Below, piece after piece: positions 1-64,000 of a stretch of 64,000 nt of DNA (within the stretch, counting starts at the first letter, position 1; every line of letters begins with the position of its first letter). The DNA is taken from IMG/VR virus record IMGVR_UViG_3300046692_000091, positions 186,001 to 250,000 of that record. One strand, written 5' to 3'. The translations under genes were made by a program, and so were the position numbers. Below the pieces are notes generated by a model that worked only from the letters and a program-made list of their open reading frames with translations, was not told the origin of the DNA and ran no database searches.

Positions 1-159
1 ACGAAGAAAGTCGATCAACAAACGCTGGCGGAGTATTCGATGTTCACCATCGGTGACTTCGTTATCCTGACTAAAGATGAAGTGATCATCGCCATCAATG
101 GTGATGTTACTCGTCGCAATCGTGTTGATGGTTTCGACACAACTCGGGGGCAGGCATAA
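1..159 (+). CDS. hypothetical protein, 3' part (truncated by window edge)
   Basis: Frame 1 open from base 1 to TAA 157-159, which overlaps the next ATG (TAATG). Confidence 0.6.
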   Translation, partial: TKKVDQQTLAEYSMFTIGDFVILTKDEVIIAINGDVTRRNRVDGFDTTRGQA

Positions 160-455
160 TGCACGTTGTTCGCTTAGCAACAGATCGGTTGGGGGCTAAC
201 CCTATTGGCCAAGTCTGTGAAGCGTCTAAAGTGAAGAAATTGATGTGGTGTCCTAAGGGCACCTCCAACACCATCGCTGACACTGCCGACTACCATGTAG
301 GAATGATGATCGCTTCTGGTTTCATTAACGAACCCACAGCGCTCAACAAGTTCCTGCAGAAGCTGAAACAACCTGCCGGTGAGTATTACGTTCTGTTGTG
401 GAACGTCACGCGCGGTAACTCCGATGCTGTCTTCGAGTTTGACTTTGCTGGGTAA
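159..455 (+). CDS. hypothetical protein
   Basis: 98-aa ORF coupled to the upstream gene and followed by a terminator hairpin. Confidence 0.75.
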   Translation: MHVVRLATDRLGANPIGQVCEASKVKKLMWCPKGTSNTIADTADYHVGMMIASGFINEPTALNKFLQKLKQPAGEYYVLLWNVTRGNSDAVFEFDFAG

Positions 456-478
456 GCCTTCGGGCTTACCTTTATGCC
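451..478 (+). terminator. hairpin terminator-like element
   Basis: GGTAAGCC-TTCG-GGCTTACC followed by TTTATGCC. Confidence 0.8.
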
Positions 479-491
479 ATATTAAGGAAAT

Positions 492-1031
492 ATGATGCCT
501 TTTGTACTGTACATCTGCTGGATGCTTTTGTCTGCTTGGGGTTGCACCCGTATTGCGACCGCGTCATTTGGACCAGGTGATGGGGTAGAACGATTACTAC
601 TCTGGATGTTCCTCTGGCTGGTTTGCCTGGTACTGGTTGGGTACCTGCTGCTTAAAGCTTATCCTGATAAACCCCGTGGTAAGTTCAGCCTGGATCATGT
701 ATCGCTCCGTTATTGGGATGGTATTGGCCAGTACACCGAAGTATTGGATATAGCTCTAACACACAAGGTTTTCGAAGTAGGGGCTTGCGTCAATACCTTC
801 TATGCAATCCTGGAAGATACCGATTATCCAACTCCTACCCGCCGTGGCAGTGTAATGGCTTGCCGACCAGTATGGATTCGTTCTCTGAAAGAAGTAGAGA
901 TCAATAGCCAAACTGATCTGTTGAAGATAACGATCGATAAGGATGGCATGACCAAGGTTAAATACATCGGTCCTGCCACCTGTGTTACAGCTGATTGCAA
1001 ATGGCAATTTACCCCAGGGGAAAAGAAATGA
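492..1031 (+). CDS. hypothetical membrane protein (two N-terminal TM segments)
   Basis: SD AAGGA; two hydrophobic stretches in the first 55 aa. Confidence 0.8.
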   Translation: MMPFVLYICWMLLSAWGCTRIATASFGPGDGVERLLLWMFLWLVCLVLVGYLLLKAYPDKPRGKFSLDHVSLRYWDGIGQYTEVLDIALTHKVFEVGACVNTFYAILEDTDYPTPTRRGSVMACRPVWIRSLKEVEINSQTDLLKITIDKDGMTKVKYIGPATCVTADCKWQFTPGEKK

Positions 1032-1447
1032 ATAACGAAACGTTCTATGTTGTCGAAGTAATTCGCAAAGCCGACAACATGGCGTTTATGTTGTTCGGTA
1101 ATCATTCGAGTGATGCGGATGATAGCTGGTATTTCGATCAGCGACGTATCAGTGATCTGCGTGATTGGGCGCGGTTGGGTTCCATTATCCGTATCGGCGA
1201 CCATATCGACCACAATCAGTGGCTCGTTGATTTTGTTATCCCGCAGATGCGTATGTTGCAAGAGCGTTATCCTCTTAGTGACGACCATCACGGAGAGGGT
1301 GTAAAACATGTTACGCATAAACTTTGTATATACAAGGTCGATATGCGAGCTAGTTTAAATTTACGTTTTAAACCAATGGTGTGTCAGACCTTCCATCTGG
1401 TAGGTGAAGCATTTATTGGCGCAATCAAGCAAGGATATACTACATGA
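1028..1447 (+). CDS. hypothetical protein
   Basis: ATG 1028 overlaps the upstream stop; ORF track 995..1447. Confidence 0.75.
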   Translation: MNNETFYVVEVIRKADNMAFMLFGNHSSDADDSWYFDQRRISDLRDWARLGSIIRIGDHIDHNQWLVDFVIPQMRMLQERYPLSDDHHGEGVKHVTHKLCIYKVDMRASLNLRFKPMVCQTFHLVGEAFIGAIKQGYTT

Positions 1448-1800
1448 GTAACCAAACAATCCAATCGGTAGCAGTTGAAACCAAAACAGACAAACTCGCC
1501 CGTTTGCGGAAAGAGTACATCATCGATCAGTGGCCTACGTTCCTGAAACTTTTCCCTGGGATGTCCGAGTATCGCGGTGAAGGCCCTTTGGAACAAAAGG
1601 CTTTGGAGATGCTGGAGCTGAGCTATACCGCACAAGTATCTATCATCGGTGTGAAAGTACCCGATGAAGATCTACCTGCGCTACAAGCTCGGCCCACCAA
1701 AGACTTCATCAAGCATTTGAAGTCAAGTTACAACCGTTCTAATTTGGCCGATCAATGGCGTCTGGTACGCGATCAGTTCCTGATGGATCTCGAAGAATAA
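1444..1800 (+). CDS. hypothetical protein
   Basis: ATGA-coupled 118-aa ORF ending at a hairpin. Confidence 0.75.
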   Translation: MSNQTIQSVAVETKTDKLARLRKEYIIDQWPTFLKLFPGMSEYRGEGPLEQKALEMLELSYTAQVSIIGVKVPDEDLPALQARPTKDFIKHLKSSYNRSNLADQWRLVRDQFLMDLEE

Positions 1801-1803
1801 GAA

Positions 1804-1830
1804 GAGTCCCTTCGGGGACTCCTTTATTAC
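1804..1830 (+). terminator. hairpin terminator
   Basis: GAGTCCC-TTCG-GGGACTC then CTTTATTAC. Confidence 0.8.
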
Positions 1831-1847
1831 GTTAAGTGGAGTTACAC

Positions 1848-2300
1848 ATGGCAATGTCGAAAGCTGAAATTGCAATGAACGCTAAGTTTCCAACTAGTGG
1901 ACCTAAGTACGTCCCTTGGTATAAAGCACCAAGTAATACTCATGTTCGTACTGACGATATGTTCGATGTTGATCGTCAGGGCAATGGGTTCATTGTAACG
2001 GTATACGAATACCTGAACAAGAAGAAAGAAACCTGTCGTGAAGTGATCCGTGTCAAGCACATGGGTAAGGTTACCATACGTGATCTCGCTACTTGTTATG
2101 GTTGCCACCAAGTGCATAAGCGCGCTATGGAATCACATGACTTTCTTACCGTGTACAATCGCCTGTGTCTGGAAGCACCACTCAGTCGTGTGTATCGCTT
2201 CGATCACAATGGTCTTGCTATTAAGTGTTCTGGTAAAGCCAGTGACTTTGCCGATATGACCGATCTGAGACAAGTCTGGCCGCCGGTGGAATCTGAATGA
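1848..2300 (+). CDS. hypothetical protein
   Basis: ATG 1848 after GGAG; ORF track 1836..2300. Confidence 0.75.
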   Translation: MAMSKAEIAMNAKFPTSGPKYVPWYKAPSNTHVRTDDMFDVDRQGNGFIVTVYEYLNKKKETCREVIRVKHMGKVTIRDLATCYGCHQVHKRAMESHDFLTVYNRLCLEAPLSRVYRFDHNGLAIKCSGKASDFADMTDLRQVWPPVESE

Positions 2301-2710
2301 CATACGAAAGATTTATGACTCAAGTCTATCCCAAGCTTCAGTCGTATTTGCCTGGTGGTGTCAATTACGATTGGCACATGCCTATTCGTACACGGGTGGT
2401 GCTTCTTGAGCAAGCAGCTAAAGAACTTTTGCTTGCCGCTACGGAACTTGGTTGTGACCATGTCGGTCGTCTCAATACCCCACATAAGTACGATAGCTTA
2501 ATCTTTATTGCCCGGTTTGTTAATAAAGGTTGTAATCGTAACGATAAGCATGCTTGGCGTAAGCTCTGTGCAGACTCAGGGTTTGAGGTGCGCAACGAAG
2601 ATTGGTGGGCACCTGTGTTCTGGGGACCAATGAAAGGTTGGGCGGAATTCCGTAAAGCGATACAGGAATACGTTAAGCTTCAACAAAAAATGACTGGTTG
2701 TTATCATTAG
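2297..2710 (+). CDS. hypothetical protein
   Basis: ATGA-coupled 137-aa ORF. Confidence 0.75.
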   Translation: MTYERFMTQVYPKLQSYLPGGVNYDWHMPIRTRVVLLEQAAKELLLAATELGCDHVGRLNTPHKYDSLIFIARFVNKGCNRNDKHAWRKLCADSGFEVRNEDWWAPVFWGPMKGWAEFRKAIQEYVKLQQKMTGCYH

Positions 2711-2741
2711 ATGATCATCAATCCGTCAATAGGTATTACCA

Positions 2742-2948
2742 ATGCTTCAAAGAAAACAAGTCGTTAACCTAGTTAAAGCTGTCGCCGTAAAAGCCCTTAA
2801 AGGTCGGACGCACATTTTGCTGGGTAATGCAGGTGATGAGTTCCGCGTAGTTGCGGAGCATGAGACGATGCCAGGTTATTACTACATGCGTGGTAAGAAT
2901 CCGGAATGTCCGCCAATGTCTCTGCTGCACTTTACTGAAGTTGCATAA
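2742..2948 (+). CDS. hypothetical protein
   Basis: 68-aa ORF followed by a hairpin. Confidence 0.65.
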   Translation: MLQRKQVVNLVKAVAVKALKGRTHILLGNAGDEFRVVAEHETMPGYYYMRGKNPECPPMSLLHFTEVA

Positions 2949-2950
2949 GC

Positions 2951-2978
2951 GCAGCCCTCTGGGGCTGCATTTATTTCG
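2951..2978 (+). terminator. hairpin terminator
   Basis: GCAGCCC-TCTG-GGGCTGC then ATTTATTTCG. Confidence 0.7.
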
Positions 2979-2990
2979 TTAGGAGTTAAC

Positions 2991-3410
2991 ATGCGTTACA
3001 ATAGCCCGTCAAAGCAGAAGTTTACTTTACTCGGTTGGACCATGGGTTGGATCGAATGGCTCATCTTGTTCGGTGTGTTGGCGTACGGAGTTTATGATCA
3101 CTTCGATAAAAAGCCCCCACCACTCACAACTGTTCAAGAAGTCGAATCCGTCTTCTTAGGTAGTGATGATGATAATACAAAGTCTGTTGACGTCTGGTTG
3201 ATGAAATACCAACTGGATTTCGATCGAGCTGATAAGGAATACCAGGATGGCCGGGATCTGCGATTCTTTAAGCATTCCTTTCTGAAGAAGTGTCTTACGG
3301 AAGTGGCGGAGAAGAATGGACCACGTCTATCAGATGCCTGGGTAAGAGAGTGTCTGGAAAAAGCAGACCGTGAAGCATTCGCTGCTCAAGAATACTGGAA
3401 GAAGAAATGA
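2991..3410 (+). CDS. hypothetical membrane-anchored protein
   Basis: SD AGGAG; N-terminal TM segment. Confidence 0.75.
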   Translation: MRYNSPSKQKFTLLGWTMGWIEWLILFGVLAYGVYDHFDKKPPPLTTVQEVESVFLGSDDDNTKSVDVWLMKYQLDFDRADKEYQDGRDLRFFKHSFLKKCLTEVAEKNGPRLSDAWVRECLEKADREAFAAQEYWKKK

Positions 3411-3727
3411 AGAAGCTAAGATGGATACAGCTTGGTATGATCGTAGGCGTGGTATTAATCGCCGCCGGTGTATTTGGCCTTGTGCAGCAAAAGAAAGACA
3501 AGGCCGAGGAGCTCCAAGAATGGATAGCTGAAAATGTCTATCCTGTACTGAAGATTCGTAATCTGCTTACTACCCAATGTACCCTGCAATGGGAACTAGG
3601 TCACTTACGTGAAGTGGGTGGACGTTGGGAACCTGGTGTAGCTCCTGATGATGTCAAAGCCCGTTGTGCAAGCGATGCTGCCAAGGCCGCCCCTCTTCCT
3701 GTTTATACGGACAGCAATAATGAATGA
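3407..3727 (+). CDS. hypothetical membrane-anchored protein
   Basis: ATGA-coupled; N-terminal TM segment. Confidence 0.75.
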   Translation: MKKLRWIQLGMIVGVVLIAAGVFGLVQQKKDKAEELQEWIAENVYPVLKIRNLLTTQCTLQWELGHLREVGGRWEPGVAPDDVKARCASDAAKAAPLPVYTDSNNE

Positions 3728-4001
3728 TAAGGCTACTACTTCTTTCTTCGGCGCTTGCTTTGTCATTGGCTTAGCAGCGTTGAGTGTGGTACTCTGGAAC
3801 AAATACAATCCACCTCAGTTAGACCCAGGTTATCTGGCGTTCCAAGCTGATACGGATAATCGTCTGGCCATTCGTAAGAAGCGTTTGGCCTATGAAGCTG
3901 CATGTATCCACGACGAGCGTCTGTTGGATATTCAATTTGGGAAAGTAGTCTATGACTGTGGTAAGATCTCAAAGCAGGTCTACCCAATGCCAGATGTTTA
4001 A
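3720..4001 (+). CDS. hypothetical membrane-anchored protein
   Basis: ATG 3720 overlaps the upstream gene end; N-terminal TM segment. Confidence 0.7.
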   Translation: MNDKATTSFFGACFVIGLAALSVVLWNKYNPPQLDPGYLAFQADTDNRLAIRKKRLAYEAACIHDERLLDIQFGKVVYDCGKISKQVYPMPDV

Positions 4002-4014
4002 AACCATCTGAAGA

Positions 4015-4023
4015 CTACATTAC
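4015..4023 (+). promoter_or_regulatory. phiKZ-type early promoter-like motif (variant)
   Basis: CTACATTAC, intergenic, 30 nt upstream of an ATG; variant of the CTATATTAC motif repeated in this window. Confidence 0.5.
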
Positions 4024-4052
4024 AATAGTGATAAGAACCTAAGGAGTTGTAA

Positions 4053-4730
4053 ATGGACCAAGTTAAGAGTAACTTTGAAATCGCACGTGGTATCGTTCGT
4101 CGCTACATGGCAAACTTCACTGATTCAACTACTCCACCAAAACTGGTGAAAGGTGGTTTCTTTGCTATGATCGCCTCGGATACTGGGGAGGTCTGGCTTG
4201 GGGAAGCTCAGTCCTTCGCAGCAACTATCACGCGTTTCAGAGCTACTACTGGAAAGCAGATTGCTGATTGCATGGCGCAAGCTAAGCTGCGTGGGGCTAA
4301 GTTAGAACTGTGGCTGTTGACACAACCAACTCGCTTCTCTGCACAGGAGTTGGAAAATGAGCTGTATGAGTGTGACCTGTTGGCTGGACGGAAACGTCCT
4401 AACCGTGAAGGCGCAGGTGAGTTGCTGGTGGTTCGCCATCGTCGCTCGCTGAACTACTTCGTGGTATCCAATCGTCAGGAATCGACGCACGAGTCTGTGC
4501 TATCGCGTTTCCTGTACCGGTTGAATCAAACTGGTGGTGATGTGCACAACAAACGGTTGTCTGATTTCATTACCGAGAACGTTGAGGATGTATTGAATCA
4601 ACGCGGTTTTGATATTACGTTTGTTGCACACTTTGTGGACAATGAAGATCTTTGGTTGAAGCGGCAGGTTTATATCGACGAGTGTCAATCAGGCGAATGC
4701 TTGAACCACCGTAATGTTGACCTGGTTTAA
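4053..4730 (+). CDS. hypothetical protein, possible degenerate GIY-YIG-like fold
   Basis: SD AAGGAG; GGFFAMIASDTGEVWLGE resembles a GIY...GKVYIG pattern; catalytic residues not clear. Confidence 0.5.
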   Translation: MDQVKSNFEIARGIVRRYMANFTDSTTPPKLVKGGFFAMIASDTGEVWLGEAQSFAATITRFRATTGKQIADCMAQAKLRGAKLELWLLTQPTRFSAQELENELYECDLLAGRKRPNREGAGELLVVRHRRSLNYFVVSNRQESTHESVLSRFLYRLNQTGGDVHNKRLSDFITENVEDVLNQRGFDITFVAHFVDNEDLWLKRQVYIDECQSGECLNHRNVDLV

Positions 4731-4806
4731 TTATACTCTCCTTTATTATCTGGTGAGCAAATGCTTCCACAAAAGAAATCCCAAATGTCCAAAAGGTTCA
4801 ATCATC

Positions 4807-5457
4807 ATGAGTGCACACATTGTAGAGATCCATGACCATATCAAAATCCTATTAAAGCGTATTGAAAATTATACGTCAAACCGGCAGTATGGTGAGGGGA
4901 ACATTCCTCACCTGTGCATTAAAGTAAAACACAACAATGGCTTTGCCTGGTTTGGTGTTCACATCCTGGAAGCACCAACCATCAACTGGCCTGTAGAAAT
5001 ACGGGACCAGATTGAGAAAGAAATTCGTGATGGTCTTGATAAGATCTGCGATGTCCAGGAACTGGTTACTGATATGCCTCGTCTGATGGATTCCATCTCT
5101 GACGTGGTAAGTTCACGCAAGCGCCCAACTATCTTTGGTGGGCAAGGCAACGATCTACTGCAACTCCACATGGACGGTAATGTTCAACTCGATATGTATC
5201 GGGATCATCGGAATGGCGATACGCTTTCCTATGGTGGGTTTGAAGGAGAGATTCTGTTGAATGGTCGTTGGTATCCATTCTTCATGTATCACCGTGGGGT
5301 CATCCTGTATAACTACATCGATGCTACTGTAGCTACGGCTATGATCACTCGTGCACTGACTCGTCAGTTCCCTGAGATCTTCGATGAAGACGAACCAGAC
5401 TTCGTACAAGTTGATCACAGTATCGATCGTACTCGGAATAAACGTAAGGAGCTCTGA
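4807..5457 (+). CDS. hypothetical protein
   Basis: Long ORF (track 4714..5457); likely ATG 4807. Confidence 0.75.
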   Translation: MSAHIVEIHDHIKILLKRIENYTSNRQYGEGNIPHLCIKVKHNNGFAWFGVHILEAPTINWPVEIRDQIEKEIRDGLDKICDVQELVTDMPRLMDSISDVVSSRKRPTIFGGQGNDLLQLHMDGNVQLDMYRDHRNGDTLSYGGFEGEILLNGRWYPFFMYHRGVILYNYIDATVATAMITRALTRQFPEIFDEDEPDFVQVDHSIDRTRNKRKEL

Positions 5458-5891
5458 TGTCTCATCTGGTGCTGGTTGAAATCGCACCTGTAGAAACGTC
5501 TCTAGGCTTCTCCCGTTTATCAGGGGAGCCATTGACGTGCCTAGAGTCCTACGCAGACAAGATCACTGATCTATTTACAATTCGTCAATACGGGTATCAC
5601 CCTGAATACGGTGCAACACTCTTTGAGATCATCATCGACTGGGGCGACTCTTATATCAATCCTGGTCCCCTACCTGGGTACCTCGGTGAGATACTAGAAC
5701 CATTGCCGCTCAGGGCAGCTCTTGCTAAACTGCAAAGACAGTATGAGGTAATCTTAGAAGCGAACTGTCAGGTCGTGCGCCACGAGGGCCGGATAACTAG
5801 GTGTTCGTTCAAACCGAAAGGTGAATATCTAGATGCCCCGACCAATTTAGACTGGACGCTCGAAGATCCTCCCAAGCGAGAACTCATTTGA
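5457..5891 (+). CDS. hypothetical protein
   Basis: TGATG-coupled 144-aa ORF with SD AAGGAG. Confidence 0.75.
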   Translation: MSHLVLVEIAPVETSLGFSRLSGEPLTCLESYADKITDLFTIRQYGYHPEYGATLFEIIIDWGDSYINPGPLPGYLGEILEPLPLRAALAKLQRQYEVILEANCQVVRHEGRITRCSFKPKGEYLDAPTNLDWTLEDPPKRELI

Positions 5892-6064
5892 CCGAGAATA
5901 GTGTACAACTATATATGTGGTGATACTGCATGTGTTGTTTCCTTTCTCTTGATCGCTCTTTAACAACTTGTGTGTAACGACTAGCGGGGTTAGATTCCCT
6001 TGCACCTCCTCAGGCGTCTTTCATCGACTGATGCCGTGTCTTGGATTGCCAAGCGCAATAAATT

Positions 6065-6093
6065 GCCTATCCTTCGGGATAGGCTTTATGTTG
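6065..6093 (+). terminator. hairpin terminator-like element
   Basis: GCCTATCC-TTCG-GGATAGGC then TTTATGTTG. Confidence 0.8.
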
Positions 6094-6126
6094 TTTAAGA
6101 CTAACTGACTTAATTGGGGCCACATT

Positions 6127-6582
6127 ATGTATTACAACTTCAGTCACAAAGAACTACCGTTCCAACTGAATACACTGCTGCGCTTTCTCTGCAAGGCTAC
6201 AGTAATGCGTCGTCAGTTTGATGAAGACGAACACGTTTCGTTCACACCTCAAACTTCCGTAACAATGGTTGTGCCGTCACCTGGTAGCTGTGACATCGAA
6301 CCGTATATCATCGCTACTTGTCCAGTAACTGGTTGCAGTCTGCGTTTGACTGTTAAGCTGGTACCTGAGCGCTCACTGGGGACACGTAATGATGCTGTGG
6401 CATACTTACGTCGCACTCTGTGCCGTGAAGCTATCATGGTGTCTGAGCGCGATATCCACAATGTCGAGAAGTATGGTGAGCGTAAGCATTACACCAAGAA
6501 CTTCTTCAAAGAGCTGATCGCGAAATATCAGTATCGCATTGATACCTTCGCATCCTACAACTTCCATGCACGTTACGATTAA
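6127..6582 (+). CDS. hypothetical protein
   Basis: 151-aa ORF. Confidence 0.75.
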   Translation: MYYNFSHKELPFQLNTLLRFLCKATVMRRQFDEDEHVSFTPQTSVTMVVPSPGSCDIEPYIIATCPVTGCSLRLTVKLVPERSLGTRNDAVAYLRRTLCREAIMVSERDIHNVEKYGERKHYTKNFFKELIAKYQYRIDTFASYNFHARYD

Positions 6583-6620
6583 GGCTTTATATGTACGGAC
6601 AATCATTTCAAGGTAACACC

Positions 6621-6842
6621 ATGAGCTTTAAAGCACGACTGAAGTACGAAGCAATAACCATCAGTGTAAGTGTAATCAGTGCACTCTGTTATATGGCCAC
6701 GGTTTTCTGCGTGGTTATGGTGTTTGGTGCAGCTGCTACAAACACGTTGTGGATGGCACCTGTTGCGTTAGCACTGGCTGTTGTCTGTGCGCGTATCGGT
6801 GTTGTTACTCATGGTTATGCTAAACCACGATGGAAACGTTAA
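6621..6842 (+). CDS. small membrane protein (2 TM)
   Basis: Hydrophobic ORF; ATG 6621 after AAGGT (track start 6591). Confidence 0.65.
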   Translation: MSFKARLKYEAITISVSVISALCYMATVFCVVMVFGAAATNTLWMAPVALALAVVCARIGVVTHGYAKPRWKR

Positions 6843-7141
6843 TGGAAATCCCAACAAGGCAAGATCGCATTCAAAGCCTGTATGGTGAGGCTATCGAGAC
6901 GTACTCGGTAGTCTTAAACAAAGCTATCCTGGAGGACAGTGAGGAAACGGATGGTAAGGGTTGTTCTTATATCACTACCCGCTTGAATGCTGACGGAGAT
7001 TATGTGGACTCACGTGTTATCAAATATCTCGATGAGCATTATCGTAAAGCTGGTTGGATCATTGAGCAGCATTCCGATGCAGATAGTGATAAGCAACACA
7101 TCCGTATCTATTTTCTGCAGCAATCCGTTAAGGGTGATTAG
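6842..7141 (+). CDS. hypothetical protein
   Basis: TAATG-coupled ORF. Confidence 0.7.
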   Translation: MEIPTRQDRIQSLYGEAIETYSVVLNKAILEDSEETDGKGCSYITTRLNADGDYVDSRVIKYLDEHYRKAGWIIEQHSDADSDKQHIRIYFLQQSVKGD

Positions 7142-7162
7142 TACTCTGTATGCAATAGTATA
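7141..7162 (+). promoter_or_regulatory. putative ncRNA-associated promoter motif
   Basis: GTACT-ctgtat-GCAATAGTATA matches the ATACT-N6-GTAATAGTATA consensus. Confidence 0.55.
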
Positions 7163-7279
7163 TAGACGAACTGGAATTCCGTAGAACATCTCCCAACTTA
7201 TCACCTACCCGTCGGTGTGTTGGTGCTACGTGAATTCCACCTATTTAATACTGTCCACCTGCGGGTGGGCTTTATGCCG
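7163..7279 (+). ncRNA. putative small RNA (rod-like hairpin plus terminator)
   Basis: Nested helices GGAATTC/GAATTCC, CGTAG/CTACG, CCAAC/GTTGG, CACC/GGTG (7173-7238) between the promoter motif and the terminator GTCCACC-TGCG-GGTGGGC-TTTATGCCG. Confidence 0.55.
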
Positions 7280-7292
7280 CTTTAGGGAACAT

Positions 7293-7469
7293 ATGACTTT
7301 CTTGAAATATTTGGCTCTATTTGGAGTCGTCCTGCTTTTTCAGGGTGGTATGGAATTACGCTATGGTTTACACCATGCTGCGTTTGATACCTGGCAATAC
7401 TGGGTTGGTTCTAGTCTTCTCTGGTTAGTTGTTACGATTGTATTCGATTGGGTGGAGTCAAAGAAATGA
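7293..7469 (+). CDS. small membrane protein
   Basis: ATG 7293 after AGGGA; two hydrophobic segments. Confidence 0.65.
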   Translation: MTFLKYLALFGVVLLFQGGMELRYGLHHAAFDTWQYWVGSSLLWLVVTIVFDWVESKK

Positions 7470-8161
7470 CTTACATTGTTTACGATGGTAAAGCGCTCAT
7501 CTCTGATCGATTAATGCAACAAACCGTAGGGCAGGATGCAATAGGTCGTCAGCCTGTCCATAAATCCGGCTACGTCAATTTGTCCCGCCTAGGTAAAGGG
7601 GTGGACATTTTCTTTGATGATTGTTCCAAGATGATCTTCCCGGAGAAGGGCACGTATAAGGGTCAACGTATCCTGGTATTTGCCGCCTCTGGTTCAGTCA
7701 ACAATCTAGGTGAACTGGCGAATGCTTTAGCTGCAGGTGTAGACTTCGATGCTTATTTAGGGGTTGAAGTAAACATATCTAAGGAGAGTCGTCGTATTTT
7801 CAATGGACGTACATCAGTACTGTTGATTACCGAAGATGGTACGGGACATGCTTTTACTGCGGGTGATAATGGCGTCATTGATGTCACTACAGAATTACCT
7901 CTACATCTTGGTGCGGGCATTGACCCAGTCGGCGGTGTCTATCAGATGGTCGTAGGGCCTATGACAGCGCTGGAATGTTACGTGGTGGCTTCAAACCATA
8001 GTGATCTGGTGAGTCGTAACTTCGACTACTATATCCCTGCCACGCAGACGTACGTGAAAGATCAACGGTTAACACCTCGTCAAGCTACACAGATTCTGGA
8101 GAAGGTTCAGAAACGAATTAACCTGCTTGCCACGGTGAAGTCTAAACCTTACGTCAATTAA
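7466..8161 (+). CDS. putative Ntn-hydrolase (HslV/proteasome beta-like) protein
   Basis: ATGA-coupled start gives MTYIVYDGKALISDR, like phage MTTIxxDGxxxxxD proteins; later SGS and LHLGAG segments. Confidence 0.45.
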   Translation: MTYIVYDGKALISDRLMQQTVGQDAIGRQPVHKSGYVNLSRLGKGVDIFFDDCSKMIFPEKGTYKGQRILVFAASGSVNNLGELANALAAGVDFDAYLGVEVNISKESRRIFNGRTSVLLITEDGTGHAFTAGDNGVIDVTTELPLHLGAGIDPVGGVYQMVVGPMTALECYVVASNHSDLVSRNFDYYIPATQTYVKDQRLTPRQATQILEKVQKRINLLATVKSKPYVN

Positions 8162-8173
8162 CAAGGAAGTAAC

Positions 8174-8305
8174 ATGCTTAACCCAGTACAAGATAGGATA
8201 AAGCGTCGTCAGAATGCAATGCGGCTTGACACCGTCCAACGCTACACAATGAAAGCATTCATTACTATCGTGGTGATAATAGGACTAGTGGAACTGATGA
8301 CATGA
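8174..8305 (+). CDS. 43-aa membrane-tailed microprotein (not in ORF track)
   Basis: SD AAGGAAG; MLNPVQDRIKRRQNAMRLDTVQRYTMKAFITIVVIIGLVELMT; stop overlaps the next ATG. Confidence 0.6.
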   Translation: MLNPVQDRIKRRQNAMRLDTVQRYTMKAFITIVVIIGLVELMT

Positions 8306-8574
8306 ATACGGCAATACCTGGTTGGACAACAATAGGTTTATTCCTAGCTTGGTTCATAAGTCACAGCTTGGTGATCTGGATAGCCTACAGACGAAACATG
8401 GCGATCGACATCAAGAATTGGCAAGGTCCCGATCTAGCGGAATTCGAGAAGAAGATGTTCTTTGCTCAGACTGATCACATCTTGGAGATCTGGTGGTTCA
8501 AAGCACTGCGCGCTGTATTCATTTACGGTAGCATCGCATTCTTCTTTATCTGGCTACACTTCGCTTCACTATAA
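8302..8574 (+). CDS. membrane protein (2 TM)
   Basis: ATGA-coupled; two hydrophobic helices. Confidence 0.7.
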   Translation: MNTAIPGWTTIGLFLAWFISHSLVIWIAYRRNMAIDIKNWQGPDLAEFEKKMFFAQTDHILEIWWFKALRAVFIYGSIAFFFIWLHFASL

Positions 8575-8586
8575 ACAATCTCAGAT

Positions 8587-8595
8587 CTATATTAC
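8587..8595 (+). promoter_or_regulatory. phiKZ-type early promoter-like motif
   Basis: TCAGAT-CTATATTAC; same context as 49531 and near-identical to 52099. Confidence 0.65.
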
Positions 8596-8635
8596 TCTTG
8601 GGCACATACCCCCAATCGAGAACAAGGTAAAAGTA

Positions 8636-8806
8636 ATGTTGAATAACGCTGATATGTACACCCTCGAAATTAAAGACCTGAGCGGCACTGAAGTAACTAC
8701 GGTTACTAAAGCCGGTTGGGAACTGAATGGCGAATACGACTTCTTGATCGTAGGCCAAACCGTGCGCGATTGGCGCATGTACATTGTAACTCCATTCGGA
8801 GCGTAA
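8636..8806 (+). CDS. hypothetical protein (56 aa)
   Basis: ATG 8636 after AAGGT and downstream of the promoter motif. Confidence 0.65.
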   Translation: MLNNADMYTLEIKDLSGTEVTTVTKAGWELNGEYDFLIVGQTVRDWRMYIVTPFGA

Positions 8807-8807
8807 T

Positions 8808-9323
8808 ATGTCGAAGCTAAAGCAGTTGGCAGTGCTGTATGCGAATGAAGACAAATCCATCCCTGTTGAATACTACTCGCACACTGGCACTCTGTTACGA
8901 GGCTCAATCCAGCGCCTCGATGATGATGTTGCTATTGTTGTAACCCGTGATGCGTCAGCGCCTATCCGTGTGAAGATTAATGTCACCGGTATGGCCGGGG
9001 TAGCAAACCCTCAAGAGTGGTGTCTTACTCGTGAGGGGCGAGATCGTTACTGTACCATTGATACTAATGGTGGTGATGAACTACGGCAGCAACGACTGGT
9101 AATGATAACGAATGCGTTTGAGAAAATCAAACGTCATGCTGATGATGTACATTACCATTACGTAGACCAATGGACTGGGTTGTTTGCATCTGACATTGCT
9201 GGCTTCGTATCGTTCAACCTGAATACTCCAGATGTCCCAATCACGGGCTTCTTGGTATTCCTGGATGGACGTATACGCTTCGTTCATGCTGTACCAGTCG
9301 ATGTAAAACTTCGACCGATGTAA
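8808..9323 (+). CDS. hypothetical protein
   Basis: SD GGAG; 171-aa ORF. Confidence 0.75.
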   Translation: MSKLKQLAVLYANEDKSIPVEYYSHTGTLLRGSIQRLDDDVAIVVTRDASAPIRVKINVTGMAGVANPQEWCLTREGRDRYCTIDTNGGDELRQQRLVMITNAFEKIKRHADDVHYHYVDQWTGLFASDIAGFVSFNLNTPDVPITGFLVFLDGRIRFVHAVPVDVKLRPM

Positions 9324-9328
9324 CAACA

Positions 9329-9378
9329 CGGCATAAAGGCTACCCTTCGGGGTAGCCGATATACCTTATTTTTTTTTA
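9329..9378. terminator. bidirectional terminator between convergent genes
   Basis: CGGCATAAA-GGCTACCC-TTCG-GGGTAGCC followed by a T-tract. Confidence 0.85.
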
Positions 9379-11202
9379 CTTCCCGTAGGAACGCAACCAA
9401 CGACCGATGCAAGGATCGAAGTTAGATTTGTATTTCAGGAATTTCAGGAACAGTTCTTCCAAGCGTGGATGTTCACGCAACACCATCGCACTACGAGTTA
9501 CCTTAATGAAGTCTTCAGCTGGGATCACAATAGTTGGATCTTCCAGAACTCTGGCCAGTTCAGGTAGTCGATCGATGTTCTGGAAAGCTTTCCATGCATC
9601 TTCTACATCACCGTAAATCATCTTAGGGATACTATCCTGGGAGATGTTGAACAGTGTGAATGGACCTTCATGTTCACGTAGTGTTACTTCGGTACCATCA
9701 CCGAAACGATTCAACCAACGCTCGTTATTGCAGAACAGATCAACGTAGTGCTCTGTAGCTGTAACATTTCCCACTGCCTCCAGCAAACTACGCATGGCTG
9801 CAATGTTAGGCATGTTTACAATACGAACGCCATTCCCTACGAACAACTCAGGATGGAACTCATCAGCATCTACTTCAACATGTAGAACCATGATTGCTTT
9901 ATCATCACCAGAATCCTTCTCGAATACATAAGCATTCTTACGATACTTAGGATTAGACAGAGTTGGTAGCTCATCAACATTATCCAGGACAGCTTTCTGG
10001 ATAGCACTGATTACCTCTTCTGGGTTTTCAATTTCTTTACCCAGCGTAATATGGATGGTTTTCTTTTCTTCTGCGATTCTAGCCGTCTTGGCAATTTCAT
10101 CAGTAAGGTAATGATCTGGTTTGATATCTACATTCAGATCTGCTTCTGGGTATGCCGAACGGAAGTATCCGATCGTGCACAGTGGCGATGTATCAGTGTC
10201 ATCAACTTTCAGATTGATAGTCATCTTACCTTTAGCTTCACGGACCGTATCGAACGGACCAGCATCGGCACCACAGTCTGGATCTTCACCCTCACCGAAG
10301 ACACCACAGTCATCCAGATCTACACCTTCATCAGCTAAGGCAACTTCGTCATCTTCCAGATCCACGAGACTACTCACACGGTCAGTATGATAACGCGATT
10401 CAACGCCAGTGACAATGATCAATGTATTCGTTTTCTTAGGGAGACCCAATGAACGATCACCTTCTGACAAAGTGGTATCAGCGATGTTAAGTTTGGTGTT
10501 ATATTGCCCTACGCTAGCCAGTAAATCATGGATATAACGGGAGAGCGCTTCTGCACCAGAATTACTATCAAATCCAGTGACAGTAACATGGACGGTATTC
10601 ACATCTGGATCGGCAGCATCCATGTCTTCGATAGGAGCTGGTTCTTTCGATGTCCGAGCAATGATGTCTTTGTACTCAGGCATTTCAGTTACGTCTACTT
10701 GGAACAGGTGCGCTAGAACGCGTGCAGCTGCTATGTTAGCTTTACCATGTTCTATGCCGGAGTCCATGATAGGGCAAGCTGTATTGCAAACCCAGGACCA
10801 CAGATACGATGGGTCAGAAGCCATAGCTACTTTCAATGTATCGAAAGCTTTTGTGATCTCGTTCTGTTCTGGTACCACGGGGAGAGTTTCATCAATAACT
10901 GGGCCGACTACCGAATCTTCCTCGGTCATAGCACGGGCACATTCATGTGGTCCATCCGTGGTATAACTGAAGGTGCTGGTAATAGTCATATCGACGAACC
11001 AATCCATGCCTTTGAATTCATCTACGAATAGACGGAACACACCATCACCCATAGTGCTTACACTGGTGACGTAATTGAACGGGTCGGCTTGCAGATAACG
11101 GGCGACCAGTAGACCGAAATTAACTGATGGTTTGGCTAGAGGACGACTGACTTCTTCAATTGCCCGATGTACTATTTCTAACAGCGTTGTTTGCGATGAC
11201 AT
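9376..11202 (-). CDS. large acidic hypothetical protein
   Basis: Long ORF (track to 11307); likely ATG 11202; D/E-rich centre. Confidence 0.8.
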   Translation of the reverse strand: MSSQTTLLEIVHRAIEEVSRPLAKPSVNFGLLVARYLQADPFNYVTSVSTMGDGVFRLFVDEFKGMDWFVDMTITSTFSYTTDGPHECARAMTEEDSVVGPVIDETLPVVPEQNEITKAFDTLKVAMASDPSYLWSWVCNTACPIMDSGIEHGKANIAAARVLAHLFQVDVTEMPEYKDIIARTSKEPAPIEDMDAADPDVNTVHVTVTGFDSNSGAEALSRYIHDLLASVGQYNTKLNIADTTLSEGDRSLGLPKKTNTLIIVTGVESRYHTDRVSSLVDLEDDEVALADEGVDLDDCGVFGEGEDPDCGADAGPFDTVREAKGKMTINLKVDDTDTSPLCTIGYFRSAYPEADLNVDIKPDHYLTDEIAKTARIAEEKKTIHITLGKEIENPEEVISAIQKAVLDNVDELPTLSNPKYRKNAYVFEKDSGDDKAIMVLHVEVDADEFHPELFVGNGVRIVNMPNIAAMRSLLEAVGNVTATEHYVDLFCNNERWLNRFGDGTEVTLREHEGPFTLFNISQDSIPKMIYGDVEDAWKAFQNIDRLPELARVLEDPTIVIPAEDFIKVTRSAMVLREHPRLEELFLKFLKYKSNFDPCIGRWLRSYGK

Positions 11203-11204
11203 GT

Positions 11205-12122
11205 TTATACCTGTTGTGTTGATTGAGTGGCACGATGTCCACGTAGACGGATTTTGGTAACACCTGGAGCTTCTACCCAAACTGTAGCGACCATGTCCTC
11301 TGTACACTCGGTACGAACGGAATAATCATCAGCAGGGAATTCTTCACCGAGTTGTTTCAGTACGGCAAGCTTAATATTATCTGCGAATTCTACAGCAGTA
11401 CGATCTTGCTCATGTGCTAGGAATGCATCGGTAAATGCACGATTAGCAGCCATGGTTAGAACCAGAGTCTTTTCACTGCGACCACGTTGTGCTTTGGAGA
11501 TCGGCGCAGGATCGATAGATTCTTTCACAGTTGGTTGCATTGGGTGTTCCTGTTCTTCGTAACGTTTGTATTCGATAGAGGCTTCTACTACCATGCCAAC
11601 TCGGACATCTTCTACATTGACACGGAAAGACAAGTCCTTACCGACTCCACCAGTAACATTCACTTCGAAGTCTTCTTCCAGACCATCGTAATGTGCAACT
11701 AGTTCACGGCGGATCTCTTCTTCCGATTTCAGTACCAGTTGATGCAGTGTAAGAGATGCGTCACCAGTCAACTTAGCGAAGACCTTAGACACAATTCCTT
11801 CCAGTACTTCTGCCAGAGTCTGTGATTTACTCTCAGGAGCTGGGCTGAGTTCAGCATAAACAGTTGTGACGTACTTGGCACCATCATGTTCGATAACAGC
11901 ATTCACCTCGAACGTGGACTGTACCCCCTTCCAGTGAATGCAGGTACTGATACCCACACTCTTGCCTGGATATTCTTTGCGCATCATGGCTTGTATGCCA
12001 TCGGCTACTTTCTCACGGAGGATATGATTATCCGATGTAACATCATCACGTACACTTGCAACTACTTCGTTCGTGAAGTCTTGTAGGTTCGTATCGAACA
12101 AAGCTTTTTCTAATCCACCCAT
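11205..12122 (-). CDS. hypothetical protein
   Basis: 305-aa ORF directly downstream of rtcB. Confidence 0.8.
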   Translation of the reverse strand: MGGLEKALFDTNLQDFTNEVVASVRDDVTSDNHILREKVADGIQAMMRKEYPGKSVGISTCIHWKGVQSTFEVNAVIEHDGAKYVTTVYAELSPAPESKSQTLAEVLEGIVSKVFAKLTGDASLTLHQLVLKSEEEIRRELVAHYDGLEEDFEVNVTGGVGKDLSFRVNVEDVRVGMVVEASIEYKRYEEQEHPMQPTVKESIDPAPISKAQRGRSEKTLVLTMAANRAFTDAFLAHEQDRTAVEFADNIKLAVLKQLGEEFPADDYSVRTECTEDMVATVWVEAPGVTKIRLRGHRATQSTQQV

Positions 12123-12125
12123 GAC

Positions 12126-13385
12126 TTAACCTTTTACGCAGAGAATTTGTTTGAGAGTATGGACGATGTCCACGAGTTGTTCTTGTGCAGACATTACGTC
12201 TTCGATGTTCTTGTAAGCTTTTGGTGTTTCATCGATGACAGAGATATCCTTACGACATTCTACACCAGCTGTATCACGGACATGATCTTCCAGGGTGAAT
12301 GTCTTAGCAGCCTGAGTACGGGACATGACTCGGCCAGCTCCGTGTGAACACGAGCAGAAAGAATCACGGTTACCTTTACCACGGACGATGAAAGACTTAG
12401 CGCCCATCGAACCAGGGATAATCCCGAGTGTACCTTTATCTGCGTTCACTGCACCCTTACGAGTTACCAGAACGTTGTTACCGAAGTGGCGTTCTTCTGA
12501 TACGTAGTTGTGGTGGCAGTTGATGGCCGACATATCGGAATCGATTGGCAGACCTAGAGTACGGTGGATAGCACCAAGAGTAGCATGCATCATGATCGAA
12601 CGGTTAAGTGCAGCGAAGCGTTGTGCCCAGGACACGGCTTCGATGTAGTCGTTGTAATATTGCGAACCTTCGGGGAGGTAAGCGAGATCACCATCTGGCA
12701 GATGAATGAAGAAACGTTTCATTTCTTCTTTTGCTTTCGAGATAAAGTAAGTACCGATTGCGTTACCGATACCACGAGAACCAGAGTGCAGCATCACCCA
12801 CACTTGATCGGATTCATCCAGACAGATCTCGATGAAGTGGTTACCTGTACCGAGAGTACCTACATGGTTCCATGCACGAGCTGCAGCTTTCGCCAACTTA
12901 GGATGACGTTCTACAATACGTTCCAGATGCTTACGCAGTTTCTCTGCTTCATCACGGATAGCTTGAGATTGGTGAGTGAACACGGATACCGTACCAAATG
13001 CACCACGATCGTTCTTCCCACCGTTGTCAGTACGGCCATGAGGCACTGAGGCTTCGATAGCGGCACGCAAATGGCCAAGAGAGGTCGGTAGTGCTGTGGA
13101 CTTAAAAGTAAGGCGCTGCGCAGCCATACCACAACCGATATCAACACCTACTGCGGCTGGAATGATTGCGCCTTTAGTAGCAACCACAGAACCCACTGTT
13201 GCACCTTTACCCAAGTGTACGTCGGGCATCACAGCAATGTGCGAATAGATGAATGGGAGGGCAGCAATGTTCTTGAGTTGAGAAATTGCTTCTTTCTCTA
13301 CTGGTACGCCAACGGTCCAGCCTTTGATTGGTTTAGAACCTGGTTCTACTGTATCACCAATCAGTTCAAATGTTTTCTGTTTCAT
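12126..13385 (-). CDS. rtcB: RtcB family 3'-phosphate RNA ligase
   Basis: Motifs MPDVHLGKGATVGSV, VGVDIGCG, GTLGTGNHFIE, MLHSGSRG, CHHNY, IPGSMG, SCSHGAGR, DETPKAYK. Confidence 0.97.
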   Translation of the reverse strand: MKQKTFELIGDTVEPGSKPIKGWTVGVPVEKEAISQLKNIAALPFIYSHIAVMPDVHLGKGATVGSVVATKGAIIPAAVGVDIGCGMAAQRLTFKSTALPTSLGHLRAAIEASVPHGRTDNGGKNDRGAFGTVSVFTHQSQAIRDEAEKLRKHLERIVERHPKLAKAAARAWNHVGTLGTGNHFIEICLDESDQVWVMLHSGSRGIGNAIGTYFISKAKEEMKRFFIHLPDGDLAYLPEGSQYYNDYIEAVSWAQRFAALNRSIMMHATLGAIHRTLGLPIDSDMSAINCHHNYVSEERHFGNNVLVTRKGAVNADKGTLGIIPGSMGAKSFIVRGKGNRDSFCSCSHGAGRVMSRTQAAKTFTLEDHVRDTAGVECRKDISVIDETPKAYKNIEDVMSAQEQLVDIVHTLKQILCVKG

Positions 13386-13449
13386 ATAAAGCCTCACGCG
13401 GATGGAAAGAGGAATTGTTACATACACTGACTTTGCCAGTATTATTAAA

Positions 13450-13477
13450 CGGCATAAGGGTTCCCCGGAGGGAACCC
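13450..13477 (-). terminator. hairpin terminator-like element
   Basis: Minus strand GGGTTCCC-TCCG-GGGAACCC-TTATGCCG. Confidence 0.75.
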
Positions 13478-13491
13478 GAATACTTACAGGA

Positions 13492-13809
13492 CTACTTGTT
13501 ACTCAGATGGCATTGAAGATCTGCCATGACGTCGTCCGCAACCTTACGTCGCCCTAACATTCCTGTTAGTTCTTCAAGGGTGCATTCTTCAGGGTCCCAT
13601 TGACCTTCTAGTCCCATACAGGAGCAGTGTGATCCATGGACTTCATAGTACTTACCATTCTGTTCGTAGAGCACGTAGGCGGACCCACTGTAATCTTCGT
13701 AAGTATAGTCAGCGTGTATGATAGTTACCCCTTCAAGCTCAGACATCCGTACATCAAAACTCAATGCTACGTCTTCAATATCACCTTCGGACCAATCGTT
13801 GTAAAACAT
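13492..13809 (-). CDS. acidic hypothetical phage protein
   Basis: 105-aa ORF with YSGSAYV and GSHCSCMGLEGQW motifs. Confidence 0.8.
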   Translation of the reverse strand: MFYNDWSEGDIEDVALSFDVRMSELEGVTIIHADYTYEDYSGSAYVLYEQNGKYYEVHGSHCSCMGLEGQWDPEECTLEELTGMLGRRKVADDVMADLQCHLSNK

Positions 13810-13924
13810 GTTCTATACCTTTAAGCGTGATTACGATGCTCGTAATCTTCATTTGCTTATTGCGTATAGTCCTGTATAATGTATCTCTACCAGTATTTCT
13901 TTATCTGGATGAGACAGCATAATG

Positions 13925-14222
13925 AGAACCCTAAGGCCCCCTATGCTTAAGTAATCTACAATACCAATGGCCGGCCTGCTCTATCGCCCACCTATAGGGA
14001 GCGATCATTGGTAAATGTAGCGCCACGAGTTGGCAGTATCTTTCCAGTCACGGACACCACTCATCGGGTGCCTCTATGGACCATCAAGATAGTTGAACTT
14101 ATGACTCGGCATCAGAGAGACTGTCACATCTCTAAGCACCATTCGGGTTGAAGCTTGACAGGCTTCGTTTTGTAGGTCTTCCTCCTTGTGTGTAGTAACC
14201 GCGCAACGCTACACTCTGGTCG
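13925..14222 (-). ncRNA. putative ~300-nt structured ncRNA
   Basis: ORF-free; promoter motif at 14223-14244; helices GTGTAG/CTACAC, AGAGA/TCTCT, GGCACC/GGTGTC, TACCAATG/CATTGGTA. 3' boundary approximate. Confidence 0.6.
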
Positions 14223-14244
14223 TATACTATTACGTTCTCAGTAT
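14223..14244 (-). promoter_or_regulatory. putative ncRNA-associated promoter motif
   Basis: ATACT-gagaac-GTAATAGTATA on the minus strand. Confidence 0.7.
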
Positions 14245-14245
14245 T

Positions 14246-15130
14246 TTATTTCAGGAAAGTACCACAACTTGCTTGTACATCAGTACCAACGCGAGGAATT
14301 AGTTTTACACGTGCATTGGGTAATCGGCGTTTGATGTAACGATGTAAGTAATCGATATGGCCTTCTACTGGTTCACGAGAGTAATGCCCTTCTGGTGGAT
14401 TGTACCGAACGATGTTCCAATTAACCTCTAACTGATATCCATCGATCACATCCAGGATAGCTTTAACATCAGCAAGGTTATCATTTTCATGTTCAATGAA
14501 AGCGTAGTGGATCTTCGGAACTTTGCCTGTGTGCAGCTGCCAGTCTTTGAGGATTGCGAATGCATCTCGTGGGTAACCCGCTTTAGGTAACCAACGTTTA
14601 CGAAACCGATCATTCAATGAGTAGACCGAATAATAAATCTCGGGGTATACCTCTGGATCAGTGAACACCGATTCAAGTGACCGGCGACTAAACTCTTCTG
14701 GCATGATAGTAGATATCAGGAACTTTGATTCAAGTCCATATCTGGCTGCACGTTTCTTTAAGCCACGCAAGATCTCATCGGCATTACTTAGAAAGATCTT
14801 ATTAGCTAAAGGTTCGCCTCGTGCCATGAAGTTGAAATGGACCATCTTAGCTGGATGCTTGTCGGCATAGTATCGTAGGACTTCATCTGCTTGCTGCCAG
14901 AATTCTTCAATCGTGGTATCACGTAGTTTATTCTGACCTGTTGCAGTTAACCAGCACATCCGGCAAGCTTGCTTACAACCTGTCTGAGACGACAAGTAAA
15001 CAATGAAGTAGTCATCAACCCGACGTACATATCGTGCCTCTAGCATCCCTGGGTGATCTTCAAAGCGGTGTTCGAAGTTTACTGATTGATCGAGTTGGGA
15101 TACATGTTGTTTAAAGATTAGATTATCCAT
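14246..15130 (-). CDS. RlmN/Cfr-like radical SAM protein
   Basis: SSQTGCKQACRMC (CxxxCxxC), FMARGEPLAN (MGMGEP-like), C-terminal ASCG. Confidence 0.85.
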   Translation of the reverse strand: MDNLIFKQHVSQLDQSVNFEHRFEDHPGMLEARYVRRVDDYFIVYLSSQTGCKQACRMCWLTATGQNKLRDTTIEEFWQQADEVLRYYADKHPAKMVHFNFMARGEPLANKIFLSNADEILRGLKKRAARYGLESKFLISTIMPEEFSRRSLESVFTDPEVYPEIYYSVYSLNDRFRKRWLPKAGYPRDAFAILKDWQLHTGKVPKIHYAFIEHENDNLADVKAILDVIDGYQLEVNWNIVRYNPPEGHYSREPVEGHIDYLHRYIKRRLPNARVKLIPRVGTDVQASCGTFLK

Positions 15131-15516
15131 TAGCTAATAGTCCCTATTTGCCATCCATCCAGACGTAGTGAGATATAACCTTTTCGACCTTCTTCTACAT
15201 ACACTGCAGTTGGTTCATATGCCCGGTAAGCTTTTTGTCGATCGGTAAACCCATTACGAATATCATGCATTGCCATTTCTAATTTGGAACACATTTGTAG
15301 CGTGCTATATGCGCTGTCTCCACGCATGTCATTGAAATATGGCTGTAGTGCTGATCCATAAGCAACTACGGCTTCATTGATTGGTTGTGGACCTTTGTAC
15401 CGGGTTAGCTCAGCTTCATAGGCATCGAACGCTGCTGTCTGTTTACGTCTAGCTATGCCTTGGTTAAGTCGTTCAACCACTGCTCGTTCGCGTGGCCGAA
15501 ATCTGTTTGGGCGCAT
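15130..15516 (-). CDS. hypothetical protein
   Basis: SD AAAGGA; TAATG-coupled to the radical SAM gene. Confidence 0.7.
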   Translation of the reverse strand: MRPNRFRPRERAVVERLNQGIARRKQTAAFDAYEAELTRYKGPQPINEAVVAYGSALQPYFNDMRGDSAYSTLQMCSKLEMAMHDIRNGFTDRQKAYRAYEPTAVYVEEGRKGYISLRLDGWQIGTIS

Positions 15517-15540
15517 TGTATATTCCTTTTGTATGATTGC

Positions 15541-15570
15541 GGGCATAAAGGCTATCCCGAAGGATAACCC
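15541..15570 (-). terminator. hairpin terminator-like element after tRNA cluster
   Basis: Minus strand GGTTATCC-TTCG-GGATAGCC-TTTATGCCC; the G-U pair forms only on the minus strand. Confidence 0.75.
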
Positions 15571-15595
15571 AATGCGAGGGGCTCTAAGGCCAATA

Positions 15596-15671
<76 letters not shown>

Positions 15672-15676
15672 TAATT

Positions 15677-15765
15677 TGGCGGAAGCATAGAGATTCGAAC
15701 TCTAGGGGCTGTTACACCCGACGGTTTTCAAGACCGTTGCCTTAAGCCATCTCGGCCATGCTTCC
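15677..15765 (-). tRNA. tRNA-Ser(TGA)
   Basis: Class II cloverleaf with long variable arm; loop CT-TGA-AA; CCA. Confidence 0.95.
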
Positions 15766-15780
15766 TGTGTTGCTTTTGTA

Positions 15781-15866
15781 TGGTGCGGACAGAGAGACTC
15801 GAACTCTCACGCCCTAAGGGCGCTGGAACCTAAATCCAGTGCGTCTACCAATTCCGCCATGTCCGC
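15781..15866 (-). tRNA. tRNA-Leu(TAG)
   Basis: Class II cloverleaf; CTGGA-TTTAGGT-TCCAG; CCA. Confidence 0.95.
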
Positions 15867-15868
15867 TG

Positions 15869-15890
15869 TATATTATTACACACCAAGTAT
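15869..15890 (-). promoter_or_regulatory. putative ncRNA-associated promoter motif
   Basis: ATACT-tggtgt-GTAATAATATA ends 2 nt before tRNA-Leu position 1. Confidence 0.7.
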
Positions 15891-15897
15891 TTTTTTA

Positions 15898-16629
15898 TTA
15901 GACTACGCTGGGGGTGTAATTATTGGTGTAACGCACGTAGTTACTAATTCTTACATTACCTAGGTAACGAGGAACGTTATTAGCGTTGCTGTTTAGAGCA
16001 CCTAGGTATAACGTAGACAAGTTAGCGAAGTTACTAGCTGGTCCACTCTGGAAGAAACCAGATAATGTTCCACCTGAAACTCCAGGCTGCATGTCTTGTA
16101 GTACGCCGTTAATATAGAATCTTAGGCGGCGATTAGTATCGCAGGTCATTGCGTATTTAGTGACTATATTCGTAAAGGTGTTGAAGGTAACTGCCGGGTA
16201 ACGACACTCTGACTTCGCTCCACTGTTGCTGTTATCAGAGAACATCAATAGATTACCATAACCGGCATCACCAAAGCGCATGGTGAAACCTTTGAGTAAT
16301 GACGAATCTGTCATATAGAATTCGTTTGTCCAAGCCGTAGCATTACCTGGGCGAAGTTCTGACCACTCGATTGTCCAATTGGTACTAGACAAATCCAAGA
16401 GTGGGTTGAAAGCCATGAATAAACGCGAACCACTACCACCAGCTGTAGGCATAGATAGGGTTGGTTTATTATCAATTAGTGTTGTGTTACTCACCACTGC
16501 GCCAGCGGATATTGTGATGGGTCTATTACTAACAGTCTCGGTCACTGTGGCCATGTCAATATACAGGATCACATCACCTGTTTCTGGCGGGACCGAGCTC
16601 GAACTTGGTGATAGTAGTAATTCATACAT
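15898..16629 (-). CDS. LamG/concanavalin A-like lectin-fold protein, probably virion-associated
   Basis: LDLSSTNWTIEW and GNVRISNYVRYTNNYTP signatures; paralog of 18676..19395. Confidence 0.7.
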   Translation of the reverse strand: MYELLLSPSSSSVPPETGDVILYIDMATVTETVSNRPITISAGAVVSNTTLIDNKPTLSMPTAGGSGSRLFMAFNPLLDLSSTNWTIEWSELRPGNATAWTNEFYMTDSSLLKGFTMRFGDAGYGNLLMFSDNSNSGAKSECRYPAVTFNTFTNIVTKYAMTCDTNRRLRFYINGVLQDMQPGVSGGTLSGFFQSGPASNFANLSTLYLGALNSNANNVPRYLGNVRISNYVRYTNNYTPSVV

Positions 16630-16692
16630 GTTGATTATCCTGGTTATATAAACATATAATTAGGTGATAGTCAAAATCCCCTTTGCATAATA

Positions 16693-16725
16693 CAGCATAA
16701 AGCTTCCCCAAAGGGAAGCACTATG
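16693..16725 (-). terminator. hairpin terminator-like element
   Basis: GCATAAA-GCTTCCC-CAAA-GGGAAGC-ACTATG on + strand, just downstream of tRNA-Leu(TAA). Confidence 0.75.
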
Positions 16726-16727
16726 TT

Positions 16728-16814
16728 TGGTGCGGGGAGCGGGATTCGAACCCAGCGAGCCTGTACAGGCGGCGGCTTTTAAGGCCGCTATGTATTCCGC
16801 TCCATCATCCCCGC
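16728..16814 (-). tRNA. tRNA-Leu(TAA)
   Basis: GCGGC-CTTAAAA-GCCGC anticodon arm; variable arm; TTCGAAT T-loop; CCA. Confidence 0.92.
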
Positions 16815-16827
16815 GTGTAACTAAATT

Positions 16828-17668
16828 CGGTCCCAGCATCCAGGATTCAAGCCCTGGTTATCAACGAACACGGGGTCGTTGGTAGATCGCCGCTGGGCGA
16901 GCTTTTCATCCCAATGTACAGCTTGAGCTGGTCGCGGCATTCCGCTAGAGGTCAAACCGTTCCGAAGGGTCTATCTACTTACTCGCCTTACAACGCTTCA
17001 GAGTGATGGAGGGCAAGTAAAAGAATCGGGGTAACCCACTATTCCCTTGGCAGCGGTCATGGTTTAAGATGACTTGCGGAATAGCTCGTTACATGGGTGC
17101 ACTATAGCGTACACGTCGCTGCCTTTCGGCCTTCTCATCGATTACCAGCCGCAGCTAGTTCTCTGTGTATGGCCCAGTAGCCTCTTTACGGGAGTCATCT
17201 ACTGGGAAGGTTACCACTACAGGACTATCACCTTCTATGGCCTGGTATTCCAACCAGTTCATGTAACCAAGACGGACATCTGATCCGTTGCAGCCGAGTC
17301 GTAACGCTTCTTCGGTATGGCGCCTTAGTAGTCAGGACTATCTGACCTTTGGGGTATCATGAGTACGGGCTTCGAGTTTCCCTGATATTCCACTATTCTA
17401 GTCTTTTGTGGAACGTCATTGGGTATCATTCGTAGATCTATACAAGTGTAACTCTGTGCCCTAGTCTGAGGATTAATCAGACACCTGTATTGATCCGAGC
17501 CTATCCCTTCCAGGCTAGGTCTTCACACTCCCACTTCTGGGGGAATGCGTATGTAAAAGTTTGATGGAACGATCCTCTACCTTCATCTATTCGGACTTAG
17601 GCGACCTTTTCAGCACAGTGGGGTGGAGTGCACTTACCCAACATCCTACCATGTCTTTCACATGCTCT
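16828..17668 (-). ncRNA. putative ~850-nt highly structured ncRNA
   Basis: No credible ORF; more than 10 visible helices, a GAAA tetraloop, a repeated loop motif; G-U pairs favour the minus strand. Boundaries approximate. Confidence 0.7.
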
Positions 17669-18343
17669 TTATTCGTGCGTAGTAGACAGCTCAGAGATAA
17701 TGCAGATCGAACCATCTTCAACCGGAGTGGTATCGGAGTAATCAACCTGATTGTAAACACCACCATGGAACTGGAAGGTTTCATATTTCCACGAACTATC
17801 TAGCTTCAGCACTGGGCAGACTGACTTACGACCTTGGCAAAGCACTGACGCCGATACGGAACCAGCAGCTGTGACATGTAAGCTAATCTTGAATGGTACA
17901 CCCAATGGAACGTCTTCTATTAGTGTAAAGTTGTTTATTAGTGCGTCATCGAAGTTAGCTCGGAAACCAGCTGTGATCTTCCCTTTATTCCAGAAGACTT
18001 TCAGTGGCGGAGTTGTAGCATCTTTGACATGGACTTGTGCAATTACCACTTTCTTAGCCGAGTTGACTTTAGTAACAGTCATCTCTTGGCGAGACCAGTG
18101 ATGTGCTGCGCTAGTAAGAGACCAATAAGCTGGTTCTTTCCATTCACAGCGTGTGCGATGTGTACTTTTGCTGGACGCCCCTAATGTGGGCGCAGAGAGT
18201 TGAATAGAACCGTCTTCCAATTGACTGACCACTTCTGGACATCTTACCAAGGCTTCCGAACCGAGGAGCTCCAATGCAACCGGATTCTCATCAGAGACCG
18301 GTAATGGAGTAGCAATCAAATAGTTACTGATATCAACGAACAT
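17669..18343 (-). CDS. polysaccharide lyase family 7 (alginate lyase-like)
   Basis: RTRCEWKE (RxExR-like), IAQVH (QIH-like) and FHGGVYNQ (YFKAGxYxQ-like) in the PL7 order. Confidence 0.85.
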   Translation of the reverse strand: MFVDISNYLIATPLPVSDENPVALELLGSEALVRCPEVVSQLEDGSIQLSAPTLGASSKSTHRTRCEWKEPAYWSLTSAAHHWSRQEMTVTKVNSAKKVVIAQVHVKDATTPPLKVFWNKGKITAGFRANFDDALINNFTLIEDVPLGVPFKISLHVTAAGSVSASVLCQGRKSVCPVLKLDSSWKYETFQFHGGVYNQVDYSDTTPVEDGSICIISELSTTHE

Positions 18344-18361
18344 TTTAACTCTCTTTTGAAA

Positions 18362-18437
18362 TGGCGGGCATCCAGGGAGTCGAACCCCGAACCGACGGAT
18401 TTGGAATCCGTTACTCTGCCAATTGAGCTAGACACCC
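18362..18437 (-). tRNA. tRNA-Trp(CCA)
   Basis: ACGGA-TTCCAAA-TCCGT anticodon arm; G73; CCA. Confidence 0.93.
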
Positions 18438-18444
18438 GAATGAA

Positions 18445-18528
18445 GAAAGGGAACAGGAATCGAACCTGCGTTTCCGGCTTGGTACTTATGGTGGCCACCG
18501 GTGTCCTAGGCCGCTAGACGACCCCTCT
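18445..18528 (-). ncRNA. tRNA-like RNA (Glu-type body) with 18-nt anticodon loop
   Basis: AGAGGGG-TC-GTCT-AGCGGCCT-AGGAC-A-CCGGT-[18 nt]-GCCGG-AAAC-GCAGG-TTCGATT-CCTGT-TCCCTTT-C; no CCA. Confidence 0.7.
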
Positions 18529-18646
18529 CACAAACTTGGTCGGGTTTTTGTTAAACCAGGCTAACCGATATCCCTGGTCCCTATCGAGTAAGCTCTAGGG
18601 GAGTCTTACTCTTACGCTCGTTTGGAGACTTAACGACAGTCTCTCG

Positions 18647-18668
18647 TATACTATTACACTGCCAGTAT
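18647..18668 (-). promoter_or_regulatory. putative ncRNA-associated promoter motif
   Basis: ATACT-ggcagt-GTAATAGTATA. Confidence 0.7.
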
Positions 18669-18675
18669 TTTGTTA

Positions 18676-19395
18676 TTACAACTCTAGTGGGCCAGGAGTA
18701 TAGTTACGTGTATATCTAGCGAAGTTACTAAGTCGAACTCTACCGTGATGCCCAGGAACAGCACGTACCGAACTACCGTTCGAATCACCAAATATAAGCG
18801 AGGTGATATTGATCAGTGCTGTTGGTGTAATCGTTTGCATAATGTAGGTTCCATTAGCTGCACCCTTAGCCAATGGGAGTCTCTGTCCATTACGGTAAAT
18901 AAAGATCTGACCATTCTTACATACAAATGCCCATCTACTCAAATTACTAACTAAGGCAGCTTTAGTGAATTGGGTATTATAACAATCGGCTGGTGCAGAG
19001 GCTGTGTTATCCCCCAAATGGAGTCTGTCTAAGAAACCAGAGTCACCATACCTGAAGAATAGTCCACGGCCAGCTGTTGAACTAGTCATTGAAAATTCAA
19101 GGGCATAGGCAGTAGGGGCGGTGTCGTTTATAGATGACCATTCTAATGTCCAGTTTATTGCACTTAAGTTGAGAGGGGCTGCAAATGTCATCACCTGTTT
19201 AGCTGCAACCGTTGGGTATTGCATACTGCCTTGCCCATCGATTAAATACCCAGCGTCAGCTATTGCTCCACCGGTATTGTTGGTGACGGTACCTAACCCA
19301 GATAGATCGGTGGCGGTAACTGGATCATACAAGAATAACACATCCCCTGTGTCCTCCACTGGTAAACTACCCCCAGCTAATAATGCCTCATACAT
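18676..19395 (-). CDS. LamG/concanavalin A-like lectin-fold protein, probably virion-associated
   Basis: LNLSAINWTLEW and GRVRLSNFARYTRNYTP; paralog of 15898..16629. Confidence 0.7.
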   Translation of the reverse strand: MYEALLAGGSLPVEDTGDVLFLYDPVTATDLSGLGTVTNNTGGAIADAGYLIDGQGSMQYPTVAAKQVMTFAAPLNLSAINWTLEWSSINDTAPTAYALEFSMTSSTAGRGLFFRYGDSGFLDRLHLGDNTASAPADCYNTQFTKAALVSNLSRWAFVCKNGQIFIYRNGQRLPLAKGAANGTYIMQTITPTALINITSLIFGDSNGSSVRAVPGHHGRVRLSNFARYTRNYTPGPLEL

Positions 19396-19434
19396 GACGG
19401 TGTGTCCTTTGGTTTATCAATTCAAACTATTGGG

Positions 19435-19460
19435 CGACATAAGAGTAGCCGAAGCTACTC
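19435..19460 (-). terminator. hairpin terminator-like element
   Basis: Minus strand GAGTAGC-TTCG-GCTACTC-TTATGTCG. Confidence 0.75.
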
Positions 19461-19653
19461 ATCCATAAAGAGTTCCCCAGTTAACAACTTTATTCAGTTG
19501 TTCTTGAGTAGGGATTTTATCTCTGACTCGTTGCTCGCATTCTTTATCGAATTGTTCCATTCTGATACGTGCTTCTTTGAGCCTTTCTTTTTGTTCATCT
19601 GTCAGTGGTTCTAATGCGTTACGTGAGAGTGCTATTAAAGTAGCCAGGCTCAT
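19459..19653 (-). CDS. microprotein paralog 5 (64 aa)
   Basis: ATGA-coupled; MSLATLI...PTQEQLNKVV. Confidence 0.75.
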   Translation of the reverse strand: MSLATLIALSRNALEPLTDEQKERLKEARIRMEQFDKECEQRVRDKIPTQEQLNKVVNWGTLYG

Positions 19654-19832
19654 ATCGTGATCAGCCTATTCAAGAGTTCTTGTGAAGGAGCCGTACGCGC
19701 GTGGCGCTCGTCAATCTCTTTGTTATATCCCCGCATTCTTTCATAGAACGCTATATTCCTTTTCTCACGCTCTTCGGCAGATATTGGTTCAGCTCTTTTA
19801 TTAGCCAGATCTATTAAAGCTTTCAGGCTCAT
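19650..19832 (-). CDS. microprotein paralog 4 (60 aa)
   Basis: ATGA-coupled; MSLKALI...PSQELLNRLITI. Confidence 0.75.
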   Translation of the reverse strand: MSLKALIDLANKRAEPISAEEREKRNIAFYERMRGYNKEIDERHARTAPSQELLNRLITI

Positions 19833-19996
19833 AATGAGATTACTCTGTTTAAGAGTTCTTCTGTAACTACTGAGGCTTTCCATTCCTTGGATAACCGGAT
19901 GTTAGTCTGTCTCATTCTTTCTTGGGCAACGGAAAGGCTTTCTTCATGTGTACCATTGCGCGTACGAGCATCTTCGATGAGTTGTTCAAGTGTCAT
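19829..19996 (-). CDS. microprotein paralog 3 (55 aa; not in ORF track)
   Basis: MTLEQLIEDARTRNGTHEESLSVAQERMRQTNIRLSKEWKASVVTEELLNRVISL; ATGA-coupled on both sides. Confidence 0.75.
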   Translation of the reverse strand: MTLEQLIEDARTRNGTHEESLSVAQERMRQTNIRLSKEWKASVVTEELLNRVISL

Positions 19997-20160
19997 AACG
20001 TACATCTCTTAGCTAAAAGTTCAGGGGTAACTTTCTGCTTCTCGAAGTCTTCAGCACACCGCTTATTAAAAGCAGCCGAACGTTTAGCATGGGCTGCCAT
20101 GCGTTCTTCTTTAGTGCCCATGCTATCTCTTACAGCTTTACACAGTGCCTCTAGACTCAT
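19993..20160 (-). CDS. microprotein paralog 2 (55 aa; not in ORF track)
   Basis: MSLEALCKAVRDSMGTKEERMAAHAKRSAAFNKRCAEDFEKQKVTPELLAKRCTL; ATGA-coupled. Confidence 0.75.
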   Translation of the reverse strand: MSLEALCKAVRDSMGTKEERMAAHAKRSAAFNKRCAEDFEKQKVTPELLAKRCTL

Positions 20161-20342
20161 AACGTACACCTTTTGTTCAAGATCTCAGGAGTCATTTGTT
20201 GATTTTTCAACTGTTGCTCCAGCCTCTGGTCCAGTTCAGACATATATTTCTTTTGATACTCTTGAAACTCTACCTGTGTCATACCCATAGCCGATGCAAT
20301 CCGATCTGCCATTCGTTCAATTAATCCCGGTGTCATTGCCAT
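20157..20342 (-). CDS. microprotein paralog 1 (61 aa)
   Basis: Ends MTPEILNKRCTL; TAATG-coupled to the upstream gene. Confidence 0.75.
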   Translation of the reverse strand: MAMTPGLIERMADRIASAMGMTQVEFQEYQKKYMSELDQRLEQQLKNQQMTPEILNKRCTL

Positions 20343-20605
20343 TAATCCACCTGTATCTGTACATAGACTCTTGTCACACCATGCACGAAGTCATAGTTGC
20401 TTACGTACTGTGCTTCATTCAAAGGCTTAGCACTGATCCATACTTGGATGATATCCTGTCCACACTTACGTAGGATCTTAGATACACGGTTCTGGATACG
20501 TCTACGACCTACTGCAGATATCTTAGGGAACTCACGCTTTAACATGAGTACCATGCGTTCATGGCATTCTTTGCCACGCTGTACTTCTGATGGGGTTCTA
20601 TGCAT
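20342..20605 (-). CDS. small basic hypothetical protein
   Basis: Likely ATG 20605 (TAATG overlap); track ORF 20342..20650. Confidence 0.65.
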   Translation of the reverse strand: MHRTPSEVQRGKECHERMVLMLKREFPKISAVGRRRIQNRVSKILRKCGQDIIQVWISAKPLNEAQYVSNYDFVHGVTRVYVQIQVD

Positions 20606-20859
20606 TAGTGCATCACCATTGAACCTTCGAGATGGCAAGCGCAACGACACAGTTGTGTTTCTGTATCGCCATCAACCACAATCAACAGACTAGGATAGAA
20701 TTGACGTTTAGCAAAAACTAGCTTACCCCATTCTGATTCTGTATCATCTCGTTCAATAGCTACAGCCGTTTCACTAAAGTTCTTTTTTAGGAAAGCTTCA
20801 CTCAGTGTGTGATCTTTATTGAGGTATTGACGTTCACTTCTTGCGCAACAAGGTACCAT
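20605..20859 (-). CDS. hypothetical protein
   Basis: SD AGAGGA; ATG 20859. Confidence 0.6.
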   Translation of the reverse strand: MVPCCARSERQYLNKDHTLSEAFLKKNFSETAVAIERDDTESEWGKLVFAKRQFYPSLLIVVDGDTETQLCRCACHLEGSMVMH

Positions 20860-20883
20860 TGGATATTCCTCTTTTGGATTAGA

Positions 20884-20916
20884 CAGCATAAAGGAGATCC
20901 GAAGATCTCCTTTATT
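20884..20916 (-). terminator. hairpin terminator after tRNA operon
   Basis: AAAGGAGATC-CGAA-GATCTCCTTT on + strand; minus strand reads TTCG loop then TTTATGCTG. Confidence 0.8.
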
Positions 20917-20920
20917 GAAT

Positions 20921-20996
20921 TGGCTCCGAGACTAGGATTCGAACCTAGGACCAACGCATTAACAGTGCGCGGCTCTACCAACTGAGCTATCTCGAA
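20921..20996 (-). tRNA. tRNA-Asn(GTT)
   Basis: GCGCA-CTGTTAA-TGCGT; G73; CCA. Confidence 0.93.
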
Positions 20997-20997
20997 A

Positions 20998-21074
20998 TGG
21001 CTCCATGACCTGGACTCGAACCAGGGACACCTTGATTAACAGTCAAGTGCTACTACCAACTGAGCTATCATGGA
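20998..21074 (-). tRNA. tRNA-Asn(GTT)
   Basis: CTTGA-CTGTTAA-TCAAG; G73; CCA. Confidence 0.93.
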
Positions 21075-21231
21075 ATGTACTGGGATGCCGGGCTTTACCG
21101 GATGATCGTTTTATCTAGACTCCCTCTCATGTCTAGCGATGCTTGTATCCCCAAGGATAGCCTAGGCTTGCAGCGAGCTAACGGTTACCCGTTTGGTGCA
21201 AGAGCTGATCTAGTCTACCGATGGAAATTCT

Positions 21232-21315
21232 TTATCTATCAGCGGGTCTTGAAGCCGCACACGGTCGATGGTATTTAGCCAACGATTGTCCTACCGATTG
21301 GACGATGATAGATAA
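21232..21315 (-). ncRNA. degenerate tRNA-like RNA with extended anticodon arm
   Basis: TTATCTATCA/TGATAGATAA closing stem; D-arm GTCC-AATCGGTA-GGAC; 7-bp arm TCGTTGG/CCATCGA; T-like arm GCGG-CTTCAAGAC-CCGC. Confidence 0.55.
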
Positions 21316-21439
21316 TGAAACGTTTACCTAGACAGTTCCCTAATAACTGATTACCCTGCGCGTCAGGTCGTTCGTTTATTAGGTAGGCGTGTATGCGACG
21401 CCTCGTTTTAGTTCTGCTCCTAAGAGCCTTCTGTCTAGC

Positions 21440-21519
21440 ACGCCCCTACCGGATTTGAACCGATGACCGATCAACGTATGGTTACCGTCGATTGCTCTAC
21501 CTAGCTGAGCTAAGGGGCG
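21440..21519 (-). ncRNA. tRNA-like RNA (Ile2/Met-type body) with 7-bp anticodon stem and 9-nt loop
   Basis: CGCCCCT-TA-GCTC-AGCTAGGTA-GAGC-A-ATCGACG-GTAACCATA-CGTTGAT-CGGTC-ATCGG-TTCAAAT-CCGGT-AGGGGCG-T; no CCA. Confidence 0.75.
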
Positions 21520-21523
21520 ACAA

Positions 21524-21608
21524 TGGTGGGTGCAGAAGGATTCGAACCTTCGAAGTCAGCGACGGGAGATTTACAATCTCCTGGGTTTGGCCACTCCCCA
21601 ACACACCC
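21524..21608 (-). tRNA. tRNA-Tyr(GTA)
   Basis: GGAGA-TTGTAAA-TCTCC; long variable arm; CCA. Confidence 0.93.
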
Positions 21609-21853
21609 GTATCAGCAGCAGCCGGTCCACCCGGTCATGAGGTTTTAACTCTTCTGTGCTGATAGTAAAACATTTGAAATTAGCTATGGAGAAAGGCGAC
21701 TCGTTTTATCTCCTGACTTGTACCCATGCACCCATTATTGATCCACTGGGCGACTCCTTTAGTGTGGATCGGGCTGTACCTTACCGTCGTTGTAAGCTAA
21801 TTTCAAAACTAACGAGGCAGTAGAAGTCCGAAGGACCAATACCACCTCTAAGA

Positions 21854-21930
21854 TGGCGCAACCAGCGGGACTCGAACCCGCGACCTCTTGCGTGACAGGC
21901 AAGCATTCTAACCAACTGAACTATGGCTGC
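21854..21930 (-). tRNA. tRNA-Asp(GTC)
   Basis: CTTGC-CTGTCAC-GCAAG; G73; CCA. Confidence 0.95.
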
Positions 21931-21933
21931 AAT

Positions 21934-22026
21934 AAACTAGTCGCGCTTTAACCCGCGTAAGCTAATAGCCCTGTTATGGCGGGCCGTCCAAATCAAGGGA
22001 GTTGAACCCGAGTTCTCGACTAGTTT
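21934..22026 (-). ncRNA. four-way-junction RNA with T-like and D-like arms in permuted order
   Basis: 10-bp closing stem AAACTAGTCG/CGACTAGTTT; arms GGG-TTCAACT-CCC, GCCC-9nt-GGGC, CGC-GGGTTAAA-GCG. Confidence 0.55.
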
Positions 22027-22033
22027 AAAAAAA

Positions 22034-22111
22034 TGGGGTGAGCTACGGGTCTCGAACCCGTGACCTCCAGGGTCACATCCTGGCACTCTAACCAACTGAG
22101 CTAAGCCCAAC
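22034..22111 (-). tRNA. tRNA-His(GTG)
   Basis: CCAGG-ATGTGAC-CCTGG; G-1:C73; CCA; atypical A32 and U1.C72. Confidence 0.85.
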
Positions 22112-22175
22112 ACTAAACACTGAGACCAATTGTCTTCCGATGCAATCAAGCTTCGTACTACGCCAATCAGTCTCG

Positions 22176-22197
22176 TATACTATTACACAACAAGTAT
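22176..22197 (-). promoter_or_regulatory. putative ncRNA-associated promoter motif
   Basis: ATACT-tgttgt-GTAATAGTATA upstream of the His-Asp-Tyr-Asn-Asn operon. Confidence 0.7.
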
Positions 22198-22283
22198 TAT
22201 TTTACTTTTGGGCAAAGACAACTGTGATTGGGCTGCACTGTTGCGCTGACCCAACCACATATAGTTGTATATAAATCAATTAC

Positions 22284-22766
22284 TTAGTCGAAGAACTTAC
22301 CGGTATGGATATCGTAATGTGACTCAGCAATCCATTTCCAATCAGGCCAACGTTCACGGAAGGCTGCACGAGCTACTACCATCTCTTCTGGAGTCAGTAC
22401 GATGTCATGTTGGATATCTTTGTTCCATGGGAGCTGACTGAATCTACCGGACGATTTGTGGTAGAATAGATATTCCCCACTATCAACAGGCATTGCTACG
22501 GTATTGTTAGGACCCGGCTTAACTGGCTTCTCTACCTTCGGTTTCGGTTTGCCACCCGGTACCTCCACCAACATGAAGACTGTTTGTTTTCGAACGTACG
22601 GCGTGTTGGAAATGAAGTCACTTAGGTTTGGTATGAATCCTGAGCCCGAGAGGCCGTCCAGTTCACTGCTGCTGCAAGCTGAGGTAAGTCCTCGAAGATT
22701 AACGCGTTGTACTTGGACAGCAATTTCTTGATCTGTGCGTTCGACTTGAGTTGATGCTCGTTCCAT
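22284..22766 (-). CDS. hypothetical protein with tail-tube-like N-terminal fragment (start uncertain)
   Basis: Open frame; the 5' part overlaps the upstream gene by about 145 nt. Confidence 0.55.
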   Translation of the reverse strand: MERASTQVERTDQEIAVQVQRVNLRGLTSACSSSELDGLSGSGFIPNLSDFISNTPYVRKQTVFMLVEVPGGKPKPKVEKPVKPGPNNTVAMPVDSGEYLFYHKSSGRFSQLPWNKDIQHDIVLTPEEMVVARAAFRERWPDWKWIAESHYDIHTGKFFD

Positions 22767-23041
22767 GTAAATCCCTCTACTTCCATAAACATGACAAACA
22801 AAGGCTTTTCGGATTCGATAGCCAGTTCTGTAAGTTCTGCTACCGAATACATCCCGATAGCAGCAGGTGTAATAACGAAGACGTTAGCTGAAGCTTCTTC
22901 TTTAGCTCGATCTTCACGAGCCGCATCTTCTGGTTTCCAGTCTGCAACTACTGGATTGAAGTAAGGGACAGTCAGCAAAGGAATCAATTGACTCCGATAG
23001 TCAGGACCAGCGCAGGTACCACCTAGAAATACTTCACTCAT
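22622..23041 (-). CDS. nucleoside 2-deoxyribosyltransferase-like protein
   Basis: VFLGGTC...YFNPVVADW...VITP..IGMYSVAE pattern of the NDT-like family. Confidence 0.7.
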   Translation of the reverse strand: MSEVFLGGTCAGPDYRSQLIPLLTVPYFNPVVADWKPEDAAREDRAKEEASANVFVITPAAIGMYSVAELTELAIESEKPLFVMFMEVEGFTWNEHQLKSNAQIKKLLSKYNALIFEDLPQLAAAVNWTASRAQDSYQT

Positions 23042-23161
23042 CGCTTAGTCACTCGAAAGCCTTTAGCCCATAAATCGACTCGGAAGAAACCACGGTGCTT
23101 ATTAAGGCCACCGCCTACTCGAATCATTTCATTGCCGGCTTCATTGGTTAGGGGGAAGACT

Positions 23162-23677
23162 TCAAGATGTTCGTTGAAGAGATCCCGGATTGGATTGATT
23201 AATAGGTCCACGTTCTAGCTCCGCTTTCTTTGGTTTGACAACCGGTTTAGTCGGTCGTTTAAAGACACGGTAAGCATCGACACCAACTTGGATAACATTA
23301 CGTCTCCAAGCAGCGACTTCCAGAACGCGCATCGCTTCGTATAGAATGCGATCAATTTCTGCTCTGTCGATCTTTACCTGTGTAGGTACACCATTGATGA
23401 CCTGGGTAATTTCGTATCGTTCGCAGAGGAAGTCGTGTAACGTAGTAGCCTGAGAGTATTCCCCTAGCACTGGAATCAGTAGTTGGAATAGGAATGGAAC
23501 AGAAGCACCATCCGTCAGAAAGCCAGTAGGGATATCGACGTACTTATCGGAATCTTCATGTCCGATGTAATAACGAAAACCAGGAACAGCACGGTAATAG
23601 GGCTTACCTAAGATACGGCTGGCTTCTGGATCGAATGTTAATTGTTCTTTCGCTGTGAATCGAGTAAATGTACTCAT
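23162..23677 (-). CDS. DUF1353 family phage protein
   Basis: PTGFLTDGASVP...ATTLHDFLC...DRILYEAM. Confidence 0.85.
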   Translation of the reverse strand: MSTFTRFTAKEQLTFDPEASRILGKPYYRAVPGFRYYIGHEDSDKYVDIPTGFLTDGASVPFLFQLLIPVLGEYSQATTLHDFLCERYEITQVINGVPTQVKIDRAEIDRILYEAMRVLEVAAWRRNVIQVGVDAYRVFKRPTKPVVKPKKAELERGPINQSNPGSLQRTS

Positions 23678-23686
23678 TGTAATTCC

Positions 23687-24619
23687 TTAGAGACTGAATT
23701 CCCAAGCATCTGTTTGACCAGTGCCAGTTTTAATACCGCCGAAATAGAACATGCGATTACCCATGAATCCTGACCCGCCCATACCACGAGCTGCACCGGC
23801 ATTGGCTGCTAAAGCCGTCCATGTGTTAGTTCCAGGAGTGTAGTAATTAGTTCCGGCATAAGGGCCACCACCACTGATAATACCCCACAGTGAGATCAGA
23901 CGATTGTCAAAGGAATGGAAGCAACGACGGCAGCCATAAGCTGCAGGCATATCTGCTAGAGGGGACATTACTCCATTCGTGGTATCGTAAACGTACATCT
24001 TGTTAATGTATACGCTATTGTTACGCCCACCGATGAAATAGATCTTAGTACCAATTGCTGCAACACCTAAGTCTAGACGAGGCGTCTGGCCTGTAATAGT
24101 TAGCTCTGACCAAGTATCATCCAGTGTGTTGTATTTGTATTGGATGAACTTAGATGGGAGCTCTGGAGAAGCAGTGGTCGATGTCATGCCACCGAAGATG
24201 TAAATGTCAGTACCTACAGCACAACCATCCCCGAAAGCATTCGCGCCAGGCATAGATGCTTTAGTTGACCATGTACCAGCAACGAAGTCATAACACTGGT
24301 TTAGTCCAGTTGCTGCTGAACCAGCAGCATTGTGGCCACCGATCACATACATCTTATCTCCAACTACAACTGACGTATGACCGGATCTTGCAGTAGGTAG
24401 AGCAGGCAAGGCTGTCCATGCTGACCCATTCCAACGAGCGAATAATGTTTGTGGTACACTGGAGAAACCACCAATCCAATACAGTTGGCCACCCCATTGA
24501 ACAACATCATGGTGAAAACCAAAACGAGAACCACCCAGCTGTTTCCAAACAAATGCTTCTAAGTTTAATGGTGCCGCTGGCCCCGGTGTAGTCACCTGGC
24601 TTAATAATTGTTCCCACAT
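23687..24619 (-). CDS. Kelch-repeat beta-propeller protein
   Basis: Repeats LYWIGG, MYVIGG, IYIFGG, IYFIGG, MFYFGG with W near the repeat ends; SD AGGAAG before MWEQLL. Confidence 0.9.
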   Translation of the reverse strand: MWEQLLSQVTTPGPAAPLNLEAFVWKQLGGSRFGFHHDVVQWGGQLYWIGGFSSVPQTLFARWNGSAWTALPALPTARSGHTSVVVGDKMYVIGGHNAAGSAATGLNQCYDFVAGTWSTKASMPGANAFGDGCAVGTDIYIFGGMTSTTASPELPSKFIQYKYNTLDDTWSELTITGQTPRLDLGVAAIGTKIYFIGGRNNSVYINKMYVYDTTNGVMSPLADMPAAYGCRRCFHSFDNRLISLWGIISGGGPYAGTNYYTPGTNTWTALAANAGAARGMGGSGFMGNRMFYFGGIKTGTGQTDAWEFSL

Positions 24620-24652
24620 GTCGAATCTTCCTGATTTATAAAACATACGATA

Positions 24653-24682
24653 GCGGCATAAAGGCCATCCCGAGGGACAGCC
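24653..24682 (-). terminator. hairpin terminator-like element
   Basis: Minus strand GGCTGTCC-CTCG-GGATGGCC-TTTATGCCG; pairs fully only on the minus strand (two G-U pairs). Confidence 0.75.
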
Positions 24683-24781
24683 TCTAAGATGTGACAGCTA
24701 CAGAAGGATCGCTTCTAGAGGACTCTGTATCAGAGTACCCGGCGTGTAACTGGTTGGTGTTAAGGCGCGTACGTCCTCAAC
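24683..24781 (-). ncRNA. putative ~100-nt small RNA
   Basis: ORF-free stretch between the promoter motif (24782-24803) and the terminator; hairpins TTGAGG/CCTTAA and ACTCTG/CAGAGT. Confidence 0.55.
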
Positions 24782-24803
24782 TATACTATTACCCAGCCAG
24801 TAT
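24782..24803 (-). promoter_or_regulatory. putative ncRNA-associated promoter motif
   Basis: ATACT-ggctgg-GTAATAGTATA. Confidence 0.7.
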
Positions 24804-24807
24804 ATTC

Positions 24808-25566
24808 TTATTCAGCTTTGAACTCAGTCAATGAATGAGTCAACCATTTCAACAAACCATCTGCGGTAGGTTGCAGGATGTGAGTGAAGGCTTGGTTGTA
24901 ATCATAGAAAGCTGCTTCGAAGTCTTCACCGTATTTGTGGAGCTTCTTGAACATCTGATAAACTTCTGGTGGTGCATTAGTAGCTTCTGCTTCACGATAA
25001 CGTTTACCGCCTTCGTTATAATGCTTACCTTCAACTCCGAATGTTTTCCAGATGCGCATCAAGTGCTCATCCCAAAGTTCTTTCTTAAGCTCTACCAGAT
25101 CTAGGAACGTTTGAGCAATCTTCTTGATCGACCGCTTATCTAAAGGTGGTAGTGTTTGGTTAACACTAGGCTTAGCTATCTCTACTTTAGGAGTAGGGAC
25201 ATGGAAACTGAAATCCACTTCTTTATTGAAGCGAACAGCATGCTCAGGATCTTTCTCCCAACCATGAGCGAAGAGATAACCAATAACCTCGTTGACTGGC
25301 TTAAAGCCTTCTTCGAGGAACTGTTTCCCTTTTGCCTTATGCTCCTGGGCGTCACTACGGATAGTATCGATGATCGAATGATCAAACTTTGTTAGGTTAC
25401 CAGGGAAGGCAACCTTAACGGGTTTGTCAGAAAACGTTTGTTGCTTTAACCAACTATCATTCATGAATGTAGAACTGATAAGCTTCTTGGCATTCTGATA
25501 GTTGTGGTCTCCTACAACAGTAAGGTCTTTAGGCTTACCTCGGAAGAGACCACTTAATGCTTTCCC
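24808..25566 (-). CDS. third module of internal-head-type protein, probably reached by -1 frameshift
   Basis: GKALSGLFRGKPK...FMNDSWLKQQTF aligns with AIKALFKSKPK...LLNDSWLKQQTL; the track start (25623) is a TTG with a non-homologous leader. Confidence 0.75.
   Translation of the reverse strand, partial: GKALSGLFRGKPKDLTVVGDHNYQNAKKLISSTFMNDSWLKQQTFSDKPVKVAFPGNLTKFDHSIIDTIRSDAQEHKAKGKQFLEEGFKPVNEVIGYLFAHGWEKDPEHAVRFNKEVDFSFHVPTPKVEIAKPSVNQTLPPLDKRSIKKIAQTFLDLVELKKELWDEHLMRIWKTFGVEGKHYNEGGKRYREAEATNAPPEVYQMFKKLHKYGEDFEAAFYDYNQAFTHILQPTADGLLKWLTHSLTEFKAE
25504..25566 (-). other. candidate programmed -1 ribosomal frameshift signal
   Basis: In-frame G GGA AAG (25566-25560), spacer CATTAA, stem GTGGTCTC/GAGACCAC enclosing GGTAAG/CTTACT. 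Confidence 0.75.
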
Positions 25567-27407
25567 AACGAACCAAAGTCCTCGTTCGATACTTTCACAC
25601 CAGAGATCGATTTCTGAATCCAATGTAGCAGTGGCTCAGCTAATCCCTCTACTAGATCGTAGTAAGAAAACTGGTCAGTATAGAAGTGTTCGTCGAAGTA
25701 ATCCAGAATGGACTCTACTTCGCTGTGGAGTTGCTTCAGTTCTGATTGCAGTTCACCACGTGTATCCAGGATCAAATGCATGCGTGAACCATCCGGCCAC
25801 TTAGCCCCAGGACCAAGGGACTTCTTACCGTAATCCCAGCGGGCTTGCACTAGTTCGATGATCGCATTGGTTGCATCTTTGATCCCGGCAATATCCAACG
25901 CTGGTAACTCAACTTCAGCATTGTCTTCAGTAAAGTACTGTGGCTCAGAGTAGGCAACATCAAAGTCTAGATTGTCGTAAACTACGGTTTCATTAAAGGA
26001 CTGCACTTGTTCAAGGTTTGCTCCTTTGATGTTGCCACTGACAATCAGATCAACCCCTTGACGAATTGGATTAAACCATTTCTCTGACAACTTAGCATTG
26101 GTTTGAGCAACCTTGTCCAGTTCTTGGAGGATGCGTTTAACGAGCGGTTTATAATCACCCTTCATAGCTGCATCTGGGAACCGTACGGTTACATTACCTT
26201 CAGTAAGGGTTTGCTGTTTAAGCCAGCTGTCGTTCAACAGTGTCTTTTCAAGTTCCTTAAAGTGCTCTTTATCAATGCCGTGTTTAAGATCAAGTTCTTT
26301 AGGCTTGGATTTAAACAGTGCTTTAATAGCATCCACGAAACCTTCGTTAGATACGGTGATCTCTTCATTAGAGACTTTTTTGCCCCCTTTGAAAGAACGT
26401 TCCATGTAAACTACAGCAGCGACACACGCATTTTCGAATTGACGGAAGGCGGCCATCGATTCTGGAATTCTTGCCGGCATTTTACGAACTAACGCTTCCA
26501 ACAAAGTATTCCAAGCTTCGGAATTGTAGGATTCACTGTGACGGTCTTGACGTTGGACTTGGTATTGCGTTTCGTAAAAGTTATCCAGGAGATCATGGAT
26601 TTCATTATTCGTAGAAACGATGCGACTATGGTCTGCTTTCATCGCAGTGATGATAATGGTGGCTAGTTCCGTGGTTTCATCTGGAGACAATGCCGGACGA
26701 GCTTCATCAGTAGCTTTACCAGTAATCAGGTTCGTCTTGGCACGGGTAGGTTTCTTAGCGAGCTCCATCATTGGTTTGATATTAGCCACGGCTGCTTTGG
26801 CATCATCATACATCTTGTCGGTCAGCTTGGTTGGAGTCCAACTAGAAACTAATTTCGAGATCTGTTTAACGACGACCATCTGAGCTGCAATAATAGCTTC
26901 TTGGAAGGAATCGTTAATAGCTGCAGTTTCTTTAATCGAACCTGACAAGTTATCTAGTCCAATACGGTCTGCCAGATCGCCTACTTTAATATTGCCTTTA
27001 ATTGAGGTCTGTTTATTGACCCACTCTTTATTGGCAAAGGTGTTCTCGATGCTTTTGAAGATATGGCTGGCGTTGGCTTTAGCATTACCATCCAATTCCT
27101 CGAAGTCCTTACCGCGGTTATGGAACTTGAAAAACTTACGAACGTCTTCGATGATGCTCTCGTTTGATACTGAGATATCTTCGAACATGTGAGGATCTTG
27201 GATGGTATGCTCGGTACAATGCATCTCATCGTCGTCATTAGTAGAACGACCCCCGCCTGCTGGGGAGTCATCGCCGTGGTGTTGACGGTTGGTATCATCA
27301 CCATCTTCCGTAGGGACTTGTGGACGGTGGCCAGGGTCTTCCCGAGAATCATCTTCATGTAGTGGTGGTTCGCTCTCGGCGGCGCCCATCCATTCGTATA
27401 CGTTCAT
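25554..27407 (-). CDS. phiKZ-like internal head (ejection-type) protein with SNE sites
   Basis: SD GAAAGGAC; acidic leader; four VSNE sites; two homologous modules (TFANKEWVNKQ / TLLNDSWLKQQ). Confidence 0.75.
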   Translation of the reverse strand: MNVYEWMGAAESEPPLHEDDSREDPGHRPQVPTEDGDDTNRQHHGDDSPAGGGRSTNDDDEMHCTEHTIQDPHMFEDISVSNESIIEDVRKFFKFHNRGKDFEELDGNAKANASHIFKSIENTFANKEWVNKQTSIKGNIKVGDLADRIGLDNLSGSIKETAAINDSFQEAIIAAQMVVVKQISKLVSSWTPTKLTDKMYDDAKAAVANIKPMMELAKKPTRAKTNLITGKATDEARPALSPDETTELATIIITAMKADHSRIVSTNNEIHDLLDNFYETQYQVQRQDRHSESYNSEAWNTLLEALVRKMPARIPESMAAFRQFENACVAAVVYMERSFKGGKKVSNEEITVSNEGFVDAIKALFKSKPKELDLKHGIDKEHFKELEKTLLNDSWLKQQTLTEGNVTVRFPDAAMKGDYKPLVKRILQELDKVAQTNAKLSEKWFNPIRQGVDLIVSGNIKGANLEQVQSFNETVVYDNLDFDVAYSEPQYFTEDNAEVELPALDIAGIKDATNAIIELVQARWDYGKKSLGPGAKWPDGSRMHLILDTRGELQSELKQLHSEVESILDYFDEHFYTDQFSYYDLVEGLAEPLLHWIQKSISGVKVSNEDFGSLGKH

Positions 27408-27449
27408 TGTAAGTCCTTTCGGTGTGTGTTGTGATGTATAGGATTGCAA

Positions 27450-27487
27450 CAACATAAGGCTTCCCCGAAGGGAAGCCAATATGCCGT
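27450..27487 (-). terminator. hairpin terminator-like element after nrdB
   Basis: CAACATAA-GGCTTCCC-CGAA-GGGAAGCC-AATATGCCG on + strand. Confidence 0.8.
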
Positions 27488-27494
27488 TAGTTCA

Positions 27495-28718
27495 CTACAT
27501 TGAGACTTGTTCTTTCGGCTGGTAATTATCCAACTTACTCATATCAAAACCTGGGATAGTGAACTCGAATACTGCATGTTCATTACGACGTGTTAACAGG
27601 TTCGTCATGTAGTCGCCTTTCTTCTCTTCCTGTGCAGAAGACTGAGTAGCTGACAACTGAATGTACTTGGTCATGTAAGGCAGTGGATTCTTCTCAGGCC
27701 ACTCAAATGGGAAACCAGCAATCTGTTCGAAGTCCCAGTCAAAGCGGAAGAAAATATCATCTTTAACATTCAAGAATTCTGCTGCGGCTTTAGCGTTGAA
27801 CAGAACCCATTGGATCAGAGACTTAGCAGTAACACCAGTCAGTTCACGACCTTCGGAGAATAGGTACAATGCCCATTCAACTTCAGTGCGGATGATTTCC
27901 CACAGCAGACGAACGATCTTGTCTTTGCATTGTTCGTAAGCAGTACGCCCACGTTCCGTTGCAAGCTCAGCGCGCAATACATGCTGACCGAACTGTGCAT
28001 GGATCTCGAATTCGTCTACAGCGATCTTCTGGACGGCTTTGGTGATCTGTTGGAACATACCGGTACGACCGATAGCGAAAGTTACAGCAAACGATGCCAT
28101 GAACTGAATACGCTCCAGGAAATAGAGTGCAATCAAGAACATGAAAATGTCGTTGTAAGTTTCTTGACAGTTCTCTACTTGACCCAGGCCATACTTGAGC
28201 GAGGTCTCATGAGCCTTAGCCATCACCTCACCGACGATCTTCATTCGGCTATGTGCTTCTTCTACCTTGAGGATCTCTTCACGGATTTCATCAGGGTCAT
28301 CGAACGAGCCACGAACGATCTCTGAATAAGTCAGTGCGTGTACACATTCGTTTTCGGAGATACGATTGTAACCAGTCCAGATCCGTCCATCGGTGATAAC
28401 GTTACCCAGTACGGTCACGATCGAACGAGAAGCTACGGAATCCGCTTCCCATTGCCATGCCAGGGTTTTGATCATCATGTCGTAGACAGACTTCTCGGCA
28501 TTCTTGAATTCGGCGTTACAAGTAAAGAAGTCGAACTCTAGTTCGTCCCAGTCCAAGTTACGTAGTCGTTTGTACAGTGCCCATGCTTCAGGGTGGTTGT
28601 GTGTGATCGAATCCAATAGACCCGGATCTTCACCCAAGATGATGTTGTAGGAACCGTAGTCCCCTTTATTCAGGTTAAAGATTTTTGGTGCGATATCAGC
28701 TACAGTGGCTACAGTCAT
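27495..28718 (-). CDS. nrdB: ribonucleotide reductase class Ia beta subunit
   Basis: WEADSVA, ENECVHALTY, YFLERIQFMASF, DEFEIH di-iron motifs; C-terminal AQEE..GDY. Confidence 0.93.
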   Translation of the reverse strand: MTVATVADIAPKIFNLNKGDYGSYNIILGEDPGLLDSITHNHPEAWALYKRLRNLDWDELEFDFFTCNAEFKNAEKSVYDMMIKTLAWQWEADSVASRSIVTVLGNVITDGRIWTGYNRISENECVHALTYSEIVRGSFDDPDEIREEILKVEEAHSRMKIVGEVMAKAHETSLKYGLGQVENCQETYNDIFMFLIALYFLERIQFMASFAVTFAIGRTGMFQQITKAVQKIAVDEFEIHAQFGQHVLRAELATERGRTAYEQCKDKIVRLLWEIIRTEVEWALYLFSEGRELTGVTAKSLIQWVLFNAKAAAEFLNVKDDIFFRFDWDFEQIAGFPFEWPEKNPLPYMTKYIQLSATQSSAQEEKKGDYMTNLLTRRNEHAVFEFTIPGFDMSKLDNYQPKEQVSM

Positions 28719-28767
28719 TTGTTTCTTCCAATTGGGGATTGAGGGTGGCCGAAGTCACCCGTTCTAT

Positions 28768-31053
28768 TTAGAGGGAGCATGCGCCACTAGCGCAACCAGC
28801 ATCTTCGGTTGTGTTGGAGAATGCAGATACGCCACCATTCAGGTTTGCACTGGCCACAATTTCAACGTTGTGGTAGTAGCGTGTCTTTTGACCACGGTAG
28901 TTCATGTACAACCAATCATCGATCAGTTCGTTCGAGTAGATGTGTTCTTGGCCTGGGAGAATACGACGGAACAGATCTGCAGACAAACCGCCATCCGTCC
29001 ATTTCTGGAAGACACAGTAACCATCGATCTGACGACGTGTTGGGATTTCCCAAGCCAGCTCATATTCGTACTCAGGGTTGTCGCCGTAAGGAGCAGCCCA
29101 TTGAATAGAGATAGCGTTATCGGTCTTGATGATGGTCAGAGCACGAACAGCGTAGAGGGAGTTTGCGCCACCCAGTGCTTTCGACGATGCTTCACCAGGC
29201 ATGAATGCAGCCAGTACCGAGTGAGCAATACCACCTTTAGCGATGATACGTGCACGCAGTGGTTCCCAGTCTTGCAGGTTCTTGAAGCCACCTTCAACGA
29301 TCGTATCAACGTTACGGTTGTAGGTATCCAGTGGGAGCCAGCCTTGTGGCCACTTGGTCTTGTGAATCCATGGAGCAACACCACGTTCATCTGCAATACG
29401 CAGAGAAGCATTGATGAGGCAATACATGTGCATTTCTGCAATGCGGTGCATCTCATGCAAACCTTCTTCGGACGAGTACTTCAGTTTCTTCTTGGCCATA
29501 TGGGTAGCCAGACCCATGATACCGACACCAGCAGAACGACGAGCCTTAGCAGTCATCTCCAGGTGAGGGAAAGCGTACTCGGAGTTGTCGATGCAATAGT
29601 CGATCATCTTCAACGCGTAGTACGTTACTTCTTGATAACGTTCTTGTGTGTGAATGTTGTTCACCACAATTGCAGCCAACGAGCAAGTAGCAATCTCACC
29701 ACGGCCATGGTCTTCTGCGGAGTGCAGGTCTTGCATCGAGTAGTATGGTGCAGTCGGTTGACAGATTTCCAGACACAGGTTCGAAGACAGGATCGGATCG
29801 AGAAACGGGGTGTGACGGTTGATCTCCGTCATGTTTGCCCAGTAGGCCGTACCGGTCTCGATACCTTCATTCAATGCAGTCAGAACGATCTTACGGGCAT
29901 TGACGTAGACTTTCTTGAAGGCTGGGTCTTTCTCATATTTCAGATACAGGTCGATGAACTTACCAACGTCACCACTGTAGAATGCTTCATGCAGATCCGG
30001 AGCGGTGAAAACGTTCCAGGTCATCATCTCTTTGTCGTTTGCTACCAACCACGCAGTAAAGGTGTTGGTCATCAACGCGTAGTGCAGGTCACGGTTCTTC
30101 TTGTCGTCTGTCGACTTAGGGTTACGTAGACGAGAGATGGTTTCTACTTCTGGATCGTACACGTTGTAGTACAACGAGATTGCGCCACCACGACCGTTCT
30201 GAGTGTTAGCACGAACAGCTTTACCCTGAGCAGCGATGTAAGGCAGTTTACCTTGGTGCTTGATCAGACCACCACGAACTGGGTCATTGATCGAACGAGT
30301 GATCAAGTTAACACCGATACCAGCAGCTTTCTGAGTCATCACGTTGGCGATGAAGTCACCTACGGCCAACGATACGCCGTTATCACCCGATGCGAACAAG
30401 CAGCACGAAGCAAAGCCACGGAGTACTGTACCCAGGTTTACATAATTCGGAGTTGGAGCAGACAGTTCACGTTGAGAGAACATCTCGTAGAAGTTACGGA
30501 CGTGTGTCATGCGGGATTCAACCGGCTCTTTCTCGGAGAGGGCCATAGCCATACGCATGTATGTGAACTGTGGAGTTTCGTATTCTTTTTTGGTTACCCG
30601 ATTCATCAGGGAATACTTCTGACGAATGTGGTGTAGTGCAAAGTGTGGCGAATCCATATCCAGATCATGTTTGAGCATCTTCTCAATCTGGGCGTATTCA
30701 CGAGTTGAGTAATCTAACTTCACCATGACTTTGTCTTTACGCATGCGAGTGTGCAACGTCTTCAGCGTTGGAACACCTTCAGTGCCATAGATCTTCTTAC
30801 GAATCAATACAGCATACAGTCGACCTGCTGCAACATAGGCGGACCAGGTACCAATATCCAACAGCTTATTGATCAGTGCTTGTTGGAAATCTTGAGATTG
30901 TACTTTCTCGGGCATTTCTGCTACTACGTCCATTACGACGCCAGCCCAATCGATGTCGATCAGGTTCTTCGAGAACCACTCACCCCAGCCGTTTGCTTTG
31001 TGTGGCATGTACGGTTCTTCGGTACCGTCCATCTTGATAAAAGTCTTGATCAT
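28768..31053 (-). CDS. nrdA: ribonucleotide reductase class Ia alpha subunit
   Basis: APTPNYVN, FASCCL, SSNLCLEI, TCSLAA, C-terminal CASGACSL. Confidence 0.96.
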   Translation of the reverse strand: MIKTFIKMDGTEEPYMPHKANGWGEWFSKNLIDIDWAGVVMDVVAEMPEKVQSQDFQQALINKLLDIGTWSAYVAAGRLYAVLIRKKIYGTEGVPTLKTLHTRMRKDKVMVKLDYSTREYAQIEKMLKHDLDMDSPHFALHHIRQKYSLMNRVTKKEYETPQFTYMRMAMALSEKEPVESRMTHVRNFYEMFSQRELSAPTPNYVNLGTVLRGFASCCLFASGDNGVSLAVGDFIANVMTQKAAGIGVNLITRSINDPVRGGLIKHQGKLPYIAAQGKAVRANTQNGRGGAISLYYNVYDPEVETISRLRNPKSTDDKKNRDLHYALMTNTFTAWLVANDKEMMTWNVFTAPDLHEAFYSGDVGKFIDLYLKYEKDPAFKKVYVNARKIVLTALNEGIETGTAYWANMTEINRHTPFLDPILSSNLCLEICQPTAPYYSMQDLHSAEDHGRGEIATCSLAAIVVNNIHTQERYQEVTYYALKMIDYCIDNSEYAFPHLEMTAKARRSAGVGIMGLATHMAKKKLKYSSEEGLHEMHRIAEMHMYCLINASLRIADERGVAPWIHKTKWPQGWLPLDTYNRNVDTIVEGGFKNLQDWEPLRARIIAKGGIAHSVLAAFMPGEASSKALGGANSLYAVRALTIIKTDNAISIQWAAPYGDNPEYEYELAWEIPTRRQIDGYCVFQKWTDGGLSADLFRRILPGQEHIYSNELIDDWLYMNYRGQKTRYYHNVEIVASANLNGGVSAFSNTTEDAGCASGACSL

Positions 31054-31370
31054 TGCAGTGCCTTGTCAGTCTGTTTGTGGAATTGAGAAGTCAGATACTT
31101 AAACATAGTTTTAGGCTGTCCAGTAATTCTCAATTTGTCCTTTCTGGGAAGATTTTACCTCCCCTACGCATAGTATGTTAACAGCACTGCTAAGAGCAAA
31201 GGAGGGAGGCTTTTATTCTGCTTTATACATCCTTAGAGGCTCTTAGAAACAAACCCCGGTATACCCTTCGCTCTCTTCCTTATTCTTCTTTTAAACCCCT
31301 TCCAAGGGCTTAGGAGTTTAATTACTCTTACACCGTAAGTTATGTATTCAATATATCAACAGGAGCCATA

Positions 31371-31751
31371 ATGGCAATCTACATACCCAAGCCAGAACCC
31401 ATTGAAGTATATCAATGGTTAAAGAATGGTGACATGCCAGGTGATGGTGTGATCAACAACATTAATAGTGGGGCAGTCGTAGGACGACATGTGACTTATG
31501 GTTCATTCACAGGTGGGCAACTCTGTCACACTTGCAGTAAACCAATGAGCACGCATGGTGTCATTGCAAAACGTAGAGGTGATCTGGAGTTCGTTGTCTG
31601 TCCAGGAGATTGGGTAGAATTCCATCGGGACAACAAGAAAAGAATTCTGGGTTATTCTGTTATGCGCGCTAAGGTACTGCATGAACGTTATGTTGACCTA
31701 GCAACTATCCCAATGCCACTTATACCTCAACCAAAAGGAACTGTGAAATGA
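31371..31751 (+). CDS. hypothetical protein
   Basis: SD AGGAG; CHTC and VCPGDW motifs. Confidence 0.75.
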   Translation: MAIYIPKPEPIEVYQWLKNGDMPGDGVINNINSGAVVGRHVTYGSFTGGQLCHTCSKPMSTHGVIAKRRGDLEFVVCPGDWVEFHRDNKKRILGYSVMRAKVLHERYVDLATIPMPLIPQPKGTVK

Positions 31752-32269
31752 ACCAAGACAAACTAATGGCTGACATGCGTGAACTGTTTGACTTCTTAGC
31801 TGAGCCAGGAAAAGAATTTGATCAGAATCTCACCGTAGTGCGTAACGGTAAAGAACTGTCTACTAGCATAGATGCTTTCCGTAACCTCACTACTCTTATC
31901 ATGGGACGTATGTGGGATAAGTTCTCAGGTAAAGCACGTTACCAAACCATGTATGACATCATCATGGGTGAACGTTATTCTGCAGTAGACGGGGAGTGGC
32001 GTCAAGTTGAACATACGTACGCTGTTAATCCAGAATCGCATGTCATTGCTTTGTCTATCCGTCATGTAAATCTGGAGACCCGAGAGGAGCACACCGAAAT
32101 CATTAAGAAACAATATGATCGTGGTGCATATCTCCATATCGTGACATTGCTATTAAGTCTTGATCCATCGCAAGGTACACTGCAACATTTACATCGTGCA
32201 TTTACCATGGATGTTGCCCACACTTATAATCCAAAAACAACCATCGCCTTTTTAGGAAAGAACAAATGA
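31748..32269 (+). CDS. hypothetical protein
   Basis: ATGA-coupled 173-aa ORF. Confidence 0.8.
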   Translation: MNQDKLMADMRELFDFLAEPGKEFDQNLTVVRNGKELSTSIDAFRNLTTLIMGRMWDKFSGKARYQTMYDIIMGERYSAVDGEWRQVEHTYAVNPESHVIALSIRHVNLETREEHTEIIKKQYDRGAYLHIVTLLLSLDPSQGTLQHLHRAFTMDVAHTYNPKTTIAFLGKNK

Positions 32270-33081
32270 ATCCTGTTTATGACATCTTCAATGACATTGC
32301 ACGCCGTATGCTTACTACCGAAGGCGGTGAAGAGTTCATTTCCAATGTAGTTACTCTCCGTGGAGCAACTGGAACAGACTACGAACTGTCTATCAATCAA
32401 GCACAGTTACTGCTGGGTGTATTGAATGGCGACCATGATTTTCTCACTGCATACAACCCACTTGAATTCTTGATCTTCTCTTATCAGTTCCAAGATAAGG
32501 TCAAAGCTAAGTATCTGGCAGTGCAATACCAGATCATCTATGATCATGAAGACGATACTATTTTCGTCTCTGGTGTTATGCGCCACCCAATGACAGTTAA
32601 GACTCATCCGGATTATATTGAAGGTGCACATATTCCAATCGAAACATTCCAGACCACCATCCCTAATGTTGGGTTGTATGGTAGCCTGGCATTGATTAAC
32701 TGTATCGCTGCACAGAACGAGAAGTTCGCTCCAATCAAAGGTAGCTTCGGTGCTTCGTTTGTTTATGAACTGAAAGATGGTCAACAATCCATCAAGAAGT
32801 ATGTGCCTTCAGAACTGGAAGAAGTCGGTATCGATGAATCAGAAATCCAGCAAGCCATTGGTGATGTTGTTAAGAAGCTAGCACCACAGAACTTTAACGC
32901 TGTTCCTAAAACTACCTTCAACGGTATCAAGAATACGTGTTCTCGGGCGGCAGAACCACTGATTGGTGAAGAACTGGAACGTTATGCAGATGAGTTCCGA
33001 CAAGATGTTGGGAGTGATGATTCAGATCCTGGTTTGTACGTAGGTGCCGATGGTCAACCAACACCATTCATTCATCCTTAG
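32266..33081 (+). CDS. hypothetical protein
   Basis: ATGA-coupled 271-aa ORF. Confidence 0.8.
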   Translation: MNPVYDIFNDIARRMLTTEGGEEFISNVVTLRGATGTDYELSINQAQLLLGVLNGDHDFLTAYNPLEFLIFSYQFQDKVKAKYLAVQYQIIYDHEDDTIFVSGVMRHPMTVKTHPDYIEGAHIPIETFQTTIPNVGLYGSLALINCIAAQNEKFAPIKGSFGASFVYELKDGQQSIKKYVPSELEEVGIDESEIQQAIGDVVKKLAPQNFNAVPKTTFNGIKNTCSRAAEPLIGEELERYADEFRQDVGSDDSDPGLYVGADGQPTPFIHP

Positions 33082-33092
33082 AGGCATTAATA

Positions 33093-33575
33093 ATGAAGAT
33101 AGTATTAATTGCTGCATTCAGTAATGATGGAGGGATTGGCCGTAACAATAAGCTCCCATGGAAATGTGCTAATGACATGGCTTACTTCCGTAAGATCACA
33201 GTCGGTGATACACATGCCTGTGTGATGGGGCGTAAGACTTGGGAATCATTACCTCCTAAGAAACTCCCAGGTCGTCTGTGTATCGTCTTGAGTTCACAAC
33301 CAATTGATGATCCACGATGCATTGTTGTTAAGTCTTTTGATGAGGCTAAGGCTACAGCCAAAACACTCGGGTTGAAGAAGCTGATTATTATTGGTGGTAG
33401 TACTCTATTCAATGAATACTACGACAAATGTGATGAACTCCATCTGACCCACATTCATGAAGAAGTAACTGATTGTGATACGTTCTTCAATCCAGTATTG
33501 AAGCCACAACGGTGGCGACTGGTGGAATCCGTGCTACACCCAGATTGTACCATCAATCGGTGGTTGCGTCGATAA
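33093..33575 (+). CDS. folA: dihydrofolate reductase
   Basis: IAAFSNDGGIGRNNKLPW, DMAYFR, VMGRKTWESLP, LPGRLCIVLS, IIGGS, CDTFF. Confidence 0.96.
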   Translation: MKIVLIAAFSNDGGIGRNNKLPWKCANDMAYFRKITVGDTHACVMGRKTWESLPPKKLPGRLCIVLSSQPIDDPRCIVVKSFDEAKATAKTLGLKKLIIIGGSTLFNEYYDKCDELHLTHIHEEVTDCDTFFNPVLKPQRWRLVESVLHPDCTINRWLRR

Positions 33576-33582
33576 CTATTTA

Positions 33583-33611
33583 GCCTACCTTTCGGGGTAG
33601 GCTTTATGTCG
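33583..33611 (+). terminator. hairpin terminator-like element
   Basis: GCCTACCT-TTCG-GGGTAGGC-TTTATGTCG. Confidence 0.8.
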
Positions 33612-33631
33612 CATTTAAACTATTTTAAGGG

Positions 33632-33640
33632 CTATATTAC
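33632..33640 (+). promoter_or_regulatory. phiKZ-type early promoter-like motif
   Basis: CTATATTAC preceded by TTTAAA, as at 45708. Confidence 0.65.
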
Positions 33641-33725
33641 TTTCGTGGATATGCTTGACAAGTATCCTAAATAACGGCATAATGAATGGGTAAACAAGAA
33701 GTTTACTCAACCTAAGGAGTGGTAC

Positions 33726-34307
33726 ATGAAACATCTTCAAAAGTTTTTGGGTTTGGTCCAGGACTTCATCGTAACTGGTGAACGTTATGTGACAGGCATT
33801 TCTACCGTAGGTGGCGTCTACACCTATACTTACGATGATGAGACTCGTGAGTTCCAAGCAGAAGAAGATACCGTTGTCAAGTTCTACTACAACGATTTCA
33901 CCAAGAAGTTAGTTAATAACATGGAAGGTGAAGATATTGAATGTGCCATCGAAGCCATGGCCGATGTACTGGCCGAACTGTCTGGCAAGAATTTCCGTGA
34001 CTTCTTGGGCGGCTATGAACAAAAGCAATCATACGTTCGCCCAAAGAAAGTGAAAGTGAATTATGGTGAGCAGCTTGAAGAACAAATCAAGCGGCTGATC
34101 AACACTGCACCAAAAGGCTTTAACATCGTGATCGATGAATACCGCCTTTGCTTCACTCCGATGAAAGGTTGGTTTACAGTCATCGTTGACAACAAGTACA
34201 TCGCGGGTTATAATGCCATCAGTCTTCAGGGATATCACAATGTCCCAGATGAAGATTACGTGAAGGTAACATCGGTTCTCGACAAAGCAATGAAACTCGT
34301 TGCTTAA
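33726..34307 (+). CDS. hypothetical protein
   Basis: SD AAGGAG; 193 aa. Confidence 0.8.
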   Translation: MKHLQKFLGLVQDFIVTGERYVTGISTVGGVYTYTYDDETREFQAEEDTVVKFYYNDFTKKLVNNMEGEDIECAIEAMADVLAELSGKNFRDFLGGYEQKQSYVRPKKVKVNYGEQLEEQIKRLINTAPKGFNIVIDEYRLCFTPMKGWFTVIVDNKYIAGYNAISLQGYHNVPDEDYVKVTSVLDKAMKLVA

Positions 34308-34358
34308 CTAAGAAAAGGCTCCTCGAAAGGGGAGCCACTTTGGACAAGGAGCTTTTAC

Positions 34359-34610
34359 ATGAATGCAGCTATCGCTCAAGTTAAAGACGGCATCGATACT
34401 CTCGTCGAAGTATTGACCAGTGACCTCAGCACCACACACGACGATTACACAATCGAATACAGCGTTGTGGATCAACGATTCAAGGTCCATAGCTACAAAG
34501 GCATGTTCGTGAGCAATCTGGAAAATGGGTCGGGCTTCTCGACTTATCCAGATGAAGAACTGGTGCATGTACACGCAGCTATTGAAGCTGTGCGTGCAAC
34601 ACGGGTTTAA
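34359..34610 (+). CDS. hypothetical protein
   Basis: SD AAGGAG; 83 aa. Confidence 0.75.
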   Translation: MNAAIAQVKDGIDTLVEVLTSDLSTTHDDYTIEYSVVDQRFKVHSYKGMFVSNLENGSGFSTYPDEELVHVHAAIEAVRATRV

Positions 34611-34662
34611 CGACATAAAGGCTACCCTTCGGGGTAGCCACTATGCCTTATTTTTTTTTTTG
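34611..34662. terminator. bidirectional terminator
   Basis: CGACATAAA-GGCTACCC-TTCG-GGGTAGCC-ACTATGCC plus T-tract; 26 nt identical to the 9329 element. Confidence 0.85.
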
Positions 34663-34667
34663 TTTCG

Positions 34668-36824
34668 TTACATGCTAATCGTTGGGCTGTACCTGTTTGT
34701 ACGTACCTTACGGGAACGTTCATCCTTAACCTGACGGATCATTGCATCGATACCAACACCAGCAGCTTCGTCCATGTTGATGTAACGGGACAATGCACGG
34801 AGCTTCAGTTCGATCTTAGCCGAGACCATCGGGTTCTTCTCCCCTTTCATCTCTTCAATCAATGCATCGAATTCTTTCTTCGCTTTGGATTCGTTATCAT
34901 TGCGATACACTTCAACCTTAGTCAGTTCACGATCAGACAGTTGCGCCTTCGAGAAGATGATGTTAGAATTGATTCCATAGTAAGAAAGGTTCTGGCCTTG
35001 GATACATACCCAGTGCGCCAGCAACATCGAGATTACCAAGTCATCGTGATTACCACGACTGTGGTCAATACGACCATTACGGATAGTCAGCGCCAAGATC
35101 TCTGTAATCAGCAAGTTACAGTGCATACGGCGGGAACCATAATCCATAGAACTCGGAAGAGAAACCATGTACAATGAGTCACGCGAATAACGACCACTAC
35201 CAGCGGTGTTGAAACCGAAGTAACGTTTGAAGCGATCGTAGAACGTAGGTGAACGAGAAGAGATCGGTGTTTGGATATCACGGAACTCTGTTTCCAGAAT
35301 AGTAGCGTCATCCACAATCCGGTTAAAGATACGTTTGAACGGATCGATACCGGCACGGTGCAATGCAATAACCACGTAATCGATAATCGCCATACCCATT
35401 GACTTACGTTCTGGAACGAATGTAATATTAGGATACTTGATCAGGATAGCTGCCAAGAATGCAGAGAGCTGTGGAATGTTAGTTTCATTGTATCGTCCAG
35501 TTGCAACAACATCGTGCGTCTCAACATCAATGATAACCATACCTGTGGAGTCGTTGTCTTTACCTAAGAGTTCAGATGGATCGATACCCATTAGGTAACG
35601 ACTAGCATTCATCCGGGTTTCCATATGCTCACGGGAAATGAACCAACGGATAGTGTAGCCTTCCGAAGTGATCTCTGTCCATACGGGTTCTTTCTCGGAT
35701 TCCTTGATTCGTTTCTTCTGCTCTTGGGTAATAGGAGAACCTTCACCACCAACCGTCCAGATGTTGAAATAATCTCGGTCAGCGATCTCACCGTACTGAG
35801 CAGATTCCCGCAGAGTCTTGAACAGCCATTCATCGGAACGACCTAGTTGACGGTGGTTGAATGCACCGTAGATCAGGGGCTTCAAACCTGACGATGTTTT
35901 CTCAACGACTTTGTGTAGAGTCCTTTGGTCAGCCAAGTCAAACCAAGCTTCTGTCCAAGGTGCACCACCTGTTAAGAACTTGTGTGCGAACTCGCCATCT
36001 CGTGTGGTAATGTTACCAGCAGTTGTAGTGAACACGTTGCCGTATGGTTGACCTTGAGCAGCAGCTTCCTCACGTGCAGCAGAACCAGATGCCAGTGCTA
36101 CTGGCAGAGAGTATTCGATTAAGTTGATGTACGCTAATTCGTCGAAGTGCATGATAGGTACGGTCAAACCTCGACCGAGTTTATCCGCAGCGATCTTATC
36201 GTTACGACCCACCGAAGACTTGTACTTATTACCCAGACGGATACAGGTCATCATGTCTTGGTTGTCAACGTCAGCGAAGTCTTTGGAATGAACATAGCCT
36301 GGCAGCAAGTCCATCATAACTTTCAGACGTTCAATGTTAGCATTCTTCAGTTTCGTATCTTTCGTAATCAGGTTGATTACGGTGTTCTCACCCCAGATGT
36401 ACATCATACCTGTCATCAGTACGTCAGTAGATACGGACTTACCTGTTTGTCGAGGCTGGAGTAGTCCGAAGTCTACGTGGTTAAAGAAAGACCAGAACAG
36501 TGCAATGTTACCTCGGTTAGCCCGGAAAGGAATTGGATTGTTACCAGAGGTAGGAGGGATACGTGCGATCTCTCGGAAGTAGTACCATGGATTATACTTA
36601 GCCTCAAGCATAATCTTCATTTTAGTTGCGTCATCCAAATCCGGTGAATATGGATCGACACCTTGGAGTTCAGGCTGGAACAAAGCCAAACAGAAGTCCG
36701 AGTTCTTGATGCCCATCTTCTTATAGAGGGCGACTAGTTTCAAGAAAGACTCATTCTTAGTTTTAGTATCAGCAATAGCTGAAGGAAACTTTTCCCAGTC
36801 TTCGATAAAGAGAATTACGTTCAT
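34668..36824 (-). CDS. terL: terminase large subunit (phiKZ gp25-like)
   Basis: Walker A LLQPRQTGKS, Walker B MHFDE, nuclease motifs MGIDPS and HDDLVIS; ATG 36824 lies below a terminator at 36916. Confidence 0.92.
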   Translation of the reverse strand: MNVILFIEDWEKFPSAIADTKTKNESFLKLVALYKKMGIKNSDFCLALFQPELQGVDPYSPDLDDATKMKIMLEAKYNPWYYFREIARIPPTSGNNPIPFRANRGNIALFWSFFNHVDFGLLQPRQTGKSVSTDVLMTGMMYIWGENTVINLITKDTKLKNANIERLKVMMDLLPGYVHSKDFADVDNQDMMTCIRLGNKYKSSVGRNDKIAADKLGRGLTVPIMHFDELAYINLIEYSLPVALASGSAAREEAAAQGQPYGNVFTTTAGNITTRDGEFAHKFLTGGAPWTEAWFDLADQRTLHKVVEKTSSGLKPLIYGAFNHRQLGRSDEWLFKTLRESAQYGEIADRDYFNIWTVGGEGSPITQEQKKRIKESEKEPVWTEITSEGYTIRWFISREHMETRMNASRYLMGIDPSELLGKDNDSTGMVIIDVETHDVVATGRYNETNIPQLSAFLAAILIKYPNITFVPERKSMGMAIIDYVVIALHRAGIDPFKRIFNRIVDDATILETEFRDIQTPISSRSPTFYDRFKRYFGFNTAGSGRYSRDSLYMVSLPSSMDYGSRRMHCNLLITEILALTIRNGRIDHSRGNHDDLVISMLLAHWVCIQGQNLSYYGINSNIIFSKAQLSDRELTKVEVYRNDNESKAKKEFDALIEEMKGEKNPMVSAKIELKLRALSRYINMDEAAGVGIDAMIRQVKDERSRKVRTNRYSPTISM

Positions 36825-36915
36825 TCGTAAAGTCCTTGTAGGTATGTTGGGGCCGAACGGTATAAAAGATTTCGACCCCGTCCTTGCCCGGAAACGTATA
36901 GAAGTCATAGAATTA

Positions 36916-36944
36916 CGGCATAAACGGCCACCTAATGGTAGCCG
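36916..36944 (-). terminator. hairpin terminator-like element
   Basis: Minus strand CGGCTACC-ATTA-GGTGGCCG-TTTATGCCG. Confidence 0.75.
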
Positions 36945-36955
36945 AGTATGTTTTA

Positions 36956-38635
36956 TCAGATCAGTTGTTTCAACGGCACGGCAGTCATTGCGAGTTGCAA
37001 ATCGGTACCGACAGTACGACGAATCCATTGAATATAAACCAGTTCGCCATCGTTAGACAGATCATTGTTTACCTTCAGAACATCGTTCCATTGGGACACC
37101 GCGTACTCGTAAACGTTGTGCAGGAAATGCACACGGAAGTGAGTAGGCAGTGGAGCCACAACTTCAGACTCTGGATTGATCAGTGGTTCAGCAGCGTAGT
37201 ACATCTTCTGCAACCACAGTTCCTTAGTCTGCAGGCCTTGGCCTAACCGCAGGTTCCATTGGTTAGTTTCGATGAACTCTACGTTCGCTTTCAGGCCACG
37301 ACCATAAGGAGCGGCTTGATCAGGACGGAACAGGATTTCCCAATCAGCGCCATTCATACCAGCTTGCAACAGCGATACTTGAACGGTCGATACAAAGCGG
37401 ACAGGTTTAAACACGCCATCTACTTCGTTGAGGTTCAATGCGTACGTCAGGTCTTGGATAAAGCCATAGCCTTTCGGATCGAATGGCCGTGAAGTCATAC
37501 CCAGTTGAACCTGAGGAGTAACGTTCCAGTACCGTTCCCGATCTTGGTTGTACAGCCAGAACTCTAAGCGGTAACCCACAGCTTCGTTGACCCAGACTGG
37601 ATACACGAATAGACGACATTCGTAAGCACCTTCAGCCGGAGTAGTCCGAGCAATATAGTTCATAGTGATCTTACGATCAGTGGTTGGGTTAAGACCATAA
37701 GAGATCTCATCCTGCGCCAGTTGATACGTTAGAGTCATGCCGAACTCTTGACCTACTTCGGTTGCTACGTAGTTACGCAGACCCAGTAGTTCCATCGCAC
37801 TACCATTAACGGCCTTACGATCTTTCTTACCATCGCGGTAATGAACCAGACCAGTCATTGGTAGAGATTCAACAGCAACGTTCAGAGGGAACTCAACGAT
37901 CTTAGGATCAGATGCACTGATCCACGAGGAATCAATGGAAATACCTTTAACGTAACGTTTCGATGTATCCGGTTGACGAATAGCTTGCGAGTTCACAACA
38001 ATGAGTTGTGCTACGGACAGTTGTTTACCATTGGCAGCGTAAGCCACCAAAGTAACCCGTTCGCCATCTGGTAGGTCTACCGAAGTATAACCGGCCATAG
38101 GTACGGTGACGCCATGTTCATAAGAAGTGCCAGGCAACATACCTGGGAGCACAGCAACTTCCACAGGAACCTTAGGCCCCAGGTAGTTACCAGAACCATC
38201 GTAGTACTCGGAGATTACTTTACCATAAGTCTCTGAGATATCGCTACCTTTAAAGACTTGGTAAGACTGAACTTCTGTACCATAGAAATGGCAACGGAGA
38301 TCAGGAGTAAAAGTGTGAGGTGTAACAGTTTGATCAAGGAAGATACGGAAAGATTCCGAACTGTAACCTGGACCTGTTGCAATCAATACGTTCTCAGGGC
38401 CATCTGGATCTGGAGCAACTGGATCATGCCAGAGCTCCAAGATCGACATGCCTGTAGATTCGTCTACTTCGATTACACGGAATACGCCTTGATCCCAATC
38501 GCGAACAGCATCATTCACGTTAGGGATAAACTTATTAGTTTCACCAGGGAAACTAACGATCTCCGATCTGTGCCAAGTCCAGAACCCCCGTTGAGGGTCC
38601 AGGAAGGCAGATCGGGTAAATGGGGTGAAGGCCAT
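36956..38635 (-). CDS. virion structural protein (phiKZ gp26-like by synteny)
   Basis: 559 aa between terL and the sheath-proximal genes in phiKZ-like order. Confidence 0.75.
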   Translation of the reverse strand: MAFTPFTRSAFLDPQRGFWTWHRSEIVSFPGETNKFIPNVNDAVRDWDQGVFRVIEVDESTGMSILELWHDPVAPDPDGPENVLIATGPGYSSESFRIFLDQTVTPHTFTPDLRCHFYGTEVQSYQVFKGSDISETYGKVISEYYDGSGNYLGPKVPVEVAVLPGMLPGTSYEHGVTVPMAGYTSVDLPDGERVTLVAYAANGKQLSVAQLIVVNSQAIRQPDTSKRYVKGISIDSSWISASDPKIVEFPLNVAVESLPMTGLVHYRDGKKDRKAVNGSAMELLGLRNYVATEVGQEFGMTLTYQLAQDEISYGLNPTTDRKITMNYIARTTPAEGAYECRLFVYPVWVNEAVGYRLEFWLYNQDRERYWNVTPQVQLGMTSRPFDPKGYGFIQDLTYALNLNEVDGVFKPVRFVSTVQVSLLQAGMNGADWEILFRPDQAAPYGRGLKANVEFIETNQWNLRLGQGLQTKELWLQKMYYAAEPLINPESEVVAPLPTHFRVHFLHNVYEYAVSQWNDVLKVNNDLSNDGELVYIQWIRRTVGTDLQLAMTAVPLKQLI

Positions 38636-38637
38636 CG

Positions 38638-41358
38638 TTAAGTCCTCGTGATATAGATGGAATGTGAAAGATCAGGCATCTCACGGAGACCCAGCTTCAG
38701 TACTCTCACAAAGAAGTCATACTGTTGGATGTCTAATCCTTGCGCCGTCGGATACCAGTGTGGATAGACCATGACATGGTTCTTGTTGTAATCGCGGTTC
38801 AGGATGTCGAAAGGTTTTAGCCATTCGTACTTCTTCACAGCGTTAGCAATATCCATGTCGGTATAGAAGCCATTCACAAGTGGTGGTTTCAGTCTACCAT
38901 TAATCAGGTCGGTAAGAATCTTACAAGTGTAAGCACTGTAGACAAAGTAATGTGTAGTGATCTTATCCGATTCAGGACGTGGGCGACCAGGGAAGTATTC
39001 AGTCATGTAATCACTGACTTGCTTATCCTTAACATCATCAACAGCACGGGCTACACCATCAGGATCATAGACATCCCGGAAAGTAACTTGAGGTGTTTGG
39101 ATCTGATAAGGTGCGCCATTACGCTCATCACCGATTACCATATCGGCAAAGTCTTCATCAAACTGCACATCAGCAAAGTCACGGTAGTGACCATCTACAA
39201 CAATCCGTTGCATCTTGTGCGTGTGGATATCGTAAACATTGTTAGCTGATAGAACTCCGTATTCAACAAAGCCAAACTCGGTAGGTTTATACAGCGTAAA
39301 GTTTGCTGAACAGAATCCAGTACCCCGTGTGATAACTGTGTTGATATCATTCAGGTATTCCAAGTTGTTTAATACGACTTGCGTCTCTTGGAAAGTAGGA
39401 CCTGGGATAATGACGTAGTCAAGGTCTTCAACTAGTGTCCGACCATTACGGCCATCTTCATCTGCTAGGATGATATCTAGTTGCCCGAAAGGAATATCCA
39501 TCAGTTCTTCTGTGAGTTGACCAGACGACATGGATTCATGACGGAAGCTATACTTAATGATACCATCATTCTTATTGAATCGACGGGTATCTAAGAAGAA
39601 GCGATTCGAACGACGGATCAAACCTTGCCATGCCGTATCCTGAACAGTCCAACGGAAAGTCGGAATATCCCCAGTCTCATCTAAGAAGCCCCACTCGTGA
39701 CGATTTGGCAAATCAGTAATATCTTGCCAATCACCAGTAGGTACACCACCCCAGATACGGTTCACATAGACTCTGAACTCATAGCCCCCAGGAAGCTCGA
39801 CAGGATTGACCCCATACACACCTTCCAAATTGTTGCTACCAACGCCTGTGATGGCTTCTACGTATGCACAGGTGCTATTGCGCACGTAGTAACGTGACCC
39901 ACCTGTGTGATAGAACCATTCTAACAACAAACCTTGTGCATCGTACTCAAATACCGTAGTATTCTCCCAGTAGCAATAAGCCAGATCTGCAACGCGGTTA
40001 GTTTGATCTAGGTAGACCTTAGATGGGTTGTTCGCTAACAGATGGGCAGACTCGTGATAACCGAATACGTCACCTGCAAAGTTCTGAGCGTCTTGTTTAG
40101 ACTGATTCGTTTTCGATGGGTCTTGAAATGCAATCGGGTAGACTACATCCGGACTAGCCGACATGAAACGAACGTAAGCTGCTTTCTCCAAATTAGCTGC
40201 ATGCCACAAAGGCATAGAGTCAGCACCAGTCATGGCACGAATAATGTCGGTATCTTTCAAACGGTACAGTTCTTGGATACGGGACGAGTCAGCGATAATA
40301 GGACGTTCATTACCAGACCGACGATAATACATGCGAATGTACATCGGATCATGGGTTGTCCATTTATCTGAAGGCCATCTCGGATCAGTACCTACCCGTG
40401 GATCTTCTGGATGGCTTGCAATCATCGACTGCACACGACCAACTGGAATAGACCAATCACGGTGAGTCAGTTGACGCATCCACTTACCATCGTTGTGATG
40501 ATAATGAATCCCCGAATAACGATTCAAAGCGTTATTGTTTTTACACAAGAACACAGCGATGTCATCATGGAACTCGATCGTGGTAGCCGCTTGTGCTTTA
40601 GGCATGTGGATCAAGTATTTATTCGACGCATCTAATGTCGAAGTGAACGTAGGGTTATTCAGTAGTGGGTATTCAATCATCCGATAGATAGAACTATCGA
40701 GAACCCATTCGCAGTAATCCCCTACACCTGCCGTTACTAAAGAAATCTCTTGCACTAGTCGACCGTTAACCCAGCATAGAGGGAAGCCCCCTTTCTCAGC
40801 TAACAGATCCTGCATCTGTACTTGGAACTGACGGAGTTCGGCAGTTGTATTAGGACGGATGGAATGTGCTTCAATGAAATTACGAGTCGATTGGTCGGAG
40901 CGCTTACTTTGGAAGAAAGCGTTTTGGTAGAAGTGTAGGTATGGTTGTTGCTCATCCAAATCCGGAAATAAAGGAAGGATCTTTACAGCAACCAGTAAGT
41001 TTTGATTGGTGGTCAGCAATACCCAGGTTTGTGCCCGAGAGTACTGAATACCACTGTCAACGTAGACTTCGCCAAGCATCTTGTGATGGATAGCTAATTT
41101 CTCTAGTGACATCCATTGGTTGTAAACCTTTGGGAGAGCCAAGTGGGATGGAACCACCTGACCGATTTGATACACATGGAACCAATCCCGTTCAGACTCG
41201 TAAGGCAGTACATACCGCTCACCATCAACTACGTAGTTACGACGTGTGCCATAACGCGGAGTAAGTTGACGGAGCTTGTATTGAAACTGCCGATCTTGCC
41301 CGAGGTTACACCAAACGTTATCAATCGCGTAGCGCAACAGATAGTCGTTCATTGTCAT
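38638..41358 (-). CDS. virion structural protein (phiKZ gp27-like)
   Basis: 906 aa; N-terminal DYLLRYAIDNVWC..QDRQF typical of this family; synteny. Confidence 0.78.
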   Translation of the reverse strand: MTMNDYLLRYAIDNVWCNLGQDRQFQYKLRQLTPRYGTRRNYVVDGERYVLPYESERDWFHVYQIGQVVPSHLALPKVYNQWMSLEKLAIHHKMLGEVYVDSGIQYSRAQTWVLLTTNQNLLVAVKILPLFPDLDEQQPYLHFYQNAFFQSKRSDQSTRNFIEAHSIRPNTTAELRQFQVQMQDLLAEKGGFPLCWVNGRLVQEISLVTAGVGDYCEWVLDSSIYRMIEYPLLNNPTFTSTLDASNKYLIHMPKAQAATTIEFHDDIAVFLCKNNNALNRYSGIHYHHNDGKWMRQLTHRDWSIPVGRVQSMIASHPEDPRVGTDPRWPSDKWTTHDPMYIRMYYRRSGNERPIIADSSRIQELYRLKDTDIIRAMTGADSMPLWHAANLEKAAYVRFMSASPDVVYPIAFQDPSKTNQSKQDAQNFAGDVFGYHESAHLLANNPSKVYLDQTNRVADLAYCYWENTTVFEYDAQGLLLEWFYHTGGSRYYVRNSTCAYVEAITGVGSNNLEGVYGVNPVELPGGYEFRVYVNRIWGGVPTGDWQDITDLPNRHEWGFLDETGDIPTFRWTVQDTAWQGLIRRSNRFFLDTRRFNKNDGIIKYSFRHESMSSGQLTEELMDIPFGQLDIILADEDGRNGRTLVEDLDYVIIPGPTFQETQVVLNNLEYLNDINTVITRGTGFCSANFTLYKPTEFGFVEYGVLSANNVYDIHTHKMQRIVVDGHYRDFADVQFDEDFADMVIGDERNGAPYQIQTPQVTFRDVYDPDGVARAVDDVKDKQVSDYMTEYFPGRPRPESDKITTHYFVYSAYTCKILTDLINGRLKPPLVNGFYTDMDIANAVKKYEWLKPFDILNRDYNKNHVMVYPHWYPTAQGLDIQQYDFFVRVLKLGLREMPDLSHSIYITRT

Positions 41359-41364
41359 CCCCTG

Positions 41365-42300
41365 TTAAACAAATTGTTCTTTCACTGAGTGACCAACGAG
41401 GTCAATAAAGTTACGAATGTCATTCGCACGACCGACCTTTTCAGCTCGCTCAGTAATTTTGGACTTACGGTATGAGCGATCTGACACTGCCGTATACAAA
41501 ATGGCAATCCAGGTCGGCAGATGTTCTAGTGACATACCGACGTTGTCGGAAGCATTAGTACCATACCACGATGCTTTTAATAGAACGTGGAGATCCGCAA
41601 ATTTCAACTTACCCATGCTCAGCGTACGAGCTTTCGTACTGAGTTCATTTGCCAGTTGTTCAGCATTTTCCAGGTCACCAATAGTGTCCTGCATGTCTGG
41701 ATCAACTAGGTTCAAAACGAAGTCAAGCGGAACTGCAGTGATACGAGAAATGATTGGTGCAAAGCGCACACGATCATGACCTGGTTTACGTAGTTCTGGT
41801 GAGAGCATGGCTTGGTAGTAAAGTGCAGCAATAACTCGCAGCACCATTTCAGATTCTGGACGAAGGGTGTATTTCTGTACGAGAGTACCAGAGATCCAGT
41901 CCATGAAAACTTTGGCAGGGAAATCAGTCATTCGTGCGAAACCACTAGCGCCTTGCATCATTAACTTGTGAGTCAATGCTACTCGTACGCATTGCAGTTG
42001 CCAATCGTTTGCAGCAATCAGCCGTGTTACGCCTGTGCGTTCATCGTAACGCATATACTGACGACCATCCACTACCAATCGTGGTTGGCGTTCGTCGCCG
42101 AGATTTACGATGTGTGCGAAGTTCGGAATGTCGTCGTGTTCTTCACGCGGGGTCACATAGCCAGTGTCGATCAGAGTTTCATTTAATACAGTTTGCATTG
42201 GCGGAAGCGACAAGGTGATTTCAGCCTTGTGGATTGCACGTACATATTCTTCGGGTTTGTTCAGACGACCTAGAGTCGTTTGGTATGGCAGAATGACCAT
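41365..42300 (-). CDS. virion structural protein (phiKZ gp28-like)
   Basis: SD AAGGAG; divergent from the tail sheath gene; ALEH-like SLEHLPTWIAILY motif. Confidence 0.72.
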   Translation of the reverse strand: MVILPYQTTLGRLNKPEEYVRAIHKAEITLSLPPMQTVLNETLIDTGYVTPREEHDDIPNFAHIVNLGDERQPRLVVDGRQYMRYDERTGVTRLIAANDWQLQCVRVALTHKLMMQGASGFARMTDFPAKVFMDWISGTLVQKYTLRPESEMVLRVIAALYYQAMLSPELRKPGHDRVRFAPIISRITAVPLDFVLNLVDPDMQDTIGDLENAEQLANELSTKARTLSMGKLKFADLHVLLKASWYGTNASDNVGMSLEHLPTWIAILYTAVSDRSYRKSKITERAEKVGRANDIRNFIDLVGHSVKEQFV

Positions 42301-42426
42301 TCCGTATCTCCTTTTTAGGGGGTAAAAAATAACTTCGATGGTCAATTATAATTAATATCTATGATTGACCGTTAGTTTACACTCATAACATCGAGTTCAA
42401 AGCTCCATACTTGGGAGAAACAAAAG

Positions 42427-44523
42427 ATGTCTTATACCAACGCTGTCCCTAAGGTAACCTTCAACGGTATCCGGGACTTGAGTCGTCGGGCGTTCCAACG
42501 GCCACCGGTCACGTTCGCTCAACATACTCCACTGCTGCGTCTCTTCACCGAGACCGGCCCAACAGATACCACTTATGTCGGCAACGATGAAGGTGGCTTC
42601 GCAACTATCTACGGTGAAAGCTCGCTCGCTCCGCGCAGCAAGTTTTTCAACCAGCAGTCTCTTCTGGCTCTCCAGTTCCTCAGCGAAGGTAACGGCTTCT
42701 ATGTGAAGCGTCTGTCTCCGGAAGATGCGGGTAACTCTGCACGTATTATCGTAGCACTAGAAATGGTCCACGACTACGTTGATCAGACGATTACGCAGCT
42801 TGGCGGCTTCAACTACCCGAATGCGGTTGGTGATCTGTCGGCAAGTCCTTTAGCTGCTGGTGATAACCAAGTTGAAGGCTACCGTGCACGTATCATTCTG
42901 ATTCGTGATAATGATTCCGAAGTTGGTACTCAACGTATCCTGCCTGGCGAAATGGTTTCGACCATCGACAACTCGCAGTCGACTGTATACCCGCTGTTCG
43001 AATTGCCTGCTGCATTCTTCGGTTCCCAAGGTAATAACCTGGGTATGCGAATCTGGTGTACATCTACCGATGATCCAGATGGCTTCGATGAAGTGACTGC
43101 AGAGCGCTTCAAGACTCGTATGTACCGCGTTCAATTCGTGGAACTGCCAGTCGTAGGCAACACCCCAGTTATCGTGAAAACCGCAATGGACGAAGATTTC
43201 GTTAACGTATCTTTCGATCCGGGTGTTTATTCCGATACCTACAACATGGACTACACTATCGATGACGTACTGATCGATAAGTATTCTGATGACGGTTTTG
43301 AATCCGGTTTGTCCGTTCTCTACTCGCCATTCAGTCAGTGCCATGTTTACCGTGACAACGTTAAGCTGGTTCAGGAATTGATTCTGGCAGCTGAGCAAGC
43401 TGTTAACCCAGCAATCGCCGGTACTGTTACCAGTGCCTCGCAGATCGACTTCCTGACTATGATCGGTGAAGACGGTGATGCTTACCAGTCCATTCAATTG
43501 GAAGGTGCGATGGGTGGTGGTGTTACTCTCGGTAAGAACGCAACCATCTACGCTTCTGGCGGTGATGATGGTACCACTTCTCTCGACGAATACAACAAGC
43601 TTGTTGACATCGAGAACACCAACTTCGGTAAGCTGGGTAATGACCAGTATGAAAACATTGCACACTACCAGTTCGGCGTTCTGTACGATACCGGTCTGCC
43701 AATGGAATCGAAGTTCCGTGCTATCCAGGTTTTGGCTGCTCGTAAAGACGTTCAATACTTCTTCACTACGTTCGTTGATGGTGAGACTCGTCTCCTGTCT
43801 GCATCGGAAGAAGCATCACGTTGCCAAGCACTGATCACTCGTTTGCAAGCTTATCCGGAATCGACTCTGTTCGGTACACCTGTCTGCCGTGCGATGATCT
43901 CGCTGCAAACTGGTAAGCTGATCGGTGGTGGTAATGGTCTGCCTAAGTATGTTCCTCAACTGCTGGACATCGGTGTCAAGTGGGCTCGGTACGCTGGTAT
44001 GGGTACTGGTATCCTGCGTGAAGGTTTCGAGATGGACGTATCTCCGAACAACCGCGTAACACTGGTTAAAGATCAGAACGTTAAGTTCTTCGGCGAACGT
44101 ACACGTGCACAGCTGTGGGCAAACGGTGCAACCTGGTCGCAATCCTACGATCAACGTTCACAGTACTACCCTTGCCTGCGTTCGGTTTACAAAGACGATA
44201 CTTCGGTACTGCTCTCGCCGATCACAGTTAACATCTGCTGCGACCTGATCCGTTTGATCCACAAGGTTCACGCGGACTTCTCTGGTAACGCCTTCCTGTC
44301 GAAAGAACAGTTGGTTGAGCGTACAGATGAGCGAATCCTGGAACTGACCCGTGAGCGCTACGGCGATCGCGTTGACGTTATCCCACGTTCGTACATCTCT
44401 GCCATGGACGATAACAACGGTACCAGCTGGAGCTGTGAAGTGACTGTTGCGGCTAACAACCCGCACACCACTCTGAACTTCAACCTGACTACTATCCGTC
44501 GGGAAGCCAATACCCAGGCGTAA
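42427..44523 (+). CDS. tail sheath protein (phiKZ gp29-like)
   Basis: 698 aa; [39 protein letters not shown]; followed by the tube gene. Confidence 0.9.
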
Positions 44524-44559
44524 GCCTGGGATTGTCCCCATTAGCAAGAGGTCCATAAA

Positions 44560-45429
44560 ATGGCAAAGCGCTATTCAAACCCGTACGCTCCGCGCTCGGG
44601 CTACGGTGCCAACGCTTCTGAGAACATGATGAACTTGGCTCAGGCCGGTACGTTCGTCTTGGCTCCGGACTTGGCTAACCTGGCTGCGAACACACCGTAC
44701 GTGTCTCGTAACCTAATCGCTATTCTGTTAGAAGCACCACGCTTCTTCCGGTATGCGGCTAACCAAAACCAACTGATCGCTTCCCTGAAAGCACTGATCG
44801 AGAAACACTGTCGTACCATCGATGGTCTGAACCGTACAGTTACTGCTGAATTTGCTGACGCTCCTGTTGGCGGTGCTGGTGAAGTTATCTCTGCGGTATC
44901 GAACGTTACTCGTGCTACCTCTCGTCCTTCGTTGGGCGCTTGGGAACTACAAGGTCGTACTATCCAGCACTTCCTGGAATGGTGGATTCTGTATGGCTTG
45001 GGTGATCCGAACACCAAAGTTCCATTGATCGTTTCTGATGGCATGGTCCGTCCTGAACACTACAACCAAACCTTCGCGGGTTGCACTGTACTGTTCATCG
45101 AACCAGATCCTACTATGCAAGACGTTGTGTCTGCTTACCTGTGCACTAACATGCAGCCAACCACTACTGGTGATTGGTCGAACCGTAAAGACGTTTCGCA
45201 GATTGGCCAGAACCTGGAACTGACTATCGAATTCACCGCACTGACCGATACCTCTGCAGGCGTTAAGATGTATGCCCGCGAGATTCTTCAGTCGATGGAT
45301 CTCAGTGGTCTGAACCCTAACGACATGCAGATGTGGACTGAGAAGATCAGTGCCGATGTTGTCAACCAGCGTAACGGTATCACCGATCAGCTTGCTGAAG
45401 GTGCTAACAACCGTCTCGGCATTGCCTAA
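44560..45429 (+). CDS. tail tube protein (phiKZ gp30-like)
   Basis: [41 protein letters not shown]; directly after the sheath gene. Confidence 0.88.
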
Positions 45430-45439
45430 GGAATAAGCG

Positions 45440-45616
45440 ATGGCTACTACGTCACCAGTGCCTAGTACCCCAACGGGTCAAAGGGCACAAGCTGAAAAGA
45501 AACCCTTCTCAGAGTTTCTGGGAGTGGATGTAGCAAATGCTGGTTTCGGCTTTAATGATGACCTAGCAGCCGTTGCTGCCCAGCGCCGTCAAGTTAAGAG
45601 TCAACCACCGAAGTAA
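45440..45616 (+). CDS. 58-aa microprotein after tail tube (not in ORF track)
   Basis: SD AAGGAA; MATTSPVPSTPTGQRAQAEKKPFSEFLGVDVANAGFGFNDDLAAVAAQRRQVKSQPPK; upstream of the operon terminator. Confidence 0.65.
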   Translation: MATTSPVPSTPTGQRAQAEKKPFSEFLGVDVANAGFGFNDDLAAVAAQRRQVKSQPPK

Positions 45617-45657
45617 ATGCTGTAACCACCAATCCCAAGGTGTGAGCCTAGTATTCA

Positions 45658-45686
45658 GCTGTTCCTTCGGGAACGGCTTTATGCTG
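45658..45686 (+). terminator. hairpin terminator-like element
   Basis: GCTGTTCC-TTCG-GGAACGGC-TTTATGCTG; G-U pair on + strand. Confidence 0.8.
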
Positions 45687-45707
45687 CATTTTAAAATTAT
45701 TAAAAGC

Positions 45708-45716
45708 CTATATTAC
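45708..45716 (+). promoter_or_regulatory. phiKZ-type early promoter-like motif
   Basis: CTATATTAC with upstream TTTTAAA. Confidence 0.65.
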
Positions 45717-45747
45717 TTCTGTGCAATCCACCTTAGGAATATAGCTA

Positions 45748-46170
45748 ATGTCTTTTACTCGCAATGAACTAATCGAACAGTACCACAAAAGCCAATTCGA
45801 ATCAAACATCCCGGCACAGTTATTCATACTCTCGGCTGGTTCTGCTTTGGTTATGTATCGCATCCGTGATGTTACGGATGATCTGGATGTTGATACCGAT
45901 GAGGAGAATTACCAGAAGTTGGTAGCTGCGGGTTATCCTGTCATTGATGATGGGTTCCCTCGTGTGCATTTGAATGATTGCACGGATGTGCATCTAATAC
46001 CAACTCCATGGGTAGAAACAATGCCTGTCGATGGCGTGTGGTGTTACACGCTGGAAGATCTGCTTGTGCAATACGTCAAACTGGCTGGGCATCCGGACCG
46101 TAATCCTGGAAAGATAATGCGGGATCTGGAAACTGTAGATAAACTGAAAAAGCTGATCGCAATGCGCTAA
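45748..46170 (+). CDS. putative minimal nucleotidyltransferase (Pol beta superfamily)
   Basis: LSAGSALVMYRIRDVTDDLDV matches the GGxA...R.T.D.D signature. Confidence 0.6.
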   Translation: MSFTRNELIEQYHKSQFESNIPAQLFILSAGSALVMYRIRDVTDDLDVDTDEENYQKLVAAGYPVIDDGFPRVHLNDCTDVHLIPTPWVETMPVDGVWCYTLEDLLVQYVKLAGHPDRNPGKIMRDLETVDKLKKLIAMR

Positions 46171-46229
46171 AGCTAAAAAGACTGGGTTGCCTAATTAGGT
46201 GACCCAATCAATCCACTAAAAGGTTCGTT

Positions 46230-47405
46230 ATGCAAATCAACCAAAGTGTCATGGAAATCCCAGGTGTTATCTCGCGTGATGAGTTGTTCAATCTCCGCAT
46301 GAATTTGCTGCAGTTGTATAAGTCTCGTATTTATGCAATGCAAGAAGTGCCTACGTCGGTATACGGTCTGCAATGTCATTTCCGTGATGATAATGAATTC
46401 CCATTGCACCTGATGTACAACAACGAACTGGTGTTCAGTTTCCATCCTGCCAGTAAGATCATCGACTTCGATCCAGAGCAGATCAATTCGATCATTGGTT
46501 CAGAAGCTCGTTGTGGTAATACAATCGGTTGGACATTGGCTGTATTGTTCGAACAGATCTATCGTGAACAAGCTGGTTTCGATCAACATGCTTATGCCAC
46601 CATGACGACTCATGAAACGCGCCGTAATGCGAGAACATTCTTCGGCCTGTTGGAAAGCGTAGCGCGACTGAGCGCACAAAACCTAGAGGGTGGTCGAGGC
46701 GAAAGACTGGTGCGGCGTGATAATGGTTACGCTATTATCGATGCTGCAGGTATGTTGGTTTTCCACATCACCAAAAGAACTTTCAGTTTTGGTATGGGTT
46801 ATCTCAGTGATACCGATATCGATACTAACATCAACCACATGGTCATGCAGTATCGTCCTTGGGTAATTGATGTTCGTCGTAAGTACTGTGGTGTGTTGGA
46901 TCAATTGGCTGATCTGCTCCGCACTACCTGGCGCGCCAAAGAAGAAATCAATCAGGTGACATCTCGGGCTTTGTGTGGTGCCGATATGCGAGGCATTGAA
47001 CTTAAGCGTGAGTATGCCCATCAGCTCCAAACCGGTAGTGTAATTTGCATTTATGATCATGCCATTACTTTGCAGTATAGCCGTGGGGGTATGCAGATCG
47101 GTACGGCGACATACTACCCGAAGAAGCGTTACCCAATTGTTGATACTACTGTTCTGGATTATCTCCGTGGCATTACCATGACCACGAACCCATTGAAAGA
47201 TGATTTCCAGGCAGCACTGGTCAGCTATTCCAAAATGATTACTGATCAAGTCGTTGGCCAAGTAGAACAAGCCACTCTAACTAAACTGGGCTTGACAATA
47301 GAAACAGGTCGACCTTATTATCAAGCCTTCATGAATGCTCGTGCATCGGGCTATCGTGAAAACTTCGAAGCATTCGCACTTCTCATTAAAAACGTACAGG
47401 GATAA
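46230..47405 (+). CDS. hypothetical protein
   Basis: 391-aa ORF. Confidence 0.8.
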   Translation: MQINQSVMEIPGVISRDELFNLRMNLLQLYKSRIYAMQEVPTSVYGLQCHFRDDNEFPLHLMYNNELVFSFHPASKIIDFDPEQINSIIGSEARCGNTIGWTLAVLFEQIYREQAGFDQHAYATMTTHETRRNARTFFGLLESVARLSAQNLEGGRGERLVRRDNGYAIIDAAGMLVFHITKRTFSFGMGYLSDTDIDTNINHMVMQYRPWVIDVRRKYCGVLDQLADLLRTTWRAKEEINQVTSRALCGADMRGIELKREYAHQLQTGSVICIYDHAITLQYSRGGMQIGTATYYPKKRYPIVDTTVLDYLRGITMTTNPLKDDFQAALVSYSKMITDQVVGQVEQATLTKLGLTIETGRPYYQAFMNARASGYRENFEAFALLIKNVQG

Positions 47406-47410
47406 GACAA

Positions 47411-47752
47411 ATGAAATTCGCTAGCATTGCACTGATCGTAGCTATGGCATTCTCCGCAGCAGCGCAAGCAGAAGTTGTTCAGCAACCAGATATCAATCCT
47501 GATACTTTGGCTGAACTCTTCATGACTTCCACACTGGTTCAGTGTGATGCTAACGCGTGTTGGGATGCCGTAACCAATGTCGACCATGAGATCATCATGG
47601 ATGGCGCAGGCTACGCCGTTGTTTATAGTGATCCAGCTCTGGCCAGGTTGAAACTAACTGTCGACGAGTTTGATCGTTATAAGCCGTATGTACTGAGCCT
47701 CATGATTGGCGTTGCTGCCGAACTTGGTGCACCGGTACAGAAAGACATCTAA
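47411..47752 (+). CDS. secreted or periplasmic hypothetical protein
   Basis: Signal peptide MKFASIALIVAMAFSAAAQA. Confidence 0.75.
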   Translation: MKFASIALIVAMAFSAAAQAEVVQQPDINPDTLAELFMTSTLVQCDANACWDAVTNVDHEIIMDGAGYAVVYSDPALARLKLTVDEFDRYKPYVLSLMIGVAAELGAPVQKDI

Positions 47753-47778
47753 CAAAAAACCCCACCAGGAGTAACACC

Positions 47779-48186
47779 ATGATTGTTGCCGAAAATGTGA
47801 AGATCGTTCTCAACGGTCAAAGCGTGGCCCGTGTAGCACAAATGGCTGAAGAGCTCGGATTCTCCGTGACCTCGGAAGACACCATGCTGGAGTTCATTGC
47901 TGATGCAGTGAACAAAACCAAGGGACTGGTAAACCAACCGAAAACGATAGAGTTATCTGATATCGTAGAGCACGTTATCTACGAGATCACTTACTACTGG
48001 TTCCGTATGAGCAGTCCAAAGAAAGAACGGACCGCCATGATGGATCAGTTATATGCAGACGCCAAGTTTGAATTTCGTTTCCGTCCGAAAGGATCGGCTC
48101 TTTCGTTAGTAGGTGATGACATCACTTTCCCGATTGGGATGTTCAAAGCGATCATGGCTTCTGACGAAGTCCTGGAAAGCAAGTAA
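47779..48186 (+). CDS. hypothetical protein
   Basis: SD AGGAG; 135 aa. Confidence 0.8.
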   Translation: MIVAENVKIVLNGQSVARVAQMAEELGFSVTSEDTMLEFIADAVNKTKGLVNQPKTIELSDIVEHVIYEITYYWFRMSSPKKERTAMMDQLYADAKFEFRFRPKGSALSLVGDDITFPIGMFKAIMASDEVLESK

Positions 48187-48237
48187 CGGCATAAGCCCTC
48201 TCCCGAAGGAGAGGGCACTATGTTGTATTTTTTTTTA
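48187..48237. terminator. bidirectional terminator
   Basis: CGGCATAA-GCCCTCTCC-CGAA-GGAGAGGGC-ACTATGTTG plus T-tract. Confidence 0.85.
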
Positions 48238-49482
48238 TCGAGCGTAGTGGTTCTTAGTCAGCGTTCGAAGAGTAATGTAAAGCATCACACCCGTACGAGT
48301 TGCAGCCAATACAGCTTTGTTACGAATACCAGTAGCATCAGCAACAATCTTCTCCCCTACTTCACGCAGATACAATACCCGTGGATCAGAACTACGTGAT
48401 GCCATTAACTTAGAACGGACTTTCAGAATCAATCCTTCTAAATCATTCGATCGTTGGATTTGTGTACGCTCAGCTTGCATTTGGTCAAACACATACAGCA
48501 GGCATTCTTCAACCATCTTATCGATGTGACCATGCCTTGGTTGTGTGACATTACGACAGATGTACCGTAATGTATCTTCGAATGGCTGAGGTGGCATTGA
48601 GTCAACCATAGCTCGTTCGATAACACCTAGCAGTTCTGGTCGGATAAAGTTAGCTTCGTTAATAACGATTTCCTTACCGTAACGCAGATAAGTTGCAAAG
48701 CCTGTAGTCTTGTCTCTTAGGAACTCATCACCATCAGTAGACATCCCCATCTCAGAAGTAGTGATAACACGACCACCTTCTTTGAGTACCTGGATGTAAA
48801 CCGAATAGATCTTGTTGATCACTTCACGAATACGCGATTGTGTATCTGTCACAATTCGAGATGACCAGTAATCCGTTAACGAGTTCTTCGCCCCGAAAAT
48901 ATGATCACTGTAGTTTGTATCAGAACCGATGATGGATAAGCATCGATCTCGGATCAAGGCATGCCATGAACCTAGGCGACGAATGTCCCACTTGTAGTTG
49001 AGGGACATGAACGTAGCTTCAGCAACTTCCCGCTTAGCGGGATATTGGAAACGACGACTCAGCAACGAGGTAAGGTATTTGATGTGCAAGAGAGTAAACA
49101 ATGCAATCATTGTTTCATCACGTAAGTTACCTGGGAGTTGTGTGTTCTCCATTAACTTACGGCAAAGGAAAGCGGGGATGTGGTTAAACGAATCCGAGTT
49201 CACGTTGTGTGAAGGATCGATAACGTCTAACTTGAGGAAGTCATATTGCAGCAGATCATCGTTAACATGCAGAACTTCATCGTACCACTGCTCACGATCA
49301 GCTGGATGCCAGCGGATAGGGTTAACCCCCAGTAGTGCGCCACCAAAGAAAGCAGAGTGGTCAGCATTCTTATTCATGAAGCGAGTAACGAAGTTGATCA
49401 CACGCATACAAAACGTACGATCTAGTTTAACGTCAGCGAAATGCTTTTCCAGCAATTCGACGATAGTGGTTGTTTCGTGCAT
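48235..49482 (-). CDS. conserved virion protein (phiKZ gp32-like)
   Basis: KNADHSAFFGGALLGV, SLNYKWDIRRLGSW, TRTGVMLYITLR; SD AGGAG. Confidence 0.75.
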   Translation of the reverse strand: MHETTTIVELLEKHFADVKLDRTFCMRVINFVTRFMNKNADHSAFFGGALLGVNPIRWHPADREQWYDEVLHVNDDLLQYDFLKLDVIDPSHNVNSDSFNHIPAFLCRKLMENTQLPGNLRDETMIALFTLLHIKYLTSLLSRRFQYPAKREVAEATFMSLNYKWDIRRLGSWHALIRDRCLSIIGSDTNYSDHIFGAKNSLTDYWSSRIVTDTQSRIREVINKIYSVYIQVLKEGGRVITTSEMGMSTDGDEFLRDKTTGFATYLRYGKEIVINEANFIRPELLGVIERAMVDSMPPQPFEDTLRYICRNVTQPRHGHIDKMVEECLLYVFDQMQAERTQIQRSNDLEGLILKVRSKLMASRSSDPRVLYLREVGEKIVADATGIRNKAVLAATRTGVMLYITLRTLTKNHYAR

Positions 49483-49530
49483 TGGGAGGTCTCCTAAATT
49501 CAAATGATTGGACTGCAATCAATCTCAGAT

Positions 49531-49539
49531 CTATATTAC
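49531..49539 (+). promoter_or_regulatory. phiKZ-type early promoter-like motif
   Basis: TCTCAGAT-CTATATTAC. Confidence 0.65.
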
Positions 49540-49567
49540 TATTGGGATATTCATTGAGGGATTTGTT

Positions 49568-49816
49568 ATGAAACCGATTACGGTTGCTGTTGTTGGTGAT
49601 GACCCACATGCTTTGCGTGTGCTTGCTAAACTCCATGAACTCGATCCCACCAAGATCATTGTCGTAGGTCATGCGCCACAGATCTACGAACGTCCATTTC
49701 AATCTGACCCATTCGAATTCATGTCCCATCATGAAGTTCAGCCTTTGATCTATCCGAAGAAGGAAGTCTTGGCAGTCAGTGAGAAAATGTTGGCTCTACT
49801 AAAACGAGCTGCTTGA
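49568..49816 (+). CDS. hypothetical protein
   Basis: SD GAGGGA; ATG 49568. Confidence 0.7.
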   Translation: MKPITVAVVGDDPHALRVLAKLHELDPTKIIVVGHAPQIYERPFQSDPFEFMSHHEVQPLIYPKKEVLAVSEKMLALLKRAA

Positions 49817-49872
49817 AAATACCTGGCATCATCTAGTATGAATGTCTTATTCACAACAACGAGGAATACCCG

Positions 49873-50769
49873 ATGTGCAATAACTTGGAAGCGCTGCAAA
49901 AGCTGATCGATGAATCTTTGGTTTTGGATGGTGTAACTGACCTGACCCTTACCGGTTGGGCGGATGATGAACGTTATGACAGTCGTGGTACCGTAATCAA
50001 TCGTATCACTACGCCATTTGGTATTGCGGTTGGTGGTGTTTCGATCAGCCCAGGTGGTGGTAGTCGTGGGGGCATGGGTTTTGGTTTCCGTGATACCCAC
50101 GAGCAAGACAAGCCAATTACTATTGATCAAGTTCGTGGTGTACTGGTTACGGCTTTGGCTACTTCGCAAACTGATCAGGGCCGCGTTCTGGCTACTTGCC
50201 TGGCATCGATTGCAGAGAAGCTTACCGCTAATTGCTTCCATCCGGTTTCGTATGATCTGGTTGTTGAAGCAGCCAGTGATCCAACCGTAGCTTTGACCAT
50301 GACAAATGGCATGCAAACCATTCAAATCGACACCAAACCAGTTGAAGCTTTTGCACAAACTGTCAAACTCGATCTGGACGTTCCATACATCCTGGGTCAA
50401 GGTTTCGTGAATGTCTTGGCGGGTGAAGCTGATCGCGGTCATTCCCCTACTGGTCTGTCGACTCTGGTAGACGGTAAATGGGTACGTCATACCGGTATCT
50501 CCAGTTACTCTTTGGGTGAAGAGGAGAAACCAAATGTCGATTCTCTAGAGGTCGAAGAAATTATGGCCTTGGTTTCTGCAGAACGTCGTGAACTTACTAC
50601 CAAGATACTTATTGCCATCATCAAGCAATTGAATACCCTGGGTGGTTTCACTAACATCTATCAGGTCAACATGTCCCAAGGCGAATATCGTGGCGGTAAG
50701 CCTACGGTTGTTGTTCGTTTGGTGAATACACATTTGCGCAAAAACTACAGCTTGGAATTCCGGGCGTAA
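49873..50769 (+). CDS. hypothetical protein
   Basis: SD GAGGA; 298 aa. Confidence 0.8.
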   Translation: MCNNLEALQKLIDESLVLDGVTDLTLTGWADDERYDSRGTVINRITTPFGIAVGGVSISPGGGSRGGMGFGFRDTHEQDKPITIDQVRGVLVTALATSQTDQGRVLATCLASIAEKLTANCFHPVSYDLVVEAASDPTVALTMTNGMQTIQIDTKPVEAFAQTVKLDLDVPYILGQGFVNVLAGEADRGHSPTGLSTLVDGKWVRHTGISSYSLGEEEKPNVDSLEVEEIMALVSAERRELTTKILIAIIKQLNTLGGFTNIYQVNMSQGEYRGGKPTVVVRLVNTHLRKNYSLEFRA

Positions 50770-50776
50770 TAAATTG

Positions 50777-50808
50777 GGGACCTTCGGGTCCCCAGCTATG
50801 CCGTTTTT
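50777..50808 (+). terminator. hairpin terminator
   Basis: GGGACC-TTCG-GGTCCC-AGCTATGCCG-TTTTT. Confidence 0.8.
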
Positions 50809-50848
50809 CTTTTATCCTCTGTAGTCCAACTATTACGGAGCTAACACA

Positions 50849-51616
50849 ATGTACAGACGTTGTGAAAAGCCTGCACCCATTACGACCATTGATCTTAGTG
50901 TGTACGGCGACCCATGTGACATTTATCAAAATATGCTGAACCGTATCGATGCGTTGCGTCGGTTACAAAGTCAGTGGCCTCGATGCGATATTACTCGTTT
51001 CGATGTGCAGTTCCAACTTTCTGATGCCATGACCTATTACTTCACTATTTTGGATAAAGCCAACGGTGAACGGTACGAATGGTCTGTCCGGAAAGAGTAT
51101 CCGAAAGAAAGCCCTGAGCATGCATTTGAGCGAGACTATAACGAATCAGCCCTACGGTATAACTCTGGTGTACGACGTGCTCTGGATGATCACCTAGAAG
51201 CCCTGCAAGAACAATCTCCGAGTGCCTTCTACCGAATGGATGAAACCAATTCAGGTTATCGTGTATTTCGTCCGATTATGGGTGGCTTGGGTGTAGTTCC
51301 TTTTGAACTTACCTTTGGTAGTATTTCAGGTCTAATGCCTATCGATGGAGTTATCCATCCAGAAATTTGGGATTACATCGGGAACACTCCTGGTGAAGCT
51401 GGCCGTGCTATTGCTCGAATGGTTACACGGATGATTAAGCTTGGTGTCGTGTTCGATAAAGCCTCCAGAGTAGTCGTTAAGGATTATCGCAGTATTGTGT
51501 TGGAAGGTTATGCTTACCGCAATGCTGAAACTTACACTGTCGTCAAGCTGACTCTACAAGAGCTCGCTGTCCAAGATGGCGAACTTATTAAGTACCACGA
51601 ATATTTCACGGAGTGA
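50849..51616 (+). CDS. hypothetical protein
   Basis: SD GGAG; 255 aa; CTATTAC upstream. Confidence 0.8.
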   Translation: MYRRCEKPAPITTIDLSVYGDPCDIYQNMLNRIDALRRLQSQWPRCDITRFDVQFQLSDAMTYYFTILDKANGERYEWSVRKEYPKESPEHAFERDYNESALRYNSGVRRALDDHLEALQEQSPSAFYRMDETNSGYRVFRPIMGGLGVVPFELTFGSISGLMPIDGVIHPEIWDYIGNTPGEAGRAIARMVTRMIKLGVVFDKASRVVVKDYRSIVLEGYAYRNAETYTVVKLTLQELAVQDGELIKYHEYFTE

Positions 51617-52041
51617 TTATGATCACTATCGATACAACCTTTGTAGAAATTGCAACATCTCTAGATTGTCCGGTCAATGTAGCTAAAGAAGTTATTCGTC
51701 GTTTGTTCTTAACTTCGATTAGTGTGCCTCTACCAGATGCCTTTCGTGTTAATGTAGCGACAGAAGCTGAATACTCTGGCCAAGTTAACCTGTCATCTGT
51801 TCGTCTGACAGTCCAGAAGCGTGGCTGGACAGGTTCTAAGGTAATAAACAAGGCAACGTTGCTTACTCACATTAGCGAGTCTGCAAAGCACCTTGTAGAC
51901 CTTCAGGTATGGCATGCCTTTAATGGACCTAAAGCACCAGTAGCCACCGGGGTAGATCCAGAACCAGTATGGGTACCACATTATCCACCTCAGGGTATCT
52001 ACGCTGTCTACCCACCTTCGATTGCACCAGAAGCACCCTAA
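51613..52041 (+). CDS. hypothetical protein with Pro-rich tail
   Basis: Overlaps the upstream stop; start at 51613 (GTG) or 51619 (ATG). Confidence 0.75.
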   Translation: MIMITIDTTFVEIATSLDCPVNVAKEVIRRLFLTSISVPLPDAFRVNVATEAEYSGQVNLSSVRLTVQKRGWTGSKVINKATLLTHISESAKHLVDLQVWHAFNGPKAPVATGVDPEPVWVPHYPPQGIYAVYPPSIAPEAP

Positions 52042-52048
52042 CATATTA

Positions 52049-52077
52049 GCCTTCCCGATGGGGAAGGCTTTATGCCG
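52049..52077 (+). terminator. hairpin terminator-like element
   Basis: GCCTTCCC-GATG-GGGAAGGC-TTTATGCCG. Confidence 0.8.
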
Positions 52078-52098
52078 TCACTGCAAAATATTTCAAAT

Positions 52099-52107
52099 CT
52101 ATATTAC
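52099..52107 (+). promoter_or_regulatory. phiKZ-type early promoter-like motif
   Basis: TTTCAAAT-CTATATTAC. Confidence 0.65.
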
Positions 52108-52140
52108 TACTGTGCACTTACTCACCTAAAGGAATTTCTC

Positions 52141-52899
52141 ATGGACAAGTATACTCGCGTCAACTTCGATGACTTGATTGTTCGCGGTGTTACTCATGAA
52201 CAGATCAATCGCGTTGGCTACGATTTCCTCGATTACGAGCATCCTACCATTCTGGATAACAAAGTTGTCATGGAATGGTACTACAGCGAAACGCAGCCGG
52301 GCTTGATGTCCACCAAACGGATCGGTATCATGGCCAGCCGTAAGATCTTGCATTGGTTGGTCTGTGGTCCTGATGATTATCCTGAGTCTGCCTGGGTTCA
52401 TGACCAACTGGCCAAGTGGATCATCTCCGAGGCGCATGCTAAAGAGTCGTGTCTGAAAGGACTCAATAAAGTTACCGAGTTGATGTATCGTAAGCTCGGT
52501 GCCGATATCCGTGGCAAAGAAGCAGTGGCCTTGATTGATGGTCCATTAGGTGTTGTGATCTATCGTGCACCCAAGTGGCGTGAATCGAATGATGATTGTG
52601 GTGAGGACCTCGCTCTTAATAAACTGGAACCACTGCTGTCTGAATATGTCCCAGCAAAAGTACTACCGCATGTAGTTAGCCAAATCAATGCGTACGTCAG
52701 TACCTGGAATGAAATCTACGGTGGCCCAGTTGAACTGTCATCTTTCACCAAATCGGTATTGGCTGGTTCTCACCTCTATGTGGTAGTGGGTAATGCGGGT
52801 GGTGCAGTTGATTTCAAATTCAGTTGGTGTGAAGGGATTGACCGCGATACCCTCAAGCCCTCTGCCCACATCCAATCCATTCTCAAGGACTTCAAATGA
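52141..52899 (+). CDS. hypothetical protein
   Basis: SD AAGGA; ATG 52141 lies downstream of the promoter motif. Confidence 0.8.
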   Translation: MDKYTRVNFDDLIVRGVTHEQINRVGYDFLDYEHPTILDNKVVMEWYYSETQPGLMSTKRIGIMASRKILHWLVCGPDDYPESAWVHDQLAKWIISEAHAKESCLKGLNKVTELMYRKLGADIRGKEAVALIDGPLGVVIYRAPKWRESNDDCGEDLALNKLEPLLSEYVPAKVLPHVVSQINAYVSTWNEIYGGPVELSSFTKSVLAGSHLYVVVGNAGGAVDFKFSWCEGIDRDTLKPSAHIQSILKDFK

Positions 52900-53345
52900 G
52901 TAACTCACAGTTCAAACGTGAAGAAGCGAAGTACCATAACGAGCAGTATGCTTTCAAGCGCTATCGGGAACAACACAATCTTCCTGAGTGGCAGGATGTT
53001 TCACACCACCAGAAAATGCATGACCTGTTCCCAACCGAGGGTGTAGAAGGTTGCCCTAATCTTGATGAGATCGATGAAGTCAAGCTTTCCACGCCTACTG
53101 AGTCGAAGATCAGTGAGCAGCAGGCGGTAGGACGAGCTGATCGTAAGCCTGGCGACGTTGTAGTGCTCGGGGCTGGTCAGACTGGCTTTGGTAAAGCTGC
53201 GCGCCGCATACTGGTCGAGACGGCTTTGGGTAATGTAGCTAAGCAAATCGCTTTCGCTACTCCTGAGATGCTCGGTGAAATGGGGCGTGAGCAAGCACGC
53301 GAACACATGCGTAAAGAGAATGGTCGTTATGGCAAAGGTTTCTAA
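52896..53345 (+). CDS. hypothetical protein
   Basis: ATGA-coupled 149-aa ORF. Confidence 0.75.
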   Translation: MSNSQFKREEAKYHNEQYAFKRYREQHNLPEWQDVSHHQKMHDLFPTEGVEGCPNLDEIDEVKLSTPTESKISEQQAVGRADRKPGDVVVLGAGQTGFGKAARRILVETALGNVAKQIAFATPEMLGEMGREQAREHMRKENGRYGKGF

Positions 53346-53508
53346 GGGGTTATTCCGGCACCTCCGATTCCTTTATCCAACCGCTAACGAAAAACGCTGG
53401 CGTAGCTATTTCACTATTCAGCGCGGTAAGCACAGGAACACAGTAATCTCATCGGGTTATTACGATGGGTGTACCCGTATCATCTCTGACGATCTATTTG
53501 GGATATAA
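53329..53508 (+). CDS. small basic protein (KxSKG motif, copy 1)
   Basis: MAKVSKGLFRHLR; overlaps the upstream gene end. Confidence 0.6.
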   Translation: MAKVSKGLFRHLRFLYPTANEKRWRSYFTIQRGKHRNTVISSGYYDGCTRIISDDLFGI

Positions 53509-53509
53509 C

Positions 53510-53761
53510 TTGGCAAAGATCTCTAAAGGTAAGTTCCGCTGGTTGCGGGATGAGTATGCACATTGGGCTTACATGACCCGTCTACAAAAACCTGTCCGTT
53601 TTAAAGTAACACTGGAGAATAAAGAAATGTTGTCATCTATCCTGGATGAAGATGTTATTGTAGGTGAAGCGATTGAAGTTCGTCAGGTACCAATGACGGA
53701 TGAGATGATCGCAGCGTTGGATTGCCCTAGCCGTGCAGAAGAGCGCACCGATGCCCAATAA
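53510..53761 (+). CDS. small protein (KxSKG motif, copy 2)
   Basis: TTG start 1 nt after the upstream stop: (M)AKISKGKFRWLR. Confidence 0.6.
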   Translation: MAKISKGKFRWLRDEYAHWAYMTRLQKPVRFKVTLENKEMLSSILDEDVIVGEAIEVRQVPMTDEMIAALDCPSRAEERTDAQ

Positions 53762-54023
53762 GATCTCGAAAGGTAAACGTCGTTATCTGCTTTCCTTAGT
53801 TGCTCACGCTGCCGAGGTGCAACGTGTAGATGAATCTGTGGCTCGTTACATCGTGGCGGTGACCCATGGCAAGGTTCCCCTATGGGAAGCACGTAAACGA
53901 GTAGCAGATCAAAAACAAGGTCGTCGTGTAGTGCGGGAAATGTCTACGGGTAATCCTGGGTTGAACCGGCTACTCGATGGTGGATTGCGTCGAGGTGTGT
54001 TCCATGTAATGTCGGGACGCTAA
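53751..54023 (+). CDS. small basic protein (KxSKG motif, copy 3)
   Basis: MPNKISKGKRRYLL; C-terminal STGNPGLNRLLDGGLRRG resembles the RecA/KaiC/RadA N-terminal STGxxxLDxxLGGG segment. Confidence 0.65.
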   Translation: MPNKISKGKRRYLLSLVAHAAEVQRVDESVARYIVAVTHGKVPLWEARKRVADQKQGRRVVREMSTGNPGLNRLLDGGLRRGVFHVMSGR

Positions 54024-54191
54024 ATGAAATCTGATACTCGTACAATCGATCTAGTCGCTAAGGTCCATGAGATCGCAGCTTGTCCTGTAAGAACAGCTCA
54101 AGTACGCGCAGCCATTTCTGGTGCAGCTCGTGATTTGATGTTGGACGAAATCGCGCGGCGCCGCATCAGTAATGGGATTAAAAAGAAGTAG
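54024..54191 (+). CDS. 55-aa hypothetical protein (not in ORF track)
   Basis: ATG immediately after the upstream TAA; MKSDTRTIDLVAKVHEIAAC... Confidence 0.55.
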   Translation: MKSDTRTIDLVAKVHEIAACPVRTAQVRAAISGAARDLMLDEIARRRISNGIKKK

Positions 54192-54336
54192 AACTTCGAT
54201 AGAAGTAATTTATCTATTTAAAAGCATTTTCTTAAAAAGAAATGTATATAAATAGTAATAGTATATGGGGGGGACCCTTTGGGGGGGCCCCGTATACTAT
54301 TTCCTTATACTTAGTAATCATAAAACGGAATTCGAA

Positions 54337-54477
54337 ATGAAGTTGAACCCTACAGTACGTGACCTCAATACCAAGCTGCAAGACGGCTTGGATCGTGGTG
54401 ACAAACTTGAACTCGTCATCTGCAATGACGGTGTTATGTATCTCAAGATGGTGAGTACTGCAATTGAATCTGAATGA
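54337..54477 (+). CDS. 46-aa hypothetical protein
   Basis: ATG 54337 after CGGAA; overlaps the next gene start. Confidence 0.55.
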   Translation: MKLNPTVRDLNTKLQDGLDRGDKLELVICNDGVMYLKMVSTAIESE

Positions 54478-55231
54478 CCTCCGTAACCACATCCGATCTA
54501 ATGTCCTGATGGGTATGCAAGAGATCACTTCTATCCATCGTAACCAAATGTTCGGTTATGCGGATAAACGTGAGAGCGTATCCTTCTTCGCAGCAGAGTA
54601 CAATGTCGAGATGTCCACCCGTGGGACATTCGATACCGTAGCACCAGCCCTGATCTTTGATGACTTCAAACAACGTGATGATCTGGAAGGTACACGTTAC
54701 CTAGAACGCAAAGAAATGTGTGTCGCTATCCATGAACTGATTCGTGGTGCTGGCTATGTATTGGCCAATGTGGTATGGCATGCACATTCTGAAGGCGACA
54801 TGGTACGCTGTGAGTATTACAAGGGTAGTGGCGATGGTTGGACCAGTAGTGAGCTCCGCGTAGTTTACTCCCCAACTGATTACATGCCTGAGGGTGCAAT
54901 CATCCTCCGTGATAAACAACAGAAGCCAATGACAGGTGTATATTACACAGTCGGCTATGAAGAAGGTCAACTGACTTACTTGGGTGCCGCTGAACTAGAT
55001 GGTCGTCCTAATCGTTCGATCAGTATCTCAGCAATCGAAGGTAAAGTCTGGCATGGTACGGACATGCCAAAGAACTGGTTGTTGGAACTCACCGGTTTGG
55101 GTTTGTCTCGCGTAACGTCAATGACCAAGTCTGAAACACAGGAAGGTTGGTGCCGTGAGTATACGGGCAATCTTCGTGAGACTGGCGAAGCTGTAGAAAT
55201 CGTTGTAAAGAACTTCCACTGGCGTGGCTAA
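54464..55231 (+). CDS. hypothetical protein
   Basis: 255-aa ORF. Confidence 0.8.
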   Translation: MNLNDLRNHIRSNVLMGMQEITSIHRNQMFGYADKRESVSFFAAEYNVEMSTRGTFDTVAPALIFDDFKQRDDLEGTRYLERKEMCVAIHELIRGAGYVLANVVWHAHSEGDMVRCEYYKGSGDGWTSSELRVVYSPTDYMPEGAIILRDKQQKPMTGVYYTVGYEEGQLTYLGAAELDGRPNRSISISAIEGKVWHGTDMPKNWLLELTGLGLSRVTSMTKSETQEGWCREYTGNLRETGEAVEIVVKNFHWRG

Positions 55232-55294
55232 AAATACTGTCGCTCCTGGTACTATGTAACACTGACGCAATTCATTCTTGATAAGGTAGAAAGC

Positions 55295-56236
55295 ATGTTC
55301 GATATCAAAACTCGCATTTACTTCTGTGGCGGCGGCTCGACTAACGTTGGAGCTATGTACGACGCTACTGGCGAGCATGTATGTTTCCTCGATTCGTCTT
55401 CAGCTAACCTGCTGACCAATCCCGTCCCTGAAGATCGTTTCTACAAGATCCCTGGTACTGATGGCGCTGGTGGTAACCCTGCTTACATGATGCCATTTGC
55501 TCGTAAGCATGCTCCTGAAATGATTGCCCGGTTCCCAGCTGGCGCTTGCAACATCGTTGTCATCACTGGCGGTGGCGGTAGTGGTAACACCATTGGCCCG
55601 AACATCGTAGACCAACTACTGAAAGCTGGGCTGCCAACTATCGTGATCCTGATTGCCGGTACTGACTCTACTCGTCGTATCCGTAACACCACGAACTGCA
55701 TCAAGAACCTGGAACTGGTTTCTCAGAAACATCAGCTGCCCGTAGTAATGGCAACTGTATCGAACTCGAATGGCGAAGCTCAAGCTGACCAAGAAGTTCT
55801 GTTCCTGCTCGATGCCCTGGTTGCTCTGACCGATCAACAAAACGAACGTCTGGATACCATGGACGTTCTGAACTGGCTGCAATACAACAACGTGTGTGCT
55901 GTTGATCCAGAATTGGTATCGCTGCAAGTCGTAGCTACTCGTGCTGAAGCAACCGCAATCCTGGAACCTATCTCAGTAGCTTCCCTGTATGTTGATGCAA
56001 CCAAAGACGTTCCGTTCGGTACTCCGTTCGTACGTACTGTTGGTATCTGCCCTAATGAAGCCAAGCTGCCTTCGGATCAGCTGCACTTCATCATCAACAG
56101 CGTAGGTATCACTTCGGTAATGGATAAGCTGGAAGAAGAACGTGTGAAAGTAAATACCGTTCAAGCTGGCTTCCGTACTCGTCGTGCTATCGTTACTGTC
56201 GATGACATTAGCGAAGATGGCTTCATCGCTGACTGA
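55295..56236 (+). CDS. phuZ: phage tubulin PhuZ
   Basis: YFCGGGSTNVG, FLDSS..N, GTDGAG, TGGGGSG tubulin signature, acidic C-terminal tail DDISEDGFIAD. Confidence 0.93.
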   Translation: MFDIKTRIYFCGGGSTNVGAMYDATGEHVCFLDSSSANLLTNPVPEDRFYKIPGTDGAGGNPAYMMPFARKHAPEMIARFPAGACNIVVITGGGGSGNTIGPNIVDQLLKAGLPTIVILIAGTDSTRRIRNTTNCIKNLELVSQKHQLPVVMATVSNSNGEAQADQEVLFLLDALVALTDQQNERLDTMDVLNWLQYNNVCAVDPELVSLQVVATRAEATAILEPISVASLYVDATKDVPFGTPFVRTVGICPNEAKLPSDQLHFIINSVGITSVMDKLEEERVKVNTVQAGFRTRRAIVTVDDISEDGFIAD

Positions 56237-56241
56237 TAATG

Positions 56242-56272
56242 GGGGAGCTTCGGCTCCCCTGTTTATTTTTTC
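56242..56272 (+). terminator. intrinsic terminator
   Basis: GGGGAGC-TTCG-GCTCCCC-TGTTTATTTTTT. Confidence 0.85.
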
Positions 56273-56290
56273 GTCTCAGGGTTAAAAGTA

Positions 56291-56530
56291 ATGTCTGTAA
56301 CAATGGCTTCTGTAGTTCTCAGTGTTCACTTGTTCGGTATTGTCAGCACGGAAAAGTTTACTAAGCAATATGACAATTGGAATCAATGTGTTAACTCACT
56401 AGAGATTCATGAAGCGAAGTTCCACAACAAACAGAACATGCAAACCACACTCGACCGAGAACTGGGCTATCTAGCTATCAGTGATCACGACGAGAAGGTG
56501 ATACAGAAGCACCAATGCCAGAAGGATTAA
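56291..56530 (+). CDS. small membrane-anchored protein
   Basis: Hydrophobic N-terminus. Confidence 0.65.
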   Translation: MSVTMASVVLSVHLFGIVSTEKFTKQYDNWNQCVNSLEIHEAKFHNKQNMQTTLDRELGYLAISDHDEKVIQKHQCQKD

Positions 56531-56531
56531 C

Positions 56532-56957
56532 ATGAAAACGATAACATGGCTTAGTAAGCTATGGATGGGTACGATCGATAAGCCCTCCGTGGTTATCTCG
56601 ATTGGTGATCCCGGCGAATCCCTACCCGACTTCGCATGTGACATGATTGATGTATTACGTATTGAAGTCGATGATGTAGATCAAGACCTCGGTCCTGAAT
56701 ACCGGATGTTCGATTGGCTTCATGCTAAGAAGATCCTGGACTTCGAAGAACGTTACAAAGACCATGATATCATCGTACATTGTCATGCTGGTATCAGTCG
56801 GTCTGCTGCAGTTGCATTGTTCCTGAGTAAAGCACGTAAACGATTGTTAGATGTGGCCAAACCATGCAGTGGTGACCATCGTCATTACAACCGCTGGATC
56901 TGGCGTCAACTCGAAATCACTTGGTACGACATTAATCGGAGTAAGACAGATGCGTGA
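56532..56957 (+). CDS. CX5R (protein tyrosine/dual-specificity-type) phosphatase
   Basis: IIVHCHAGISRSAAVA P-loop; VISIGDP and FDW...AKKILDF. Confidence 0.88.
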   Translation: MKTITWLSKLWMGTIDKPSVVISIGDPGESLPDFACDMIDVLRIEVDDVDQDLGPEYRMFDWLHAKKILDFEERYKDHDIIVHCHAGISRSAAVALFLSKARKRLLDVAKPCSGDHRHYNRWIWRQLEITWYDINRSKTDA

Positions 56958-57567
56958 AGCAGCTCGTAATTTCATGATTGACCTGGTAGCAATTTCTTCT
57001 CACCTGCGCATTGCTGTATTCAATGGCAAGAAAGCGCACATGTACGACATTGCAAAATCCACCGGCCTAACCGTGGAACGCATCGAACTGGTTTTGGTAA
57101 AAGCACTGACATCGGATTTCCGTGATCAGCAGCTCGAACTGTTGGCTTCGCAGATCGTCTTCAGCGATGGGGCTAAGTATGCCCGCAATAACCAAGAAGC
57201 ATTGTTATTTGAAGTTCCTTACCCACCTCTGTGGATTATTCATGCTCTAACTAACACTGCATACGCCACTCTTGAAAAATGTCATGAAGTACCACAAAGC
57301 CGTTCTATGATTCGCTCATTCATGGATGCCCAATTCACACAAGCTGTATTCGAGTGGGTTGAATCCAATATCGACAATGCCGTCAGTGTTGGTATGGATA
57401 TCCTGGCTGAGCAAGATAGCGTGTTTCATGAGGTCCCAATGCAGGAAGGGGCATTCCCACTAGAATCATCTGGCCGTGGTCTGGGCTTTACTGCCGAGTC
57501 CGTTCGAGCAACGATTGCCAAATACATGGGCATGAAATCAGACGACGTTAACATCCAAGTAATGTAG
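56950..57567 (+). CDS. hypothetical protein
   Basis: SD GGAG; ATG 56950. Confidence 0.75.
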   Translation: MREAARNFMIDLVAISSHLRIAVFNGKKAHMYDIAKSTGLTVERIELVLVKALTSDFRDQQLELLASQIVFSDGAKYARNNQEALLFEVPYPPLWIIHALTNTAYATLEKCHEVPQSRSMIRSFMDAQFTQAVFEWVESNIDNAVSVGMDILAEQDSVFHEVPMQEGAFPLESSGRGLGFTAESVRATIAKYMGMKSDDVNIQVM

Positions 57568-57574
57568 GTGATAT

Positions 57575-58063
57575 ATGTCAAAGCAGATGGAGCGACTAGA
57601 TACATTAGTTGCTGGAGATCTGGGTTTGGCACAAGCACCAATTACCATGATTCTTAAACATGCTACACGGTTCCCAGATGCCATCGATGGATTCGTCTTT
57701 GCTCTTGAGCATAATGGATTAGTCTACTATGACATCGTGGAAGTGTGGCGTTCGGTAAATGGGATGCGAGTGCGAATTCCTCGATTCAGATCGCATCCAG
57801 TGATCGAGGAAAGACTCAGGCTACGGCAATACAAGCGTTGGTATGTAATGGGGAACGGAAGACTCTTTCCGGTGCAGACTGCCAAGGTTGAAGATCTTAA
57901 AGATCAATTCTATTTCTTAACGGATAGCGACCCTACCTATCGAACTAAAACTGTTCTTACCGAGGAGTGCATGTTCTTGCGTAAGAAGTCTTTGATGTTC
58001 CACCGTCTACCAAGACCTGGTTGGGGCAATCCAATATTACTAAAAGGGAAACAACATGCTTGA
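57575..58063 (+). CDS. hypothetical protein
   Basis: SD AGGTG; 162 aa. Confidence 0.75.
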   Translation: MSKQMERLDTLVAGDLGLAQAPITMILKHATRFPDAIDGFVFALEHNGLVYYDIVEVWRSVNGMRVRIPRFRSHPVIEERLRLRQYKRWYVMGNGRLFPVQTAKVEDLKDQFYFLTDSDPTYRTKTVLTEECMFLRKKSLMFHRLPRPGWGNPILLKGKQHA

Positions 58064-58307
58064 CGATACCGATGACATTCTCGCCTGGGCTAAACGACTG
58101 GCTACTGAAGTTCCTAACTGCATGTGGAACACGGGTAATGGCTTTGTAACTTCCACCCCAATGCAGGTTTGTGTGTGGAATGGCGATGGTACCTTGGCGG
58201 CTAACATCAATGTCACTAACGATGTCGTCGTTATCTGGATGGGTGAAGTAATCGACATCGAACATGAACTCGAAGAAGCACTCGACCAAGCAGTAGGTGG
58301 TGTTTAA
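58056..58307 (+). CDS. hypothetical protein (paralog of 58585)
   Basis: SD AAGGGA; TPMQVCVWNGDG motif. Confidence 0.7.
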   Translation: MLDDTDDILAWAKRLATEVPNCMWNTGNGFVTSTPMQVCVWNGDGTLAANINVTNDVVVIWMGEVIDIEHELEEALDQAVGGV

Positions 58308-58581
58308 CATGCTTGTATCGACACGCGTTAATCCACTCCCGTGGTATAAAACAGGGTGGGCTCTTTGTGGAGGCATGATTCTGTTTGCTTCGGTAATGAT
58401 CACTATAGCGGGAGGTATTATTACCAAAGTAGTGGCATCCGCTACAATACAACAAGATGCTCGCCAACAGCTGCGTGAAGAACGTTACCAGAAATGCGTA
58501 GGCGAAGCAACTCGTGGTGAGAAGGTTACCGCAGAGATCATGCTTGCCTGCACTACAACAGTTAAAGAAATCTTTCGGTGA
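58297..58581 (+). CDS. membrane-anchored protein
   Basis: TM segment; C-terminal Cys pair. Confidence 0.7.
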   Translation: MVFNMLVSTRVNPLPWYKTGWALCGGMILFASVMITIAGGIITKVVASATIQQDARQQLREERYQKCVGEATRGEKVTAEIMLACTTTVKEIFR

Positions 58582-58584
58582 TCC

Positions 58585-59052
58585 ATGACACATTGCGACT
58601 ACATCTGGCAGAAGGCTGCGCTGTTAGCATCACAATACCCAGACGGTAAGCTACTTGTTTACAGCAACGACTCAGCTTTATCGATAACACCAGAAAAAAT
58701 TATTCTTTGGAATAGTGATGGTGAGAATGAAGCACATGTAGATATCTTGAAGAAAGAAGTTATCTGCATGCGTTGTGACCCATGTGATATTGAAGATAGC
58801 ATCACGGGTGCTCTTCACTTAACAGCATATGCAAACCTTATCAAGCAGGCGGAGAAAGATGGCAACAGTTATTCTGAGTGGTGCAGCAGTCTCGCAAGTA
58901 AAGTTGCTGCAGCAGGGGGCTTGGCTCTGGGGGACTCATTACGAGTTCAACCACAAGAACGAGACCATGACAGTGATGCTGCAGAACCGCCGGTGCTACA
59001 TATACGGCGAGCAGCGCAAGGCAATGATTTCCATCCCACGCCGAACCATTGA
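58585..59052 (+). CDS. hypothetical protein (paralog of 58056; 3' end overlaps next gene)
   Basis: TPEKIILWNSDG motif. Confidence 0.65.
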   Translation: MTHCDYIWQKAALLASQYPDGKLLVYSNDSALSITPEKIILWNSDGENEAHVDILKKEVICMRCDPCDIEDSITGALHLTAYANLIKQAEKDGNSYSEWCSSLASKVAAAGGLALGDSLRVQPQERDHDSDAAEPPVLHIRRAAQGNDFHPTPNH

Positions 59053-59122
59053 GGGAATCGAAAACCTCACTGAAGAAGATGTAATCGGTATCCTCCGTGC
59101 TGCCCGTGAGAGACAATGCTAA
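58859..59122 (+). CDS. hypothetical protein
   Basis: SD GGCGGAG before ATG 58859; stop overlaps the next gene. Confidence 0.55.
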   Translation: MATVILSGAAVSQVKLLQQGAWLWGTHYEFNHKNETMTVMLQNRRCYIYGEQRKAMISIPRRTIEGIENLTEEDVIGILRAARERQC

Positions 59123-59307
59123 TGAACTGGCTTACTCCTAATCGAGCATTTTGGTTGCTCCTCGTACTAGCTATGGTTTCCATGACAGGTATGTATTACA
59201 CAAGAAACAGTATGGTACCGATGTGTGATAAACCCGAACCAAAGAAAGACTGTGTGGTTAATCCAATTTATCCATACGGCTCACCGATCAAAGAGTTCTG
59301 TTATTAA
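59116..59307 (+). CDS. small membrane-anchored protein
   Basis: N-terminal TM; three Cys. Confidence 0.65.
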   Translation: MLMNWLTPNRAFWLLLVLAMVSMTGMYYTRNSMVPMCDKPEPKKDCVVNPIYPYGSPIKEFCY

Positions 59308-59353
59308 TGGCATAAGCCCTCTCCCGTAGGAGAGGGCAATATGTCGTTTTTTC
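59308..59353 (+). terminator. hairpin terminator
   Basis: GGCATAA-GCCCTCTCC-CGTA-GGAGAGGGC-AATATGTCG-TTTTTT; near-copy of 48187. Confidence 0.85.
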
Positions 59354-59444
59354 TTTTATTCTAATTCTCTACAGGCCTACATTATTTTCGTGAATAGACA
59401 CCAATAATGGTTGCTGTTTAATAATAACCAACTAAGGAGTTACA

Positions 59445-59684
59445 ATGAAACTATCGAACGAAGAAAAACAAGCATTGAAAAACAGAGCAATTGCATTGAT
59501 CCGTAATGGTACCGGTCGATTCTCTTCCCACCCGTACCAGGTGAATGTCAAGCACACCTCAGTAATGATCCATCACAATGGCATACTGATCGCTGACATC
59601 TACCCTAAAGGGAAAGAGTCAGAATTCCATGCTGCTTACAACATCATCGAAAATGCAATGATCGGTGCCCGTAAGCATGTATAG
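59445..59684 (+). CDS. hypothetical protein
   Basis: SD AAGGAG; CTACATTAT early-type motif at 59377. Confidence 0.75.
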   Translation: MKLSNEEKQALKNRAIALIRNGTGRFSSHPYQVNVKHTSVMIHHNGILIADIYPKGKESEFHAAYNIIENAMIGARKHV

Positions 59685-59685
59685 C

Positions 59686-59733
59686 AACATAAAGCCCATC
59701 CCTTCGGGGATGGGCAATACCTATATTTTTTTT
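59686..59733. terminator. bidirectional terminator
   Basis: AACATAAA-GCCCATCCC-TTCG-GGGATGGGC plus T-tract between convergent genes. Confidence 0.85.
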
Positions 59734-59746
59734 TGCTTCAAGGCAG

Positions 59747-60559
59747 TTAAGGAGCGGCCATGATAGTACGGATGTGATGACGGTTACCTTCCGGATCGTT
59801 AAAGTTCCGAGCGATTTTGCGCCACTTCTTCAGTTGCTCATCGTACAGGTCGTTTGCTTCCGACCATTCATAGATCTTGTCTTTGTAGACACCGAGTTCT
59901 TGACCATATCGCAGTTGAGCATCACCCATCTCTACGAACGTGGTGTTGTAGATCCAAGCCTTAACAGCGTACTCCACTAACTTACTAAAAGCAGGGATAG
60001 CTTGTGGCCGGATGTTTAACAGCTCATCATCATTACCCAAACGGCAAGAGAGATAAGCTGATGGAGATGGTACACTTGACCACCGTACCATAACCGTGTT
60101 GTGATTGATCAAGTTGATGTAAGATGTTTGAGCTACAGCAATACGTCTAGCTGCATCTAACACCTTCATGGTTTCATTAGCCATGGTTGATTTATTGTAG
60201 TTCATGGCATAGCCGGCATTCTGATAACCTAAGATACCGAAGTGGATATCGAAGACCTGAACGATTGGGCGTTGTTGGGTGTACTCATCGGGGATGTAGT
60301 AGACGATGGTATATGGATCTACATATTCCTGTTTGACCGGGAAGTCCAGAGGGATGTAAGTTTTAGTGCCACCGATCAGATCAATGTCAGGCATGATGCG
60401 CCCTTCGATCACTTCTTCTCGAATACGTGCTTCCAATGAGAAAGCAGCACCACATGTGGTTTCTGCCATGTAAATATCTTTATGCCTAAATGCATCATTC
60501 AAAATCTGGTGAGGAATTCGAAATTTAAGATCACTCAGGGCTTTAGTGATGGCGTTCAT
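59747..60559 (-). CDS. conserved jumbo-phage protein, probably virion-associated
   Basis: [18 protein letters not shown]; [15 protein letters not shown]; [10 protein letters not shown]; counter-oriented single gene. Confidence 0.75.
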
Positions 60560-60687
60560 TCTCAGACGTCCTATAAAGCGTTTTAAGAGGTTTTCCTCTG
60601 TAAAGGAATACCAGAGGTCGGTATAATATACGGTGAGGCTTACAAACGATTACACCAAATCTCAAATCTATATTATATTTTTGTATA

Positions 60688-61092
60688 ATGAAGAGGGTAC
60701 AGAAATTGTACGAGAAAGAAGGTGACGTCTTATGTTGGGATATAAGCCACATCATGGGATTGCTCAGAGAACATCCGATTACGTCGTTAGTGGTCTCTCG
60801 GGCTATTCGATTCCATCATCACAATACGAGTGTTGCGATCCCTAATCCATATTGGGATTCGATTATAGATGACTTCATTTGTCATGCTATTAATAGCTTC
60901 GAAGAAGTGATGGTGGCCGAGTTCAATCCACAACGAGTTACACCCCAAGAACATACTTGGTTCAATATGAATCAAGCAGCCCGGAAAGAATTGTGGCTCA
61001 TGCTGCGTCCTCTGGCATACCGCTACGCCGGGTCGATGGTCAATTACGCACGAGTAGGCGGAGTGATCTATATATACGCTCAAACCAATTAA
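60688..61092 (+). CDS. hypothetical protein
   Basis: 134 aa; CTCAAATCTATATTAT motif upstream. Confidence 0.7.
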   Translation: MKRVQKLYEKEGDVLCWDISHIMGLLREHPITSLVVSRAIRFHHHNTSVAIPNPYWDSIIDDFICHAINSFEEVMVAEFNPQRVTPQEHTWFNMNQAARKELWLMLRPLAYRYAGSMVNYARVGGVIYIYAQTN

Positions 61093-61103
61093 ACGGAGAT
61101 CTC

Positions 61104-62027
61104 ATGTCTGACAAAAAGTTTGTACTCCTAGACACCCGACATCAAGTCAAGGTGGTTCTGGATTACTTAACCCATATCCAACAGCAACAACCTCTAGTGG
61201 GTTTGGTGCAACCGACAAAAGGGTTGGCTCTCAATATTGTTCAAACGATCGTAGCTGAGAAGATTGAACAACGTGATAAAGGTATCCCAGATGGTTCGGG
61301 TACTGATTGGGATGTTGCACGAGCAGCAGTGTTGTTCGGTACTACACCGGGACAAGTGTTTCACCGTCAAGTAAAATTCGTAGAGCGTGTTCTGGAACAT
61401 CCACTGATCCATACTGTCTACGACGATATGGATCGCCAGATCAATGCCCATGAAAAGTATACGACCTACAATAGTTGGGAAGTAATCAACACCGGTACAA
61501 TGCTGGGGTTGGCTGAACGTGGGGATGCACGAATCCTACATTGGGAAATGTTGGAAGATGCGCAGGAAGATAAATACGTTACATTGGATCTGACTCGGGT
61601 ATTCGAAGCAGTGCAGGAACAGTTCGTTAAGAACTTCGGTCCTTATCCTGATTCGCAGATCGATGCGATGATTATTGAAACGATGTTGGCCGTGTACCCA
61701 CAACTGGTGCGTGTAGACAAACGTCAAGAAGTAGTTAACTACGACATGGCTGCTGCATACGGCGTACCTAACCTGTCTGTATGGATCGAGAGGTACATTC
61801 GTGAAGTGTTGGTGGCATTCCATGTCCCAGCATTCGAACGTTACTTCACACCAGGTGTGAAATACGAATGTAATTACGCAGTACATCGTCTGACCATTCG
61901 TGAGCATAAAGAAGAAACCATCGAAGTTGATTCTGATGCCGATCTGGCTCGACAATTGGTCCGTGGTGATTACCTGCCTCGTGATGAGCGTGAGCGTGCT
62001 GAAAAGTATCTGATGGAAAATCAATAA
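61104..62027 (+). CDS. hypothetical protein (conserved-core region)
   Basis: SD GGAG; ATG 61104. Confidence 0.8.
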   Translation: MSDKKFVLLDTRHQVKVVLDYLTHIQQQQPLVGLVQPTKGLALNIVQTIVAEKIEQRDKGIPDGSGTDWDVARAAVLFGTTPGQVFHRQVKFVERVLEHPLIHTVYDDMDRQINAHEKYTTYNSWEVINTGTMLGLAERGDARILHWEMLEDAQEDKYVTLDLTRVFEAVQEQFVKNFGPYPDSQIDAMIIETMLAVYPQLVRVDKRQEVVNYDMAAAYGVPNLSVWIERYIREVLVAFHVPAFERYFTPGVKYECNYAVHRLTIREHKEETIEVDSDADLARQLVRGDYLPRDERERAEKYLMENQ

Positions 62028-62028
62028 G

Positions 62029-62052
62029 GCCCCCATGTGGGGCTTTATGCCG
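62029..62052 (+). terminator. hairpin terminator-like element
   Basis: GCCCC-CATGT-GGGGC-TTTATGCCG. Confidence 0.7.
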
Positions 62053-62062
62053 TGAGGTGTAA

Positions 62063-62563
62063 ATGGAACAATATGTGGTACCCTTCGAGAATGCCGTAGC
62101 TATGTTCTCGATACCAGACTTCTATGGTTTTAATGAACCGCAGTATCTGGATGTCATCATGGAGTTTAATGATGAACGGGATAAGCTGACTGATCTAATT
62201 GCCAATGCAATCGTACAAAGGAACGTATACGAGCCTGAGCAGTTCCGTGAGATGATTCACATGGGTTTAGGTTACATGGGGATCGATCCAGACGAAGAGA
62301 CGTTCTATGCGACTATGGTTCAGTTTGTTCGAAGTATCTGTCTGAAGTGTTCCCCCTATATTCTCGGTACAGATCTAAAACTCATTGATGCGATTGAAGA
62401 TGCGGATTGGGTTAACATCATCTACCGAGAAACTTCGGAACCACAACTATGCTCTATACAGCAGCCCAACGATTCGACAAGCTTGCCTGGTTCCCTGGCT
62501 ATAGCAAAGCCCGTAAGTTGTATGGCAATCTCCACCGAGGCAAACCCAATCACAATGAGATAG
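62063..62563 (+). CDS. hypothetical protein
   Basis: SD GAGGTG; 166 aa. Confidence 0.75.
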   Translation: MEQYVVPFENAVAMFSIPDFYGFNEPQYLDVIMEFNDERDKLTDLIANAIVQRNVYEPEQFREMIHMGLGYMGIDPDEETFYATMVQFVRSICLKCSPYILGTDLKLIDAIEDADWVNIIYRETSEPQLCSIQQPNDSTSLPGSLAIAKPVSCMAISTEANPITMR

Positions 62564-62940
62564 GGCCAGGTGGTTTCATGGATGATGTGTTTGAGTGGAT
62601 ACTAGAAGCTCACGCACATTTCCTAGAAACTGGAGAGATCTTACAACTACATCACGTACCTCGCTTGACTCGATATAACAAGCAAGCCCTGGCATATGAG
62701 ATCGAGTTCTTAAAGATAGCCGTGGTTTTATGGAAGCGCTTACCGAGAACGATTGGATCGATCTTCCCCGTCAACTTACAGGGGAATGCAATCTACCTGT
62801 TGTTAGGGTATGATCCTAATCATAGAGACTTATCGATGCCTCCAGAGATCGTGAATGTCACTCCCGAGCAATTCCTACGCCCCAGCAAGAAAGTACGTGG
62901 TGGTAAAAAGGATATGAAAACCACCCAAGGTGCCACATGA
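62449..62940 (+). CDS. hypothetical protein
   Basis: 163 aa; overlaps the upstream ORF tail, so the start is uncertain. Confidence 0.7.
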   Translation: MLYTAAQRFDKLAWFPGYSKARKLYGNLHRGKPNHNEIGPGGFMDDVFEWILEAHAHFLETGEILQLHHVPRLTRYNKQALAYEIEFLKIAVVLWKRLPRTIGSIFPVNLQGNAIYLLLGYDPNHRDLSMPPEIVNVTPEQFLRPSKKVRGGKKDMKTTQGAT

Positions 62941-63446
62941 CCCCATTCGTCCCTGATAACATTGCTGTACGTGTATCCTTCAACTCGGTAAGTATTCCGA
63001 TTAACAAGATGGTCAGCATCTTAGAAGGTACATCCAACAACACACCGTATCCGATGGAAGAAGATTCTATTCGTACGATTCTGTATGAGTGCTTGAATGA
63101 ATACCTACAATTCTCTCTGCCGAATGTACCGAATGGACAAAACTGTTCCTTCGAGCATTACTTAGATGATCGATTCAAAGCTCTGTCAGCCACGCTGAAC
63201 CCTCCTGAGCTAGAAGGCTACCCACCGCCAGATAAACGGATGATGATGTTCCTGAATGTCCAGTGGGCGATCGCAGTGGGTGAACTAGGGCGACAACTCT
63301 TACCGGGTATTCGTGATTTGAATGCACACAACCAAGACGTCGAGCAAATCCACATGTTTAAGTTGGATAACTACCAAACGGGCATGTACGTGTTGTCCGG
63401 CATTCTCTACGATACAGTTGATGCCGAATCGGAAGAGGGGCTATGA
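62937..63446 (+). CDS. hypothetical protein
   Basis: ATGA-coupled 169-aa ORF. Confidence 0.8.
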   Translation: MTPFVPDNIAVRVSFNSVSIPINKMVSILEGTSNNTPYPMEEDSIRTILYECLNEYLQFSLPNVPNGQNCSFEHYLDDRFKALSATLNPPELEGYPPPDKRMMMFLNVQWAIAVGELGRQLLPGIRDLNAHNQDVEQIHMFKLDNYQTGMYVLSGILYDTVDAESEEGL

Positions 63447-63793
63447 GCTATAGCCTCCACACATACGACGTAGGTATGTTTGGAAATATCTATATCCCAG
63501 GGTTCCCGTTAGCATCAATCGGCATAAGCCATTGGATCATCTCCGTTGCTCTACAGAACCTTACTGCAGAAGAGGGTAAGGTAAAGTCGGCAGTAGATGA
63601 GATTGGCTATGCAATGGACCACTATTTGTATAAGCACTATAACACATTCACAGCTGAGGCTCTCCATTATTTTGAAGAGCAATGCATCTGTTATTATGTC
63701 ACGGTGGAAAATTACTTCGCCCAATTCCAATTAGCAGAACATGTCGATACTCCCGAAAAGAATAGAGGGGTAGCTATCGTATTCAAGGACTAA
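63443..63793 (+). CDS. hypothetical protein
   Basis: ATGA-coupled 116-aa ORF. Confidence 0.75.
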   Translation: MSYSLHTYDVGMFGNIYIPGFPLASIGISHWIISVALQNLTAEEGKVKSAVDEIGYAMDHYLYKHYNTFTAEALHYFEEQCICYYVTVENYFAQFQLAEHVDTPEKNRGVAIVFKD

Positions 63794-63794
63794 A

Positions 63795-64000
63795 ATGAAA
63801 CTCAACGAACCACAACTGATTTACTCCGTAATGGATTCGGCAGCAGGCATGAAGTTTGCTGCTCGATTCCTAGATGAGTCCACGCACAACCCCGAGAAAG
63901 ATTCCTGGGAAGAAAATGGAGTCCCTCTACGCAGGGCACTGGTGAATAAGTTCCAAAAGCTAGTGATGGATATATTCTGCGATGAATTATTCATGGAGAC
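63795..64000 (+). CDS. hypothetical protein, 5' part (truncated by window edge)
   Basis: SD AAGGA; ATG 63795; open to the window end. Confidence 0.65.
   Translation, partial: MKLNEPQLIYSVMDSAAGMKFAARFLDESTHNPEKDSWEENGVPLRRALVNKFQKLVMDIFCDELFME

What the first reader, a model, noticed from the sequence alone, without database searches (positions are those of the whole stretch)
21232..21315. Second tRNA-like RNA with elongated anticodon and acceptor stems
Seen: a 10-bp closing stem, a canonical-looking D-arm (GTCC-AATCGGTA-GGAC), a 7-bp arm (one mismatch) with loop CTAAATA, and a degenerate T-arm. It shares the enlarged-anticodon-arm theme with 18445 and 21440 while having a different tRNA body. 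Inference: repeated, independent remodelling of the anticodon arm, which suggests selected function.
Basis: partly seen in the sequence, partly recalled or inferred. Interest (0 to 1): 0.6.

Follow-up and report, generated by a model that had tools for sequence, protein, structure and literature searches.

The report
Orphan tRNA-like insert in phage array
Inside the tRNA gene cluster of a 315-kb soil phage sits an 84-base gene that folds like a tRNA but cannot work as one; it is real and tRNA-derived, was found only in this phage's own lineage, and its use is unproven.

Summary
Window 21232-21315, minus strand, folds into the described cloverleaf. It has a 10-bp closing helix, a canonical D-arm, a 7-bp anticodon-like stem with one U.U, the loop CUAAAUA, and a T-arm with a canonical loop but a C53.C61 mismatch.

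An unbiased tRNA covariance model scores it 26.6 bits (E about 1e-5). Canonical tRNAs here score 76-88 bits and non-tRNA sequence at most 9. Default ARAGORN and Rfam miss it.

It cannot decode. The stem is 2 bp too long, position 37 is U, the discriminator is paired, and no CCA is encoded although all ten real tRNAs of this phage encode it.

It lies in a 92-nt insertion absent from the closest relative and from four other complete kin genomes. No homolog was found anywhere, apart from identical copies in two metagenome contigs that probably represent one sister lineage. Its D-arm is that of phage tRNA-Gln/Phe genes.

It sits between structured RNA modules in one His-to-Asn array. That array holds two more tRNA mimics with remodelled arms, and those two are conserved in kin.

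Best reading: a non-decoding, tRNA-derived module acting, if at all, through its tRNA-shaped body. Selection on this copy is only weakly indicated, and expression is untested.

The parts
21232..21315 (-). tRNA-like element t2 (the finding): an 84-nt cloverleaf. The tRNA-equivalent core is 21235-21312, followed by UAAA where real tRNAs have NCCA.
21306..21315 (-). 5' strand of the 10-bp closing helix. The inner 7 bp are the acceptor stem; the outer 3 bp pair the leader with the discriminator and trailer.
21232..21241 (-). 3' strand of the 10-bp closing helix. No free discriminator and no encoded CCA.
21288..21303 (-). D-arm GUCC/AAUCGGUA/GGAC. With the preceding UC it matches exactly the D-arm of 10 IMG/VR phage tRNAs (7 Gln, 2 Phe, 1 Asn).
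21265..21285 (-). Anticodon-like arm: a 7-bp stem with one U.U and the 7-nt loop CUAAAUA (21272-21278). This gives 'anticodon' AAA, U33 present, and U at position 37. The pentamer ACCAU starts at the last loop base.
21242..21258 (-). T-arm: 4 bp plus C53.C61, with the loop UUCAAGA (the T54 T55 C56 A57 A58 pattern).
   Evidence: G53 and C61 nearly invariant in 26 real tRNAs
21231..21322 (-). 92-nt segment present here but absent from the closest relative L005, which reads straight across the junction. It is bounded by the imperfect 8-nt direct repeat TAGGTAAA (21323-21330) / TAGATAAA (21231-21238).
21328..21438 (-). Element X, immediately upstream in the transcript: a conserved 4-helix structured RNA of unknown family.
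21437..21519 (-). t1: a tRNA-like with a 7-bp stem and 9-nt loop, fused to X through an N-G-C-N linker. ARAGORN calls it Thr(ggt). D6 annotates its homolog as tRNA-OTHER.
21146..21230 (-). Module Y, immediately downstream: a closed-stem domain with a GUAA-capped hairpin. Shared with L005 only.
21075..21145 (-). Module Z: two hairpins around AUAAAACGA. Shared with L005, Psa21, D6 and L007. Followed directly by tRNA-Asn.
22171..22185 (-). Promoter-like motif TAATAGTATACGAGA upstream of tRNA-His. Inferred start of the His-to-Asn transcription unit that contains t2.
   Evidence: 3 copies against 0.12 expected, each upstream of a tRNA sub-array; like motifs in kin
18441..18529 (-). Third tRNA mimic of the array: Glu-type D-arm and a long irregular anticodon arm. 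Conserved in L007.

Best explanation
The element is a tRNA-derived gene with a Gln/Phe-type body. It has been turned into a non-decoding tRNA mimic and entered this phage lineage as a 92-nt module of a fast-shuffling tRNA/small-RNA array.

It is co-transcribed from the promoter-like site upstream of tRNA-His, in the order His, Asp, a 245-nt RNA, Tyr, t1, X, t2, Y, Z, Asn, Asn. It folds on its own into a tRNA-shaped domain.

It cannot serve the ribosome or a synthetase as an ordinary tRNA, for these reasons:
- its anticodon stem is 2 bp too long;
- position 37 is U;
- the G53-C61 pair is broken;
- the discriminator is paired;
- there is no CCA.

Whatever it does, it does through its tRNA-like body. 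Most likely it acts as a structural or processing spacer that tRNA end-processing enzymes (RNase P, RNase Z/E) can recognise, separating and insulating the flanking structured RNAs X and Y.

Shown: it is tRNA-derived, non-canonical, lineage-specific, single-copy, and an independent fold in its context. Inferred: transcription, processing, and any benefit.
For: tRNA-derived:
- Covariance models score it 26.6 and 32.0 bits.
- Relaxed ARAGORN calls it.
- The tRNA signature bases are present.
- Its 18-nt D-arm is exact in 10 phage tRNAs.

Non-decoding:
- 7-bp stem, U37 and C53.C61.
- 10 of 10 canonical tRNAs of the phage encode CCA, and none of the 3 mimics does.

Remodelled rather than eroded:
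- 25 of 27 stem pairs are Watson-Crick.
- The extra nucleotides on the two sides of the arm pair with each other.

Module in an array:
- L005 reads straight across the junction.
- In other phages the slot after X holds real tRNAs: Pro in L014, Gln in L004 and L006, Gly in L016.
- Each neighbour folds as a closed-stem domain.

Theme:
- t1 is fused to X in at least 15 phages with a free-varying anticodon arm.
- The 18445 mimic is conserved in L007.

Weak sign of constraint:
- A contig from an independent sediment metagenome differs at 36 of 1034 positions.
- Seven of those differences lie in X and about 20 in the 245-nt RNA. None is listed in 21199-21330.
- A soil contig has 3 differences, all in X.
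Against: - The element is dispensable in kin. L005, Psa21, D6 and the phages of L007 and L014 lack it anywhere in their genomes, and X and Y mature there without it.
- A 10-bp helix with a paired discriminator, no CCA and a weakened T-stem is a poor substrate for RNase P, RNase Z and the CCA-adding enzyme.
- There is no RNA data. No RNA run holds the stretch at more than a few percent of its words.
- There is no covariation, because every copy seen is identical.
- Four of the sediment contig's 36 differences were not listed and could lie inside the element.
- The two metagenome contigs share their three differences from the window, so they count as one comparison.
Confidence: 0.4

Rival explanations
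1. It is a neutral relic: a tRNA gene picked up by array shuffling that has lost function and is simply tolerated until it is deleted.
For: - It is an orphan, with no homolog in the phage records, IMG/VR, metagenome loci or representative bacterial genomes.
- It is absent from the closest relative and from four other complete kin genomes.
- Several defects are each one point change away from a normal tRNA-Phe-type gene: G53 to C, U.U in the stem, and the loop CUGAAAA to CUAAAUA.
- Arrays of this clade gain and lose modules freely.
- An 8-nt direct repeat flanks the segment, so a simple deletion would give the L005 state.
Against: - The stems are otherwise intact, with 25 of 27 pairs Watson-Crick.
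- The longer arm needs matched insertions on both strands.
- No difference is listed in it between two lineages whose neighbouring modules differ by 3.5-6%.
- Two other mimics with remodelled arms are conserved in kin.
Confidence: 0.3
2. It is a decoy or sponge in the conflict over tRNAs. A tRNA-shaped RNA with an unusable anticodon arm binds a host tRNA-targeting defence nuclease or sensor, or a tRNA-modifying enzyme, and keeps it away from real tRNAs.
For: - The phage encodes an RtcB RNA ligase 8 kb away (phrog_1075, E 2e-147). It is conserved in kin.
- The phage also encodes an RlmN/Cfr-like radical-SAM RNA methylase.
- Its tRNA set is rich in Asn, Asp, His and Tyr. From general knowledge, these are the targets of the anticodon nuclease colicin E5.
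- Three mimics with altered arms share the pentamer ACCAU (the chance of some shared pentamer is about 0.007, judged post hoc).
- Published work shows that phage tRNAs evade or neutralise tRNA-cleaving defences (PMC10264068, PMC11464382, PMC11555353, seen).
Against: - There is no evidence of binding or of any matching host nuclease.
- The published cases use functional tRNAs with loop changes, not elongated stems.
- The element is missing from close kin that keep RtcB.
- The loops of the three mimics otherwise differ.
Confidence: 0.15
3. It is a working decoding tRNA, tRNA-Phe with anticodon AAA, that supplies UUU decoding for an AT-richer phage in a GC-rich host.
For: - Relaxed ARAGORN calls it tRNA-Phe(aaa).
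- U33 and a 7-nt loop are present.
- Two IMG/VR tRNA-Phe(GAA) genes have the same D-arm.
Against: - 7-bp anticodon stem, U37, unmodifiable A34, C53.C61, a paired discriminator that is U rather than A, and no CCA when all ten real tRNAs encode it.
- It falls below Rfam and default ARAGORN thresholds.
- It scores 26.6 bits against 76-88 for real tRNAs.
Confidence: 0.03
4. It is not an RNA gene on the minus strand at all. It is a chance palindrome-rich spacer, or the plus strand is the functional one.
For: - The plus strand folds better (-29.9 kcal/mol, z -3.9) than the minus strand (z -2.2).
- All pairs are Watson-Crick, so the fold does not name a strand.
Against: - The tRNA model hits only the minus strand, and over its full length.
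- The D-loop GG and the T-loop UUCAA signatures exist on the minus strand only.
- All tRNAs and ORFs of the region are on the minus strand.
- The chance of a relaxed ARAGORN call in this slot is about 4e-4.
Confidence: 0.03

Closest known systems
Canonical phage-encoded tRNA-Gln / tRNA-Phe genes
   Same: - Same 18-nt stretch UC-GUCC-AAUCGGUA-GGAC.
- Same cloverleaf order.
- U8, A14, G18 G19, and T-loop UUCRA.
- Location inside a phage tRNA array.
   Different: The real genes are 73-75 nt with a 5-bp anticodon stem, a purine at 37, G53-C61, a free discriminator and an encoded CCA. This element has none of those five.
tRNA-like processing handles next to other RNAs: mascRNA at the 3' end of MALAT1 (PMC8457004); tRNA-like parts of murine gammaherpesvirus 68 TMERs (PMC4337559); the small stable RNAs (species 1 and 2) in the phage T4 tRNA cluster (from memory)
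   Same: - A tRNA-shaped, non-decoding fold set flush against other structured RNAs in one precursor.
- The anticodon region is free to differ.
- The proposed use is as a site for tRNA end-processing enzymes.
   Different: - Those are eukaryotic, or viral in eukaryotes, and their processing has been shown by experiment.
- Here nothing is shown.
- The helix is closed over the discriminator.
- Close kin do without the element.
Bacterial Y RNAs of the YrlA type (PMC4201824)
   Same: - An ncRNA domain that mimics tRNA D and T arms, including an A15:U48 or G15:C48 Levitt pair.
- Found also in phages.
- Genomic association with RtcB in some bacteria.
   Different: - YrlA has a Ro60-binding stem with GNCGAA(N)G and lies within 4 kb of an rsr (TROVE) gene.
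- This element has no such motif.
- No YrlA or Y RNA match in Rfam.
- No Ro60-like gene among the neighbours tested.
- Its ends are in the acceptor helix, not in a Ro-binding stem.
t1-X composite of the same array (tRNA-like fused to element X; apparently undescribed)
   Same: - Same transcript and same strand.
- tRNA body with a lengthened, non-standard anticodon arm.
- No CCA.
- T-loop UUCAA.
   Different: - t1 is conserved in at least 15 phages and is always joined to X by an N-G-C-N linker.
- t2 has no such linker, no fused partner and no relatives.

Membership tests
Canonical decoding (elongator) tRNA | Score above the family threshold in tRNA detectors | tested here: not met
   Not called by default ARAGORN. 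No Rfam RF00005 hit at gathering score or at E<=10. 26.6 bits in my own tRNA model against 76-88 for real ones.
Canonical decoding (elongator) tRNA | 5-bp anticodon stem, 7-nt loop with U33 and a purine at 37 | tested here: not met
   7-bp stem with U.U. The loop has 7 nt and U33, but U at 37.
Canonical decoding (elongator) tRNA | 7-bp acceptor stem, free discriminator, 3' CCA (encoded in all tRNAs of this phage) | tested here: not met
   The 7 bp are present but the helix runs on for 3 more pairs over the discriminator. UAAA stands in place of NCCA. 10 of 10 real tRNAs here encode CCA.
Canonical decoding (elongator) tRNA | Elbow signature: U8, A14, G18 G19, T54 T55 C56 A58, G53-C61 | tested here: inconclusive
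   All are present except G53-C61, which is C.C. G53 and C61 are nearly invariant in 26 real phage tRNAs.
Canonical decoding (elongator) tRNA | Aminoacylation and use on the ribosome | not testable with these tools
   Needs acid-gel northern or charged-tRNA sequencing.
tRNA-Sec | 8+5 or 9+4 acceptor/T helices, 6-bp D-stem, long variable arm, anticodon UCA | tested here: not met
   4-bp D-stem, 6-nt variable region, loop CUAAAUA.
tmRNA | tRNA-like ends plus a tag reading frame | tested here: not met
   ARAGORN tmRNA search found none. No Rfam hit.
YrlA-type bacterial Y RNA | GNCGAA(N)G Ro-binding motif in the closing stem; match to the family model | tested here: not met
   The motif is absent from the 84 nt (sequence). 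No Rfam match.
YrlA-type bacterial Y RNA | rsr (Ro60/TROVE) gene within about 4 kb on the same strand | tested here: inconclusive
   None of 18 neighbouring ORFs scanned matches one. Two large neighbours have no match to anything. The whole genome was not scanned for TROVE.
tRNA-like processing handle (mascRNA / TMER type) | RNase P cut at its 5' side and RNase Z cut at its 3' side release the neighbours | not testable with these tools
   No RNA runs hold the stretch. Needs end mapping or in vitro cleavage.
t1-X composite | tRNA-like joined by an N-G-C-N linker to the 4-helix element X | tested here: not met
   t2 is followed by AAAGAAUUUCC and module Y, not by the linker and X.
Miniature mobile element (MITE-like) | Terminal inverted repeats, target duplication, several copies per genome | tested here: not met
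   There is a 10-bp inverted repeat and an imperfect 8-nt flanking repeat. It is single-copy in the 315-kb genome and absent from five kin genomes.

The most novel reading that the evidence does not exclude
This element, t1 and the 18445 element are a set of phage-made tRNA mimics whose anticodon arms were deliberately lengthened and carry a shared ACCAU patch. They act together with the phage's RtcB ligase and RlmN-like methylase against host defences that cut or sense tRNAs. They would do so as decoys, inhibitors or repair scaffolds rather than as translators.
Probability: 0.12. Interest if true: 0.75.

Novelty: new member of a known kind. Interest (0 to 1): 0.38.

Why it matters
Phage tRNA clusters are usually read as codon-supply or anti-defence tRNA sets, and annotation pipelines either drop odd members or mislabel them. 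This case shows that one array in a Psa21-like jumbo phage mixes ten ordinary tRNAs with at least three tRNA look-alikes and several conserved structured RNAs. The look-alikes can be told apart by simple marks: no encoded CCA and a lengthened anticodon arm.

For this particular element the value is modest. It is a clean natural presence/absence pair with the close relative L005. That makes a direct test possible of whether such mimics matter for RNA processing or for escape from tRNA-targeting immunity.

The larger prize lies beside it. That is the widespread, apparently undescribed X RNA, which always follows a tRNA-like.

Tried and rejected
Homolog searches for the element, all empty or chance:
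- blastn against 50,697 phage records: only a 19-nt D-arm match to a Gordonia phage tRNA-Gln.
- Four exact or gapped patterns in IMG/VR. The 20 hits to the T-arm 17-mer are all GC-rich coding DNA with no cloverleaf.
- All fetched loci up to L020 by blastn.
- Whole genomes of five kin.
- A loop pattern in 185,579 bacterial genomes gave one chance match with no fold.
- Relatives cannot be drawn for a virus record.

Parent tRNA: no tRNA in 92 ARAGORN calls from the window and loci shares its acceptor or T arms.

Expression: no RNA run holds the stretch. Four wastewater runs labelled 'RNA?' hold 4-5% of the words, so expression could not be tested.

Intron reading: the arm has no bulge-helix-bulge and no bulges at all, so the RtcB gene is not evidence for splicing of this element.

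Mobile-element reading: it is single-copy.

Y RNA reading: no motif, no Rfam hit, and no Ro60 gene among the neighbours.

RtcB as partner of X: rejected. RtcB is absent from six small X-bearing phages or proviruses.

Model bias: my first tRNA model (R1) was biased because 8 of its 26 training tRNAs were chosen for sharing the D-arm. I rebuilt it without them as R2, and the score fell from 32.0 to 26.6 bits but stayed significant.

The sigma-70 and terminator scans gave nothing useful on the minus strand.

Full report
WHERE WE ARE

The window is bases 186001-250000 of a 314,814-bp IMG/VR virus record rated complete. Its kin are the about 305-kb Pseudomonas syringae phages Psa21 (Tepukevirus) and D6 and three IMG/VR jumbo contigs of 310-317 kb. 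A DNA run from a rhizosphere metagenome holds the stretch completely and is probably its source.

All 11 tRNAs that ARAGORN finds in the whole genome lie in this window, on the minus strand, between 15596 and 22110. The finding lies inside that array.

THE OBSERVATION

Read on the minus strand, 21232-21315 is an 84-nt cloverleaf exactly as described. Its parts are:
- a 10-bp all-Watson-Crick closing helix;
- UC, then the D-arm GUCC/AAUCGGUA/GGAC;
- two unpaired A;
- a 7-bp stem with one U.U, capped by CUAAAUA;
- six unpaired bases;
- a T-arm of four pairs plus C.C, with the loop UUCAAGA.

The cloverleaf is both the MFE and the centroid (-23.5 kcal/mol, z -2.2). It survives as an independent domain when the whole 365-nt stretch between the flanking tRNAs is folded.

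The tRNA tertiary-signature bases are in place: U8, A14, an A15/U48 Levitt pair, G18 G19, A21, U33, and U54 U55 C56 A58.

Three points show it is more than chance:
- A covariance model that I built from 18 tRNAs of this phage clade, not chosen for likeness, matches it over the full model at 26.6 bits, E 7.7e-6 in 10 kb.
- The six canonical type-I tRNAs score 76-88 bits, the long-arm tRNAs 30-47, and non-tRNA sense-strand sequence at most 8.
- ARAGORN at a 90% threshold calls it tRNA-Phe(aaa). Shuffled genomes give 1-4 such calls per 315 kb, so a call in this slot and strand has a chance of about 4e-4.

Default ARAGORN and Rfam miss it, even at E<=10.

The plus strand folds even better, because every pair is Watson-Crick and two A.C juxtapositions become G.U. 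It has no tRNA signature and no model hit, and every gene nearby is on the minus strand.

WHAT IT IS NOT

It is not a working tRNA, for these reasons:
- The anticodon stem is two pairs too long. From established tRNA geometry, this would move and rotate the loop relative to the acceptor end.
- Position 37 is U.
- The near-universal G53-C61 pair is C.C. G53 and C61 are nearly invariant in 26 real phage tRNAs.
- The discriminator is paired with the leader.
- The 3' side reads UAAA where all ten canonical tRNAs of this phage encode NCCA.

None of the three odd tRNA-likes of the array encodes CCA. In this genome that is a clean mark separating mimics from tRNAs.

It is also not tRNA-Sec, tmRNA, a YrlA-type Y RNA or a multi-copy mobile element. 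The membership table gives the tests.

WHERE IT CAME FROM

Its D-arm with the two preceding bases (18 nt) occurs exactly in 14 IMG/VR contigs. Ten of these are ordinary 73-75-nt tRNAs: 7 Gln, 2 Phe(GAA) and 1 Asn. The loop CUAAAUA is two changes from the Phe loop CUGAAAA. The body is therefore Gln/Phe-type, but no donor was found.

Nothing else of the element has a relative in any of the following:
- the phage records;
- IMG/VR;
- the loci fetched through L020;
- 185,579 bacterial genomes;
- the rest of its own genome;
- the complete genomes of five kin.

The closest relative, L005, is 89% identical in the flanks. It reads straight from the end of element X into module Y, where the window has 92 extra bases (21231-21322). 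These are bounded by TAGGTAAA and TAGATAAA. Either an insertion here or a repeat-mediated deletion there would fit. Psa21, D6 and a freshwater-sediment contig lack both the element and Y.

Two further metagenomes, from other studies, carry the element:
- A 1323-nt sediment contig differs from the window at 36 of 1034 positions. Seven of these are in X and about 20 in the 245-nt RNA. None is listed in 21199-21330.
- A 151-nt soil contig has three differences, all in X.

The two contigs share those three differences, so they count as one sister lineage. Four of the 36 differences were not printed. At the rate seen in the neighbouring RNA modules, about five changes would be expected in 84 nt, so this is a weak hint of constraint and no more.

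THE NEIGHBOURHOOD

The array is a string of closed-stem RNA modules. Behind a motif, TAATAGTATACGAGA, that recurs upstream of each tRNA sub-array, the order on the minus strand is:
- His
- a hairpin
- Asp
- a 245-nt conserved RNA
- Tyr
- t1
- X
- the element (t2)
- Y
- Z
- Asn
- Asn

X (21328-21438) is a four-helix RNA with long invariant junctions. I found 17 distinct copies in phages and proviruses of 42-317 kb. In 20 of its 29 pairs there are compensatory changes. It has no Rfam match, and no paper in the library holds its conserved strings.

In all copies but one it directly follows a tRNA-like (t1; here 21437-21519) through an N-G-C-N linker. In the most divergent copy (L016) a canonical tRNA ending in ACCA stands there instead. 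The acceptor, D and T arms of t1 are kept while its anticodon arm varies:
- an ordinary 5-bp stem and 7-nt loop in L005;
- a UUA triloop and a GUAA tetraloop in L007;
- 40-60-nt inserts in L009, L010 and L012.

The third mimic, 18441-18529, has a Glu-type D-arm. It keeps its odd arm in the diverged relative L007.

The slot just after X, which our element fills, holds real tRNAs in other phages: Pro in L014, Gln in L004 and L006, Gly in L016. In others it holds different RNA modules.

The phage also encodes an RtcB RNA ligase (12126-13427), conserved in the jumbo kin but absent from small X-bearing phages. It also encodes an RlmN/Cfr-like radical-SAM enzyme (14246-15130).

HOW IT MOST LIKELY WORKS

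Shown:
- It is a tRNA-derived, single-copy, lineage-specific module.
- It folds on its own.
- It lacks what decoding needs.

Inferred:
- It is transcribed with the array.
- Any effect comes from its tRNA-shaped body.

I commit to the reading that it is a non-decoding tRNA mimic serving as a structural or processing spacer between X and Y, recognisable by tRNA end-processing enzymes (0.4). The remodelled arm is the argument that it is not mere decay. About three extra bases on each side of the arm pair with each other, and 25 of 27 stem pairs are Watson-Crick.

Against this reading:
- Close kin do without the element.
- The closed 10-bp helix and weakened T-stem make it a poor RNase P/Z substrate.
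- There is no RNA evidence.

The rivals:
- A tolerated relic (0.3).
- A decoy in the tRNA-cleavage arms race (0.15), suggested by RtcB, by the Asn/Asp/His/Tyr-rich tRNA set, and by a pentamer, ACCAU, shared by all three remodelled arms (about 0.007 by chance, judged post hoc).
- A true tRNA-Phe(AAA) (0.03).
- A chance or plus-strand feature (0.03).

COMPARISON AND NOVELTY

It works most like the tRNA-like handles that sit beside other RNAs: mascRNA, the herpesvirus TMERs, and the stable RNAs of the T4 tRNA cluster. It resembles the tRNA-mimic domain of bacterial Y RNAs in form, but it fails the tests for membership of the YrlA family.

Odd or pseudo tRNAs in phage arrays are a known kind, and this is a new and rather isolated member. 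The inference of selected remodelling is supported for the two sister elements by comparison across phages, but not yet for this one.

The more novel object is next door: the t1-X composite.

Noticed in passing
window 21328-21438 (-); copies in L002-L020: Element X is a conserved four-helix RNA with invariant junction strings (for example AGAACUAAAACGAGGCG and GGGUAAUCAG). I found 17 distinct copies in phages and proviruses of 42-317 kb, and 20 of 29 pairs show compensatory changes. It has no Rfam hit, no exact-pattern hit in 185,579 bacterial genomes, and no paper holds its strings. It looks like an undescribed RNA family.
   Followed up: partly
window 21437-21519 (-); L003 2623-2706, L005 7210-7286, L007 2587-2658 and 3171-3250, L009-L020: X is preceded in all copies but one by a tRNA-like (t1), joined by an N-G-C-N linker with G and C invariant; in the most divergent copy (L016) a canonical tRNA ending in ACCA stands there. 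The acceptor, D and T arms of t1 are kept. Its anticodon arm ranges from normal (L005, called Ile aat) through a UUA triloop and a GUAA tetraloop to 40-60-nt inserts.
   Followed up: partly
window 18441-18529 (-); L007 7032-7117: A third tRNA mimic has a Glu-type D-arm and a long irregular anticodon arm. It is conserved with that arm in the diverged relative L007, but is absent from that position in L005.
   Followed up: partly
window 21265-21285, 21460-21490, 18470-18500 (-): The pentamer ACCAU occurs in all three remodelled anticodon arms and in none of the ten canonical tRNAs apart from their CCA ends. Several kin t1 arms carry a related CCAU.
   Followed up: partly
window 21106-21113, 21403-21410, 21701-21708 (-): Three of the four copies of TAAAACGA in the 64-kb window lie on the minus strand within 600 nt. 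One is in Z, one in X and one in the 245-nt spacer RNA (21609-21853), each between two hairpins. This may be a shared protein-binding or tertiary motif.
   Followed up: no
window 12126-13427 (-): RtcB-family RNA ligase (phrog_1075, E 2e-147). It is about 80% identical in D6 and two IMG/VR jumbo kin, and absent from the small X-bearing phages.
   Followed up: partly
window 14246-15130 (-): Radical-SAM protein distantly like RlmN/Cfr RNA methyltransferases (E 5e-15, far below the curated cut-off; phrog_27142). From general knowledge, RlmN also methylates A37 of tRNAs, which would fit a tRNA-centred gene island.
   Followed up: no
window 22171-22185, 18642-18656, 14218-14232 (-): The motif TAATAGTATACGAGA occurs three times against 0.12 expected, each upstream of a tRNA sub-array. 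Like motifs occur in the kin arrays. It is probably a phage promoter.
   Followed up: no
window 15596-22110 (-): All ten canonical tRNAs encode their 3' CCA. The set contains Asn (twice), Asp, His and Tyr, which are the GUN-anticodon, queuosine-type tRNAs.
   Followed up: no
window 21931-22033 (-); L005 6650-6815, L014 1940-2098, L007 3008-3168: Kin carry a small ORF of about 55 aa (MKVKIK...) between tRNA genes of the array. The window has only a 103-nt hairpin-forming spacer between His and Asp. Modules of the array turn over quickly among close relatives.
   Followed up: no
window 19459-20342 (-): A run of five small back-to-back ORFs (58-77 aa) just downstream of the array. They appear to have similar C-terminal ends and may be tandem paralogs.
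   Followed up: no

Follow-up and report, generated by a model that had tools for sequence, protein, structure and literature searches.

Introduction

The tRNA clusters of phages are usually seen as kits for codon supply or against nucleases, and an odd tRNA found there is recorded as "tRNA-OTHER" or as a pseudogene. In the MHV68 tRNA-miRNA chimeras and in MALAT1/mascRNA, a non-decoding tRNA shape is joined directly to a second functional RNA, and the tRNA-processing enzymes of the eukaryotic host are used. The two parts are separated at the discriminator, and CCA is added to the tRNA-like piece. In the case of the T-box, a loop base of the discriminator domain pairs with the tRNA 3' end NCCA in trans, and transcription is controlled. 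T-box and RNase P have been described as tRNA rulers (PMC4919913). Theta ribozymes, which are minimal HDV-like ribozymes, adjoin phage tRNAs and lie within 5 nt of the tRNA ends (PMC10879173). The stable RNAs species I and II of T4 (rnaC and rnaD) are located in the T4 tRNA cluster and are co-transcribed and processed with the tRNAs (PMC2330249).

We analyzed a stretch of 64,000 nt (the window), corresponding to positions 186001-250000 of a 314,814-bp IMG/VR phage record. The nearest named relatives of this phage were the jumbo Pseudomonas syringae phages Psa21 and D6. Its tRNA operon contained a non-canonical tRNA-like element (TLS) that ran directly into a structured domain. Like the theta ribozymes, this domain is a phage structured RNA of a tRNA cluster that starts no more than about 5 nt from the 3' end of a tRNA, a place for which a 3'-end role was proposed (PMC10879173). 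However, it has a four-way junction with a closing helix (P1) and not the nested double pseudoknot of HDV type, it gave no HDV-type match in Rfam, and it is about twice as long. Its upstream partner is the TLS, whereas theta ribozymes follow genuine tRNAs (Met, Leu or suppressor). T4 species I and II were similar to the window unit as small RNAs of a phage tRNA cluster, and species I ends in a T-arm/acceptor-like part, but they had no sequence or structure similarity to the unit and are not a TLS fused to a 3' domain. Homology with rnaC or rnaD was rejected, as the covariance model of the domain (R1, see below) reached only 6.8 bits at best in the T4 region. The direct joining of an apparently non-decoding tRNA shape to a second conserved RNA was shared with the MHV68 chimeras and MALAT1/mascRNA. 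Unlike in those systems, the discriminator was paired into the downstream domain, and the host is bacterial. As in the T-box, a loop base of the RNA covaried with the discriminator base through Watson-Crick pairing. In contrast to the T-box, the pairing was in cis, spanned 2 bp, involved N73 and a G instead of NCCA, and had no expression platform. No compared system shares the fold or the cis clamp.

The tRNA-like element and its locus

The tRNA operon was on the minus strand in the order His, Asp, Tyr, odd element, Asn, Asn, Trp, Leu, Leu, Ser, Thr. The parts of the odd element and the genes near it were as follows.

21440..21519, minus strand: TLS, 80 nt, the 5' module (from the sequence, the Rfam tRNA model, the fold, identity in a second sample and syntenic orthologues)
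21513-21519 with 21441-21447, minus strand: acceptor stem CGCCCCU/AGGGGCG, 7 perfect pairs
21494-21510, minus strand: D arm GCUC-AGCUAGGUA-GAGC
21470-21492, minus strand: central ("anticodon") arm AUCGACG-GUAACCAUA-CGUUGAU, 7 bp, 9-nt loop at 21477-21485
Minus strand: variable loop CGGUC
21448-21464, minus strand: T arm AUCGG-UUCAAAU-CCGGU
21440, minus strand: discriminator U, followed by GCU and not CCA
21520..21523, minus strand: spacer of 4 nt (UUGU) that separates the CCA encoded by tRNA-Tyr from the start of the TLS, with U at -1 (from the sequence)
12126-13427, minus strand: RtcB RNA ligase gene (428 bits), about 8 kb from the TLS, downstream and in the same orientation
14246-15130, minus strand: radical-SAM gene, annotated RlmN-like in Psa21, just downstream of the tRNA cluster and by RtcB
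17669-18343, minus strand: alginate-lyase gene (Pfam Alginate_lyase2, E = 6.5e-39) inside the tRNA cluster

The TLS scored 46.3 bits on the Rfam tRNA model (cut-off 29). The minimum free energy (MFE) fold returned the hairpin of 7 bp and 9 nt (z = -3.8), and none of 200 shuffles was as good. The first-pass annotation had described a 7-bp anticodon stem with a 9-nt loop, a perfect acceptor stem, discriminator T and no CCA, and all of this was confirmed from the sequence, the Rfam score and the fold. It had also assigned the body to the Ile2/Met type, in agreement with the closest sequences, which were phage tRNA-Met genes (72-79% identity). The acceptor stem of 7 bp, the D arm and the T arm were those of a canonical tRNA cloverleaf. 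The canonical anticodon stem of 5 bp, the loop of 7 nt, U33 and a purine at position 37 were not found, and U33 was absent in every register.

The TLS had 0 differences from the source contig. In a contig of about 96.5% identity from another sample and metagenome, positions 21440-21519 were unchanged and the flanks differed. The match to the source contig and the identical element in a second sample meant that the TLS was not an assembly artefact. Three program calls were rejected. The Thr(GGU) call of ARAGORN depended on a forced fold, in which the stem had a mismatch and the variable loop was inflated, and its intron-mode call, Tyr(GUA) with a 6-nt intron, had G at position 33. YrlA (Y RNA-like) was an artefact lying across two adjacent tRNAs, with 24 bits in Rfam against a cut-off of 69.

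U(-1) is preferred by RNase P, and the U at -1 of the TLS is the context expected for RNase P cleavage. RtcB was also encoded in Psa21, D6 and G001, at the same place as in the window phage. It was not found in two carriers of the unit, G002 and G003 (455-kb and 42-kb phages). The RtcB and radical-SAM genes looked like an RNA-repair and modification module tied to the tRNA operon. No CCA-adding enzyme was found in the phage genome, and T4-type Rnl1 was not found there in a search run without a positive control. Psa21 likewise had a lyase gene in its tRNA cluster, annotated as a polysaccharide lyase family 7 protein.

The 3' structured domain

In an alignment of three phages, the approximately 110 nt downstream of the TLS were far better conserved than the TLS itself. 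The helices of this region were as follows.

21327..21440, minus strand: 3' structured domain of 113-114 nt, with the shared discriminator counted in (from covariation, the covariance model and the MFE fold)
21431-21438 with 21328-21335, minus strand: P1, the closing helix
21416-21427, minus strand: P2 hairpin
21403-21415, minus strand: conserved joiner AGAACUAAAACGA
21386-21402, minus strand: P3 hairpin
21376-21383 with 21339-21346, minus strand: P4
21368-21375 and 21347-21354, minus strand: conserved 8+8 internal loop in the P4/P5 arm
21355-21367, minus strand: P5 hairpin

The domain had five helices, a four-way junction and many invariant unpaired purines. Among 34 distinct copies, 97.5% of the helix positions were paired, and compensatory (double) changes were present in 23 of the 29 pairs. 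None of 500 shuffles reached the observed values, and slid controls were only 28-51% paired (30-51% on the 34 copies). The alignment of these copies (A6) was fitted to the covariance model; an independent MAFFT alignment of 13 sequences (A4) agreed with it, with 98.1% of cells paired and double changes in 18 of 29 pairs. MAFFT misaligned P1 and P2 of one subgroup, and hence a subset alignment and a model-based realignment were used. The covariance model R1 gave 131.8 bits for the window domain and found a single copy in the genome of the phage. Folding of the 193-nt RNA of the window by energy alone returned the arm of the cloverleaf and all five helices (z = -4.0). The G-U pairs occurred on this strand only, which identified the structure as an RNA of the minus strand. 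In the second-sample contig, a compensatory change from A-U to G-C was observed in P4 (21379, 21343). The 3' domain is therefore a real structured RNA. It had no match in Rfam 15 even at E<=5, and it appears to be a new motif. It was also considered whether the variable joiner base forms a base triple with the first pair of P4, but this did not hold across the 34 sequences.

The junction between the two parts

P1 began 2 nt past the discriminator. The two bases left between the stems found partners in the loop of P3.

21396..21397, minus strand: P3-loop bases C21397 and G21396, in the pairs G21439 (+1)-C21397 and U21440-G21396, a 2-bp pseudoknot

Among the columns that do not pair with each other in the model, the discriminator and the third base of the P3 loop had the highest mutual information. 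Their pair was a standard one in 33 of 34 copies, through five pair types (UA 10, AU 9, CG 7, UG 6, GC 1, other 1). In the case of the second pair, G+1 was invariant and its partner was C in nearly every copy (GC 33, GU 1). Covariation of the discriminator with a base in the domain loop indicated that the acceptor end was locked in a pseudoknot. By this comparative evidence, the 3' end of the TLS is clamped by the domain and is not single-stranded, with a predicted pseudoknot of only 2 bp. CCA was encoded in 0 of 8 TLSs, compared to 63 of 65 ordinary tRNAs of the same loci. The free single-stranded 3' end with CCA of a canonical tRNA was thus absent from the TLS. The paired discriminator argues for a fused product and against separation of the TLS and the domain.

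Separation could also come about by self-cleavage. The 113-nt domain would then be a cis-acting ribozyme that cuts at or beside the discriminator and frees the TLS, as has been proposed for the theta ribozymes, and RtcB or host enzymes would handle the ends. RtcB ligates RNA ends that carry 2',3'-cyclic phosphate and 5'-OH, and in the jumbo phages its gene lies near the tRNA cluster. The domain starts one base after the acceptor stem, close to the position of theta ribozymes, at most 5 nt from tRNA ends (PMC10879173). The invariant G+1, the free identity of N-1 and the compact multi-helix fold with its invariant unpaired purines were also consistent with cleavage. However, the fold is not HDV-like, as the 5' strand next to the junction has its partner at the extreme 3' end (P1) and not in an internal strand, and no ribozyme family of Rfam matched at E<=5. 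N-1 and G+1 pair with adjacent loop bases, and this stacked geometry would be poor for in-line attack. In addition, RtcB was missing from two carriers, and the function of a freed TLS whose central arm is random would remain to be explained. We consider self-cleavage unlikely.

RNA-type sequencing runs gave matches to about 5% of the sequence words, all from conserved tRNA parts, and no public run with this sequence as RNA was found. The contigs built gave no RNA ends.

Distribution of the unit and variation of the central arm

Loci were retrieved with exact short conserved motifs from IMG/VR, metagenomes and bacterial genome contigs, and they were confirmed with R1. Since exact motifs were used, the invariance of the motifs is partly by construction and the diversity is under-sampled; each retrieval motif was still conserved in the loci obtained through a different motif. 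The 34 distinct domain copies were 111-119 nt long. Carriers were jumbo phages of about 240-320 kb, with Pseudomonas phages among them, a 455-kb megaphage and temperate-type phages of the 40-60-kb class (42-58 kb, including the isolate-derived record TPWB-08), together with a Phaeospirillum contig and a gammaproteobacterial MAG contig. The unit also occurred in marine, soil and wastewater viromes. In bacterial genomes, a 19-mer gave 19 loci, approximately the number expected by chance, and only L021 and L035 were real by R1. In the small phages, the unit was in the late region, either between lysis/Q-like and terminase genes or right after the gene for the large terminase subunit (TerL). A late position by terminase and lysis genes is the usual slot for phage tRNAs.

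A TLS preceded every copy with readable upstream sequence and ended exactly at the first base of the domain; one locus, which was truncated on the 5' side, and a few whose upstream region could not be parsed were outside this count. Eight of the TLSs passed the Rfam tRNA cut-off. Across about 30 lineages of unrelated phages, the acceptor stem, the D arm with GG and the T arm with a UUCRANY-type loop were kept. The length of the TLS ranged from 69 to 130 nt, and the difference was the central arm, which varied from a 13-nt hairpin (5-bp stem and triloop) up to branched inserts of about 70-90 nt. Among the copies, the arm length differed by -4 to +70 nt, and the window arm was 6 nt longer than a normal one. 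Loops of 3, 4, 6, 7, 8 and 9 nt were observed, and some copies had whole inserted domains.

The anticodon was not conserved among orthologues, as syntenic copies carried unrelated loops. The syntenic copy of D6, annotated "tRNA-OTHER", had an arm of about 9 bp with one mismatch and an 8-nt loop. That of Psa21 was unannotated and below the Rfam cut-off, with an 8-bp stem, a 7-nt loop and an acceptor mismatch. In the 317-kb relative L006, the TLS body and the domain were about 97% identical to those of the window, and the acceptor stem, D stem and T arm were identical letter for letter. The arm of L006 was an unrelated 17-nt sequence, and this comparison showed that the D loop evolves fast as well. 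Contigs from a wastewater run matched to the 3' edge of the arm and then continued with other cassettes. A 310-kb phage, L003, had two units (L003:2587-2767 and L003:3172-3358), one with a UUA triloop and the other with a GUAA tetraloop on a longer stem.

These data bear on three readings of the odd arm. The first-pass annotation had proposed frameshifting or quadruplet decoding, that is, a working tRNA whose expanded anticodon loop reads four- or five-base codons or shifts the frame. The near-perfect tRNA body and the CAU triplet in the loop would fit. As in the +1 suppressors of SufB2 type, the loop exceeds 7 nt, and +1 frameshifting is possible with expanded loops (10.1101/2020.12.31.424971; PMC9094753). 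However, the known suppressors have an 8-nt loop on a 5-bp stem, a free CCA and a conserved extended anticodon. None of these was found in the TLS, which has 9 nt on 7 bp, lacks U33, and carries no CCA although its neighbour tRNAs do. Its discriminator is base-paired, and neither the anticodon nor the loop size is conserved among orthologues. In addition, ORFs of at least 100 aa accounted for 85% of the window when the tRNA cluster was left out, and each of the three stop codons was in use. By this measure, the genes of the window phage read normally in the standard triplet code. Decoding of this kind by the window element is very improbable. Canonical-looking 7-nt loops were present in two members of the family (L006, CUAAUAA; L047, CUCUAAA), and some members may therefore decode. 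L047 (4890-5150, minus strand) was a TLS with a canonical CUA anticodon stem-loop and a very long extra arm. In the 455-kb phage, a separate tRNA(CUA) was located about 2 kb from the unit (L016:8442-8519; L035:5043-5120).

A splicing substrate had been suggested as well. The element would then be a pre-tRNA with a mini-intron, or a nuclease target, whose arm is rejoined by the phage RtcB (12126-13427, downstream, same orientation) to give a tRNA of Ile2/Met type. The type of the body and the 6-nt excess of the arm were compatible with this. The arm itself was not, as it is a perfect hairpin without bulges. No bulge-helix-bulge motif or group I intron was present, and no intron family of Rfam matched at E<=1. 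No removal of 6 nt yields a canonical loop, and the best attempt of ARAGORN has G33. The span of arm lengths, from -4 to +70 nt, leaves no common "mature" form, some carriers are without RtcB, and the 3' end would still be clamped and CCA-less. Splicing was not supported as an explanation, and we regard it as highly unlikely. With an RtcB gene by the tRNA cluster, some chemistry of the cut-and-rejoin kind could still have a place in the jumbo phages.

Degeneration in related phages had been named in the first-pass annotation as an outcome that would speak against its reading. This was true of the anticodon arm, which was hypervariable, but not of the tRNA shape, which was strictly kept. A decaying tRNA pseudogene that merely stands beside a conserved RNA would explain the fast evolution of the arm and the D loop, and the mismatched, low-scoring copy of Psa21. 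It would not explain why the acceptor, D and T arms are kept in about 30 lineages of unrelated phages, why the spacing to the domain is always exact and why the discriminator covaries with the domain. The TLS was also identical in the 96.5% relative with its changed flanks. There is very little reason to favour decay.

The leader of the TLS had U at -1 in 15 of 29 copies. The leader UUCAAU was common to the otherwise unrelated phages L001, L002, L007, L009, L018 and L042, which suggested that the conserved unit may start a few bases upstream of the cloverleaf. These leaders can be read in favour of a TLS that is a processing handle only. The host enzymes RNase P, at the 5' end, and an endonuclease acting after the discriminator would free the 113-nt domain to act alone, and the TLS would be a by-product. 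As expected for a handle, the central arm is unconstrained and the copies retain the upper half, which RNase P and RNase Z recognise, and MALAT1/mascRNA and the MHV68 tRNA-miRNA chimeras are precedents. In contrast, the discriminator covaries with the loop, which makes the junction an integral part of the domain fold, whereas a trailer meant for cutting would be expected to be single-stranded. The central arm also spoke against a mere handle in one subgroup. In TPWB-08 and L011-L015, the enlarged arm contained conserved blocks, which suggests that the TLS has a function of its own. A role as a handle only is doubtful.

In the TPWB-08-like loci L010-L015, these blocks were GGAGUAAUUACCC and CAACUAGC, inside a central insert of about 70 nt. 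Judging from their conservation, the "anticodon" domain itself seems to be under selection in this lineage.

Other structured RNAs near the unit

The interval between tRNA-Asp and tRNA-Tyr (21664-21807, minus strand) was a non-coding spacer of about 130 nt with more than 90% conservation in Psa21, D6, L006 and L019. Some compensatory changes were seen in its long closing helix, GAAAUUAGCU/AGCUAAUUUC, and one hairpin carried an insertion at its tip in L006. The spacer had the motif AUAAAACGAG in common with the 113-nt domain and gave no match to R1. The spacer probably represents a further structured RNA of this operon.

Just upstream of tRNA-Trp (18445-18528, minus strand), a further tRNA-like element was missed by ARAGORN and scored 36.1 bits in Rfam. 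Its anticodon stem had 5 bp and its loop about 18 nt; CCA was missing, and no 113-nt domain followed it. It occupied the place of tRNA-Ser(GCU) in Psa21 and D6. Another CCA-less tRNA-like element, the second of its locus, was observed at L045:1611-1850, with discriminator A and then GC. It was followed by a different region of about 150 nt with a long closing helix, containing GGGUAAUGA. This may be a second type of domain linked to a tRNA-like element. In a 42-kb temperate-type phage, a Proteo-phage-1 RNA (Rfam RF03044, 85.7 bits; L005:2494-2573) was located about 1.2 kb from the unit.

Discussion

Taken together, the comparative data make it likely that the odd tRNA does not decode and forms the tRNA-like 5' part of a phage RNA that has two parts and about 193 nt and is transcribed within the tRNA operon, a non-chargeable mimic joined to a functional domain. 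The TLS retains only the upper half and the elbow of a tRNA, namely the acceptor stem, the T arm and the D arm with GG. The central arm is a freely varying hairpin, of which the version with 7 bp and 9 nt is one of many. The encoded chain runs on without CCA into the five-helix domain of 113 nt. Its 5' end may be cut by RNase P, and the clamp and P1 would prevent trimming of the 3' end, addition of CCA and charging. The mature species and working form would then be a stable fused chimera of about 190 nt. The tRNA shape might serve processing, stability or docking, and the 3' domain would do the real work, either by binding a conserved host component or by acting in cis on the acceptor end. The sequence of the domain is conserved across phages of hosts with very different GC, which points to a conserved host target or to catalysis.

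Within this model of a fused mimic, our leading guess is that the non-chargeable tRNA mimic engages a host factor that recognises the elbow and the acceptor end of tRNA. The first-pass annotation had also offered a decoy. In the broad sense of a non-decoding tRNA look-alike, this fits the evidence, but it had gone unnoticed that a larger conserved RNA has the TLS as its 5' module. Anticodon nucleases are unlikely targets of such a decoy, since the central arm is the least conserved part. More tentatively, the domain could represent a new class of functional RNA that acts on, or by way of, a tRNA acceptor end held in cis. It might be a self-cleaving or end-modifying ribozyme, or a mimic RNA that blocks a host factor such as a tRNA-attacking defence enzyme. 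If this were true, the free variation of the central arm would mean either irrelevance or an arms race.

We know of no described case in which the upper half of a tRNA has its discriminator clamped by a conserved four-way-junction domain. No description was found in Rfam or in the searchable literature, and the IMG/VR catalogue of structured RNAs (PMC10690425) may list the motif as an unnamed candidate. As a TLS fused to a second RNA, the unit appears to be of a kind already known, and the 3' domain appears to be the new part.

These results have a consequence for annotation, since phage "tRNAs" that lack CCA and have aberrant arms may be modules of larger RNAs. The odd tRNA marks a widespread and strongly conserved two-part RNA, which offers a testable handle on phage tRNA mimicry beyond decoding.

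What the first reader, a model, noticed from the sequence alone, without database searches (positions are those of the whole stretch)
24808..27407. Candidate programmed -1 frameshift extends an internal-head protein from 617 to 866 aa
Seen: the upstream frame ends VSNEDFGSLGKH*, with codons TTG GGA AAG giving an in-frame G GGA AAG heptamer (25566-25560). A 6-nt spacer is followed by a 50-nt stem-loop with a perfect 8-bp base (GTGGTCTC/GAGACCAC). A -1 shift yields VSNEDFGSLGK-ALSGLFRGKPKDL, collinear with module 2 (VSNEGFVDAIKALFKSKPKEL). The downstream ORF has no ATG before its homologous region. Known: GGGAAAG is the lambda G/GT slippery site, and phage frameshifts are mostly described for tail chaperones and capsid or tail proteins. 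I know of none in phiKZ-type inner-head proteins. Inference: recoding sets the ratio of 2-module to 3-module products.
Basis: partly seen in the sequence, partly recalled or inferred. Interest (0 to 1): 0.9.

Follow-up and report, generated by a model that had tools for sequence, protein, structure and literature searches.

The report
Conserved -1 frameshift in jumbo-phage head protein
A giant Pseudomonas-type phage makes the last module of a head-packaged, multi-module protein only when the ribosome slips back one base at a conserved signal. The same signal sits in at least ten other related phage genomes, so this is a real recoding site that had not been annotated, not a sequencing error.

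Summary
The frame break is real: 11 distinct genomic contexts share it, including the cultured Pseudomonas phage D6. All 11 keep G_GGA_AAG, one variable sense codon, TAA/TGA, and a hairpin starting 6 nt downstream. All also carry a 245-250-aa module (M3) in the -1 frame; two contigs end inside it.

Purifying selection switches from the 0 frame to the -1 frame exactly at the heptamer. No -1-frame start codon is conserved, and 9 of 11 have a -1-frame stop 6-30 nt upstream.

The hairpin is more stable than synonymous recoding allows: 0 of 500 resamples matched it in 7 of 11 lineages. It is not significant in sister lineages where M3 is fused in frame and the heptamer is gone. A GAGG lies 13 nt upstream in 10 of 11.

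The gene is the syntenic homologue of phiKZ gp303 / 201phi2-1 gp455. These are head-packaged, protease-processed proteins, not the gp92-97 inner-body family.

Every module boundary carries V-S-N-E, which fits the prohead-protease motif. I infer that frameshifting sets how much M3 is loaded relative to the other modules.

It is a new member of a known kind. No trans-frame protein has been observed.

The parts
25554..27407 (-). ORF1, the 0-frame product: 617 aa plus TAA. It consists of an N-terminal acidic/Pro-rich leader, module M1, module M2 and an 8-aa tail, DFGSLGKH.
   Evidence: An HMM of its homologues hits 201phi2-1 gp455 (E = 3e-28) and phiKZ gp303 (E = 3.7e-21). PHROG 24656 'virion structural protein' matches at E = 4.7e-16.
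27159..27407 (-). N-terminal leader (aa 1-83) ending in ISVSNE|S. It is a putative propeptide or capsid-targeting region (inferred).
   Evidence: SNE at aa 81-83. An [ST][VAC]SNE|SII boundary is conserved in most homologues. Jumbo-phage prohead proteases remove N-terminal propeptides at S/A/G-X-E (PMC5694885; PMC10052503).
26364..27158 (-). Module M1 (aa 84-348).
   Evidence: BLASTP module mapping in 26 homologues.
25581..26342 (-). Module M2 (aa 356-609). It follows TVSNE| (26351-26343) and ends in KVSNE| (25589-25581).
25580..25583 (-). GAGG, a Shine-Dalgarno-like element 13 nt 5' of the heptamer. It is formed by the Glu codon of SNE plus the next G.
   Evidence: GAGG occurs at 10/11 frameshift sites and at 0/24 other xNE boundaries. 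GAG is only 26% of Glu codons in these genes. Its role as a stimulator is inferred.
25560..25566 (-). Slippery heptamer G_GGA_AAG in the 0-frame register.
   Evidence: Invariant in 11 distinct contexts. GGA is the rarest Gly codon in these genes, at 10%.
25554..25556 (-). 0-frame stop TAA, one codon after the heptamer.
   Evidence: TAA or TGA sits at this position in 11/11. The intervening codon varies (H/R/L/P in the 0 frame) but the overlapping -1 codon always encodes Ala.
25504..25553 (-). 50-nt stem-loop starting 6 nt after the heptamer.
   Evidence: MFE -22.1, z = -3.8. It is more stable than synonymous recodings of the same peptide: 0/500 in 7 of 11 lineages. It is not significant in the fused-in-frame relatives or at the paralogous M1/M2 boundaries. 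The outer stem is 92.7% paired, with no double compensatory change.
24808..25560 (-). Module M3 in the -1 frame: 250 aa plus TAA. It is reached by a -1 slip and has no conserved start codon of its own.
   Evidence: AlphaFold model pLDDT 85, pTM 0.77; residues 1-17 are unstructured, followed by a helical module. BFVD matches are jumbo-phage virion proteins.
25621..25623 (-). TTG in the -1 frame, 57 nt upstream of the heptamer. This is the start that ORF finders pick. It is not conserved.
   Evidence: It is present only in WIN and L016. In 9/11 contexts a -1-frame stop lies 6-30 nt upstream of the heptamer.

Best explanation
This is a conserved programmed -1 ribosomal frameshift.

Ribosomes translating the gp303-like head-protein gene reach G_GGA_AAG, which lies 7 codons after the last V-S-N-E module boundary. 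A fraction of them slip back one base, so that tRNA-Gly moves from GGA to GGG and tRNA-Lys from AAG to AAA.

**The likely stimulators.** A hairpin starts 6 nt downstream, a GAGG lies 13 nt upstream, and a 0-frame stop follows one codon later.

**The two products.** Non-shifted ribosomes terminate and give leader-M1-M2 plus an 8-residue tail. Shifted ribosomes continue into M3 and give an 866-aa chain.

**Inferred biology.**
- The chain is targeted into the prohead through its N-terminal region.
- The phiKZ-type prohead protease (S/A/G-X-E specificity) cuts it at the V-S-N-E boundaries.
- The shift frequency therefore sets the copy number of free M3 relative to M1 and M2.
- M3 has no start codon because it can only be loaded as a fusion.

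**Shown:** the sequence signal, its conservation, the frame-specific selection, the hairpin's excess stability, and homology to gp303/gp455.

**Inferred:** that the slip actually occurs, its efficiency, the stimulatory roles of GAGG and the hairpin, the cleavage at SNE, and the packaging logic.
For: 1. **Same cassette in 11 distinct contexts.** M3 DNA identity is 64-77% between the main lineages.
2. **The break is reproduced independently.**
   - A second assembler gives an identical contig.
   - A contig from another sample spans the site with 0 differences.
   - Two ~94%-identical relatives show no gap there.
3. **Selection switches frame at the heptamer.**
   - Synonymous fraction of differing codons, 30 codons upstream: 0.31 in the 0 frame against 0.07 in the -1 frame.
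   - Synonymous fraction, 50 codons downstream: 0.57 in the -1 frame against 0.13 in the 0 frame.
   - The -1 frame has no stops downstream, against 42 in the 0 frame.
   - The codon after the heptamer reads H/R/L/P in the 0 frame, but GCA/GCG/GCT/GCC (all Ala) in the -1 frame.
4. **No conserved initiator.** The first ATG/GTG/TTG in the -1 frame lies anywhere from +33 to +279 nt. In 9/11 contexts a -1-frame stop lies 6-30 nt before the heptamer. Protein conservation begins at residue 1 after the slip.
5. **GGA is retained 11/11**, although it is only 10% of Gly codons.
6. **Hairpin against a synonymous-codon null.** 0/500 in 7 lineages and p = 0.016-0.12 in the other four. The controls are not significant.
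7. **GAGG** occurs at 10/11 frameshift sites and 0/24 other boundaries.
8. **In-frame fused relatives.** In L005 the residue count across the junction matches the -1 product. L005 and L011 have lost the heptamer and the significant hairpin. Together with P0027, P0028 and P0030 they form one group close to the window's M3.
9. **Homology and synteny** with phiKZ gp303 and 201phi2-1 gp455.
   - gp455 was identified in the virion by mass spectrometry.
   - gp175-type cleavages have been mapped to gp303.
10. **SNE at every module boundary** in 26 homologues, and in gp303 and gp455. This fits the S/A/G-X-E motif with Val at P4.
Against: - No protein, ribosome-profiling or reporter data exist for any member.
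- Only assembler contigs could be laid, not raw reads, so minority indel variants cannot be excluded.
- The outer stem shows only one-sided changes (G-C to G-U) and no compensatory double changes. Its arms also encode conserved residues (SGLF and VGDH).
- The lineages are related, so the 10/11 and 11/11 counts are not independent trials.
- Host tRNA-Lys and tRNA-Gly repertoires were not examined. The 11 phage tRNAs in the window include neither.
- Cleavage at SNE and head location rest on homology to gp303/gp455 and on published work, not on data for this phage.
Confidence: 0.88

Rival explanations
1. Sequencing or assembly indel: the true gene is one continuous 867-codon ORF.
For: Some relatives (L005, L011, P0027, P0028, P0030) do have M3 in frame, with one extra nucleotide in the junction of L005. 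Raw reads could not be inspected, only contigs.
Against: The same break occurs in 11 distinct contexts from independent projects and technologies, including a cultured isolate. A -1-frame stop sits just upstream in 9/11. A second assembler and a second sample reproduce the sequence exactly.
Confidence: 0.01
2. Two separate genes: M3 is initiated independently at an internal or non-canonical start, as gene callers annotate it, and the heptamer is incidental.
For: Gene callers predict 198-271-aa products from various starts. The window has a TTG at 25623 and an ATG 102 nt into M3.
Against: The predicted starts differ in every lineage, from +33 to +279 nt, and lack SD sequences. The 11-93 codons upstream of them are conserved at the protein level in the -1 frame, with mostly synonymous change. 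The heptamer, adjacent stop, hairpin and GAGG would be left unexplained.
Confidence: 0.05
3. Decay: M3 is a dead remnant cut off by a frameshift mutation in an ancestor.
For: gp303 is non-essential in phiKZ. Psa21, RVTF4 and many other homologues lack M3 altogether.
Against: M3 has no stops over 245-250 codons in every lineage whose contig covers it. The synonymous fraction of differing codons in its first 50 codons is 0.57, and 121 of 250 residues are invariant among six lineages. The break point is identical across lineages whose M3 DNA is only about 65% identical.
Confidence: 0.02
4. Slippage at the RNA level: the polymerase adds a base at GGGAAAG and so makes a minority in-frame mRNA.
For: The result would be the same protein. 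phiKZ-like phages use their own unusual RNA polymerases.
Against: From established knowledge, known transcriptional slippage needs runs of about 7-9 or more identical bases, and here the runs are 3+3. The in-register X_XXY_YYZ form, the 6-nt spacer to a hairpin and the GAGG at 13 nt are hallmarks of ribosomal slippage. No RNA data were available.
Confidence: 0.03

Closest known systems
Phage lambda G/GT tail-assembly-chaperone frameshift
   Same: Identical slippery heptamer, G_GGA_AAG, and a -1 tandem slip that yields a C-terminally extended minor product at a fixed ratio (established knowledge: Levin et al. 1993; Xu et al. 2004).
   Different: The gene family and virion compartment differ: this is a head-packaged gp303-like protein beside the ribonucleotide reductase genes, not a tail chaperone upstream of the tape-measure gene. 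Here there is also a conserved hairpin, an SD-like element, and a stop one codon after the site.
E. coli dnaX tau/gamma -1 frameshift signal
   Same: The architecture is tripartite: an upstream SD-like sequence (spacing of roughly 10-14 nt), a heptamer ending in AAG, and a stem-loop 6 nt downstream (established knowledge: Larsen et al. 1994, 1997).
   Different: In dnaX the shift truncates the protein, because the -1 frame stops at once. Here the shift extends it by 250 aa. The heptamer is G_GGA_AAG, not A_AAA_AAG. The stimulatory roles are inferred, not measured.
phiKZ gp303 / 201phi2-1 gp455 head proteins
   Same: Homologous by HMM (E = 3.7e-21 and 3e-28), in the same position after the RNR genes, with V-S-N-E boundaries. 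Both are head-located and proteolytically processed according to the literature.
   Different: Both are annotated as single uninterrupted genes, and no close M3 relative is found in either genome. Neither locus was scanned for the cassette. Frameshift-dependent M3 was found only in the Psa21/D6-like group.
Retroviral gag-pol (polyprotein + -1 PRF + viral protease)
   Same: The logic is the same: a capsid-targeted precursor whose distal part is made only after a -1 shift and is then released by the virion protease, which fixes the stoichiometry.
   Different: This is an analogy only. There is no homology, and cleavage and packaging here are inferred. M3 is a helical module of unknown function, not an enzyme.
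T7 gene 10A/10B capsid frameshift and the Listeria phage A118/PSA capsid and tail frameshifts
   Same: These are phage structural proteins with C-terminal extension by recoding (established knowledge).
   Different: They affect shell or tube subunits, not packaged internal proteins. They use different slippery sites and, for PSA, a different direction (+1).

Membership tests
-1 programmed ribosomal frameshift site (bacterial tandem-slippage type) | X_XXY_YYZ heptamer in the 0-frame register | tested here: met
   G_GGA_AAG at 25566-25560, in register. Invariant in 11 contexts.
-1 programmed ribosomal frameshift site (bacterial tandem-slippage type) | The -1 ORF is under purifying selection from the site onward and has no initiator of its own | tested here: met
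-1 programmed ribosomal frameshift site (bacterial tandem-slippage type) | The signal is conserved beyond what the encoded amino acids require | tested here: met
   GGA is 10% of Gly codons but is used in 11/11. The heptamer is lost in L005 and L011, where M3 is fused in frame.
-1 programmed ribosomal frameshift site (bacterial tandem-slippage type) | Downstream RNA structure 5-9 nt from the heptamer | tested here: met
   The hairpin starts at +6 nt in all 11. The synonymous-codon null gives 0/500 in 7 lineages, and controls are negative. Compensatory covariation was not seen, so the helix is supported by stability and position, not by covariation.
-1 programmed ribosomal frameshift site (bacterial tandem-slippage type) | A trans-frame protein is produced at a defined ratio | not testable with these tools
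   No proteomic, ribosome-profiling or reporter data exist for this phage group. The D6 paper reports only SDS-PAGE and does not mention a frameshift.
phiKZ gp303 / 201phi2-1 gp455 head-protein family | Sequence homology | tested here: met
   HMM of 26 ORF1 homologues: gp455 at 85.6 bits, gp303 at 62.2 bits. BLASTP of ORF1 against gp303: E = 1.2e-10. tblastn of P0033 against phiKZ: E = 3e-9.
phiKZ gp303 / 201phi2-1 gp455 head-protein family | Conserved genomic position downstream of the ribonucleotide reductase genes | tested here: met
   Window: RNR alpha at 28768-31053 and RNR beta at 27495-28718, then this gene. phiKZ and 201phi2-1. The related loci.
phiKZ gp303 / 201phi2-1 gp455 head-protein family | Present in the virion head and cleaved by the prohead protease at S/A/G-X-E | not testable with these tools
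   V-S-N-E motifs are present at all boundaries. Head location and cleavage are known only for gp303 and gp455, from the literature and record notes.
phiKZ inner-body / 'internal head protein' paralogue family (gp92-97, 153, 162, 163; PF12699) | PF12699 C-terminal domain, or homology to gp92-97 | tested here: not met
   No Pfam hit. The ORF1 HMM against phiKZ 60-144 kb gives gp95 as its best hit at only 6.6 bits, E = 0.013 in a set of 101 ORFs. D6's annotated internal head proteins are other genes, ORFs 312-314.
Lambda-type tail assembly chaperone G/GT | A small chaperone gene pair immediately upstream of the tape-measure gene | tested here: not met
   The neighbours are RNR genes, a Kelch-repeat gene and DUF1353. 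The product is homologous to head proteins.

The most novel reading that the evidence does not exclude
The gp303 family may be a cargo-delivery polyprotein. One N-terminal targeting leader would carry one to four interchangeable helical modules into the prohead, and the prohead protease would release each at V-S-N-E. In the D6/window group, a dnaX-like -1 frameshift cassette travels with module M3 as a portable unit and doses it sub-stoichiometrically. This would be a gag-pol-like strategy inside a bacteriophage head, with natural fused and frameshift variants available for comparison.
Probability: 0.45. Interest if true: 0.72.

Novelty: new member of a known kind. Interest (0 to 1): 0.6.

Why it matters
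Outside tail-assembly chaperones, few conserved recoding sites are known in phages. I found none reported for jumbo (phiKZ-like, nucleus-forming) phages in four full-text searches.

- **A clean natural series.** The same cassette sits behind one, two or three upstream modules, and sister lineages have the module fused in frame and have lost the signal.
- **A culturable test system.** Phage D6 on P. syringae DC3000 carries the site.
- **An annotation fix.** In D6 and in metagenomic jumbo phages, M3 is currently called as a truncated 'hypothetical protein'.
- **A rule for head loading.** It suggests how proteins packaged in jumbo-phage heads are dosed and loaded.

Tried and rejected
- Megablast of the locus against 50,697 phage records: no match.
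- Pfam: nothing for either piece beyond a sub-threshold AprA hit.
- ESM Atlas: best score 0.61, uninformative.
- Rfam at E <= 1 around the site: only a chance sub-threshold miRNA hit, no known frameshift element.
- Foldseek against PDB: only generic helical bundles, all E > 0.07.
- ORF1 HMM against phiKZ gp69-gp140, including internal head proteins gp92-97: not significant. Membership of the inner-body family is rejected.
- The metagenome-contig scan added only one new locus. A second IMG/VR scan with the alignment gave the same 7 loci.
- Classical covariation in the outer stem: none.
- The sigma-70 promoter and terminator scan shows no internal promoter before M3. It is uninformative anyway, because these phages use their own RNA polymerases.
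- The heptamer count in the window is at chance level.
- The Thomas 2012 paper with the gp303 cleavage sites is not held. The supplements of PMC10449902 gave no site coordinates.
I removed it and did not send it elsewhere.
- Read laying returned assembler contigs only, so read-level heterogeneity could not be assessed.
Full report
**1.

On the - strand an ORF runs from ATG 27407 to TAA 25556-25554 (617 aa) and ends ...VSNEDFGSLGKH. The codons TTG GGA AAG place G_GGA_AAG at 25566-25560 in the X_XXY_YYZ register. After the 6-nt spacer CATTAA, a 50-nt hairpin (25553-25504) folds at -22.1 kcal/mol, z = -3.8 against dinucleotide shuffles. Reading from 25560 in the -1 frame gives ALSGLFRGKPKDL... 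for 250 aa, to TAA at 24810-24808. This module (M3) is 24.6% identical to module 2 of ORF1 over 260 aa, E = 3e-15. The heptamer by itself is not unusual: 5 copies in 64 kb against 6.1 expected.

**2. The break is real and conserved**

There is no near-identical DNA in GenBank phages. tblastn finds Pseudomonas phages D6, Psa21 and RVTF4. D6, a cultured isolate, has exactly the same arrangement: GTG GGA AAG CGT TAA GTGGTCTC..., with M3 homology starting at the first -1 codon.

Further contexts came from IMG/VR, one metagenome scan, two protein searches and seven contig look-ups. Together they give 11 distinct contexts:
- WIN (identical to L004)
- D6 (L001)
- L006 (identical to L007, L008 and L012)
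- L009 (identical to L014)
- L010, L013, L015, L016, L017, L018 and L019

All carry GGGAAAG, one sense codon, TAA or TGA, a GTGGTYT... hairpin, and M3 in the -1 frame; the L018 and L019 contigs end inside M3. M3 DNA identity between the main lineages is 64-77%.

Logan's independent assembly of the likely source run is identical over the whole gene. A 311-nt contig from a different sample and study spans the site with no differences. Two ~94%-identical relatives align through the site without gaps. Only contigs were available, not reads.

**3. Frame-specific selection**

| Region | 0 frame | -1 frame |
|---|---|---|
| 30 codons upstream: synonymous fraction of differing codons | 0.31 | 0.07 |
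| 30 codons upstream: stops across the 11 sequences | 0 | 34 |
| 50 codons downstream: synonymous fraction of differing codons | 0.13 | 0.57 |
| 50 codons downstream: stops across the 11 sequences | 42 | 0 |

The codon after the heptamer is CAT, CGT, CTC, CTT or CCT. That reads H/R/L/P in the 0 frame. In the -1 frame it is GCA, GCG, GCT or GCC, all Ala. The next -1 codon is TTA, CTA or CTG, all Leu. Protein conservation of M3 begins at residue 1 after the slip.

**4. No independent start**

The first ATG/GTG/TTG in the -1 frame lies at +33 to +279 nt, depending on lineage, and has no SD sequence. In 9 of 11 contexts a -1-frame stop lies 6-30 nt upstream of the heptamer. Gene callers accordingly predict products of 198-271 aa from inconsistent starts. 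The GTG directly after the stop is in the 0 frame and opens only 13 codons.

**5. The signal elements**

- **Heptamer codons.** GGA is the rarest Gly codon in these genes (10%) and GTG is 14% of Val codons, yet the heptamer is invariant.
- **Hairpin.** I resampled synonymous codons while keeping the -1 peptide. The native 54-nt segment is more stable than all 500 resamples in 7 of 11 lineages, and p = 0.016-0.12 in the other four. The upper helix differs between lineages, but the base and position are fixed.
- **Hairpin controls.** The same segment in two relatives where M3 is fused in frame gives p = 0.16 and 0.88. The paralogous M1/M2 boundaries give -4.4 to -9.8 kcal/mol, not significant.
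- **Outer stem.** It is 92.7% paired but shows only one-sided changes, so covariation does not prove it.
- **GAGG.** It lies 13 nt upstream of the heptamer in 10/11 contexts and at 0/24 other xNE boundaries. GAG is 26% of Glu codons.
- **Layout.** The arrangement (SD-like element, heptamer ending in AAG, 6 nt, hairpin) resembles E. coli dnaX. The heptamer itself is that of lambda G/GT. Both comparisons rest on established knowledge.
- **Rfam.** It holds no matching family.

**6. Natural fused variants**

L005, L011, P0027, P0028 and P0030 encode leader-M1-SNE-M3 in one frame. In L005 the junction reads FSSLESKLGGFFRHKPKD, against FGSLGK-ALSGLFRGKPKD for the -1 product. The two have the same number of residues, L005 has one more nucleotide, and its heptamer is gone.

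In an M3 tree with M2 as the outgroup side, the M3 clade splits into three groups, and their branching order is unresolved. The fused forms make up one of them, on a short branch (0.018) like that of the window's own group (0.074). The frameshift state is found in both of the other groups, which are the deepest-diverged M3 lineages. One loss of the signal is therefore the most parsimonious reading.

**7. What the gene is**

- **Initial searches.** Pfam finds nothing. PHROG 24656 'virion structural protein' matches ORF1.
- **Sequence link to phiKZ.** A distant homologue, P0033, links by tblastn to phiKZ gp303 (E = 3e-9) and 201phi2-1 gp455. An HMM of 26 ORF1 homologues scores gp455 at 85.6 bits and gp303 at 62.2 bits.
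- **Synteny.** Both genes sit just after the RNR genes, as this gene does.
- **Published evidence on the homologues.**
  - gp455 was identified in virions by mass spectrometry (record note).
  - gp175-type cleavages were mapped to gp303 (PMC10449902).
- **Not the inner-body family.** It is not the PF12699 inner-body family gp92-97.
- **Fold.** The AlphaFold model of M3 has pLDDT 85 and pTM 0.77. Residues 1-17 form an unstructured linker, followed by long helices and two short strands. It has no PDB relative. It matches virion proteins of Noxifer, Psa21 and PS119XW, and uncharacterized proteins of PhiPA3 and of Klebsiella and Erwinia jumbo phages.

**8. Architecture and inferred logic**

Every module boundary in every homologue carries [V/T/I]-[S/A/G]-N-E, and so do gp303 and gp455. 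This fits the prohead-protease motifs:
- S/A/G-X-E in phiKZ and S/A/G/T-X-E in 201phi2-1 (PMC5694885).
- Val preferred at P4 and Ser at P1' in SPN3US (PMC10052503).

The frameshift cassette always starts 7 codons after such a boundary. It is found behind one module (L013, L017), two modules (WIN, L006, L009, L019), three modules (D6, L010, L015, L016) or a different module (L018). It therefore behaves as the 5' end of a portable M3 unit.

My inference is as follows. The chain enters the prohead through its N-terminal part. The protease frees the modules, and the 0-frame tail DFGSLGKH is discarded. Shift efficiency then fixes the dose of M3. M3 lacks a start codon because it must be made as a fusion to be loaded. 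None of this is shown for this phage.

**9. Rivals**

- An indel error is excluded by the independent replication.
- Independent initiation and pseudogene decay conflict with sections 3-5.
- RNA-level slippage is unlikely with 3+3 runs, but no RNA data exist.

**10. Novelty**

Four full-text searches found no description of this site or of any programmed frameshift in jumbo-phage head proteins. The D6 paper does not mention it, and the record annotates two separate hypothetical proteins. Among 50,697 GenBank phage records, only D6 carries a close relative of M3.

The mechanism is of a known kind; the gene family and context are new.

Noticed in passing
window 15596-22110 (- strand): There is a cluster of 11 tRNA genes: Thr x2, Ser, Leu x2, Trp, Asn x2, Tyr, Asp and His. 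None is for Lys or Gly, the two tRNAs that would slip at the heptamer.
   Followed up: no
window 23687-24646 (- strand): A 319-aa Kelch-repeat beta-propeller protein (PF24681, E = 1e-33; Kelch_1, E = 3e-27) lies between M3 and the DUF1353 gene. In D6 and in all related contigs covering that stretch, DUF1353 follows M3 directly, and Psa21 has an unrelated 235-aa virion protein there. It therefore looks like a lineage-specific insertion.
   Followed up: partly
window 27458-27477 (- strand), between RNR beta and the gene: A GC-rich hairpin, GGCTTCCC-TTCG-GGGAAGCC, is followed by a T-rich tail and looks like a terminator. Near-copies of this ~30-nt element occur at several other places in the same phage contig and in relatives' contigs (table 8). 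It may be a repeated intergenic terminator or regulatory element.
   Followed up: no
window ~24740-24805; L001 6411-6460; L002 4810-4880: The intergenic sequence just after the gene is conserved between the window, D6 and Psa21, even though Psa21 lacks M3. It reads AATACTG..(T/A)AATAGTAT(A)GTT(G)AGGAC...CTCAACACC. The gene's 3' boundary is therefore fixed while modules come and go.
   Followed up: no
L001 3001-5673; L010, L015, L016; L003; L018: The family shows module shuffling. D6, L010, L015 and L016 carry an extra ~270-280-aa middle module. RVTF4 and P0019 have an unrelated C-terminal module. L018 has yet another module before the frameshift cassette. P0021 and P0022 stop after M1. All joints are at the SNE motif.
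   Followed up: partly
window 27495-31053 (- strand): Class Ia ribonucleotide reductase alpha (761 aa) and beta (407 aa) genes lie immediately upstream. This is the same synteny as phiKZ gp305/306 followed by gp303.
   Followed up: yes
L001 5808-6410 (GenBank OQ363659, WDS62025.1): The D6 record annotates M3 as a 200-aa hypothetical protein. The annotated CDS begins at a GTG 147 nt after the heptamer and omits 47 conserved codons. The record needs a ribosomal-slippage join.
   Followed up: yes
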